In this document: piece after piece, positions 1 through 64,000 of the stretch
How positions within the stretch are numbered: position 1 is the first letter of the stretch
How the letters are laid out: every line of letters begins with the position of its first letter
NCBI RefSeq assembly: GCF_964355755.1
Contig: NC_092671.1
Span: forward strand, 8,432,001-8,496,000
Length of the DNA stretch: 64,000 nt
Source of the DNA: Antedon mediterranea
Taxonomy: Eukaryota > Animalia > Echinodermata
Reading direction: 5' to 3'
Program-made: the position numbers and the translations under genes
Notes under the pieces: generated by a model
Seen by the model: only the letters and a program-made list of their open reading frames with translations
Told to the model about the DNA's origin: nothing
Databases searched by the model: none

Positions 1-3000
1 TTTTTGCTCCAATGGGCTTCAAAATGGAAATTCACAAGTCTAATTGTTTTAACCACTAAACTTTTGATTCTTCGGTTTAAAAAAACGTAGAAAAGTTATT
101 TGTTTAAGTCATCCTTTGCCCAAGTGAAGGGACACAAAGTTGACACGCGCATAAAAACTGTATCATTATTATCAGCGTTTGAATGCGCGCGTATACAACG
201 TGTTTTCGGCGTTCGCGTACAACAGTCGTTATAATCATATCAACGTCTAAATTTGAGCGTACGTTGTATGTCTTTACATATCTTCTGAAGATATCAGAAT
301 GGCCCTGAGCTAATTTTATCATTTCAACACTTCTCTGGATGTACGGCACATTTTCGGAGCACGTGTCCAGCAACTTTAGGTCTAAATTAGAAGTGTGTAC
401 AGGTAGAAACGTAAACAAGGACTACATACTTTTAAACCAGCGTCATAACAATGTACACATGTAGTATCGATTAGTATTTGTAACATTTAACTCAACATTC
501 CGTAGGCATATACAAAAAAGCAGGTAGGCCTATTCAACGTGCAAATTCTGCTCCTGTAATATAAAATCAACCATCTAGCAAGATCTATAGTATACTCCAA
601 AATAAAGAGAAAATTCATATCAAATATATCAAAGCATATCAAATATATATCTTTATACAGTAAAGGCGGGTTAGAATTAATTTCTTTGCCTTTTATCTTT
701 TTACAATGTCAGTGTTATACATTGTAAAACATTCTATTAAAGTAATATATGCTTTCTTGACAAGGTGTTTAGACGAAACGAATCTAAATAGTGCGACGTA
801 TGTCATAATTGACTCACAGTAAATCATGTATAAACGCAAGAGAATAATGTTAATTTAGTTTACGGTACGCTAGTGTAAAGAAGGAACTATATATAATAAA
901 CTAAGGTTAAATCATTGGTTAGACCTATTCGCCACAGTGGGGCCATGCTTGTTAAAACGCTCGTGGGATGAACTATCGACGATTTTATCTTTCCGAAACC
1001 ATGATTCACGTGTCTATCCCTTTTGTTACATGAATTACTCCCCGTACGCTTGGTCAAAGGTCGAGTTAAATTTATGCGGTTACAGAGCTAAGAAGAACCC
1101 GGGGGGTATTAGCAGATATTCGTAATGTTGTCCCACGGGGAATATTAAGCATACATCACTACAACATCTTTTAATGCTACAGGCAACGTACGTCAGTATA
1201 CATTCAACCGTTATTTAAGTGTGCAAAGTAAATTTTTCATGACAGTTTTTGCATTGATATGGTTTAGTATATTAAACATGTTAATGTTTATTTCGCCCAA
1301 TGTTGATTATTATAAAGTAAGCTATAGGCCTAAATGATATAATCTTGCACGGGGTGTAGTGTACAATTATATTTATAGACAGCTAACAGTAGCTTTAATT
1401 AAAACGTTTGGTGTTATCACGTAACATAACTTTCAGCCAATCAGAACGTCTTCTTTACTTTACTCATTTCTGAATACGTGGCCCGTACTAAGAAAAAACC
1501 ACGTAAGATTTCCAGCAACCAAAATGCGTATTGTGGGCCTAGCTGGCGAATTGTAAGTCTCAATAAAATAGTATCGTTCAGCTTCACATCAATTAATGTA
1601 TAGCTTGTATATATTATGCACTGATTAACCTATAACTTGGAGTAAATTACGTCAGGGTGGGACATTAAAGTCCCACGTCACATTGAGCGCTGTAACGAGG
1701 TTTTATCAATCACCATTTTCAGACATGATTTATTATATCCATTGTTAATTAACAATCTTATCACACAACAATGATGTGATTTTGTGTATTATTAATAAAG
1801 ATATTATGTATTTTGTTCACTTAAGATTGTCCCAGCGGTCAAGCCATATGCTAAGATTTTAATGTGACCATGTAAACACTATGTCACCATCTGGCGTCAT
1901 CGCGTAGGGCTAATGATTAAAAACAAAGAAATTTGATATTGTATAAAAAAGATGCATTTAAAAATTCATTATTAGTACTTGGTTTGCTTTTTATAATGTT
2001 CGTTAGATAACGGTTTTAGAAATTAGTTATGGTTGTATCGTATATTGTATTTTATCTATATGAAAACGCTGACGTAATGATCCTAGAGCAAAGCTCAGCC
2101 TGGGTTCATTTTGTACATCACATTTTAAGTTGGGTTTTATCGAGAAATTATTGAAAATTCCTACCCTTTTTTACATACGGTGAACACTTTTAGAGATAAA
2201 AAAAACATATTTGAATAGGTCGAGAAGTCAACCTTTTCGTAAAATACGGAAAATGGGGAAATAAAATTTGTCACCATATCCGTCGCATATTTCATAAATC
2301 CCTTCCGAATTGATATCAAAATCAGATCATATTTTTATTTGCCTTATAAAACGATCGTCGACGCAAAATCGGAAGTGTATCGCGGCGCCATCGGTGGCGA
2401 GGGAGGCGACAGCCCGTCATAAAAAACGGCACAGGAGCAGCTGTTTCAGGGCCTCAAATTTACTATATGACATGGTTATTTTATGAGGTAATTATGCAGT
2501 TATTCTACCATTGAGAGAATCGAATATACACAGTTAATATGAGATGAGTCGCTACAGTAATTCCTAAACAAAACGATGAAATTCTGTCTTGCGTCTTCCT
2601 TTGCACATCCATTGCGATGACTACACTACGGTATTCATAAATGATATAACGCTATTAACGCGTGCTAACATTGATAGCACATATTATTGCGTAGATACGG
2701 TTGCATGTGCATGGATCATTTAGATTTAATAATGACAATCGATATTGACTCTTCCTTCAGCTGGGAAATTAAGCTGTTGAACCTATGTATCTGTCTAACG
2801 AAAAAGAAACAGCGCTGCGGATCCTCTCCTCTAATGTGGATTCATAAGTATATCGAATACAATATATTAAACTCACATACAACGAATTATTATAAATGAT
2901 GTTTTAGGAGTTAGGCCTATCTCTTGTTGACATTTTCATACGTCATCGATACAATCAAATAATGGGCGGAGAGGCAAATCCCGGTGGACAGACTACAAGC

Positions 3001-4137
3001 AATTCTTTGCTTCCTGTGACAGGTATAGTAACTAGTCCGATGATAATTCCTCTTTCCGATCAGTTGTATCCATTATTTCATCTTTGATAACTTTGAAATT
3101 AAACAATTAAGCATAACATCAATCAGTATTATGACGGTTATGTTGGAAGGATCTGCAGCCAGCTGCGTCGGGCGAGAACTGGGTCGATCGTAGCATATAG
3201 GTCACGGCGCCCGAGCTTCGTTCTATTCCCCTCCCTTCAACTATGAATTAACTTTTACCAATAAGGTTAGGAAGCAAAAATAAATTTTCGGTTGATTTGC
3301 AGTAGTTGTTGAATGAAACCGATGGTTATTCGTTGAAATTAGGGATCGGGCGCATCTTCCAGGAGTTAGACTTAATTTTGTCTCTGAGTTGTCCACTCGC
3401 GGGGTTTATTTTTTAACGCTCATATTAAGTAATAAATACATGATTGTCATTAGTCTGAACGTTTTCAACTGCGAATGATAATACGTAATCTAATCTACTT
3501 AATGTTTTCATTAGGGATATAAAAAGATAAACGAATAGGTTTTTTTATTGTTTTTATAGAAAAATTCCTTTTATTGCTCCTTGTTTTCCTAAATTTGTAA
3601 CTGTATCTTTAAAGAATAAACATGCAAATGTGAAAACGGTTAAATCTTTGTTAACACAATCACACGACTGATTCCTATCAACACATGCGTTGTTATTTCA
3701 ACAAATTATGATTAAACTTTTCTTAATGTGACGCAACGAATAACATAATAACATTTAACATTGTTTGTTGATTTTCGTGCCAATTATAAACTAGATGAAT
3801 GTCTAAAATTGTAGAACATGATATGGTTTACTAACTTTTGACATCTTTTACACGACTCCCAACGTCTACCATTTTTTTTTAATATTTTAAAAACTCGAGT
3901 TAGACGCCAATATAAATAATTAGTTTTCAGTGTTTTAGATTTATACTGAGTCAAATTATATTAAATTATATACGGTAATAGAATCATGTAATCTCAAATT
4001 CTGGGTTTGTTCTATTTATGTCACTTCTAATATGAACTTTGCCTGATTGAGTTCCAAGGTCAAAATATATTTAGATCTTTAAAAAAGTTGAAATAGAACG
4101 CACCAAATCAGTTGCTAAGAAACTAATTGAAGATACC

Positions 4138-4380
4138 AAACTATTTTTTGAATCAATAACTATTATCCTTATTTCATTCAAAATTAACTATCTCAATCGA
4201 TTATTTCAATCAAAATAAATTATTATGTCAATCAAAATTAACGACTATTTCAATCAAAATTAACTACGGTACTATTTCAATCAGAGTTAACAATTATTTC
4301 AATCAAGATTAACTACTATACTACTTAAAGCAAAGTTAACTATTATTTCAATCAAAATTAACTAAATTTATGAATCAAAA
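4138..4380. repeat. Degenerate minisatellite of about 22-28 bp (AACTATTATTTCAATCAAAATT)
   Basis: About ten imperfect copies roughly 0.7 kb upstream of the MRF-a ATG. Confidence 0.8.
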
Positions 4381-4779
4381 GTTTTTGTTTTGAGGTCATC
4401 TTTAACCGGAAGTAAGTGATCTAAGTACCACATTTTCTGGAGTTCTGTTGCATGTTTTAAAAAAGAGTTTTACTCTTTGCCAGAGGCAAAACATGTATTT
4501 GAATTAACTTCAAGAAATCAACAAGCCCGCCTCACCATATGGATAAATGGACGATTGACTTTGCTAATGACTTCAGCTCCCTAAAGGCATTCTACGTTTC
4601 ACTCTCTTAGCACTATTTTGATTTGACTTCCCACACACACTCGCATACCACTGATGTGGTACAACTGATGTAATAAAGTTTCCTACATGAGTTTAAAACG
4701 AAGAATTTAAAACTTTTTCTGAAATAAATCCGATTGTTTTATACTTTTACGTCACGGTTTTGGGCAGACGATTTTAACG

Positions 4780-5035
4780 TCATAAAAATCACATCACTGC
4801 GTCCATTAACCACCACAAGAGAACATCTTTATTCCGGAAGCGGTCTGTCGATAATTCCGTTCATGGATTATTTAGTGCGCATGTGCAATAAGAAGCGATA
4901 TCAGTGTAAAAGTACAGAGCGCTGTCTGATAATATAAGTTATGAGAGGCTGGATTTCAGCACGATCTTAAAAGTATTTCTTTGCGATACTACACACTGAA
5001 GTAACTAGATTAGTTTATTGACTACTACAAACAAC
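4780..5035 (+). promoter_or_regulatory. Probable MRF-a proximal promoter and 5' UTR
   Basis: The stretch is relatively CpG-rich, with an ETS-like CCGGAAG near 4834 and a TATA-like AATATAAG near 4931, about 100 nt before the ATG. The call is based on position; the TSS is not demonstrated. Confidence 0.45.
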
Positions 5036-5575
5036 ATGGCATCGGCAAGCCAACTACCGCATAGGAATCAGAACCATTTAAATTCATGCCGTTTCTACGA
5101 TTCCCCTCAATATAATGGATTTTCAAATTATGATCAGTTTTACCAAGACAGCGACCATTATTCGTCATACTCGAAGTATCCAAAAAGTCCGGACGAACTG
5201 TACGACGGCGACGAAAACTGTGAAAATGATGAAGAATGTTGGCGACGAGAAGAGAACCCAGATCATGTGTTGAATCCTGGTCATGCAAGGCATGGTAATC
5301 GCAGCTGTCTACTTTGGGCTTGTAAAGCCTGTAAAAAACAATCACATAGTTTGGACAAACGCCGCGCCGCAACCATGCGAGAACGCAGGCGGTTAGGTAA
5401 GGTGAACTCGGCATTTGAAACTTTAAAACGACACACCTGTCCGAACCCAGACCAGCGTATTCCAAAAGTTATGATATTAAGACACGCAATTCAATACATT
5501 GACAGACTGCAAATGATTCTCCATCAAAGTGAACAATCAGATACGGATAGTGCAAGGGATTCACCATTGAACAGG
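5036..5575 (+). CDS. MyoD: MRF-a (MyoD/Myf5-family myogenic bHLH factor), coding exon 1
   Basis: ATG in AACATGG context at 5036. The translation contains the His/Cys motif HVLNPGH...[11 protein letters not shown] and the b[56 protein letters not shown], including the myogenic-code Ala-Thr and junction Lys. The exon ends at a strong phase-0 donor AGG|GTAAGT and is 540 nt long. Confidence 0.96.
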
Positions 5576-8200
5576 GTAAGTTTATTAAGTTAACATTATA
5601 AAAATGACCGAAATAAAGGAAATGAATGAATGATATCCTAAGGTTGGAAATAGTAAACTAACTTGCATGCTTAATTATTAAATGTCTGCAATATGAAGTT
5701 TCTGTTGCAGTATTATATGATTGTTATGAAAACTAGTTAAAAATAAATAAAATGAAAGTAAATACGGTAATATGTGATGTTTAGTCGTATAATAGTTAAT
5801 ACGATCTTTCAAAGCAACTTACGTTACAAATTAAATGGAAAATTTACTGGTGAAGTTAATAAACAAAATAGATAAATCTGTACTGAAACATCTGCACTTA
5901 ATAATATCATTATTACATTAAAGAATATCGTAATATTTTCTTCCAACTTCATCGTAAAAAAAAATCGAGTTTTCATCAATGGGTTCAAGGCCCAGCTCGT
6001 CAGTGTGAGGTGGAAACGGTCACTTACGTGCCTATAATTTAAAGTATTAGTGATTTTAATGAGATACTTTTATAAATGAAAATTCCACATGGGAATGGGA
6101 AGTAAACAATAAGATGACTTATAACGAACTTTCATTTTCTGCAAAGCTTCTTGTGTTTATTAATTAGGAAGACAAAAAACAATAATTGATCTTTTTGTTT
6201 CATTTACATATTTTACTGAATCGGTTTTAAAAAACTTCGCAACGATTTTTCATTTATGTATACGAATGATGAATAAATTACTGTATACATAATATTACAT
6301 AAAGTATATACATACAGTACAACGGGTATACGGTAATATGCACCTTTTTACAAAATACATTTAAGTGAAACTTTACATTTTAAACCATACATTTATGTGT
6401 AAGTTTGTATTATTTTATTTGCTATATTATTTCACAATAAACTAAAGTTTAAATCGCTCATGAATTCCTTACGGATTAGTGTAATAATATCGTTATTACA
6501 TAGCCTATAGAGGCCCATAATGTAACAAAAATACTCAATAAAAAGGTTTATATAACTCCAGAAAATCGTTTCGATTTTAGGTTAACATGCGATCTAGTTT
6601 CTCTTTATCAGAGGCTATTCTATTTAATGTTGAAAGCAACAACTTTTTGAAGATTTAAAAATGTGATGTTTGTGAATAAAACAGTTTCTTGATTAAGGCT
6701 TGAGTTTACCAGCAGTGATGGTGTTCACACGCAAACGCGACGTATTATTATTTTCGACCTTGATGTCTCCCACTAATGGGGTATCGTTTCACTTCCTTCC
6801 GGTTTTCTCAAGGTGGGTATACTTTTGACAGATCTATCTATGTACCCGGCCTTCGATGTGTACCTATGTAACTGGTATAATGCTATAGTAACTGGCTATT
6901 ATGTAAAATTACAATTTAATTCAAGATGTGCCATTTGTCCTCCTTGAAGTAATCAATGTAATAAACTATAACATTGGATTTTTAAATTAACTTGCTCTCT
7001 CTACCAGGAAATGCTGAGGCAGGCTTCTATTGGTCGTTTTTACTTATTTTTTGTAGCTAAGGCTACAGAGCTCCGAGTTAATAGTAAAGTAAAATGAGAT
7101 AATCATGCTTGATTACAATTATTCTTTTCTCATTTTAGTGTGTTCGTTAGGGCCATCTGGACAAAGTGGGATTTAATTGAATGGAGACCTATTAAAAAAT
7201 CATGTCTCCATTCTCGTTATAAGCTGCCGCCCATTCCTTAGTCATTTAAATTGGTTGATTTGTAAAGCAGATTCAGATTCTTTTCTTCTTGTACTAAATA
7301 TTAGTCTATCAATATTAAATTAAGTTTTTCTTCTTTTTTTCTAAGTTTCTAACAGGCTTACCCAAGGTCTTCAGGCAGAGGATAGTAATACAGTAATTCT
7401 CCTTAACATGTTACAACAAGTGCTCTTATTAGAACTTCTACAAAATTAGGATACTGAGTTTACTAGATAACAATTATTCATCCTTTACAATTATTTCACA
7501 TGCTAACAGTACAGCGACATGTTTCTGACTTAAGTCAAAAAATGTATCAAATGTATTACCCCGTATATTTTGTAATCATCTATGATTCAACAGATTGCAT
7601 CAGTACTAACCCTGTAAAATGTAAACGTATACAAGTAATAGAAATTAGAAGAATATGTGAGGCACATCCACAAAGATAAAAAAATGCTATAGGCCTTGTG
7701 CGATAAACCCAATTTATGTTATGGATGTGTTGATGCTACAGTTTAGGTTCTGAAAAGTTACGTGTTTCAAACGCTGTTTTAATTATTTGAAACGATTTAC
7801 ACTATTTCTTTATTTATTTGGAGTTCTTTAACACAGGTGCTATGGTTTTTATAGATGTAAAACCCCTACCCGTCTGCGAATGACCTTCTTGGTTTGAACA
7901 ACGTCTTTAACTCCCGACAGCGCGGTTAAGCGTCCGAACCGCAACGGCTGTGGTTAAACGTTCTCATTGCTGAATGATATAAACAACCTTTACCCTGATT
8001 TCAAGTTATAAATTTCAATAGGCTTTATACCATTCCCCTGGAATTCCCAATAAGAGCATACCTCCAGGACCCAACAAAGGTCCCTTAAGAAATTTCCTCT
8101 GAATAGGGGTTGGCAAATGTGTTAAAACATATTATTTCCCCTTGGTTTCACGGGAAAGTGTTCGTTTCACGGGAAAGGAGTGTTTTATACTGTATTTTGT

Positions 8201-8316
8201 TTTTATTCACGTGCAATGCGACTCTACAGCTTACTATGTCGGTTGATCGGTTGGTCGGTCGGTAAACACTAACTCCAATTTGAGCACGCGACTGCGTCCA
8301 TGTATATGGCCTTGTT
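8201..8316 (+). mobile_element. Helentron/DINE-1-like short element
   Basis: T-rich start, CACGTGCAATGCGACTCTA hairpin, GTCGGT microsatellite and GGCCTTGTT end. A reverse-complement copy lies at 61893-62010. Confidence 0.65.
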
Positions 8317-8994
8317 AGTCTTTGTTTTCGTTGATTACGGTATTTATTAAGCTCTTTTTATCAATGATACCAAAAGAGACAAAGTTGGTGTATCGTCCGC
8401 ATAGTTGAGTGTTTCTTCATATTTTAAATGCATAATGTGAATTTGTCGACCAGAAACTGATTTATTTTGCTTACGAGTCACATTTGTTGATGTAGCTGTT
8501 TTTTCAGCTTATGCTGTTTTCCAACCTGACATTATTATATAATTACATTTTGTTGCAGTTTTGTAGGTTCTTGAACTCGAACATTAAGATCACATAATAT
8601 TGTGTGTGTGATATGCTGGATTCCATACGTGCTCATCTGTTACTGTCATTAATTAACATGACAACTAATTAGAATTAACTATGAGCCGTTTCAGATCTGT
8701 AAAATTTGTAAATATGCACAGTAGAATATTTTGATTTCATATTATGATATTTCATGTTCATATCTCCTTAGGCTTATTACTGTAAATTACATGAAAAAAA
8801 ATGATAAAATTGTGTAATGAAAACAATACTTTATAATTCACGGACTCTCCTCCATCAATTTCGCCTAACTTTCCTCTTTTGTTTTGAAATATTTTTAAGA
8901 TGAGGATGGCCTACTATATTTACACAACATATAAATTTACGTAACTATTTCTAAATGAATTTAGATGTTCGTGTACAGAACAGCGAAACTGTCT

Positions 8995-9330
8995 GGTAAC
9001 TTTTACCATATTTTTTATTTCAATTGGTTTGTTCATGAAAAAAATATCAATGCTATTTTATCCATGGTTTTTAAATTCATTTTATAAAAAATGTAGAACA
9101 TCTACAAACCAATTGCTTCTAGTCCTATCTAGGCCTAACAACCTTTTTTTTTTATTTATGGTAACTTTTACCATTTTTTTTTAATTTCGATTGGGATGTT
9201 CATGAAAAAAATATCAATGTTATTTTATCCATGGTTTTTAAATTCATTTTATAAAAGTCTAGAACACATACAAACCAATTGCTTCTACTAGTCCTATCTA
9301 GGCCTAACACACTTTTTTTTTATTTATTTA
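8995..9330. repeat. Local tandem duplication, about 165 bp x 2
   Basis: GGTAACTTTTACCAT...CATGAAAAAAATATCAATG...CCTATCTAGGCCTAACA occurs twice in tandem. Confidence 0.9.
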
Positions 9331-12039
9331 GTTTTTTTCTCACCTCCATTTACAATTTACAATGAATAAAACAATAAAATCAAAGTGTATTGAGTTATTC
9401 AAAATCTATTAGACATATAGAAGTACATATTGCATTGTATTGCTCTTTGTATGAGCATTAACTTGTTTTTAGAAAGATCTACTTTTCTCTGCGGAATAAT
9501 CTATTACTAAAATCCGTGTGTTAGATAGATTAGGCGCACCGAAGTATGGAGTTCTGTCTGCGGAATAATGAAAATCGCTTTATATAAACCCAGTTAGCAT
9601 TTCCCCGATTACCCAAAACATTTCCGAGTAGTCTTGTTGCGATACAATACAAGAAATAACTGTTGGTCAAGGCCATTACTGTATTAGACTGGAAAGTTTG
9701 CATTGCAGTCAATCGGGGAGAAAGTCCACAATCATCAGCAATGGAAAGTTATTTGAATTCCCTTGCTGATATAAAATACAACATCATAGCATAATAGATA
9801 AATTTACCTTGAAGATAAAGAAAACGAATTATGCAATATTGATATGTTTAATTATTGCGTATAAGGCCTATTCTCTTTTCCTTCTTTGATGTGGTGATAT
9901 CATTAACTTCTAATATGTCAGTAGCTAGTAGTAGGCCTATCATGACTCGCAATACATACATACGGGTGATAGTATTTTTTTCAGCCGAGAATAATGCATT
10001 TTAGATTCTACTTTAAGTACTTTTAGTCCTAGCTCATGTCGGGAGCATCTTTCTTACTACCTATAGTATAATGAAGGCCTCCGAAACCAGTTTTAAACCT
10101 GGAAACCGTGAGTTACTATAATATAAAAATGAAACAAATTACTTTAACGCCCGGCAAGAGTTTAAATAATTTTACGGAATTCTATTTTGTGGTAAAACAT
10201 TAGAAACATGATACCTAGAGCTATTCGCTTGTAAGAAGCTACAACTGAACATTCGCTGCTGTTCAATAAATTATTTTAAGCCCCCTACATTTTTATTGTG
10301 TAGTTTATTTGCGCATATCATAAGGATAACATTAGAACACGGATCCTCTCTATTCATGATTTAAGAGCAACCGGTTTGGGATTTAACCCGGCGCCTTGTT
10401 GGTTTTTCGGATCAGGATAATTTTACTAAACGAACCCACGCGAATTGCAGTCTTTTTTGTACATTCAAGAAGTTAATAATATTCCTTTTTAATGTAATAA
10501 ACAGTATGATTAATACATTAAACAGATTATTTAACAATAAAGGAGACATTAAATTATTACGGTTATCATTATTATTTAACTCCATATTAATATCATTTTT
10601 AATATCTTCTTTGTGTTCTGCTTTTTCACCACATTTTGCCTTAGGTGAAAGAGAAGATCTTCCTCCTATCTAACAACAACAAAAATCCTTTTAATTACTT
10701 TTAACAGCTTTCTTGCCATTAACTTAATTTTATATCTAATTTACTCTAATCTCTGTTTATTTAAATAATAGGTATCATGTATTTTATAATTATTTTGACA
10801 ACATATTAAATGTAATGTTTACAGCACAGGAGGAAATATCAGAGAATGCAGATTAAACATTGAATCCATTTAAGGAACATTTTTTAATTTCAGACTAAAA
10901 TAGATCGGTTTCCATGAATATTAAAAGTACGGTACCTTTTTACACCTTAATTTTTCTTTAAAATTTCAGACTACTGGCCTTTATATCATAATGATATTTC
11001 AGTATTTTGTCCTTAAAAATATTGGAGCTTACAAAAGTGATTTCTTAGTACAGACGTGTATCGAAAGAATAAATAATTCCACTATATTGTCTACCGTAGT
11101 TTATGCCAAGACTAAACAAAATTGTTAAAATTAACTGTACTTAATTTTTTTTTAATCTAATATTTTGATTAAAGACTAAAGTTTTAGACGTAACGCATAC
11201 ATACAAAAGAGTAAAACTGGTGGTGGTCTGACATTTAATGACTGGGTCACAAATCATCCGGGTACAGATTCAATGGGGCGTTTGTGAAATTGCTATTTTA
11301 CCTGGTGGTTCATTATTACTGGGACGATACATGTCAATAATGGTTAAGGACAATATAATTAACTTTGAAAAAAAAGTACAGTAAACGATTAGTTCTGCCC
11401 TTTTCCCATTCACCGCTTCAGCATTCCTAAATCCTTTCCGGTCAAATTTTCCCAGACCGTCTGTTAATACGCGCGCGTACACTGTGGTAAAAATCCCCCG
11501 CGGGAGACCTATTTTAATCGAATTATTTCCTCCCCGTGTGAGAGTTTTTTCTTGATATGACAATTTATATTATATAAATATAATATATTAGCTTTTTAGT
11601 GACATCTTTATAATTGATCTGCGATTACTTTAAGCCTCTACAATTTTTGTTTACGGTTTTGTGTAGATTTTATTTTGTCCGGTCCTGAAAACGGGTTACG
11701 TTACTTTCGGGGGTGGGGCGGGGGAGTGCACACCTATTCAGGGGACAACTTCCCGTGAAAGAAACGAGCTGCATTATATGATATATTTATATGGCCAACC
11801 CTTATTTAGGGGCCAACCCTTATTTAGGGGACACCTATATTCTAATTTTTAGGATTGTCTTGTCTGGTTTTTTATTTAACATGAATATTAAACATATTTT
11901 TTTATCGATTCAAATTCAAAATTATTCCAATTGTTTTGGTTTTGAATAAACTACAAATCATCTATTTTCCCACAGTCCAACATCGCCTAAATTTACAGCA
12001 TTAGTATATCAATCAGTGTCGGTAAATTGAGGTACATTA

Positions 12040-12500
12040 CCGTTTGAAGGACACATTTTATTCGTATAATGCCGCTAGAAACATAAGGAAAAGTTTTCTT
12101 CTTCTCTGTAATTCCCCAGATGATATAGTAAACTCATTCTCATTTCTAAGAACACTAAAAGAGAAGTCATTAATTGTTTTTAATCTATCTAAAGCAATCT
12201 CTTTTATAAAAATTTATTTTTACACTTTTTTTTTGTGATAGGTCTAGGCCAACTTTTTTACTCGTAATGGCGCGTCAGTTTACCTTTTATAAAATATGTT
12301 TTTTACATTATAATATCTTGTTGCGTCATTGGGTCATTTTAATACAAGTTAATAAACTAATTAACACATAACTATACTTGCATACTATACTATACTGTAT
12401 GCTTCACTGATGTTGATTGAAATGTATATTTCATACTTTTTTGTTTTACTTATTATTGTGTGTTAAATGTTTTTTATTTCCTTTTTTTTTTAAATAAATT
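12040..12500 (+). mobile_element. Possible LINE (CR1/L2) 3'-end remnant
   Basis: The peptide RKSF...CNSPDDIVNSFSF resembles the LINE ORF2 C-terminal WNSLP..IV.A.S...FK motif. It is followed by T-rich UTR-like sequence. Confidence 0.3.
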
Positions 12501-15500
12501 TTCATTAGGATATATATCAGTATCAATGCCAGATTAATTAAACCCATATTAATTAACTCCAAACTAGTGTTTTCGTTAATGAATGGAAGGCAATAAACAT
12601 GCAGTCAATGCAACAAGTAATCAACACGTTTGATCCTACAAAAGTAGGGCCTAAATCAATTTTCTCGTGAAATCTTAATATGGAAAGCATTAGGCCTATA
12701 CGTTATAAAAGTATGGCATACTAGTTAAGGACACGTAATGTTCTTGAAACTTTCATCGGTTAACTCCGTCAACAGGAGTCCGTTATGGAACTCAGTACAG
12801 TCCTGATTACATTAACCACCAATACGTACTCTCAAAAAGGTTGTTTGACATTAGATCAAAAGATCTAGTGTCATTCTCCTAATTGTAACACTTCCTTTAT
12901 CAATCTACCTTAATAGTTTTATCAGATGGTTTACTACTAAAATCTCTTTTAATGCATTATTTCACAACTAAACTGACTCTACAAAATATGTCCAAATTAA
13001 TGATTGTTTGTATATAAAAGCAACGTAATGGGCAGTAGGCCTACAAGAATAACTAATTATCAAAACTCTTATGCAATACGGAAGAACTCTTCAGGAATGC
13101 TTAAAAAATGTCCGGTCATTGATGAATAAACATTATTAGCAAATAGGACTAATCATATAATATAGTATAGTAGATAAATAGACTCCTGTCGTTAATTCGA
13201 GTGAGGCAATTATTAATCAAAATGGTCGCCAAAAATGTGATTACATTGCTTTTTTATATAATTTCCATTTTCTAATAAAAACAATTTCGCAATAGATACT
13301 CTAAAAGAAATGTGATAAATTCTAACATTTCTGAACATACAATACAACAGAGACAATCCGAGTTCATTATTTTATAGACTTAAGTCTTTCTTTAGATTCA
13401 AAATGGACTTGCATTCTTGTAAAGGTTTACGTTTTTTACAGTGATATAGGACAGGTGTTTTATTACGATGTTGCCGCAGAAATCTTTACAGTTGAAAACA
13501 TTAGTGCTTTGAGAAGTTCTAGATATTTTTAATTGACAGTTAAGTGCCGGTTGTAATTTGCTTCGAGATTCAGAGTAGTAAAAATAAGATGGTAAAAACG
13601 TGCATTTCATTGGTGAATTTCATTCGGTTTACTTTTTACAGACAATGTATATGAGTGGCATGTAAAGGGACAGTGGCCGTATTCTCCAATCACACTTACT
13701 TCTCTTTACAAAGTATTTCACTTAAGTCATCAACAAATGTAAAAATCTCCCCTAAGTGGTATTCACGAGTGTTTACCTTTGCGTAAGTGTGACTAACTTG
13801 GCCAACCACAAAGAAAAAAAAATTACATTTGATGAGGCGGATACTGCAGGGATGACGGTACCGCTTCCCACTTCGACAGACAAAATAAAATGATGAACTT
13901 TTTCATATTTCACGAGAAACGTTACTTTAGGCCCTTCGTAACCATCTGGCTAACTGTTGATCGATTCTCCTCTCTCCTCCCCTTCTCTATCGCCTCTAAA
14001 ATAATGTTATCTAATTAGAGTTAGGCCTACATAATTAATTCGATTGCAATTATCTATGACATGACGTGCTGGGTTTGGCATGTACAAGTCATATTGTTTT
14101 TACATAACGCCCATTTAGGCTAATTATTGAATTTGTGTAACTGTGTAACTGTTGGTGAACTGTTACTACCGACCGTTAGATAAGCAATAGGCCTATATGC
14201 TCTGTAACAAAACTCGTACGGTATGCATCTCAATGGTTTTCATTGTTGGTTTGGTGGTGTTGTTTGTTTAATCAATTCATATTACAGTACAGTATATGCT
14301 TACACTTATAATATTATCCAAAAAAAATCGTTGAATGCTAAACGCGTGAAATGCCTAAGCTTAACACATCGGACGTACTGAACATGTCACGAACTGCACA
14401 ACAATACGTTTGAATTGATATTTAACACTGTTTAAATACAATTCAGTTATACGTTCTGTGTGATATATATATATATATATAACTGTCGCCTCACAAGGTG
14501 GAAACACCTTAGCTTCAAGGCGCCTAAAATAACAAATACAACATTTTAAAACAGCAAATAAACTAACGGAAACAATAAAGCATTTTCACTTTTTTACAGG
14601 TTTTATTCTGTTGATATTTATTCTTAGCTATACTAGATTATGTCACATGATCAATTACTGAGTTTCAACAAATGCTTAGATGCCAACACATCAATCTCAT
14701 TCTTTAGATAAATGTGTATAATTTCTAATTTAAGATCCGATTGATTTTGCCGCGTAAACGCGCTACGCATGCGCGTGGTTAATTAGTATACGTCGGCGTC
14801 TAGACATTCTGACTCAAGGTTTTCATAACTTCATTAATTTTTACTTGTTTTATTATCCCGGCGGTTATCTATAATAAACGTGTATAATTATTGGATTTGT
14901 TAAAACTTGCTTGAAGTGCGGATGATAAAACAATAGCTCACAAAATAAAACGTCAAATTGTATTGTTTAATTTCTTTTTTTTCTGACATTTCTTTATTAT
15001 CTACTTCTGTTGTTAAGTTTCATATTTGAAAAAATAATGACCTAATTAATGACAATATAATGACAATAAATGATGTAGGTGGGGTTAATTTTACGCGATT
15101 TTTAAAAATGCACAATTTGGTTAGCATCGTTTTGTTAATATCAATAAATAAATTCAAACAACTAATCGTGATTCTGCTCTAAATAGGAGAAGTTCATTTT
15201 TATTTTGTATAAGATTGAAAAAATTGAAAACATTCGCATATCAATAATTGAATTAGGCCTAAGTCGCCAAAACCGAGACTTGAACCATAGTCGTAATCAA
15301 ACTTAATATACAGTACCGTACCGTAGTAAACAAAAGACGCCCTTCCATTAAACCACATGTTTAAAGAAGATTAGATAATAATTATAAGCTATACTTATAA
15401 GTAGCAACATTGTTGTGTTAACATATGTAAAGTGTAATTCAATTTTTGCAAAATGAATTAAATTAACTTTACACTGGTTGCAAATAATGTTTAAAAGTAA

Positions 15501-15952
15501 AATTATAAAAAAAACATTTGAATCTAAAATTTTTCCTAAGCAACATTTTTTTTTTTTTGCTATTGTGATTTTGTTTTTATTTTATTCTATTACAAGTTGC
15601 ACTCGAGTCATCGTGAATAAGCGAAATCGTTTTACTTGTATGCAGTTGTTAAACATGTTAAAACTCATGATTTAGGACTAAAGATGCCTGGATAACACAG
15701 AAAAATAAAGATTTTACAATCTGGAAGAATAAGGGCAATTTTCTACCTGATATAAGTTATATATAAGACAAAATAATGACCTAACGTATGATATTGCATT
15801 ATGACAATACCAATAGTATAGTGCATTGTATTATTTGAGTAACTTAATAATGTACTCCAATACTCAACAGTTCTTTAAGAACTATGTTTTTTTAGTATGA
15901 TTAATTTGAGCCATTTCGATATTCACAAACTACCTCTCAATACTAACTTTAA

Positions 15953-16528
15953 AGGCCAGGTGCGGGCAAAAAATTTCTCTTGATTATACATTCCAATAAT
16001 TATTGATCTATACTTTGCCCTATGTCTCATCATTATTGGGATTTTATTTGTGAAAATAAGCACTTTCTAATCAGTGGGGGGGGGGGGGGAATAGTTAAAA
16101 TTACACAGTAAAATCTCTATTCTTTTGCACACAATTTTTGTAAATAGAGAGGCATCTTAAAAAGCTATGAAAAATAAACGGTGTGGTAAAAAATGTTATC
16201 AGATGACTAAATATAGGTAATATAACTTGAATATTACATTTCTGGTATTTTTATTCAACTTTAGATTTTTATTTTCTTGCTATAGCAAAAATTATCCACC
16301 GTATATCCACCATCTTTTTTCACCTTCTAGGGAGTCACCAGACATCTTATTACATTAGGTTAACTACAGAAAAAAGTCTTCTTGGTTTTATGGAAGAATT
16401 TTGCCAAATTTTGTATTTGACCATATCAAGGGAAATTCATGTTTTTCCGTCTTGATTTCTGTTACAAATATTTGATTATGTACAATTAACCAAATATTAT
16501 ATTTAAAATTCATGCCTGTACCTGAGCT
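15953..16528. mobile_element. Kolobok-like MITE in MRF-a intron 1
   Basis: TTAA on both sides, with imperfect TIRs AGGCCAGGTGCGGGCA / TGCCTGTACCTGAGCT. Confidence 0.6.
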
Positions 16529-18163
16529 TTAAGTAAAAACAACTGTACCGGTAAATGTATCAAAAGGATTAAACAAAAGCAGAATTTGTTTAAATGCCTT
16601 TAAAATGTCAATTTACATTGTATACTTTACAGGTGTAAAATGTCTCGAAAATCGTCTTGTCTTTTCACGAAATAAAAAAAAAGATAGAAGAAAATGGCCG
16701 TATGGTTCGGCGAGTATGAGTTCGATTTCACGGTGATAATTTATCTGAAGACAATGACATATTATATCCTAATTAGATCACTATTATTACGTCACATTAA
16801 TATTTAATAAAATTAGCAACAAATATAGGCCCATGCAACATTCCTGGCATTCTTTAGCGCTTATTAGCAATCTGCGTTGTGACGTATCTAGGCCCATCTT
16901 TGCTGCATTGTTCTAAATACAACTATAACTATATAATGATAATTAACAATGAGTAAATTAGGCCTATAACATTTATCTAACGGAATTTGTGTATGAAACT
17001 GGTTCAAATGCCTAATTACAATACAAGTTTTTAAAATAAAAACCAGTACGGTATACTCTGATCGGTTAATCTCTTCACTAAATGGGAACAATCCTATTTT
17101 AGTGTGATTTCCGTTTTGTATCGTTTTTTGTATAATGGAATATCTATTCTGAAATAAAGTGATCAATCAATCAATACTGACTTTTTCTACATTCAATCAA
17201 TGTTTATCTTTATAGATCATTCGTGATAAACAAAAACAAATCAATACATTTAATGAATAATCTAGAACAGCGATACCCGTATGTAAAACTAATATACCTG
17301 CTTCAAACAAAAAATAAATAAAGTTACTTAACAAAGTACAACATGTAATTGATTTCTTGTTCTTATGAATACACTTGGATGGTTTAAAGTTTGTCGTCAA
17401 ATCGTAAATGATTGTGCAACACGGAAATTGATCTCGTCTAAGAACTTTTTATCATCGACACAGTCGGAATAACAAGCGTATCACTGCATGTACTCGATAC
17501 CTCATCACAGTGTGATCCCGATTCGAAAATATAGCCAATGTATTTCCCGAGAGACCAAATAAATGGAAAATCTGATTTCTTATATTGTATCAAATTTTCT
17601 TGAAAGACGCGAACGATCTAGAAATTTACGTAGCGTAGATTTGGTAATAACATGGATACGCTATACTACTGGGACGAAGCGGATGGGTGTCACTTTACCT
17701 CCCTTGTTTGCAACCGAACCCGTATCCTAGGCCCAATTATTGTCATAGCTAGGCCATGCAAACTCAACTGTCTAGGGTAAAATAATGTTGTTAAAGGCAG
17801 GGTGAACAAACAAAGAAATGTATGTTTCGTCAAGGAATATGATATGATTGATTTTTAGGAGTAAACATGTGATAATATCTTGAATGTTTGAACACCATCA
17901 TGTACTGTAGGCATGCCTACAATGCATTTCAAAAGATGTTCAAAATAACAACAGCACTCACCTTTTACTTTTCAACAATGTTGAAATATCGAAATCAAAC
18001 AAATACTAATTATATAAATTGTTTAACAATGGTATTCATTGTGTTGTTGTACAGTTACAGTAATAGTCTCTAGTTATTTTTCTACTGTGTGCCAACATTC
18101 TTATAGTTTTTCTAATACCGTGTAGGCCTAAAGTATAATTATGATTAAATTATTCCTTAACAG

Positions 18164-18239
18164 GGTGACGATCATATTCGAAAGAATGGAAATTGTCGAC
18201 TAAGAGGTTTAGATGGTGATTGGACTTTCGAGAATAACG
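18164..18239 (+). CDS. MyoD: MRF-a coding exon 2 (76 nt, GDDHIRKNGNCRLRGLDGDWTFENN-)
   Basis: Acceptor ttattccttaacag| and donor G|gtaaaa, with an open frame and phase 0 to phase 1, exactly what is needed to join exon 1 to exon 3. The size fits the short middle exon of MRF genes. It was the best candidate found by eye in intron 1; no homology support could be checked. Confidence 0.78.
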
Positions 18240-20912
18240 GTAAAAGATTTGATTTTTCGTTTTTTGTTTCTGGTTCTAAATGTTTATAGTATATCATTGT
18301 ATAGGTGTTTAAAAGTTTAAATTTGAAGGAAAAACAATGAAACGTATTGACGTAATAAATGTTCTTGCTTGTTTCTAAAATAAGAAAATTATGAATATAA
18401 CGTTTTAAACATTGTACCCTTGTAATTTTATGTTTTCAAACATTAATTAACTATTAATGGATATGCCTATTAATATATAGGATGTACAACATTTCAAAAA
18501 TTCAGTAAAATCTATAACTACAAGATAGCAACGTTAGGTGTTGCTACAACATTGAGGCGATAGTCCATTGTTAAAATACAGTTTTTCTCAGTACTTCAGT
18601 ACGACACTACTAAATTCATAATACAAGTAAACTAACATGTACTGTATATAACTCAAGTTAACCACAAAGATTGAGAGAAATTATACTAATTGCTCAACAC
18701 GTGCGCGATGTCGTAGGAGGCTTGGTTACACGTATTAAAGACCATATTACCACATAAATCACTCCTCGTGAGTAAAGTCAAGCTCCGCTAGAAATCAACC
18801 TAAAATATCGCAATTAACACTGTGGAATAGGATGCCGTCATAATATCATAATTATACTTGTCATATCTTGTCATTTCATGTCATAAATATAACATTAATG
18901 CACCTGTATGCCTATATTAGGCCTTGCTGTCTTGACGCCATTTATCATCTTAAGTGAGCCACGGGACATTACATTATAATTAAGTGATGGTGTTTGATTT
19001 GGCAAATTGTTATTTAAGTAGGAAATGATCTTAATAAAATGTCATTGTAGTCGATGTATCTTCATTATATGTTTGATATTGAACCTTAAGGCAATGAACT
19101 TTCTTCCAAATCATAGGCCTATGTATTCTAAAATCTTATTTTAATAATGGTACAGTTTTTGTTTCCAAATTTAGCCTTTGAATGTCTGTTCTATAATAAT
19201 TATTTATATTAATTTGGGACGCACTTTTCAAATCGAGGCTGAGTCAACTTGAGATGAGTTTTATTTATAAATATTGTTATATTTGTGTTTTATGTTAGTT
19301 GATGTAGATTTACACATTGGTAACCAACATACAGTAGGCCTATTGTCGGTAAAAAGGAAAAACATTAAATTTAAAGATTAAATTTGTATTATCATCGCTT
19401 CTACATGTAAATGTATGTAGTAAAGCGAATACTCTTTGTTGATAAATTTTAGTGCACGGACGGATTTTGTTAAAATTTTCTTTATTTTTTCCCGTAACGT
19501 TGGAATGCAGCAACCTTCCCGTAATTTATTTCAATTTGAGAGGTAATAATTCACTGTTCAGAGACCGGGGTATCTTTCAGATAGATTATTTGAAAAGACA
19601 GGGATCCCTAGAGATGTGGGGTTGTGTTTTGCATAGCTATCAATTGGTTTACCAGTATTAGTCGCGTTTAAATCTTAACTTTTCACGTACAAAAGTTTTA
19701 CTGTGGCGCCATACTGCTTCATTATTGATCGCAATAACAGAGTGTTGGCATCCCTTGGTATGTTAAGTACAGTCTGTATCATTATAATAATGTTTTATAC
19801 GGATTCGTATCCACCTTTATAAGTGCAATGATGCACATAGTTGATTATTATTTGATGACCATTTCCCATTTTACATAAAAATAATGTAAACAGATCATGC
19901 GAATTCCTTGCATAAGAAAAAAAACACTATCAATTTAAAAACAAAACTATTATTATAGAAGAATGAAAAGAATAATATTAGAAAATACTGTACTCATGCT
20001 AAATAAAAATATTATTTATGCTTTAATTAAATACAATTCCAGTATATATCATATCATTATTATATTAATACAAATTTGATGTTCAGTTTATAAAATTATT
20101 TGAGATTCTGCAAATGATCGTGCGATATATCGTAAAACAGAACATTCAAAGAAACTTTTGTCGCTCCCTAAGCTCTCGTAAAAAATACGATACTCACTGA
20201 ACCATGATGCCATCACTCCTCCTCTAAAAGTTGAAAGATTTCAATCCAATGCCTACCACGAAGCCATATCCAATGATTCATACAAGCTATTATCTACGGA
20301 CCACTAGCAGCTAAAAACACGAAATAAAGTACATTATATTCGTCTGTTGTGGATAGTTATCCGCCGTCCGAACACGTTTCGTGAACCCGTTCCATTTATT
20401 AGAACAGCAAACGCAAAATTTGCATAACATTGCCAACGTTCCTGTATAGTAGTTCTAACTGTATTATTGTACACCTGTATAATGTACAATTTAAATATCT
20501 TAACTACGATTGGTTGCTTTTTTTTAATGTATTAACAGTGGCGGTACCATTTAGAGTGTGGAGAGGATGTGTTTGCCCTGCGTTGGGAAATATTTGGCAA
20601 GTTTGTCGGGGATAAAAATTCAAATTATAAATTTATTTGAGTACAAGTACTACTACAAATGTAACTTATGGTAACATTTAGAGTACTGATACTGCAGGCT
20701 AATTGACTTTCTATATACAAAGCGAATGGGAACAAATCGTATCTTCAACACTCCTAGCTGGTAAAGCCTATTTTCAAAGCCGTTTGAACATATTTTTTAG
20801 AGCCGTGCTTTACAGATGATTATACCAATCTTAATTGACTCATCATACACTGTATAGTATTAAAGAAATTATGTTATTTTTACGTTTTAATAAATTGTTA
20901 TATACATTTCAG

Positions 20913-21031
20913 ACAACTCCGATGGTTCTACGAGTTTGGAACACCTAAACGATATGGTGCAGAAAATCACACCTTCACGATACGGTCCAGGGTATCTAAA
21001 ACTTACAACCAATCAACAAGAAGATAGATGA
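20913..21031 (+). CDS. MyoD: MRF-a coding exon 3 with divergent helix III (DNSDGSTSLEHLNDMVQKITPSRYGPGYLKLTTNQQEDR*)
   Basis: Acceptor tatacatttcag|AC, phase 1. STSLEHLNDMVQKIT aligns to the MRF helix III consensus SSLDCLSSIVERIS. Stop TGA at 21029-21031, immediately followed by a second TGA. Confidence 0.85.
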
Positions 21032-21775
21032 TGACGACACTCATTGTTTTACGCATCACTGACTAAATATAAATTCTGTACATTACAGGACACAGGAAAA
21101 CAAAAATAAATTATGTAAATGAAACAATGTGTTTTTGGTGACCATTCTGTATTGTCATATAAAGTCGAAACAATTTGAACTATTATTGGCAAAATTGAGT
21201 AAAAATTCACTATGAATAGCAAGAGTTTGACCTTGCAATCAAGTGTACTGAGTTTGAAGATATATTTCGAAGAAAAGGACATCTACATTACAGATAGGCA
21301 CATTGAAGGGTCGATAAAGTCGCATTTATAATGGAGTTTTGCTTTTTTTATGCACGTTAGTGTAACTCAAAGTCTTTCTTTTTTTAAAGTAAACTTATGT
21401 ATACTAATGAAAACAGGCAGTATAAACACACTATTTTCCTTTTACAACTTTTTCTAATCAATGGTTAATTTTGCTTTGTTTCTCCTCCTAGATGTAAAAT
21501 CATCAGCCACATGTTGGACATAATTGAAAATAATGTACATAAAGGTCTTTTGTATTAAGTTAATATAGATCAATTAAAACAATAATGATGATTGTAAGCA
21601 GTAATATCAATAAAAAGATTTAGCAATAACAGCATTCTAGATCAATCAAGGGTATAGCAATTATCATTTAAGAAAATCATTGTTAGCCCAAAATCAAACG
21701 TCTTAATTTTATAATAACTTTGTATTATATTTTGTGTATATCTTGTTTACAAAAATAAAATGATATTCATAAACG
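21032..21775 (+). other. Probable MRF-a 3' UTR
   Basis: Follows the stop codon. Candidate AATAAA signals occur near 21105, 21609 and 21754; the true cleavage site is unknown. Confidence 0.4.
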
Positions 21776-21930
21776 GATTATCATTTATTATTGATGATGA
21801 TGATCATACATGATGATAACCAAGATTATAATGATCATGGTGACGTTTTTCCATTTCTTGGTTTAATATTTTTTTGTTTTTGTAAGAATTGGGGAATTTA
21901 CGAAGATTACCAATACGAGTTATTTTCTAA

Positions 21931-22070
21931 AGCTCTGTCTACACTATCAAACTTTAGGAGGTGACAACAAAATGGGATGTGCCCATGTTGGACATTGATG
22001 TCATATCACTACCATATTTGGGCACATCACACTTTTGTTGTCAAACTAGTTTGATGGTGTAGACAGAGCT
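21931..22070. mobile_element. Short Harbinger-like palindromic MITE
   Basis: TIRs AGCTCTGTCTACACTATCAAACT / AGTTTGATGGTGTAGACAGAGCT, flanked by TAA and TTA. A second copy lies near 34274-34419. Confidence 0.75.
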
Positions 22071-23302
22071 TTATATGAAAAATAGAGATCCATTCACTTT
22101 ATATCTAATTATCTATATGATTACATATATGGGAATCTAAAAAATGCAGATTGGCTGGATTGGGTCGACCGGCCGGGCTGGAATAAATAATTATACTACT
22201 ACATTCTAGGCGTATGCTATCATAACACATAAATATCGAAGAACTATCTTTCTTACAAGAAAGTTTTAATTAAGAACATTTTTTAATTACAGTTTTAATG
22301 ACAGTTTTTCTTCTTTTTAAATTGTTTTAGAATTGAAAATAGACCTACGCTAATTTGCTGTGTTTAAATGTAAATGCATAAAATATCAAACTATTTATAA
22401 AAATGTTATATTGAAATAAAACATATCCAACAAGAAGTATATTTTCGAATTCTTAATCTCAAAGTTCACCTCCAGAAGTAAGGCCTGTGTCTAGTTTTAA
22501 CCGAAAGTATAAATCGAACGTAATCTTTCTGATTATATTTATATATTTTTTCAGGTGAGTAAACCTTAAAATTATTTAACTTTATTTGCCCGTCGGCCAC
22601 ACATCCACTTTTTTAAATTATGATTTCACTTTATCACTGTAAATGTATTTACTTACGTGTGGAAATTCAATAAAACAACAAACAAATTCTATTTTGTTTG
22701 CTTAAAAAAGTAGACAAAATATTGTATAAAGAACGTGTACTGTTTGATGAATATTATAATGAAGAATATTTGAAAGTACAGTTCTACGATGAAGTTGGTA
22801 TTCCATAGATTCATAATTGAAGGATAGCCAAGCGTGTGTATAAATACGGTACAGTAAATGTTTTAGAACAGGTAGTATGAGGTATCACACAAATAACATT
22901 AAACAGTATTGTCACCAAACCATTATTTTGAAAGGCTTCCAAGTCGTTAAAACTTATACTTATTATACATAATAGTACGGACTCGCGCTCTTAAAAATCT
23001 AACGTAGAGAGGGCGATATACATTAATTGTGAAAGAAACATCTTCTTTTACAAATTTATTTTTACTAATACTTATTATTAGCAGACATTGTCCGGCTCAC
23101 TTTTTTCCAACAAAAAATAGAATATTATTTTAATTTCCTGAAAGTCAAATTCTACTATAGACTGTATAATTATCATACTAATAATAATTATGCATGTGAA
23201 TTAAAAAAGTTTTCTTGAAGAGGGTGCTCAATGTTTCAGTCGCACATAAAAACAAAATGAATATTTATCACTACTTTACACGATATAGCCTACTTATCTA
23301 TA

Positions 23303-23592
23303 TGTAAGGATGTGGACGACAACACAAAAGGAAAAACACGCCTTTTCTCACTTTTACCACGGTCCGGTGGTGTATTTGGTTTTAATTTGTTTTTAGCATA
23401 ACAATAGAGATCAGTATGGTCCTTTTAATCAGATCTTTAATTAAGTAAGAGACAAAACTATCTGCTTCCTTGACCGGTTCATGAATCCAAAAAGAAAGAA
23501 AATCATTTGAAAAAGACTGTTACAATTATAGGGGGCAGTAACACCTATAGGGGGCAGTATTTAATTATCACATGATTAGATTAATCCCCACA
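23303..23592 (-). repeat. 3' LTR (290 bp), short form
   Basis: 23303-23421 matches 23958-24076 with no difference seen. 23422-23592 matches 25796-25965 with about 4 differences. Confidence 0.92.
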
Positions 23593-23899
23593 CTCCCCTG
23601 TTTAAGCTGAGTTTGTCCTCAAACTTAATATTATTCACAACAAGAAGAATCTTTTCAGCATTTTCAGAGTCAATGCCAGCATCATCAGGCCAGTCAGGGT
23701 AAACGTCCCCAGTACCATCGTCTTCAACAAAGGACTCTACACATTCCCCTTCGGCTCCCACAAAGTGTCTCATCTTCTTCTCTGGGAGAACATATACTGT
23801 GTTTCCATTCCCATGGGCAGCACGCCTAGTTGCTTCTAGTTCGGCTCTTAGCTCATCAACCGTCCTCTGCACATCTCGCAACGATGCCTTGCTTGCCAT
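23576..23899 (-). pseudogene. Truncated gag N-terminus fused in frame to the element's 3' internal end
   Basis: MASKASLRDVQRTVDELRAELEATRR...TVYVLPEKKMRHFVG...VESFVED resembles Gypsy gag starts (coiled coil, then a YVPxERKxxxFxG-type motif). The frame runs through the PPT into the 3' LTR. No pol domains are present. Confidence 0.7.
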
Positions 23900-23936
23900 C
23901 ACTGATCTCTAATGTTAAAGCCAAATACGATCCACG

Positions 23937-23954
23937 ATCCCACTTCTGACACCA
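23937..23954 (-). other. Primer-binding site (tRNA-Leu-like)
   Basis: Minus strand TGGTGTCAGAAGTGGGAT lies directly after the 5' LTR and begins with TGG, complementary to the tRNA CCA end. Confidence 0.85.
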
Positions 23955-23957
23955 AAT

Positions 23958-25965
23958 TGTAAGGATGTGGACGACAACACAAAAGGAAAAACACGCCTTT
24001 TCTCACTTTTACCACGGTCCGGTGGTGTATTTGGTTTTAATTTGTTTTTAGCATAACAATAGAGATCAGTATGGTCCTGAAAACCACATAATAAATACAA
24101 TGAGAAACAAAAGTAAATAATATTCTAAAATACAAGCCAATTCTTAGTAACGACCTCAACTTAACAGGCGACTCTAATAAAAAGGATTCTCTCTGAGGAC
24201 TGCGACTATTACGTCAAACGGCACGTCTACCTAAACAGCCTCTGTATACTTTGTTAGAGTATACAAATACCTAATTAATTACCTACACAATTGGGCGCTA
24301 GTTCCGTTTCGCACCTGTTTTTATTTCGACTTCCTTTTGACTCCAAATTGTTAAGCAGCTTTATTGTGAATACTACACCTTAACATTGGGCCTCATAAGT
24401 ACTTTTATGAAGAAGAATCACATAACAAGTAACAAATAAATCCTTAAATTGATGATTTTACAGACATGTTTCTCGCATACCGTTCGCGAATTTAGCATAC
24501 TCGAAGTTCAATATTTTCGTTTCTATGGAGCGCCAAAAGAGCAACAACAATAGATGGTTAAAACCTCAGTGGAATGCGTCTTCTTTTAATGCATTTATTA
24601 TTGAAATACACGTTTAATTTTAATATATTTTGTCAATAAAAATGCTGTAACATTTTACTGCTAATAATTTGCTATTTTCAAATAGCAACCAACCCTAGGC
24701 CTAAGAGTAAGACTAAGACTAAGAGGCATATTATTTAGATTAAGGTATACCTCCCCTAAGTACATGTAATATGATGATGAATTTGTCGATTTTCATTCCT
24801 AAAAGTTCCTGCAAAAACCATGTACAGTATCAACATTAATATTTTTGTTGCATTAACATTGACAAAATATGATAAAATTGAACGTAATTTTGACCAATAA
24901 ATGCATTAAATATACGCAATTTACTGAGTTTTTAGCCCTCTATTATGATTGCTCTTTTGGCGCTCCATAGAAACAACAACATTGAACATGGAGTTTGCGA
25001 AATTCACGAACCGATGTGCGAGAAACACACGTCTGTAAATTCATAAATTTAAAGGATTTGTTTTTTACTTTTTGTGTGACCTCCTTCGTAAAAGTATTTT
25101 TGAGGCCTAATTCTAAGGTGTGGTACTCACGATAAAGTTACTTAACCAATTTTGAGTCAAAATAAACGACAGGTGCGAAACGGAACTAGCGCCCACAATT
25201 GCATCATAAGTGCCTGAATATTACTATTATATTACTAGAATAAATGCATGTTGGAATTTACTCACACTATTTGAATACTAAACTTAGTCTATTCATTGAA
25301 TCAAGGAGTTATAATCTTAGGTTTGTGTAAAATATATAAACAATAACAAATCCATGGGCGCAGCCATTTTGTATGATAAATAGAGGGCGCACTACATGAC
25401 GATCTATCACGAGCATGGTAGCCTCGTGTGTACAAATTAATCAAGTGTGAACTGTAGGATGAACTATTTTATACAAACTGTTAACTAGAAACTATCTTCT
25501 ATAAACTAAACATTACTAAATCTATCTAAACATATTTTGTTAATACAAAGAAGGTTTATCACAAAAGTATAATTATATTATAACATTATATGGCATAAAA
25601 TCCTAGTTCAAAGATTGTAACACAATACTATTCAATAGGCTTCCTAACTGCACATTCCATGAGTCAAGGTTAACCCAAAACAAATGTCTAGGCCTATGAA
25701 TGCAATCATCTTAAAATACAACATTAATGTTTCTTAAACATAACAGAATCTTATAAATGTATAACAAAGTAATATGTATAAAGTAGAGCAATTACCTTTT
25801 AATCAGATCTTTAATTAAATAAGAGACAAAACTATCTGCTTCCTTGACCGGTTCATGAATACAAAAGAAAGAAAATCATTTGAAAAAGACTGTTACAATT
25901 ATAGGGGGCAGCAACACCTATAGGGGGCAGTATTTAATTATCACATGATTAGATTAATCCCCACA
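23958..25965 (-). repeat. 5' LTR (about 1.1 kb natively, 2008 bp including the nested MITE)
   Basis: It shares both ends with the 3' LTR. The extra segment 24077-25795 is bounded on the minus strand by AAG|GTAATT and ggttttcag|G. Confidence 0.9.
24294..25193. mobile_element. Merlin-like foldback MITE (900 bp) nested in the 5' LTR
   Basis: Terminal inverted repeat GGCGCTAGTTCCGTTTCGCACCTGT / ACAGGTGCGAAACGGAACTAGCGCC, extending imperfectly for about 350 bp. 8-bp TSD CACAATTG at 24286-24293 and 25194-25201. GG termini with an 8-bp TSD fit Merlin; the family name is inferred. Confidence 0.85.
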
Positions 25966-28363
25966 TATACACCAGTTATTAATATGGATAGTAAACCGTT
26001 TTTATTTACCAACATCATAGAAATAATAATAAATCTATGCTAGCTTAGAAAGCATAAAAAAGAACAAAAGAAAACATTAATTTCGACTAACCATAATTTC
26101 TGTGATTTCTAGGCCTAGGCCTACTGCAAAACCGTAAACCAGCCAAACAAGATAATTGATGGTCACCTTGCGTACGTATTGGGCCATAGTCTCATCATAT
26201 CTTCTTGGCCGTGTAGAATAAGAAAATAACAAATAATAAGAACTTGCTTATTCAAATATATTCAGACAAATAGGCCTTATATTCATTAAGGTGACATCTG
26301 ATTCCTCCCTGGTTATAGTAGAGGCTCACTACCAAGTATTATGCTCCTCCCTTCTACGAATTTCAGAATTCCTATTACGTAACAAAATAATGAACGGTAT
26401 GCTTATTCATGCGGACACGTACAATGGCCTACTCTTCTGCATTTGCATATAAACGAGTAGGGCCTACAGTACTACAGTAGGCCTCTCACTCTATGTATTG
26501 AGGACATTCTTATTAGTACGGTAAGTAAAACCCTTTGTCAAATAGTTAGTCTATTCATTAAGGATATGAAAAAAACAACAAAATAGACACAATTCAGAAC
26601 AGTAAACATGTCATAATTCGTTCATATCCGTAGGCCTACAAGTTGCGTTTGTGCGTAATAACCTAACTTGTCCAAAGTGAGGAGCACCCTGTTACAGTAG
26701 GCCTATACTTGTAATCCTTATATCTTGTTTGTTTGTTTGTTTTATGTATATTTACTATTCAATCATAGTTTACTTGATCTATTTCTAAGTTTAGTAGTAA
26801 ATTGTGTACCGTAGTTTGGATAATAATAACATAATTCAAAAGACAACTTTATATTTTGATATTAGGCCTACTAGTTATCATTACACAGTATTGTAGTGTG
26901 CTTATTTTTTTCGTTTTGTTTGTTCTATGATTAATAAAGAAACGCATTATTTAATCAGACCAATTACAATCCGATATAGACACTACAGTAATATTATAAA
27001 TTCATGCAAATTATACACGATATAAAGCTATTAAAAAACAATATTCTACACGCTGAAGGTGCTACATAAAGTCAGTGAAATGCATTTGCCAATAGAAGAA
27101 CGGCCTCCCTAGGCCCAGTCAGTTCGTAAACTATTGATAATGTTCAGAACATTTAAATAATTGAATAACTAATGCTACTTCCGCTAAGATAAAATATTAA
27201 AAAATGATTATTTATGGGTGACAGTTGTGCTGTCTATAAGTCATTAATCGTTAATATGCCTATGTTTTGAATGAGTTTACTTGTTTTCGATAATACATGG
27301 GGCGCCACCAACGCCCTTTGTAATTGTTTATCGTTTTAATGCGCGGAAATATTACCTCCCATGAGTACAGCTCTGCGGAAAAGAAATCACGCTCGACATG
27401 GCATTGCAACAAATATAGAATCTATTTTGTCCCTAGTGATAAAGTATAACGCCTAACTATTAGTCTATTGAGGTTAGAAAACACGCCTGGTGCACAGCGC
27501 CCTCATTTCCTGCCAACTTGTTATAACTTTTCCATCAGTTTAAAACATACTTAAACAGATTTCCCAGTGTGTCACGCAGATGAAAAAAGCAATGATGGAA
27601 TTGACGTTTAGGCAGCGAATAACGTGGTGAAGTAAACCACTGGTTAAACAAGCCTTACTAGAAGTCAATCAACCAAAAATGTCATATCGGCTGGCATAGA
27701 AAATCTAAAAGTAATTCGTTTTGAGGATTTCCATAAACCGTTGTAGAATATTATACAAGCCATGTCTTCCCTAGGGTACGTGGAACATCATTGAAGATAA
27801 CAATGTATGGTCCCTAAAGATACGATATCCATGATTTCATTATACCAAACGTCTAGGCACAAAACGATTACAAAATAAGACAAGTTAAAAAGTGACGAGA
27901 AATAAAAATCAAAGTGCATTGTGAAAATCCAAATGTTGTTTTAAACTCTCTTAGGTAATTCCTTGACAAATTTGAAAGGAATTGGCGTTGTATTTTTCTC
28001 TGAGGTATAAAAAAAAAAAATTGTTCATGCTTGTTGTTATTGCCACAATCATAACATTGTTTTTATTTAACACTCGTCATCAATTTTTATTACTACATTT
28101 CTATTTTCTACATGACAAATCCATACAATAGAGAGAACAAACACATTACATTACTGAATTTTACAATATCGAACAAAATGGTTTACATGGTTTTAGTATG
28201 GAGGAATGGTTTTAGCTTTAATGATTGTTTAGAAACAAACTCGCTGTGTTAAAATTATGATGTTTAAGTGTGTTTTCCAATGGATGACATTTCCTTATTC
28301 TTGCGCGTTGTACTTCATAAGTGACAACGAGAAACACGTATCTGAGGTGTGAATGTGTCAAAC

Positions 28364-28399
28364 CATGGACCTATAAATTCTCTAATTTATAGGTCCATT
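28364..28399. mobile_element. 36-bp hairpin micro-element with a 7-bp direct repeat
   Basis: ATGGACCTATAAATT-ctct-AATTTATAGGTCCAT, flanked by GTCAAAC at 28357-28363 and 28400-28406. Confidence 0.7.
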
Positions 28400-31300
28400 G
28401 TCAAACACTGTGATAATGATATGTATTGTACCTGTACATAGATTTGTGTGGTGTACGTCACTGAAGGGTTGGTCTAAGTGTTTACCTATCTACGTAAATA
28501 CATAAAAATGACGTCATCATCTTTCACCTTCATCCGTGTGCGTGTGAATGGGCGTTTAATCTCAAATAAGACATTCTCATTATATAATTCCGTAGGCCTA
28601 CTCATCGTGAATGTGACACCTTCTAACATAGAAGGCGTGGCTAAAAGTTCTCATTAAATCATTAATATGACCTAATCTTTGGTGTGTTAATTCGTATACT
28701 TGTAATGTCACAAGCAATAAAACAATCACTAATGCAGGCCTCAACGACACAGTGCAGTGGACGTAGAAATTGCCACAATTGAGAAAAAACAGTCGATAAA
28801 AATGTTCCTAATTTTAAACGTTCTAGGTTCGAGTCAGGGACTTTAGGCTAGTTTGTAATGAGCCGTGAAATGGGTGATTATACTGATGTAATTAACTGAA
28901 ACACTGTAACGCCCTGTTTAAACTTTGAATCATTGAAGTGTCAACCCTGGTAACAACGTGGTTGCGTTGATTGAAGAAGTGTCCGAAACACGGATGAATT
29001 GGATATGCCTACAGACTCTCAATTTCATTGACCTTAAAATAACAATGGAACGATCTCTCCTCATTGTTAATTAATAGAAATAATAATTAATTAATATAAA
29101 AAATAAATCAAAATATATTTATTAACTATTTAAACATTTTTTCATAAAAGACGCGAATTTGTGCGAATTGAACATTCATGCGTTCTGATTGGTTGTTCAT
29201 GTTTTCGCATTGCAAAAAGTAGATGAAAACATATATATACTACGCATGCGCAAAAAACATTGTCTATATTCACGCAAAGGTTTAAAGTGGAAGTTCGGTC
29301 TCTGACAATGTCCACCGCAAACCGTATATCATTGTATAAAAATGATGCAAACATCGTCTATAGCCAATCATATCCCTAATCTTGTTTTCCTCTATAATAT
29401 TAATAATAAACTTTCCTCCCATGAGATGAGGGATGAGAAATATATGCCCACACACATACAACATGATAATAATGGTTTTAATAAAAGTTTATTGACTTCT
29501 TAAAGAGGCTATGGCAATACATGATAAGTCAGTAGACCGCTTGTTTATTCTCCTATTTCGTGCGCACTGCGTGGCAAACTATCACCGATCGCGCTACTAC
29601 GCGTGAAGCACGGGTGCGATGTATTGCAGACTATTTGTGTAGAGTATGGGCTTTATCAACAGGTGTATAATTATAATTTATTTAAATATGAGCAAACCAA
29701 CAAATGTAGCGACAGTTCGTGACAGAGCAGCTTTAAGTTTTGCGCATAAAAACCCATGGAGGTACCATCTACCCTTGGGATTTTCCAGATAATTTAATAA
29801 ATTTCCGTTATCTGTTTAATGTTGCAGAGGGTGCGGCTTGGTTCTGCACCTGCTTTGTACTCTTCGCGGCAGCTAATATCGCGGCCTTAACCTCCAAGAT
29901 TTAGTAACATAACTCCACACTCAAAATAAATGATAGGACTATTCAGAAAACAAAAATTAAAAATAATCAGTAGGCCTAGAGTAGATACACCTAGCAATAC
30001 AAAAGAAACTCAATAATCGATCAAATGTGTTTATGAAACTTGAATTATTGCGCACGCTTACCGTTGTTGATTAACGTGACATCATCACGTTGACGGATGA
30101 AAGTCCGGGGTGCAAGGTGAATGGTTACAGAGATGCGTTATAATGTACGACGAATATTCATTTGTTCGACCTGTATTAGATGATTAATGATTTGTTCGTA
30201 ATTTTTTTCCTGTTGTGGTTTGTGATTCATGAACCATAACACATACAGTCTCATCTTTATTCTGAAAGGTAGTTTGTATACATCAATAGCGCCCTCTAAG
30301 TTCAAGGTCAGTATTGACAGCGGAAACCAGAAGTAGGCTAAGGCAATACGTAGTCTTCATCGCTGAAGTGCGTCATGGTTTTTGAAGGATGGCAAACAGA
30401 ATCGAGAAAAAACGCATTGTCATGAACTCGCCGGACTGGTTCATGGCCGGATATGGGGCTACCGGGGGTTCGTACGCAGGTCGCCCATCCTGTGTAGAAA
30501 AAAGACGCCTGCTTACTCTCTTGGGGAAGCGGAAAACCCCTTATTTATTGGAGCTAAATTAGTGATCAACAAGTAAACCTGTTGCGGTGTGACTAAATCT
30601 CGAGTTCCGAAATGGAAAACACGGCTACCCCGGTACCCAACTGGTATTGCAATTTACAAATAACACGATGTCACCACTGAATTAGATTATGCTAAAATAG
30701 CTTGTTGTCCCGAAACATCATAAAGCTGTCAAATAAATGAGAATATCTGAATACTGATCATAGGAAACATTCACGGTTATAAAGGCCCAGGTTAGAACCT
30801 CTTTGACAATGACATAAGCCCGGTTAAGTACTCCCATACCTCCGTCAATACAAACCAATCCAAGCTGTACACCGTAATACGGATCCTGCTCATAAGTTTC
30901 CCTGTCAAAAACAATAAACCCGGTTAAGCTCCCTTTATGAAACGAGCCCGTTTCGTTCCCCTAGTAGTATATATAACACACTCAAAATCGCCAATAGCAA
31001 GACAGCTAAAAGTATAATTTAAGGAAGTTTTTTCATGAATCTGCTTATACAAAAACGTGCAATGTTTAATCATGTGTTATGACATGTCTTGTGATTGAAT
31101 TAAACTGTCCTCGTCCCGAAATTGGTTCTTTTCCTCGATGTTACAATTGAGAGTTCGATTCATACCACGCACGCAAATCGCTTGGGACAAAACTAACGCT
31201 CCTCTAACTTTGATCTTTCTATAAAACAATGTGATGGACCGGAGCAAATGACGTGTATTATCATAAATAGGCCTAGGCCTAATGGGTTTTTTTAAAGCAC

Positions 31301-31894
31301 GATGCGACAAAATCAAGGGTTTGGGAATTGGTGGTGTGCGAATAACATTTCAGGTATCAATTTCACTTATCTGGAATGTTAATAATCCCAAGCATAATAA
31401 TAATATAATATCTAATCGGCGATTAATCATGACTAAAGGTATTTATAATGCGATTAGATACCTAACTAAAAAATGTGTTTATAATAGTATAAAAAACAAT
31501 AGGGAATGGCAAATAAATTAAATCTGTAAAATACGATTTAATTACCTGTTTAATTATTACTATAGGCCTATTATTATTATTGTTTTGACATCGAAACACA
31601 ATTAATGACACGATATCTTCGACCTAATGAAGTTATTTAAGATTATGATCGATAACCGTGTCTCTCTTAAGTATTGGTAACCATGGAGTTATCTATTTTT
31701 TAGATTTTTCTGTTAATATTCTAAAATATTACGGTACCTGACTAGTTCTTACAAGCAATTCAGCATCAGGCTATAGGAGAAAATAGGAATAAGAACATCC
31801 AAGTAACCTGATGAAACGCGAACATAACAATGTTGGGAGCATGCCTAAAGTCTATAAATACAGTTTATTTAGGAATGTATTACAAATTACTTAA

Positions 31895-32225
31895 AGATGT
31901 ATTGTCCCCCAAAAGCATTCAAAATGAAGATTAATAAAATCATACTTTGAACAGGCCATTTTGTAGTTTTAACAAAGTTAATCACTTTAGTAGGAAAATA
32001 AACACGAAAAAATAATGTTTTCATCAATTATAAAATGACAAAATAAACTCAACTAAAAACTCATTGGCTGGAAGCCAATTTTAATATTTTATTTGTTTTA
32101 AATTACAGTTTTTTCAAGTAATTAAATTTTTTTTCGATCCACTGTTATTTCAAAGTTAAAAAAAATTTAAATGGCATATTCCTCAACAAAAATTTAAATT
32201 ATTTTTTCCGGGGGACAATATATCT
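31895..32225. mobile_element. Kolobok-like MITE (331 bp)
   Basis: TTAA TSDs and TIRs AGATGTATTGTCCCCC / GGGGGACAATATATCT (15 of 16 match). Confidence 0.8.
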
Positions 32226-33566
32226 TTAAACGAAAAAGGGCAACAAGTATCCCGCCTATCTAAACTCATTATTAAATGCTATTTATGTTTTTTAAAGAAT
32301 CATAATTATGACTGGGATTTCTTATTTCTGGATTTGTTTACTTCTAATAAAATTAATGATATCACTGTGATGTTTTAACTACATGAAAGTCTTCTCTGTG
32401 ACATCCCAGAACTGACTTTTATATCTAATGATAACATGTCCTAGAACCGAGCCCCAACAAAATATAGGTTTGTGTGCGACACCCAATGTCAAGTTCCCAA
32501 TTAACTAGGCGGTTCACAGTTAAAACATGTTCGAATAACTCTAACAATATTTTTCCATAATTCTCAACTGACGGATTCACCACAATGTTTAATTGTTTCA
32601 ATTATTGTTTGATACAGCACAGAAAACGAGTTATTCATGCTTTTAAACACGAACCAGATCACACTGACATTTAGCTACGCCTAACTTATTTGTCTAGTTA
32701 TATATTTTTTTAGTTTGCGCATCGTCTGAATTTAGAAAACCGCGCGTGTAAGGTTAATAGCCTCTGGGGCAGACAATCTGGATGTTGTCATCGGTGGACA
32801 AGCGTGCTATTGCAACCGTATGTGATTCATGCATGAGGGTAAGATGATGTGGCGATCGGATGAGAGAATTCTCACGAGTTTTATTCCAATAAACTTAACA
32901 TGACCTTAAAACATAGACCCTATCAATACAATTACTGATCACAGTCAAATAAGGAAGTTCTTTTAGTGGTGGTTAAATTACAATACAGTTCATCATTTTA
33001 TTACCACTCGTATTATGATAATGGTAAAGGTTTTTTTTCTTTATAACACATTTAACTATAATTTACAATTTAACTTTACATGACTTACATTCAATGCACG
33101 ACGTACGTGATTTATAAATTGAATTTGTATTTGATTCTTGAACGTTGCCCTCTATCGTCAAAAAAGTTTCAATGACCAATGAACGTTCAGAGGAAACTGA
33201 GTGATGACGTCATCAGAAATTGTGAATTCGTCACTTGGTATGATTAACGTACCTTGAAATCATGGACATTTTTTGGAAAAGCTTTGGGACGATGTGTTGC
33301 TACACGACCTTAATTTAAAAACGGTGTTAGGGGAGTAATGTTTAACACAATCTCCAAATGTATTCAAGATTTCTGTCTATACTATATAGCTCGTTTTGAT
33401 GTATGTAAACAGTACGAAAAACTGTAATGCATACGAAACATTACTCATATTACAATTCAACACTATTTATATACGGTCTTATATCATTATAGTTCATATG
33501 GTGTGTAGATAACTACTATACTATACTATAAAACCTCGGGTTTTAAAAACCACTGGTCTTCTTTTT

Positions 33567-33759
33567 GAAAAGAAGCCCATCTCGAAAAGATGGCCTGCAA
33601 TAGTAACCTCGAAAAGAAGCCCATCTCGAAAAGATGGCCTGCAATAGTAACCTCGAAAAGAAGCCCATCTCGAAAAGATGGCCTGCAATAGTAACCTCGA
33701 AAAGAAGCCCATCTCGAAAAGATGGCCTGCAATAGTAACCTCGAAAAGAAGCCCATCTC
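33567..33759. repeat. Perfect 44-bp tandem array (about 4.4 copies)
   Basis: Unit GAAAAGAAGCCCATCTCGAAAAGATGGCCTGCAATAGTAACCTC starts at 33567, 33611, 33655, 33699 and 33743 (partial). Confidence 0.95.
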
Positions 33760-34273
33760 TCAATCTTCTTTTTAAGATAGTAAGGGCTTCTTTTCGGGTT
33801 TTTATAGATATTGTCATTCCAAAAATATAGTTAACAGGCCTGCCTACTATTAATAATTTGTTTACAAATTTAGCATAAAAACAAATACAGTATTACCTTA
33901 CATTACATATAGCACTTTATTTTGGCCTGGTTGAATCGTTCTAATGTTTTTGATTTGGAAAAAAAAAACATTTCTGGGGTGAAAATATTGAAATATGTTA
34001 CAAGTGTGATCAGTGTGACTAAACAACTGAAATTTGAATACAGGAAATTCACTGCCTTGGAGATAATAATACCTTATATAAATGTTGGCAATGCTGACCA
34101 CTAATAACTTGTACAAATGGTTGAATAAATACATTGATATACTTTAGTTAACCATTGCAATCCTCTCCCAAATCTGGTTTTGCCAGAAAGAAATTACCGG
34201 AATAAATTTTTTCCAATCGGTACTTTTAAAATGGTGTACATTTTTATAACACAGAATAAACACTTATTTGCTG

Positions 34274-34419
34274 ATCTGTCTACACTATCAAACTAGTTGG
34301 AAAAAAAATTGATATGCCCAAATATGGTGGTGATATTCCCAAATATGGTAGTGATATGACATCATCATGTACATATATATGGGCATTTTTGTTACATAAA
34401 GTTTGTATACAAAGAGCTT
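34274..34419. mobile_element. Degenerate inverted copy of the 21931-22070 MITE family
   Basis: Shares TCTGTCTACACTATCAAACTAGTT and GCCCAAATATGGT(A/G)GTGATATGACATCA with that element. Confidence 0.7.
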
Positions 34420-34929
34420 TAAACATTAGCAATAAACAAGCGCAATCAGAGAGTATCTGGATGTTTAAAATAAAATATTATTATTATTTAGTTATGTTAG
34501 TTTTATTTGTAATACAAAAATCATATGAAAGGAGATCATTAATATCAATAAGCAAATTGTTCCTCCACTTCCCCAACATCAAGAGTGTGGTTACAAATAA
34601 ATTGACCGATCATATTGCTAATACAGTTCAAGTTCAAACTAACTTATCTTTCGTAATTACTACATTGTATTATATCGCAGCCTTTTCTTACTCTTTAACG
34701 AAATAAAGAGCGTCGGTCCAAAACAAGATACTGAAGAAAATCGGCCTAACAAACTTGTATGTTGAATTGTGTAGGCCCTAATAGCGATTATTTTGATTAT
34801 ATACTTATATTTTTTTTCTTTTTTCCTTGAATGCAATGACAATTTGTATTATGTCTTTCATCGTGATTGTCATTTCAAAAATTATAAATATTTTAACTTT
34901 CTTAATAATATTATTTATGTTTAATATTT

Positions 34930-35235
34930 TAAAAATATGTTGTTGACAACATTTTTCTGTAGGCCTTAAACGCTGTTTTTTTTTAATATAATAAACAATT
35001 TATAATGTATTAAACGTTCTTATTCAAATTATTAATTATTATATATTATATGAATCATTTAAAAGTAAAAGTAAACTATTCTAAAAATGTGTTGTTGAAA
35101 ATAATTTTCTGCAAACGCCATGTAATTCAGAAGTTTTTCTGTAAATTTGTGTTTTTTTTAAAGAGGATTAAGAATTTAAAATGTATTCAACATTCTTTTT
35201 TAAATTATTGATTATATATAAATCATTTAAAAGAT
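34930..35235. repeat. Diverged local tandem duplication, about 150 bp x 2
   Basis: AAAAAT(A/G)TGTTGTTGA...AATGTATT...AATCATTTAAAAG occurs twice. Confidence 0.65.
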
Positions 35236-36044
35236 TTCATCTTCAAAATATGATATTGATATTTCCAGTGATAGCCTGTTATATGAGCATATAGTCACTG
35301 ATTTCATTTTCATTTATTTATTCGACATCAAAAATGTCCTGGGAAACCAAAATCAACAAAGTCACCATAACATGTTATGTCTGGGGTCTCAGAAGAACTT
35401 AACTACTTATAATTATTTACCAATATTATACGATCTACATTTAAAAACATATAAAACAGGCCAAAAAAAAATAGCACACACTACCCGTAATAAAGATGAT
35501 ATCATTGTTAAAACATACATCAAATGATAAAACATCAATAGAATATGAATGATGAATTTTAACAAACGCACTGGCTGACAGGCAAATTAAATGTTAATCG
35601 TTGCTAATTTATTTATTATATTCAAACTATGGAGCGTTTCCTCTCTAATTTCGATAACAACATTAAGCAACAATCTCAAGTGTTGCATGCAGTGATTGTA
35701 AAATTGATAAAATGTTATTATCGCGGACAAAACAAATTTAAAATGGTGATGTTATTAAATAATAATAATTTTTATTGCAATATACTGATATTTTATTAGG
35801 AAAATATTAGCCTAATATCTAGATTATCTATTAGCATAGAGTCATAGATTACATAACTCCGCTATAGGTCAACCTCCAAGCCCCGTTTTCAAAAAGTCTA
35901 TTGTTTGTAATACTAAACTAAGTGTGGGCCAAACAGGGAGTCTGTAATATATTATGTACATTGTTGTATAAAAATGATGTAGTTTTTAGTTAGTGATTAC
36001 AAAAAGTCACAATTTGGCCGTTTATCCCACAGTCTAAAAGTGGT

Positions 36045-36359
36045 CAAGAATTAGGATCTTGGTCCGGAGTCATTTTGTAGCTATATCTGACAGTGGTTTG
36101 AATTTGGTGAAGACCATCTTGTAGTTTTGACTTACGGCCTAGTGAGTGTAAGATGAGTAAAATAATAAAGAGTGGTCCAGAATTAGGATCATAGTCCGGA
36201 TTTCCTCCAAAATGTAATGGAGTCTTCCGCGACAATAATAATTATCTGTGGTTGAAATTTGGTAAAGGTTCATCTTTTATTTTTGATGTTATCCTGCTAA
36301 CAGAGACAAACACGCAAGTTATATCGCTGACTAAAATAACTTCTCTGGCGGAGGCATAA
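36045..36359 (-). mobile_element. Helentron-like non-autonomous element remnant
   Basis: Ends in AAAATAACTTCTCTGGCGGAGGCATAA, the reverse complement of the TTATTACCTCCGCCAAGGAGGTTATATTTT terminus also seen near 55938. It has an internal repeated AGAATTAGGATC...GTCCGGA unit. Confidence 0.55.
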
Positions 36360-39300
36360 GGGTGCTTGACTGCGATACGAAACAGGTAGCTTTCATTCAC
36401 TTTATTCGTTCATTTTGCCTGACTTTAATCATTATGTTTTAGGCTTTAGACACATCGTTCGTACACGGTTGATATAATTGTTGTTGGAACAAAAATGGTC
36501 AATGAAATCTTCTTTGTTCATGAAATGTTGTATATAAAATAACTTGTATTAATTCTTAACTATACAAAGAATATTAACAATAGTTTGTGACTGTTCCGAT
36601 TAGATAATAAACCTAATAGTACATTCACACATTTTAATGCTCAAAAAAACTTATTATTCAGTTCTTTAACATATTAAATGCAATTGGTTTAAATAAGTTT
36701 TATAATTGTGTATATAGACCTATTCTTAGACAGTGGTTCTTAGATGAAAGTAGTAGTTACAAATGAATATGTGTAACACCATCTAACATGTCTATTAGTA
36801 ATATGCCTTCACTTATTAAGTTAATGGTCTTAAAGCACTATCACACACCATTAATTAATCGCAGAGGAAAAGTCAATGTTTATTGCTAGGGAAGAGTAGA
36901 GATCATGAGTCGCAGTGCTGTATCAATCCTTAAACAATGACATTTCGTAAACACCATTCAAATAAATGAATTCTACCCACAAAAAAACTTTACGTAAATT
37001 ATTTTTCTTACGTATACGAAAAAACCTTCATACATGCCAAGAATAAATAATTAATAATAAATAAAAGTAATAACAATAAAAGTAAAAATGAATTTAGAAG
37101 TAGTTTTAGAGATTACTTGTAAACATTTTGTACTGATATGTGCATAATTATTCACTTGCTTATAACACAGGCATAGTTGAAATTATCTATTATCGATTTA
37201 AAATGAATAAAAAGATCTTGATTATGAGAGAATACTATATGCTTGATTCAACCTATATAACATTACAGAAAGTTTATAGCTGGCACGCGCGTATCGAAGA
37301 AACACTTAATTGATGCGCGCGTTCAAACTATGATACTAATTGTATGGATGTATACGCATGCGTCGAAGTAACACTAAATTAACGCGCGCATTCTAATCCT
37401 GATAGTAATAATTGTATTGATTTTTTATAAGCGTGCGAAACATTCAATTGGCGCGCACTTTAAATCGGTGATAACGATAATCGCAGTTTCTGTGCGCTAC
37501 TACATTAGGGCTAGGCCTATTATGATCATTACCAGCATATGGCTTAACTTATTTTGAAAAGACGAAAGTGTGTTTTGGTTGTGACCTAACAAAGATATAA
37601 TCTCACTTTGAATCTTGGATGAAGCGATTTACATTTTCTTTAATATATTGGTGCGTACGTTTGAAATATGACTCGATTAAAACGTTTCCGAACAGGTAAA
37701 GACGGACCATAAAAATGTGTGCCCAACAAAAATGAGAAAAAACAGCTCAAGCTTTAAAGATATATTTGAACAAAAATAGGTTATATCAGATGTCAAACTT
37801 TTTTCCAAACAATTTAGATTGCATTTCTGTGAAATTTAAAGCAGTGCTAAGTGGTATCATTATTACTGAATCCTAAACGATACTTTTGCATTCGCTAACA
37901 TTTTGCAGTTATTGACATTCAGTTCTTAAATGCAATTAGAAACTCGTAAAGCGTCACAGCGCCACCATATACCTAACGCATTTTATCTAAATGAGTTCAT
38001 TTTGTCCATTTTCGTAGGCATTCACATATTTTGCAAGATCAATTCCATTTGAGCTAATGGAGAAACTGGTGAATTATTAGCGATATTCAGATGATTGACA
38101 ACTCACTGGTTTAGTTCAGAAATATTCCAGTTTTAAGATGTAATAAAACATTTCCATAATCTTTTGTAAAACGTAATGACGTCAGAATAAAATAATAATG
38201 TTTTTTATATCAATAAGTATTTGTTGCATAATTGTCTTCATAATATAAATTAGTAATTGTATTAATTTCGTTTTGTTTTTTGTTTTTTACTTTATAGAAC
38301 TGAATAAAGAAAGACCTTTCTTACAATCAGGATTTTCGTCTGCCGGAATTAAGATTTATTGGAAAAATGCTTATTTGAAATCAACAATTTACTGCTTTTA
38401 AAACACAATATTCGATATTTTGGTTATTTTTCGTGTCTTTATTTTTTTTTTCAATACAATTTTTCTCCTAGTAACCCATGTAAAGATATCCTAAAATGTT
38501 CAAAATTATGATATGCTTAGAAATTGTAATCTCGGAAAGAAAAGTTAGAAGTCTAGCTTATAATACCATAATATCAACAATGTAAATCCTAATAACATAC
38601 AACACAAAATTATTATCTGAAAGAGTATTTAATTTACGGTAAAACATTGTAGCTATTTGAAACACTGCCGTAAATGTGCTTGCGAATGAAATGGTAGGCC
38701 TACGAATCTTTTCCGCGTGTAAACTCTGTGTTCTTTCGTTACCGACTAAATTCGTATCTCATATTTAGGACACACTCATCCGCCTAATGCAAAAAAAAAT
38801 AAATAAAATAGGACGTATAGGCTTCAACAATTACGACGTTTTTTAATAGTAGGCTAGTGTGAATGAGTCTGATAGTGACCCAATAGAACACACGGGTTAA
38901 TCACGAGTGTGTGATCCTATGGGAGTGCACAGCAAGATGGGTAAATGCATTGGTCCCTGGTGTGTTTTCGAAGTGTTCTGGGTTATGGATGCCTTAAGCA
39001 CAATACTTAAGTATAAACTAATGGTTAACTGACAGTTGTATCTGATAAATGCTCAATTATATTAAGGATGAGGTTTAGACTTAAATGTATTTTTTTTTGC
39101 TCTAAAAAGGAAACACGTAAGTGTATATCTAAAATGTTTATCAAAAATGTAAACATTTAAATGATGAAGCCAAAAATATAATATGCGCGCGTGGGCGCAT
39201 TTGAAGACCCACAGACTATGCTGTTGTCATATAAACCCTAGAGGAATTGTTTTTATTATTAAATTAATAATGAGTTAATAATTCATTATTTAATAAGTTG

Positions 39301-42039
39301 CCTGAAGAAATATAACATAATCTTCTAAACAAAAATGTAATACCGTACAACATTCCAACAATTTGAACAGTTGCGATACACCGTTATTGAGAAGGAAAAT
39401 AAGCTGAAGATATTCAAAGTTATACGAACATGTCATAAACCAGAAATTTGAATAATTAATTAAAACAGGGTTAAAGTAAAACTTCTCGTTCAGTTCCTCT
39501 TTTAACAAACAAAAAATCCAGAACAAAATTTACATTTTTAAATCGAATTTGTACGGTACGTATCGCATGTTGGCATGTATTATGGACGCTTACCACCGGT
39601 TACGGGTTTGGCTAAGTTCTATAATACATGGGTTGAGTGTGACAGGGTTTACATGTGAAACACATGATATTCTCTATCAATTTGACTAATACCGGAATCA
39701 TTAAGATTCAGTACCGAGAATGTAATAGAACAGGCAGCATCTCTATTTTGGGAACACAGTCAATAATTGTTCTAGATTAATATGTTTTAAATTAAATTAG
39801 GTTTTAGAAGAAAAATGAATAAGTTTCTGAAAATAACAATGTTTACGTGGTCGAACTTAACGAATGTATATATTCATATTAATATGAAAACTAACTTCCA
39901 CAAAGCACTAAAAGGTTTACTGAAACTAAGAGTAAGGTAATTGTGAGCTAGGGTGAATAAAGAGGGCACGACGAGTGGAAGGTCAGACTTAAGAGGAAGT
40001 GGAATTGGGATAAAGGGTTCAAGTAACACATATTTAGATCAATGGTATAAATACAATAATTCGTGACCATTATTATTATTATCTTCTTTTTTTCTCCTTG
40101 ACACAAAACTGTCATTTTGAATTAATTTTTTTTCTCACTTCAATATGTATTCTACAACAGTTTTAAGGTCAATATTAATGTTTTTACATTAAGTTACCGT
40201 ATAAACCTATTGTTTAAAATTGTACAGTCTGTAAAAAAGAAAAAGTAACTTTATGATGACTTTTCTTATTGAATTTTTTACAAGGTTAAATTGTATGAGA
40301 CGCTTTTATGATTCTTATGTTAATTTGTTAACGCAAACTAGAGCCTAATGCATGATTTATATTTTAATACTTGCAAATATCTAAAATAAGTAATATTCAT
40401 ATTAGCGTTTATCAAAAAACAATTTTCATTAATTTATATTTAAACATGTATTGCATTGTTTGGCCCGAAATTGATAAAATAATTATTTCGTCTTTTATTT
40501 TAAAAAATGACCAAATAAACAAAAACACATTGACTTTAAGACAGCTTCTATGACTTTTTTTTTCTTTAAATTACGGTTTTATCAAATAAATATCTTTAAA
40601 TAATAATTTAATAATAAGAATAGCTATAATATTATTATTGGTATCTCGGTTTCCTAATTAGTATTATATGTTGGTCCACAAGGAAGGATCTACACAATTT
40701 TATTGGTTTACAAATTGTTTAAAATACTTGGATAGATATCAAAAAGTATACTTGTAAAATAATCCTTTATGTAAGGTTTGTAATAGATACATCTTGTTTC
40801 AATAAAATAAGACCAATGTAAGCCGATGACGAGGTAACTAGTTATGGTAGTCGGGATGTGATTACGTCATTACCAATTACACCTTTCAAATATGCGTAAA
40901 TCAACCATCTTAAGGTATTGTGATAATGGGCATGCTAAAGTTAAACATTTAAGATATATCACATGAAATTATCACGCATTTCTAAATGGCAAGCTACAAT
41001 TTTGTATAGTGTCAAAATAATACTGCGGACTAAAATTGAAATAGCAGCGCCATTTCGGACGTGCGCCGTGCGTAACCGTGTTAATGCGCGCGACTGGAAA
41101 ATGTCCAACTCAACTTTGGTTTTTAAAAGTTATCTACCGAGCAATTATAGCCTATCTAACAAATTGTATTCACATTACAGTAGTATTAACTCTTTTCACG
41201 AACAGTATGATATAATAGTAATAGAACATTTTGTTTTTGTATATGGAAGTTACAGAGAATATGTACATATACATCCGAAAATCTGCAGGATTATCGACAA
41301 ATTGACCTTTTTTGAGTTTTGATTTTTTTTTTTAGATTCTGATATGCCAGCTGGTTCATTTCCGCTGTTTAATATTGGACGTGATAGGTCACCTTTTACA
41401 CCAGCATTAGGAAAAGACTAAACACAACAATATATAATACGCTAATATAATTTCAAAAAATATAAATATATATTAAATACCAATAACTTTCTAAGTATTT
41501 CAATATTAAAATAGTAATTAAATGACAAGGAAAAGAAAAGATGTTGCCACTCAAATCCTAGTCAATCAATGCAGCATTTTGGATCTCGATTCCTATAATG
41601 ATAATGCTTGGTGGTGCAGTGTTTAGGCCCTAAATTTAATATGAACCAACACGCTTAGCTCTCAGACACTCCATGGTTTTAAGTTAAAACGTAAAAGATT
41701 AAAACGAAAGAGAAAAGAAACAACCCATACTGAACAACATGGATACGTTACTTAGAGATGGACTATTTGTAGAAAGAACAACACCACTAAATTATCTATT
41801 CCCCAATACGCAGGCTTTTAGGCTCAATGATTGTCATAAAAAGTCATATCGTTTGATGGTGTGTAAGTTCATTGTTAAATCAAACTAATTAGCTTATTAT
41901 TAATGGATTAATTGCCAATACAATCTGGGCTATTAATCAAAATTAAAGACTGAATAAAAAAATATTGACTATAGATAATGTTTTAATGGAATATCAATAT
42001 AGGCCTATTACCTCTGAGAACCGACAAATAGGCCTATAT

Positions 42040-42312
42040 AGGTGGATGTTTCTGAATAGGGATTGGCCGTAATGTAGGTATTATCTCTCATTCTCCTCAC
42101 AGGAAAGTGTTCCCTTAGTTGGTTCCCACTACACAACGCAAGAACGTAGACGCAAGCGAGTTGAACAATGACATTTTGAATATTTTATCGCTTGTGATTG
42201 GTCAAATAACACTTACATTGCTTTACGCCCTTTTGTTGCGTCTCTAGCGAGAACCAAGCTTGGATAGGGGTGTCTCCTGAATAGAGGTGTCCTAAAGGAA
42301 TTGTATTGTAAA
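42040..42312. mobile_element. pogo/Tigger-like MITE remnant interrupted by a nested TIR element (about 42117-42260)
   Basis: CTGAATAGGG..TTGGC...CAC(A/G)GGAAAGTGTTC and GGTGTC motifs are shared with about 8050-8195 and, in reverse, about 11730-11840. The insert is bounded by TTGGTTCCCACTA / TAGCGAGAACCAA. Confidence 0.5.
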
Positions 42313-45145
42313 GGTGTTGCATTTTTAATAATAATGTGATGTGTTTAGCTGTTTTTATATATTGCTAATATCACCAGAGTATGATTTATTTTCATTTTGG
42401 CAGTCGGAAACAACTTTAGGTTACGCAACCCATTTCCTCATATTATATATAAAATATATATTATATTAACTTTTAAATAAGAGAGGATTAAGTTTGTTTA
42501 ATATCGCATCAAATTTATCATGTGATGTGGATTTTAAAAGCTTTTCTTTGACCTGGCTTCCTTCCTTGCAGATTATGGGGGGAAGAGCTGAAGACAAAAA
42601 AGGTTACGTTGAAACATATAAGAATATGATAATATTCAACGTTAGCAATTCATTTCATTGATGATTTATATTTCTGGTGGAAATAATACGTCGTATGCGT
42701 TACACGCAAGATATTGATTTTGTTTCTGAAGTTCCTTCTTGTAGTACCACGTGACTATTATATCTGTCTCCGTTGGGGGTGATTTGTTCATATTTGCCAT
42801 TTTACGGATTTAAATACATAACTTTCATTGAAAGCACATGCAAAGGCAGGAAAAAAATTTACGGTTAGTTTTGGATCGTAATAGAACAGATCTCTAAGGA
42901 GATGCGTTTAGCGAAGTGGCCAAGCGTCGATACCAGTCACTGATCACTCCCATGGTGCTGTTGTTAAAAGGTTGTTTCCTGCTAATACAATGATGCATAC
43001 AGGAGAATACTCGTTATACTAATTTCTCAAACATGTTTAAACAACAAAAAATCCATATATTAATCTTGAATACTAGTTAAGCATTAACTATCAATATGTT
43101 ATTTGTATAGTCGAGAGGGTCCTTAAAAAAGCACGAATTTTCTAAGGGAAAGAACCAGTTTCGTGTTGGTAAACCTTATTATGACGCCCAGATTTTTAGA
43201 TCGGGTATAAATTTTAATTCGTAGTTTTTATCATGAATTCTCCATTGTCTGATTATATTTTATTGTTTTACCATTTTAGGCTTATTATCTTTTTATTATT
43301 TTTCCCCGTTACGTTTCAACACATATAACGATGGATATTCCAATAAAAACGTTAAATCCCAAACTGTCATTTATCATTTTAAAGAATAAACGGTATTGTT
43401 GACGATGGTCTAGAAGCTTTAGCTTTTCACAGTCACTGTATCCGAATGTATACACAATAATATACAGGTTCAACTATTCAATGTAACGTTTTAATCTAAT
43501 GCAATATAGTAAAAATAGTTTAACCAAAATTAATTTGATTAGTGACAACAAACAACATAATATTCAACCAAAACCAGAAAAAATGTGTCATTTGTTGTAA
43601 GCAATTTAAACAGTAAATGCTTTTACCGAAGTAGGGCTACAGTAGGCTTTCCTTTTTATTGAACTACAATGTATTTGATTATTTCAGCTAAAAATATCAT
43701 TATATACATAGAACTGATGTCTGTTATATAATTATTATTTATAAAGAGGTTAGGGAATCTGTGGCACACATATTTTGCCAAAAGAATTTTATCAAAAAAG
43801 GATAATAAAAATATAGAACGCAAAATCAAATATAGGCTATAGTGGAAGGTCAAACATAAATAAAGATTATCATAGAAGTACTTAACTAAAATGGTCTCAA
43901 TTAGGCGAATTGTTTAGAGCTCAGACGTATTTGCCACTAAATGACCCGAACGACCCCGCTATGTTATAGTTCAATTTACAGTCTGCTACAATCCATTACC
44001 GCGCCAATATCTCGATATGCGTCATGATGGAAATCTTCTAGTTATTAAATTCTTCTTTATATCCAAAACAATGTTTTTTTCTCACATTTTTGGAGAACAT
44101 AAAAAGTAAATTTCAAGATGATTTAGTTTAGATTTCACCCAGTTCTAGATCTACTGATCCACCACTTTACTTAATCTCTCTTTTAATCCATGTTGTCAGT
44201 GTAAATCCCCTTTTATATTTAATCCTACACTTAAGATTTAATTCCTATTTATAAGTATAAGAATATGAAGTTACGTCGTGAATAGGTACTTTTTGCCAGA
44301 CAATGAGCCTCCTAATATACAGTCTGAAAGTTAGTACAGTAGTAGTGGGACATGTCAATAGTATAGCAAGTTTTTCCAATAGTTCTTTTACGGTGGTTTT
44401 GTATCCGATGTGTTACGAATTGTATCAACGACAGTAATAACCTTTATATAACACCTAAATAAATTCCTGTCATTTGATTGGACGATTGTGGGTCACATGG
44501 CGTGCAATAGTACGCACTATTAAACGCATCATTCACCTCATGCCATTATTTGTACCATTACACTCATAAACATTCATTATTTGTATAATATCACACTGAT
44601 GGTGGTGTTTTTAAATTACGGTGATCAATACAATATTGGACATGCCTAGCAAATTATAGTAATATAATAATACCTTTCTTCATTCAAATCAGTAAGCTCA
44701 AACAAACTTTTAATATTTCATCATCCACTCTTCGACATTCCTCTTTATGACTATATATGCTTTGTAAAATACACGTGTATGTCACTTTAATGCAAATACT
44801 TAGAAAATCGATCAGTAGAACCGTTTGGAGGTCATGCGTCTATGCGAACAAAAAAAAAGAATCAAAATTAATATCCTAAAATGTGATAATTACGACTAGA
44901 ATCTACTATGAAAATATACGATCGTAAATCTGCCAGAATCTCCGGATATGCATTTTATGGATAATTTCATGTGAACGATAAATATTTTTCAAAAGGAAAA
45001 AAATGTCGATAGCATTGCACTTTTCAAAACTGCCTAGGCCTATACGTAATCTGTTAACGATGATTGAACGAAGTTTCATAATTTTCAAGAACTTCACTAT
45101 TAATTCTATACAGAATAATATTAGCATTTATTAGAATTTCGTTTT

Positions 45146-45530
45146 AAATAACGTAGGCCTAAACTCATTCGATCATGAAGCCGTCCAGGACCTGTTTTCC
45201 TGGAAAACCCTCCTTGAGCCGTCAACTAGGTTGATGTACAACAAGTAGGCCTAGGCCTAACTGAATGTTACATTTGTCTATCATTTCAGGCCTTTATGCC
45301 GCAAACAATAATAAAATAATTATAGAATAGTATATATATTATATAGAATATTTTGCATTAAATAACGTAATCTCATTCGATCATGAACCCGCCCAGAACC
45401 GGTTTCCCATAAATACCCTCCTCTATGATTCGCCACAAATAGGTTGATGTACATAAGGTAGGCCTACAGTAACCGAATGTTACATTTTGTCTATTATTTA
45501 AGGCCGTTATGCCGCGAACAATAATAAGAA
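45146..45530. repeat. Diverged local tandem duplication, about 170-210 bp x 2
   Basis: AATAACGTA...CTCATTCGATCATGAA...TAGGTTGATGTACA...GAATGTTACATTT...TTATGCCGC.AACAATAATAA occurs twice. Confidence 0.85.
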
Positions 45531-48500
45531 ACTATGTCTTTGTCCATGTTTGATTGGCCTAAACATTTTCAATAAACAGACAGAAATTTACTTTAGAAAT
45601 ATTTAGAATAATGAATACTTTATGATTTATCACGTTGACGATCAAACACCCCATAATAAAAAAGTCTACGATAAATATGAATATTTTGCTTTTTCTACAT
45701 TAAATTAATATTATACATTAAGTTCATCCTCTTCCTTTTTCAAGTAGTAATAGTTACATAACTCACAATATGGAAAGCCAAATCCGTCAAATTAGCTTTG
45801 CATACCACACACATTCCAATAATATTTCGTCTACGTAGTAAATCAACTCCTAAGTTTAAGTCATAACTTCCTAATCAATAAATGTTCAGCATTTGTAAAA
45901 ATGTTTCATATTTTATGGTTATTTATTGTTTTTATCACATTTTAGTGAAATGTGACGTTTTAAAATGTTCTTTCGTTTCCTGCGTACAATCGGCATTTTA
46001 CTCTAAATTATCAATTAAATAATATAACTAATTATTATTTGATTTAATAATTATAATGATATCAATATCTGTATTATAGAAATATTATAGAAATAATTAG
46101 GCCCTATACAGAAGAATTTTAGTTCGAATATCGGTTGGGATTACCTTTTCTTATACTCACGCATTTGCCTTTCCCGATAAACATTTGTATTATTATTTAG
46201 TGTTATTTATTTTTATTGTGGAGTTTTTTTTAAACGGAAACTGATATTGTTGTAGGCCTACTCTTCTAAATAAAACAAAAAATATGGCAAGAAAACGTGA
46301 ATTACTATCATGTATGCCGCCCCCTAACGACAGAAGCCATCACTTGCTTTACAAAATAACTCTTACGTCAGACTCTTGTCTAGGTACGCGGTTATTATCA
46401 AAACCAAATCGTTTCAAGATTAATGAACTTCCGTTCCTTTATGGCATGGCCCTAGTCTTAAAGTATCGATAGCTTAAACAAATTAAATTTTCAACAAGGC
46501 AAGTGAAATACCACACTTCATATCCAATCATACATTCATTCATTCATTAAATAATGTTTGGGAAGAATAATACACCTAATATTACCAAACATTGCTGGAG
46601 GCATGGGCCTATTCTGCACAGGAAAATGTAACAGAAAGAATTTATTAATTTTTAATAAAAAAATGTAGGCCCCGATACGTAACATTTAGATACTACATTT
46701 CAGCCTACATAAAACCATGAAAAACAAAATGTTTATCTACTAGATTTAAATATTTTCTTTTTTATTTAAGAAATAAGAGAGCTTTAATGGAAATCAAATG
46801 TAAGTGTACAGTAAAAAGACTTGGACAGTTCAATTTATACTGAGAGCAAGGAAGTCTGTTTTTAAAATAACGCTGCACTGTGACGTCATTAGACATCGTG
46901 TTATTCTTATCGTTTTGTTATTTCAATTTTTATTGATTAATCATTACGAATCCCTAAAATACCAAAGATGCAACATTAACTGACAAGCATTCGATGACAA
47001 CTCTGTCGGGATGCTAGGCAGCCTTGACCCTTCATCTAAGCTAACCTGCCACCCGCCGCTGGATGGTGTCTTCCACTACAAGTTCATGTTTAGGCTAATC
47101 CGCCGTCAAATTCCTTAAACCATTTAATATAGAATCAAAAGCAACGAATAATGTGTCACAAATTTGTTACAGACATTCATATGCTTATGGTTATTTAGCG
47201 TTTCGCTCAGTGGGAGGACTGAGGCAACGCGAAGATACCCCCATGGTCGCTCGTATTGAAAGTTGTACATCTTCATTAAACTTTTCAGGCAAATGTTACT
47301 AACAATACTAGCTATAGAAAAATAAACAATTGTTAGGTCTATTATTAGTATTAATATTTTATTGTATATTTGATGAAACCCTATTTAATAGATCTGTTAT
47401 TTTAGTAAGCAAGTCCAGTTGAATAGATTTATCTTTCTAAACATTGTTATGCATTATATTTTCTTTTTTGCATTTTTTTTTTATAATTACTAAAAAACCT
47501 CAATAAATAAATATATTGAATTAAAATTGCTACTTCATAAATAACAAGCTTTTCTTTGAAAAAAGATTTTCGGTTTTTCAAATTACGATTTCTTGCCTAA
47601 TATTATTAAGCAACCCTTGGAAATATAACAATAGACCTGACCTGGATGGTTGTGTGTGGATAGCATAGGTATAGTAAAAATATCTCTTTTTTAACACAAA
47701 TTTCAGTCTACCAATCAAAACACAGAACGTTTATGAACCTTTGAATTATGAGTGATTAACATTAATAGGAAAAAGTATTGTTGTATGATGTTATTTACGA
47801 TGCCACCTCTCAGACAAATTATTCGTAAGTAATTTGTATGCATCACATAGACCTATGCCGATACTAAATTACCTTTTAAATAAAAATTAAATTAACTTTC
47901 AATGGTTTAACATAATAATCATGAAAATTACATCTTCCTTTCTTCGATCAGTTTAGTAGTATTATTCCTTTTGAACACGTTCCGTTTGACCCGTTGAGTA
48001 AGGCGTATAATACCTGGCCATGACCAAATCAGTCGCCGGAAGTGGAAATATTTTGTTGTCAAAGTTTTTTCTTTCTTCTGAATATTAATATCAATACAAA
48101 TTTCAAATGCATCAAAAACAGATTTGAGATCATTCAATTCAAGTTAACATTTAGTTCTTTCAAAACAAAATAACAATAAAAACATTTCTTTTAATTTACA
48201 AATATTTTATGAGAATAAAACAGACTGGAAAAGAAAGAAGTGTCTTAAAAAAATAATAATACATTTCTTTAAGTTTTGAAATTGGCAAAGTCCCAAAAAA
48301 GTAAAATCAAAAGGAAAAAACCAAGAGAAACTTATTACCAATTCGGTATAAAACAACTTCGAGGAAGTACAATTTTATGTAGCTCCATTTCTTTTACGAC
48401 ATTATTACTGCGTTTTACCCTTGGAATATTATATTTTAATTAAATTCTAGAAAACATGTAAATTATGAATGGTTATGAAATAATTTATAAGCAAAATAAT

Positions 48501-49974
48501 ATATAAGGAACATTTTTCCCAACCCTTTCGAAGGATATAGGCCTAATATACAAACATATATCATACGAAGTAGTGTGGGTAGGGTACTTTTATTTTTAAG
48601 TGATTTCCCATAAAATTAAAGTCACAATATGGCCGTATTTTATTGTATTAGAAGTTTCCGGTTGGTTACTACTTTATTAGTCTTATGTCTGTCCAAATTA
48701 GTCTTATGCGGTCTATATGGTGTTTTAACATGTAATTAACTCGATAGTGGTTCCTGCTCTAGACAAACCCAATATGTCTAACGTATATGAATTTTAAAAA
48801 GAATCATATTCTTGAAATAATGTCATCATCATTTATACATTTTAAATATTTGTGTTGATTTAATCATCGTAATATATTTTTGTAATTAGTTCATACATGA
48901 ATTGGAGGGACACAATATCATCGCACTTAAAAAATAATAATTGTGTTGCTTCACATGGTAATAACTAATGCATCAAACAATATTTTGTATGAAGACCGAA
49001 CAAAATCAGTAATTATTTTCTGGTATAGGCCTAGGTGAAATCTATATTTATAGGCCTAGTGTTATTTGCGTTCTGCCTTTCTTTTTTTTGGCAAGCGTTT
49101 TCTTGTGGTTGCTGGAGCAAAATACATTTTGCCTGTTATGAATAAGCCAAACGAACACAACTTAGAATGACATTGCATTCGTCACCTGTTCCTGGTACAT
49201 TTTTACAGGTTTATAATTACTTACTCAACTCCTCTGGGACTAGTGAAGTGTTGGGTCCCAGAATAAAACCCCAGGGTGGGGAGGCGTGTTTGTTTTTATT
49301 GGCACACACTTGAGAAATAATAACTGTGAACGGAGTTGCAAAACAGATTTTAGTTGGGTAGTTTAGGCCTACACACGTCTGAACACACTGGATTGGTATA
49401 TTCACGATTTAAGGAAGAATAATTAAACAACTTTTGTCTGTACGATCTACAAGAAGTATACAAACACATCTCATTTTAGTTTAAGAACAAATTACTTTAT
49501 TAGTTTCATGTATTTGTGTTGCGGTACTAACCTCCTGCTAATCTTCAAGCTTTAGGAGAACATTCTTTGGAACACGAAGATACTCTAAACAAACATGCAA
49601 CGAGATTTCTAAGAAGTATGACCCCCATTGGGCGTTCGTTGTAACTAATTGTTTGCATGCAATAAACACATTGGTTTAAAGAATATATTTGTAATGTAAC
49701 CTATTTCATACATACCGTAACTAATGCGGCTCTTAATTCCGTAATATCCGTCCACAATACGCCGACCATGAAAGACAATATAATATCAGTATAAATCGAA
49801 GTGATCAAAATAAAAATGCTAGCTTGCACAGGTGATCACATACTTCTGCTTTGACCACCTGGACCAAGGAACCGAAACACAATTCACGACAACAAGCAAG
49901 CATGCAAGAAATACATTTTCCTTTTTGATATATATATACAGTATCGCACATCTTGTCAGTGGACACGCCATTTT

Positions 49975-50260
49975 GACACTCGTGTACAAATGCTGATAGA
50001 AATGGTACAATTTTTGTACGCGCGCATTTAAATGATGATAGAAATTGTACAGTTTTTGTACGCGCTTGTTCAAATATTGATGAAAATAAAACAGATTTGT
50101 ACGCGCGCGTTCAAACACCGTTGAAAATAATACAGTATCTGTACGCGCGCGTTTAAAAACTGATTGGTACTCACGTGCTTTTAAACACTGATGAAAATGA
50201 TACAGCATCGTTAAAAGACTGATCAAATGTGTATCACTTCAATACGCTCGTTTAAACATG
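49975..50260. repeat. Degenerate tandem array (about 42 bp) with TGTACGCGCGC cores; dispersed family
   Basis: Repeated GTACGCGCGC(A/G)TT(T/C)AAA...TGA..(G)AAA..(T)ACAG units. Related sequence occurs at about 37280-37495 and, in reverse, about 140-260. Confidence 0.7.
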
Positions 50261-52514
50261 TTGCATCTTCATGGTTTAAAACGATTACAAAAAATACAAA
50301 ATCATCACAATTTTAATTACATCAATCTTTTTATTTGATCACTTTAAAGAAGAGAGGAGAAATAAATACACGGTTCACTGTCTTATTTACAATATTTACA
50401 AAAGTTTACATAATTAATGCGTTGACAATACGAATAATGTAAGATCATCTAATGTATAATATCAAGTTTAAAAATGGTATAGGCTATAGAAAAAGCTACC
50501 TCACGGCAAAACGGTTATCTATTCTGACGAACGGAGGTAATTGATGTTTTATGTGAATACAAAAACATTGAATTTAATATTGTTACGGTTGTACGCGTGG
50601 TAAAATTAATTATAAGTCACAATAAATATGTTATAATTTTATGAAATATAGAATTCATTTGAATATAATTATTATTGTATTAATTATATTCTCAAATACC
50701 ATACACATCGGATAATGAACGTTATACTGACAATAGGTAACAAGGCTCTATAAAAGAATCAAATAGGAATTTTTACCGAAGTATTTTATATAAATTGCCA
50801 TACTCTTAAGATAAAATGACGGTTCCTAGAGAGTACAAAATATAAACATTGAATTTAAAGAAAGGCTGATTTAATTATCGGTATTTTGCCATTGGCATGG
50901 TCAGATAAACTTAATGTTAATAATACCAGCAGGTATAAAGGGAAGAAACATTCGTGGTACAGACCTACCAAGTACACCATACCCCTAAAGCCATATTTTT
51001 TGCGTTTTGAATCTTGTGACCTTGATAAAGCGGAACATTGGGGACTAAACAGATACCGCTTACCATAAAACTAGTGGAAATTAATAGGAAATTGAGTATC
51101 AATATACAATTTCCATATCACACCAACCAATTATAAAGCATTAATTTTACACACATTCGCAAGTTTCGTTTTATTTTATCCGATGTTCTAAATGTAGGCC
51201 TATGCAATGAATTATTCATTTATGCTAATATCTCATAAATATTCATACCTAAAGTTGGCACGAGTTGAGGTATCAGTAATTCCTTAATTGTATAATAATA
51301 ATACTTATTTTCAAATAAGAATTTTAAGTAATAATTTCGGAAATAGATTGATACATATTTTACGCTATATACAATTAAATATACGAAAGGACTTTACAAC
51401 TTAGTACTGAATTAAGAACCTACCACTAATTCTAAAGTGAAAGATAAATATCGATAGAACAATTCATTTAATATCTTCAAAATTACAAAATGGTACTCCG
51501 GACGTACAGTTATAATCATTCCATAAGAGCATTACGATACTGTAGTATTTTTTATTAAATTTGCATAGGTTCGTTTATACTATTTAATTAATCATTTTAT
51601 TTGTTTGTCTCAAAATTATACTAAGAATTCAAGAAATACTTTATTCAAATCTTACCCGTGTTACCAATTACAACGTCGTTAAAACATTTAAAAGCATTCT
51701 TTAAAACTAACATTTTTCTAAGGAAGGTCACATTAAATACCTTTTAATGAGTTATTGAATTAAAATCACTGTGTTCACTAATTACGTATCGACATGGCTT
51801 ATTTTTAAGGACATTTTAGAGATTATTTTTAAGGACTTTTTTTTAGCAAAGAGCCAACTCTAAATGTATACTAGCTGATGTCAAGATAAGATCGATATCA
51901 GAACTACAATTTACTGGCAAATTTACCTATTTAGTCTCTTTGATAGCTTTCATAAGTTTCATATTTTGTAAACTATGCTAACTATAAAAATCGTCAACTT
52001 TACTATAAATATGCCTAAAACTTACTGTTTAATTTGCTGGTTTGAATCTTAATAAAATCTTTCCTTTTGAATGATCTTAATTTGGGCCTACAATTTTGAA
52101 TTAGAAAATGTAACATTCATGCCACTGTAACAACAACAAAATAACCGAAGTCTATTTTTCTAACATTAAATGTTTTACTCCTCTGTGATTTTGTTGTTTG
52201 TTCAGGCATAATACAAATTCATTATTAATACGAAGTTTCCTATAAAGGTGTTCTTATTTTGTATATAAATAAGTAGCGGATTATGAATTTATTCTGTAAA
52301 CAATTCCTGTAAATCTATACATCTATTGGTAAGTTTTATTTCTTCTTCATTCTTTTTTAAACAAACACTTGTTTCTAGTTATGTTACATACTAAATGTTC
52401 AACAGTACTGTTTTACAGTACTGTTTCTATATCTACAATAAATAACACTACTTTCAAAAGCTTACTAAACCTCCATCAGCAATAGTTGCATCAAGAAGTA
52501 CATTACCATGTGCT

Positions 52515-52965
52515 ACATTTTTGTACTAGACCTAGTGTATTTTCTTAATATTTTCGTGAAAAAATGTATTTTCGTACTTTTTTCGTACAACTGTATTTTC
52601 GTACTTTTTTGTACATCTGCATTTTCGTACCTTTTTCTTACAAGTTTCGTAGCATTTTCGTACTGCTGTATTTCGTACTGCTGTATTTCGTACTGTACAG
52701 TATGTTCGTATTTTGTTTCCATTAACTATAATATGGATCTCCGTCCTCAAGGATTTTCATATATTCAAGGATTTTAAATTTTGTTGACATGGGATAATAG
52801 GTTTTCAATCTAAATTAATTATTGAGTTTAGTTCTCAGTTTATTGGCCTTCTCGGAGCTATAATTATGTTGTATCTTTATCAAGTATCTACAACAGGCAC
52901 ATTTTCGTACTAGATCTAGCCTACTGTATTTTCTTAATATTTTCGTAAAACTGTATTTTCGTACA
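52515..52965. repeat. TGTATTTTCGTAC tandem repeats plus a duplicated block
   Basis: Many (T/G)TATTTTCGTAC units lie at 52560-52710, and the 52515-52580 block recurs at about 52898-52965. Confidence 0.8.
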
Positions 52966-53443
52966 AGTCACTAGGTAAAATATTAGTAGGCTTAACAACA
53001 ATAAAAATAATAATAATATTATGTAGTAAATTAATAAAATTCCATTTTTACACACATGATAGAAATATAATTAATATACAAAAATGACAAAGAATATGAT
53101 ACATTAATGGGAACCAAATATTGCATTTAAATATTTCGGGATTTTAAACTTTATGTCTCAATTGATACGGTACTGGTGCTCGTTCATTTGATACAGGAGT
53201 TATAATCCTTAATTCAGATTCAGAACGTGCAGAAATATACTCCTTCCATACAACGTTTGTTTGACTTTTTAATATAACATATATAAAAACAATCTTAATT
53301 GTACACATTCATAATGTTGGCAAATATACCCAGTTCTTTGTTGAATACTTAAACGTAAACAAATCTTAGCTGCTTTTAATTGTGTTATAATTAAATAACA
53401 TCATAATCTGGAACCATAAGTATTAGGAATTGAATGGTGGTTT

Positions 53444-53571
53444 TCAGCATACGCACATTCCATCGGCTGTTGCTTTCTTGGGTGATGTGATGGCTTTGCC
53501 TTTATTTGGAGTTATACTTTCAACAATAAGGGACAAACAGTCAAGACTTGATGTACTTGTACAATGGTATC
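53444..53571 (-). CDS. MyoD: MRF-b (second MyoD-family gene), terminal coding exon with canonical helix III (GYHCTSTSSLDCLSLIVESITPNKGKAITSPKKATADGMCVC*)
   Basis: Minus-strand acceptor ttattgttaattgcag|GA, phase 1. SSLDCLSLIVESIT is a near-perfect MRF helix III. The stop codon ends at 53444. Confidence 0.92.
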
Positions 53572-55675
53572 CTGCAATTAACAATAAATATAAATAATGT
53601 TTTAATAGCTTATCATTAACACTTTTGTATAAATGAGGGGCCAACCTACAATTGAATTATAATGTAATAAAGAATAAAGATCTGTTTCTGAACTATCGCA
53701 TAAAAGCAAAAATATGAATTTTATTATTTTTCAGGTCTAAATTATCATAGAATATAAAATCTTTCGATAAGCTAGCATATTGTTTAAAAAATTATTTAAA
53801 AAAAAAAAAACATTTTGTTTTAAATATTCTTTATTTTTTATTTATTCAACTTCTCACTAATGTACATTGGTGAAGGAAGCAAACACCTCTAAAACGGTCC
53901 AGTCCCAATTGCACAGTGGTTTTTGTGTCATAGAAGTAATAAAGTCAAAATATAGCGTATGACACTCGAATATACATTGTTAACATTTCTATAATCTATT
54001 TAGTTTGGGATATTACTAAATGCAATAATAATGAAACTTATTTTACAGGCAATAAATTGCATAATACAAGGCCGTAACTGTATTTTTATTTCTTAATTCA
54101 TTCTTATGATATTAAGTGGACAGAGGAAATAATCAAATGATAACTAATTTAAAATGTGCTATATTAATTTATTACAAGAAGGACGCGTTAATTTATACGT
54201 GAAAACAATGACAAAATATTTTAATTGAATTTAAGACGTCCTGGACGAAACAAAGTCAATGGTTACATAAAAATAGTCGTTAACTTTTTGCGCGAAATAA
54301 TCTTCTACACAAACAAACACCGAATGTGCGCGAAAGTTTTTGTTTTCTAATTATCATCTTATCTTTTCGATATAGCAATTTATTTCCAGATTTGCATGCA
54401 TCACAATGTCAATTATGATTTTATTTTGATCAACTGTAATTTACTTTATGGATGAACCAACATGGTTAAACATATTTTGTTGGAATAAGATGTATGAAAC
54501 TAAACTATCAGACAAAATTGAATTGAGTTACGAATCAGATAAATATCACTGTATCCATTGTTGAAGGATTACGATTAATGTAAGCCATAACATGTAACCA
54601 CGTCGAACCATACTGTACTAAACTAGGCCTACATTCGTATTTGATCTTCATATTTACGAGTGTTGTCTAAAAGTATTTTTATTACAATGAAATATGTAAA
54701 ACATTAAAAACGTCAAAGTTTACCGAATGGAATTGTAATGTTATTATTTCCAAATGAACATCCAGTGAGTAAAATGCGGTTCGTAAACTACATGTTTTAT
54801 GTTTCCATGGAAACATTTAACGGTTACGTATGTCTCTATACCCAAATTTGCATGCGCTTAATCAATCGACTATTGAGACATTATTACCAATACTTTTTAA
54901 GTGATTATCTATCCAATTTAATTAATTTAATTTCCTGAGAGTCTTCTTACGGTTTTCTCATTCAAGCACCCACAAAATAATTCATTACTGCATAAAACGT
55001 ATTTATGAGTATTTACTGGTCCATTGTGGTGTACATCTTGATCTTACAACCAACAAGGGAGTGATTTGGCGGCAAAACGTGGGGTGCTTAGACCGGCCTG
55101 GCGGCGCTTAGAATTTGTGATTGTCCCGCTAACCCCAATTGGCTAGTCATTACGAATGACAATAAAGAAAGTACTGGTATCTTTCGGTATTATTGGAACT
55201 GTATGATTAACATACCATCCGGATTGGCGTCTGTTTGTTTTGGGGCGGTTTTCGAAACGTTCTTAAAGAGCCATCAACGTCGTTTTGCGTTTAATGTTAG
55301 GCAAACTAATCATCTATCAATGTCAACATGTTTACCTGGCTATATATCCGTGCTTATCAAACCAAAGGCCATGATTTTTTTTTTAACTTCATGTGATTTT
55401 GTTTTGATAAAAGAATATGTAAACAGTTTAGGCAGAGACATCTGCAGTTAGAAAAATGTTGCAGATTGTCATCTGTGAATTGGCAGTCTGTTATTTATGA
55501 TTGTCAACAAGGGATTTACACCAATGGGACATGAACTTTTTAAACATAATTGTAATTGTAATGTACAAGGAAAAAATGAAAACATCGATGTTTGATTTAA
55601 GTGGTAAGGTGTGTGATGTATGAAGACGGAATCAAAGATCTAAGTGAATCGTCACAAACACGCACGCGCACGTAA

Positions 55676-55859
55676 AGCCTGTTTTTCCTGTCGACGTTAT
55701 TCGACGCTATCGTTAACAATAATCGGCGATCTTCTACGTAAACATTGAAATGTTAACGATTTACAGGAAAAGGTACCCGCTATCATTATCATTTCAACTT
55801 GATCGTTTACAAACGATCAACGACGATTGCGTAGAATAACGTCGACAGGAAAACAGGCT
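55676..55859. mobile_element. Harbinger-like MITE in MRF-b intron 2
   Basis: TIRs AGCCTGTTTT(T)CCTGTCGACGTTATTC / GAATAACGTCGACAGGAAAACAGGCT, with a TAA TSD on both sides. Confidence 0.8.
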
Positions 55860-56176
55860 TAAGTTACACGCTGCTACTGCGACACGGTGAATCGACTAAA
55901 TACTCAGTAACAATAAGAACGAAAATATCAAAATAAGTTATTACCTCCGCCAAGGAGGTTATATTTTCTAATGTGAACCTACGAACCTAAAATATCGTAA
56001 CCGTCACATCAAGCAGGTACCACCAAAATGATGACGTCATGCCATGAATAATATCAAACGCTATATTATTAATAATGACGTATCCTACACTATAAGTGAC
56101 GTCAGAGAATCGTTCTAATGGTCCCCAAGTTATTAGACTCATTATACATTAGAAACATACATGTGATGGTGCTCAC

Positions 56177-56261
56177 CATAAGAGGATGCCACATCGTAAT
56201 TGTCTCCGTAATGATGTAATTTATCCGAAGATGAGTAAGAACCGGGACTACTGCTCTCTGT
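56177..56261 (-). CDS. MyoD: MRF-b coding exon 2 (85 nt, TESSSPGSYSSSDKLHHYGDNYDVASSY-)
   Basis: Minus-strand acceptor cttttcttctgaattacag| and donor G|gtgagc. The Ser/Tyr-rich frame is open, phase 0 to phase 1, and joins G+GA (Gly) in frame to the helix III exon. Exon 1 with the bHLH was not found in the window. Confidence 0.85.
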
Positions 56262-57299
56262 CTGTAATTCAGAAGAAAAGTACAATTATTAAAGTGGAAT
56301 ATAGACTTTACTATGGCATATATAAATACATACTATTAAAACATGATTATATGAATGCCCCTGTAGTTAGGATGAAATATAATGTACCTGGTAATTGTAC
56401 TGTATCTACACAGAGGACAGAAGAGAGAAGTACTTATTAAAACTTATAAATAGCTATAAATAGGACTTATAATAAAATTGTAAAATATCGATATTTAATA
56501 ATAGGTAAAATACCATTAATTTTAATTGACAAGACAGCATTGCCATACAGTGAAAATAATTATTAAAAGATGTTATAATTTCAATTTAATAATGAAAACA
56601 ACAGGATTTTAATAATACCTCATAAATACATTAGTGTATGATGACAGGTGCTAAACAGACCTCAATTATCCGATAATTATTTACAAAATTAATTATAAAT
56701 AATCATTTCTGTTGTTTAATTTGATTCCATGCATTTATCGCTGGAAACAAATTTGTGAGTTCACAAACGCCGTTTTATACACATGCGAAACTTTGAGGCA
56801 ATATATTTTCTATAACCATAAAATAATTCGTTCTCAAATGTTATCATTTATTTATATATTGAATCAATTGTATAAAATAGTTGCTTGAAATAATATATAC
56901 CGTATATCTAATACATTTGAACAAACATCCAATAAATACAATTTATTTTGTGGATTCGTATGATGCTTGCAACTGTTACAATAAAAGTAATAGTTAAACA
57001 ATAACAACGATTATCAATTTTCTCATTAAAAATTAACTACCTTAGTTATGAACATTACGTCATTTGTAAGAGTGACCATGAGTAAAATAAACTTGTCTTT
57101 AACAGGTGTTTCGCGAGTGAGTGTAAATTGAAGCCCGTGTGGACACACAGTTGTTCCTGGATATAGTCTTATCTTCCTCGCGATTTGACGAAAACTTCTT
57201 TAAACTTGGTTCAAACTAACGCAGTGGGGTACGCACAAGTAGGCCTACTGTATTGTAGACAACCTACTTGGGTCACGTTTAAGTCTTTGTGCTTCCTAG

Positions 57300-57640
57300 T
57301 GGGGACCAGGCTTTGAACAACACTTTTATATTAAGGAACACGAAAATGTTTATACAGTAAATAGTATCTGATGATACATTCATAATTCCGAGAATGGGAA
57401 AATATACCGGATAATAGGCCACAAAACGGATATCTGTATACAATAACGGTAAACTTATTAAGTTTTTTATGTCCCAACGAATACCGCAACTTTCCATTTT
57501 TGTTTCAAAGGTCTTCTTAAAAATCGTAAACAGAATTCAAAATCGAATTGGTTAAAACTATATTACCTTATTAATTTGATTTGATGTTGGCATATAAGCC
57601 CATAAACGCCAGACACATTGCTTCAAATCGTTGGAAAGTC
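57300..57640 (-). mobile_element. Possible degraded CR1/L2-type LINE reverse-transcriptase fragment
   Basis: The minus-strand peptide FKKTFET-KMESCGIRWDIKNLIS resembles the DFKKAFD...KL..YGIRG....I.S region of CR1/L2 RTs. It is heavily decayed. Confidence 0.35.
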
Positions 57641-60600
57641 TACCTGAATTATCACAAATACTACTGCTGTATAATATAGGGCATTTACAAAGGATTGCTT
57701 TATTTCAAGTGGCAAGATTTAAAAAACGATACAGTAGTTTTGAAATAATCACATAATCATATTTTACAACGAACTCTTTAACAGAAAACAATTAAATTTA
57801 AGCATTTACAAGACATGAATTTCCAACTAATAAAAGAACGCTTTAGTTAACAAGCTCCCTAGCCGTTAAGGGAATTCATTCAGTCGATGTGTAGTTAAAA
57901 ATCATATAAGTGAGATATTATCAACTTGAGCATGTTCAACTATTGGCCATTTTTACACAAGGTCTAAAGAAATATAATTTTACAATTTCCCGCGCGGCGA
58001 TTAAAATCAGACGAGACGAAGCATATGTCTGTGTTAATCGAAAGTGGTAAATCTATTTTATTTTCAATGTTTACTCAAAGGTCTTGTCAATTTGTAACTC
58101 AATTTCCATCAAGTCTAAAGGGGCAATAATGACCCGCCTGTATTTTTTCATAAGAGAAAATGTTTTAGAAATTTAAGATGTGATTTCTAATGCCTTATCA
58201 ACTTGATTCGAAACTAATTGGGCGAGTATTTACATAAACTGTAATCTAATTATGTTTGTAAATTGACTGAAGAATGGTAAATTAATTAATAAATTTTAAA
58301 CGTAATTATAATAATGTTAAACGATTGTTTGTTTTTTCATTATATTATATACATTATAATTGTAGGCCTATAATGTTTTTTCTGCGATCCAGGACAACAT
58401 ATTTAATTAATGTACAGAAGGCATTACTAACGGTTTGTTAATTGCGAATGTTTCAAAACAATCACTGTATACCGTAATGAAGAATGTCCTTGTATGTAAC
58501 CATGCAAAAAAGGTACCGAGGTCTGACGGGAAAATCCAATGCCAGACACAATTACCCTAATTATCCTTGTATAACGTACCTTGTGAAATGTCAAAGGAAG
58601 GCGTCACTATTTAAATAATTGCAAAAATTATAAATTTACTAATATCTGTGTTTCATTTTCCAGATGAGAAACATACGTTCTCAACAAAACCAGATTAATC
58701 TATTTTTAACAAAAATGTTCACAGTTTTCCAACATATTAGGATACTCTTTTATACAACTAATGATGTTTGTTTACAAAGATATCTAATAATAACCTTAAC
58801 ATACCTACTTCATTCATAAATTTGTTTATGCCGTATTTCAAAAAATATATCATCAGCTATGGAAGATTTATTTAAAGGAAATATTAAGTATTATTCGTAG
58901 AACTAAGATGACATAGGACTAATTTATATGTTTTAAATCCTGTCTTGCAACTATGTCTTGAACTTTCCGTCAGGAATGACGTCACCAGGCACAAAAGTAA
59001 GGTTTTAATCTCTTTAATTATTTTGAAATCCGATGAAACTTTTCACCATTTAGAAAGTTTGCGAAAGCATTATTACATTTTTTCCATGGAACAACTCAAC
59101 AATATCAGGGAAGAGTTAAGTAGGGCCCAATCAAATCAAAATTTTTTTTAACAGTAATGACCGTTCGTTAATTACTAAAGTCACTTTAATTGACATTTTT
59201 ATGAACTATTATGCTTATGCTATAATAAACAATGTAATAGATTTGATACTACTAATATAGTGTTTGGATTGTTGATTAGGACCTAATGACACTAAAGTAT
59301 TACCGTATTAGCTATCAGCCTTTTTCTTTTGTACGCTGCACTTCCTTCGTAGTATTTTATCGATATTCCTTGCATATACTATTATTACACCCCTTGATAC
59401 AAATCCAGACAAAATGAAATCCTGGATGCCGGGCTAGAACAAAGGAGTTGGGCCAAGTTGGTTGCGTGCATTACCTTCACGATCGACCGGGACGCGGACG
59501 TCGTTCACGAACCAAACCGTAAACATCCCGTTGTTGTAAGCCTAGAGTAGGCAATTGAAACAATCGATTTTCCGGTGTGTGCCAAAATAAGAAAAAAACA
59601 TCACCAGAGAGGGGTTAATGAACAGGTATGGTAAATTAGTATATTGTCGAAGTGACGCTAATTTCGTTGACTTATGGACGTCCTTAAACCACTTCCCTAT
59701 ACTCCAGGGAAGTCCGATAAGAAGCTTTAAAATGTGATCCTTTTTTAAACATTTTAATTGATTACTATAGGATTTAAAAATTGCAATCCATGAATCGGGG
59801 AATTGTGACGGGTGAGAGGTACATTTTACTTAGCACATGGTAAAGCAATCGGAAACCATGGTAATAAAGATGATTTAAGCCGCACTTTTGACAAACGTAT
59901 TATAGTTTTTGTGGTGGAACCCACTATGTTGCGTCACGTGCAATTTGAGCTAATGTTACTGTTACGCTGGTCTTGGGACTTTGGGAATAGGCTAAATAGT
60001 TAAATAAAATTACAATTTCATCAAATATTAAGAAATTAGCTTTAGTTACTGAAGAGAATATTTGAAGAGTTTATGACGACACTAACTTTTGGATTGCATT
60101 TTTTACTCACAATAAATATGCCTATCATCATAATATCTGTGCATGTTTCTAATGCCTTAGCTTACGGTATCTATAGTCTTGAAAAGTGAGGGGGGAATTC
60201 CCTAGAAAATAAGGAAATTTTAACAAATCGTATACTTACATAGACCCTGATAAAAAGTGTTAGATTGTTTTGTTAGGCTGTGAGAAAGTGAAGTACTTTG
60301 TCATCAACCACCATCTAAAACAGTGTGTGGAAAGTTAACATAAAATGGTTCTTTTGATATTTTACATTTCGGTTCCTAAACTATATGGTAACTTACAGTT
60401 TTCATAGGTTTCACAACAATAATAATGCTTATTGTTTCATGATTATTAGGCCTATCAGTAACTGTCGCATGTGTTAAAAGCATGACATTTGCATTTACAA
60501 TTTAATGAAAAGTTATGAATGGCCATAGAAAATTGTTTAAACATGCCATCAGAAGGCATAAACCAAATTACCTCTTCTGTCTTTTGTCAGTTTGGTGCAA

Positions 60601-61892
60601 TCATAATCAGCCATGTTAATTTAATAACACCAACTTCCTTGTGGAATATTGGCGCAAATTCTAAACTACAGATCCAGACGATAATCACAGTAGCACATGG
60701 AAGTTGCATCGACATTAAAGCGGCCAAAAAACAAAGAAAAGGAAAAAACGACTTCATATCAACTATTAATGTTCAGGATACAACATGATTGTTTTCAAAA
60801 TTTTAATGTAAAAACACTCGTTTAACTCTTAGAACTTAATCACCTTTGTTTTCCAATGTATAAACTCCTATTCTTGTTGAACAAGTTTAGATCAGAAAAG
60901 ACTTGACCAAAGTTAATGAAAGTCAAAGACCACTACAACTTTAGCCCACTTTAAACTAAAGTTCCAACTAAAAAAAAAAGTTAAACCTCTGACGTTCTGA
61001 TTACTCCTACAACCATATTCTAATAAAATAATCATTATATTAATATAGAAAAAATATAATTGAATTGAACCGATAACGTCACTATGAGTTAGTATGTGTA
61101 CACAATTTCAATGCTTGAACTTCAATGAAATCTTGGTGCGTCTCATTGAATGCATTATTTGTCATTTGATTTAAACGATGTAGATTTATTTATCCGTTGC
61201 CTGTTTTATACGAGGCCTCAGCCGCTTGTAGGATGTGTGGACGACATGTAAACACCAGCCCCTGCAATGAATTGGTTCCAAGGCCAGGCTCAGGAAACGA
61301 AGAATTTATTCAATTTTACAGTCAAGTAAGAAAACATTTATAAGGCTCAGTCATCGGGAATAAAAAAAAATATCTATTGATTTCCACGTGCGGGTCATTT
61401 ATGAGGTAGTAGTGTCATAAGGAATATGCTTGATATCAATCTGGTAAAAATAATGTGTTGAATAACTTTGAGCAAATTCTACCAGAATATATAAGGCATA
61501 TCTGATGCATTTCACACACACATGGTAATTTAACAAACATGCTTAATATGTTTCAAATAGTAGAAACGTGTTGAATTTTCCGAACAGGAAATACTTTTAC
61601 TCAACAGGCTCTCGAAAACTCAATAAACCGTAACGTAACAAGTATTAAACATCTATGGAAAAGTCTACACTCATCAGCTTCATGACACGATAAATCATAT
61701 CTTTTCAATTTTACTAGGTGTCTTTATATTGACAAGTATGTCATCGGTTTTTGCCTCCTAATCAACTGTAGTTTCCTGCTACACGTTGCTGAGTGGCCAG
61801 TTAACAACGCAGATCTTTTTTGAAGTGTTAAAAAGGAGGAAACAACCGAAGAAATTATAACTAATACAAAATATATTTATCAACTTACAACA

Positions 61893-62010
61893 AACAAGGC
61901 CTTATACGTGGCTGCAGTCGCGTGCTCAAATTTTAAATACGGTGTTCACCGACCAACCGACCGACATAGTGAGCTGTAGAGTCGCGTTGCACGCGACGCG
62001 ACGCGACTAG
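61893..62010 (-). mobile_element. Helentron/DINE-1-like short element, second copy
   Basis: Reverse-complement similarity to 8201-8316 across its whole length. Confidence 0.65.
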
Positions 62011-64000
62011 AGAGCGACAACAAGTTTTAAAAATTATCAATGGAAAAAGAGGAAAGATATTTCTATGGTTGTAATGTATAGGACCGATGAAATATTTCTG
62101 CAATATCTTCTTATTGAAGATTAGACCAATAAGTTACATATCCAGGAGGGGCGTTGAGAGTGTTCAATTAAGTTTAAGAGGACCCTGTGTATTTCCATAT
62201 TTCTTCTTAATGAATCAATCCCAATGAAGTTTATTTGGCATGGAAGAATTTCCTCGAATTATGTTATTACGAACGATAATATTGTGGGAAAATAATGATC
62301 AAAGTTAGCCTACTTAATTAGAATTTCGCAGGTATAGGCCTATAGCATCAGTACATGGTATTCGGCATAATGCACTCCAAATTAATATGATGTCAATCAA
62401 TAATGATGACAACATTGAAGAATATTTACTTCTTAACTTTTCTTCATTTTTATTTATGCTTTATGTTGTCCTTACCAAGAAGAAAACGTCCTCTAGTCCA
62501 TAAACAAAAGTGGAAACTGTCCAATTAACGCATGCATGACATTGCTTTGAATGACAAGTTTTTCTTCTCGTAACCAGGAATGTAAAAAAATAAAGAAAAA
62601 GTCCTCGGAGAACAGTTTGAAGTGTTTTACCAGGCCAAGTAAAATTATCAGGGCGCCAGTAAGCTGTCGAGGCGAGTGTACTAGTGGTCTCTGACAATTA
62701 CGTATTCCATAATCGGCCTACCTTTGCAGCTTGGCAATTCGGCTAGGATTAAGGGTTGCGAATCCGATTTCCGTTTATTCCTAGTGAATGTGAGTGAAGT
62801 GATGAATTTCTGACGGTCGCAGATTACTGAGGTTTAAGTTAATTTATAATAAATACTTAAGTTAAATTCATCTTTATATTGAAAAGGGTTTGAACTTGAG
62901 TATACAGGATTCATGTTGATCTTTTAACGATGAGCAAATTGTCAGAGTAAAATGAGTCAAATGCAGTTTATTTTGAGAGTATAAAAGTTAACTTTGAAAA
63001 TACACGTGATAAATATGAGGTAATACCGTAATTGTATTTATTGAAAGTACAGACCGATCGGTTTTAGGTAACTGATTTTATATAATAAAAATAGTCAATA
63101 TGAGGATATAAATAATCCTAAGCTGTGACTTGTTCAACATTTGGAACATCATGAACTGCAATTGGTTTGAGTCAGTAATAGAGATATGACCTCATTTTGA
63201 CTCAGTCATCTGCTTTGTCAAATTGTCCAAATCCTTCAAAATATCCACCCAGTACGACAATGTACCGATGTAAATAGCTTGCAAATTAAAAGTGTTGCAT
63301 AGCATGGGTATAATTTAGAAAGTTATTGCGTAACACCATCTAAATAATTCTAAAAAACATTAAAAGTATCTCAATGCAGAAGTTCGTACAATTTCTGGAG
63401 AGTAACTGAATCTGAAGAAACATTATAAGATTTGCCTGTTAACATTTTAACTGAAAGTTATGAAATTTGGTCAAGTTCAGTTAACTGGAAACAATAGGCA
63501 GTTTTCGTGTAACACTTAATATACATGTATATATAATTTAATAAAGTTTACTAAAGTATCTCGATACAAAGTAACTTCTCAAAGAATAACTGGCGATTGA
63601 ACTTTGATTGATAAAAACTGACAACTGAATTGTAACTTCAAGTTGTAAAATTTGGTCAAGTTCAGTTAAATGGAAACGAGAGACAATACTATAAAGGTCT
63701 TCGTACTTTCTTAATTACATTTATTCATAGTGTATATTTGAAAACGATCCACACCCCCTAGGCGTTTCCTTGGTGTGTTAGCTTGTGAAGTTTCCCTACG
63801 CTGTCACTTCGTATTGAGAACGACGTATTGTTATAAACAGTGTCACCATAATATCATATTTATCTTAATCATGTTTATATCCTTACACAATGATACTTCT
63901 AATGATAAAATAAGTCGCTGGTATAAATTATAATTAAGAACGTGCCATTAAAAAAAAAAAATACTGGTTCTTTTAAAAGTTTTTCTAATTGAAGTATATC

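Follow-up and report, generated by a model that had tools for sequence, protein, structure and literature searches.

A Non-Autonomous LTR Retrotransposon of Antedon mediterranea with One Long and One Short LTR, Probably Copied from Unspliced and Spliced RNA

Introduction

Spliced transcripts contained within LTRs have been reported for LTR retrotransposons of maize (bioRxiv 10.64898/2026.05.08.723830). As set out in the available portions of that preprint, these introns lie inside LTRs and have canonical junctions, like the one predicted here, and the authors claim the first evidence of biologically relevant LTR introns. The maize evidence consists of RNA in a plant, whereas ours is animal DNA, and the same portions describe neither genomic intron-less LTR copies nor a pair of spliced and unspliced LTRs. 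A spliceable intron in LTR-derived sequence also occurs in EF1alpha/HTLV vector promoters, which contain part of the HTLV-1 LTR (bioRxiv 10.1101/2023.01.28.526022). In contrast to the present case, that intron is engineered, and the available text describes no natural population of intron-less LTRs.

Reverse transcription of Ty1/copia and Ty3/gypsy elements and of retroviruses, as outlined in the available sections of two sources (PMC6894440, PMC6088434), involves a primer-binding site (PBS), a polypurine tract (PPT), LTRs with TG..CA ends, a short target duplication, and recombination between co-packaged RNAs; all of these recur, the last as a proposal, in the element described here. In the canonical two-RNA scheme of these sources, two RNAs are packaged together and recombine, yet the second transfer takes place on the same cDNA and the product LTRs are identical. 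The present element, in contrast, carries two different LTR forms of one family.

Two further groups bear comparison. Animal TRIMs (ta-TRIM, PMC4558846; biv-TRIM, PMC6934838) are likewise non-autonomous LTR elements of small size whose internal part is short, and transcripts of ta-TRIM are sometimes cis-spliced; going by the excerpts available, the element examined here differs in being larger, in retaining gag coding sequence, and in having an intron-bearing LTR of ~1.1 kb. In LTR-mediated retroposition (Tan et al. 2016, PMC5131818) and in gene-capturing plant TRIMs (PMC4717578), a sense, in-frame host fragment replaces part of an internal ORF at short shared stretches, and the chimera keeps transposing non-autonomously, as appears to be so here. 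From what the accessible parts of these papers describe, the present case differs in its echinoderm host, in the captured fragment (cyclophilin 40), in that a precursor is seen, and in that the carrier has an LTR intron.

No published report of genomic intron-less LTR copies, or of an element that pairs a spliced with an unspliced LTR, was found in a literature search that covered few subscription journals. No LTR-internal introns are described in the available portions of PMC5542766, PMC6431247, bioRxiv 10.1101/2022.02.16.480772, or PMC12786077.

Architecture of the Element

The window, i.e., the whole 64-kb stretch of DNA analysed, is free of N and contains one copy of the element, with no second copy found within it. 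Orientation on the minus strand is set by the positions of the PBS and PPT. The features of the locus are as follows.

23303-25965, minus strand: whole element, flanked by TATA on both sides, with TG..CA ends
25966-25969, no strand: target-site duplication TATA on the 5' side of the element; the empty-site contig of sample X1 joins 23298 to 25966
23299-23302, no strand: target-site duplication TATA on the 3' side, from sequence
25965-23958, minus strand: whole 5' LTR, long form, 2008 bp
25796-25965, minus strand: upstream part of the 5' LTR, U3 plus a likely short first exon, 170 bp
25796-25834, minus strand: candidate exon 1, the 39 bases preceding the donor, of which the intron tail may be a decayed copy
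24077-25795, minus strand: predicted GT-AG intron of the long LTR, 1719 bp including the MITE, multi-copy in the family
24292-25195, no strand: MITE with 27-bp perfect terminal inverted repeats, between CAAT duplications at 24288-24291 and 25196-25199
24077-24115, minus strand: intron tail and acceptor, a putative decayed, in-register copy of 25796-25834
23958-24076, minus strand: downstream part (R-U5) of the 5' LTR, 119 bp
24041, minus strand: candidate poly(A) site, ATTAAA followed by a GT-rich stretch
23937-23954, minus strand: PBS, beginning with TGG at 23954
Between 5' LTR and 3' LTR, minus strand: internal sequence, 365 bp
23720-23899, minus strand: gag residues 1-60, identical to the annotated A. 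mediterranea protein P0001
23624-23728, minus strand: coding fragment captured from host PPID (cyclophilin 40), 34/35 identical to P0002 over residues 205-239 and in frame with gag
23576-23899, minus strand: 107-aa chimeric ORF (gag-PPID-tail), with its stop within the 3' LTR
23593-23599, minus strand: PPT
23303-23592, minus strand: 3' LTR, short form, 290 bp, with the junction between 23422 and 23421

The element is 2,663 bp long, or 1,755 bp without the MITE, and a copy with two short LTRs would measure 945 bp. The MITE and its CAAT duplication account for 908 bp, which leaves 811 bp of the 1719-bp segment. Direct terminal repeats, TG..CA ends, a PBS, a PPT, a short target duplication, and an empty site in another sample identify a non-autonomous LTR retrotransposon; the element has no pol. 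The PBS presumably matches tRNA-Leu; no tRNA gene was found in the 64-kb window. P0001 contains a zf-CCHC domain, and its relatives match PNMA (best E 2.6e-8) and, only weakly, Retrotrans_gag. The element is taken to be a young, non-autonomous retrotransposon, probably of the gypsy type.

Assignment to the TRIMs was considered and rejected. Their size limits, given in the accessible text as <1,500 bp (PMC4717578) or <1,000 bp with 100-250-bp repeats (PMC6934838), are exceeded, and 60 gag residues are retained, while TRIMs are defined by having no retrotransposon protein sequence. TRIMs would further be expected in at least two copies with different target duplications; on this point, family sequence has a high depth in X1, a sample without the present insertion. 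Outside these samples, a scan of metagenome contigs with the gag alignment gave 323 pattern hits, of which 0 were confirmed, and a scan of such contigs with the LTR motif found 0; among 8 candidates, none was an annotated copy of the 107-aa chimera.

The MITE itself has a 4-bp duplication and, internally, long arms that form an imperfect inverted repeat. It is present in very high copy, with a summed depth of up to ~2,000 times that of the flank in X1, and it is abundant in a second organism (organism B, below) too. Short near-perfect inverted repeats at 21928-22073 (26 bases) and 28355-28408 (25 bases) are likely small MITEs, and the former also matches 34275-34336. Local tandem duplications occur at 8994-9327, 33567-33759, and 45136-45527, with periods of ~165, 88, and 214 bases. 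As for genes, a MyoD-family gene (HLH and Basic domains) is found at 5036-5590 (+), and the element lies ~2.3 kb beyond its stop codon; what we take to be the last exon of this gene, at 20915-21031 (+), resembles myogenic helix III. An ORF at 53444-53656 (-), with a stretch that we likewise take to resemble MyoD-family helix III, may represent an exon from a second MyoD paralogue that runs convergently.

Splice Signals and Differences between the LTRs

The first-pass annotation had described a single element with an intact TATA duplication, in which a segment of the 5' LTR (24077-25795; 811 bp without the MITE) is missing from the 3' LTR, and each of its structural statements was confirmed on the sequence. 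On the sense strand, the segment begins at a donor, AAAAG/GTAATT, at 25795 and ends at an acceptor, TTTTCAG/G, at 24077, and the junction in the 3' LTR reads AAAAG/GACCAT. Donor and acceptor have three letters (AGG) in common.

Features of a U2-type intron are present: GT..AG ends, a donor consensus, and a pyrimidine tract. Among 82 GT sites of the long LTR with the MITE removed, the donor alone agrees with the consensus at 8 of 9 positions. Among 62 AG sites, the acceptor is the richest in pyrimidines (0.72 over 40 bases), and an AG-free run of 48 bases precedes it. No canonical branch-point motif occurs within 100 bases of the acceptor, and the nearest YTRAY-type motif is at 24217, 140 bases upstream. 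Deletions of at least 100 bases could be placed in 312,885 ways, 7,385 of them with a microhomology of at least 3 bases; 110 of the 7,385 are GT-AG compatible, and two, one being the observed event, link a donor and an acceptor that both rate as good, by the general splice consensus and by thresholds for good sites that were chosen after the site was seen.

The downstream sides of the two LTRs are identical at 119/119 positions, and the upstream sides (170/171 bp) differ by three substitutions and one indel. A confinement of the differences to the U3 side had been put forward as compatible with two templates; the counts (four vs none) stand, and the clustering is not significant (p = 0.12).

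Both LTR Forms and an Empty Site in Other Samples

Parts of the stretch were present in 19 public runs, all in the form of contigs, which show presence and not absence. Five runs were compared, and the junction comparison covered four (X1, X5, X6, and X12). X1 and X5 are from the same organism, X1 differing from the window in both flanks, and X6 is from organism B.

In X1, a contig of depth 265 joins 23298 to 25966 where the flanks have depths of 264-265. Because this is the empty site, the insertion is polymorphic and both flanks belong together. In the very sample that carries the empty site, the short junction (joint 24075 to 25795, equivalently CT..AC one place on) has a depth of 6,850, or ~26 times that of the flank, the predicted intron of the long form has depths of 10,725, 13,138, and 12,419 (41-50 times flank), and the internal part has a depth of 7,650 (29 times flank), although contig depth is no copy number. 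The short junction has a depth of 239 in X5 and of 59 in X6, where the flank has 43; in X12, a run of low depth, it has 0. The short side of the junction contigs is 24 letters long in X1 and X5, below the bridging mark of 31, which is passed in X6 alone (51 letters). An arm of 24 letters would be the length expected if the contig ended at the variable base 25819.

Other forms of the family were also seen. A long LTR free of the MITE is present in X5 and X13, and X5 also has, at depth 20, another junction of the short type, in which 18 bases are inserted. A contig of organism B joins across the intron segment; in X6, positions 25220-25774 at 82%, and 24153-24232 and 25273-25752 at 90%, are without cover in contigs, which attest presence rather than absence. 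In X12, a contig links the PPT and U3, and its six end letters fit either the long or the short form.

Comparison with organism B gives two differences in 168 bases over the element (23835-24002), and 16 differences plus 34 gap letters in ~225 bases over the flank (26062-26286). That the element is closer than the flank hints at recent transfer or introgression between both organisms.

Two uses of X5 were tried and abandoned. Its flanks are without cover, as in an RNA sample, but its depths (U3 ~489, internal part 227) equally fit low-coverage DNA. Similarly, the higher depth of the 3' part of the intron (383 vs 218) might have pointed to transcription starting within the intron, but contigs cannot show starts.

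Origin of the Short LTR

A junction unique to this locus had been named among the observations that together would count against splicing. The junction was instead found in three of the four runs, the sample with the empty site included, and for this reason the caveat that had accompanied the proposal, a microhomology-mediated deletion at the locus itself, falls away. Such a deletion, removing the segment from the 3' LTR after insertion, would account for the shared AGG and for an allele common to both LTRs at 25872/23499. It is contradicted by the abundance of the identical junction in X1 and its occurrence in the second organism, and by two LTR differences that are alleles of other samples; a chance recurrence of the same deletion would be needed, and we regard it as scarcely credible.

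The short junction is not confined to a single allele. At 23445, it is accompanied by G in the window and by A in X6 (59.4/59.4, the depth of the joint contig), and in X1 a contig with A, at depth 3,017, has its end 6 bases away from this site. At the matching position (25819), the long LTR of the window has A, and a long form with G can be inferred from summed depths only. The short junction is thus shown to be present on more than one allele background, which fits repeated splicing better than a single deletion, with the proviso that template switching can shuffle alleles too. The short LTR form likely comes from reverse transcription of a spliced RNA, a proposal of the first-pass annotation that is now well supported by the junction in several samples and that draws on DNA contigs.

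Two other histories of the short form, both quite unlikely in our estimation, are to be weighed against splicing. One is a single ancestral deletion, by DNA repair or by a slip of reverse transcriptase at AGG, that was amplified later. The three shared letters at the junction, the 39-base stretch, 67% similar, that precedes each of the two ends (see below), and an enzyme prone to switch at short matches, as in the capture of PPID, would all accommodate it; however, only 2 of the 7,385 microhomology deletions connect two good splice sites, the junction lies on at least two allele backgrounds, and a crossover in the similar stretch would leave bases of the intron tail in the short LTR, where there are none. 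The other history makes the short LTR ancestral, the long form the result of a recent 811-bp insertion at a proto-splice site, and the mixed copy a recombinant of two lineages. The organism B contig that joins across the segment and the diverged short-type junction of X5 speak for such an order of events, as does AAG/G at the junction, which we take to fit a proto-splice site. Against it, the intron tail matches the exon end at just 26/39 positions, yet long and short LTRs differ, in their exon parts, at only 4/290. If the tail is a true copy and the exons have not been homogenised by recombination, the intron predates the short copies that exist now. Taken as a whole, a family with two LTR forms, in which the short form arose through spliced RNA and the mixed copy from two templates, is the reading that we hold to be probable.

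The Intron Tail and the Start of Transcription

The repeat finder carried the match between the LTRs 39 bases past the junction. The last 39 bases of the intron are identical to the 39 bases preceding the donor at 26/39 positions, in register (67%), and at 24/37 when AG is left out (shuffle p = 5e-5). An equal or better score occurs at eight of 127,928 window positions, three of which are likely these very repeats, and at one of 1,041 with similar T content. The match ends at ~40 bases.

On the simplest reading, the intron tail began as a copy of a 39-base first exon and has since decayed. We infer from this a start site upstream of the donor, a promoter left within the short LTR, and an intron much older than the short copies of today. 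The intron would be a leader intron ~40 bases after the start site, and likely an old one, because its tail has 67% identity with the end of the exon, against ~99% between long and short LTRs. Since the tail copy is inexact (26/39), the intron is not being rebuilt from spliced RNA now. It had also been suggested that splicing strips promoter sequence from progeny as a form of self-limitation or host defence. This is unsupported: in DNA the short junction is plentiful, and a start upstream of the donor is hinted at by the copy of exon 1.

An origin of the intron by tandem duplication was rejected, as the heads of the intron and of exon 2 agree at just 14/40 positions and gapped alignment of the whole upstream part with the intron gives scores that 120 and 97 of 300 shuffles attain, hence no significance. 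Promoter motifs were likewise too weak for placing the start. These include what we take to be a TATA-like motif at 25473, a YY1-like motif at 25370, and, by eye, an initiator- and DPE-like pair near 25837 and 25810.

One Copy from Two Templates

The present copy likely took one LTR form per end from two different templates, a view that depends on the assembly for the pairing of the two forms at the locus. A two-template origin, already suggested by the first-pass annotation, gains support in that two of the four LTR differences are alleles in other samples. Both bases at 23445/25819 occur in X1, and the allele of the 3' LTR at 25912 is found at 287/489 in X5, 75/75 in X6, and 0/24,340 in X1; the other two differences were not among the variant rows shown for the samples. 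Both LTRs of the window have A at 25872/23499, where only C is seen in the four runs, and the two templates are for that reason considered close siblings.

Unspliced RNA would give rise to copies with two long LTRs and spliced RNA to copies with two short ones, these RNAs being packaged with the proteins of a gag-complete partner. A mixed copy could be born in a particle that holds both RNAs, through transfer of plus-strand strong-stop DNA between two cDNAs or through recombination of cDNAs prior to integration. Such pre-integration routes are the most likely source of the asymmetry. We give them slightly better than an even chance, on the grounds that the upstream part differs along nearly its full length and that the templates are siblings; conversion of one LTR once the element was in place has slightly less than an even chance. 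The accessible part of one study reports conversion in LTRs to be common in plants (PMC7251063). Self-priming by the splice junction was discarded, as no complement of at least 7 PBS bases occurs in the sense strand of the element as present in the window, the short junction included.

It is also conceivable, though very unlikely, that both LTR forms are real and that their pairing arose in assembly, as a chimera between one long-long and one short-short copy. None of the contigs listed spans the whole element, and the internal part is identical among many copies, both of which would ease such an error. On the other hand, both flanks match a single empty site with a single TATA, the element is just 2.7 kb long in a window free of N, and both LTRs share the allele at 25872/23499 that is absent from the four runs. 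Relative to the internal part, the short junction has a depth of 0.90 in X1 and of 1.05 in X5, ratios that fit frequent mixed copies and equally a blend of long-long and short-short copies.

Capture of a Host PPID Fragment

Apart from its LTRs, the element is distinguished by a 107-aa ORF, in which gag residues 1-60 (identical to P0001) are fused in frame to residues 205-239 of PPID (P0002, 34/35); P0001 and P0002 are named by NCBI as proteins of A. mediterranea, and these matches make the host a feather star, likely of that species. At the protein level, the residues VED are common to gag and PPID at the point of entry, and AAG is shared at the return. A host coding fragment thus replaces part of an internal ORF, with microsimilarity at the switches, as in LTR-mediated retrocopies. 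This capture, like the resemblance between intron tail and exon end, had gone unnoticed in the first-pass annotation.

A PPID-free precursor is represented in X5 by a joint from 23626 to 23720 (depth 59), with 24 bases that read gag IKAAIKVR by hand translation, and a different X5 contig departs from the element at 23624, beyond which it reads as PPID (AIGNDQFKAK, also by hand translation). In X1, no precursor joint was found and the summed depth over the captured part is ~15,000-17,000, which makes it likely that the form amplified in that sample is the one with PPID. The same reverse transcriptase would have switched, at an earlier time, onto host PPID RNA and back. The capture matches LTR-mediated retroposition and indicates that the enzyme switches between RNAs.

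According to the available part of one study, plant cyclophilin 40 aids the loading of Argonaute (PMC3851725), and an effect of the capture on silencing is speculation. In a more far-reaching version, which we consider rather unlikely, mixed elements would be a routine product of the family through frequent second strand transfer between co-packaged spliced and unspliced RNAs, the intron tail would be a fossil of the intron's birth from strong-stop DNA that had jumped wrongly, and small RNAs derived from the element could, through the amplified PPID fragment, be directed at a chaperone with a part in Argonaute loading. The near-equal depths of short junction and internal part are as routine mixed copies would predict.

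Implications

An intron within an LTR would serve as a natural reporter of the source RNA of each LTR. In a family that has both forms and mixed copies, breaks of LTR identity at insertion, whether by second strand transfer or by later conversion, would become countable in an animal genome. The rule of LTR identity underlies both LTR-based dating and LTR-finding software, and copies of this kind would be missed or misdated. The family further displays the steps of a capture, from full gag through a deleted precursor to the PPID-bearing form, and it may hold a trace of the birth of a spliceosomal intron.
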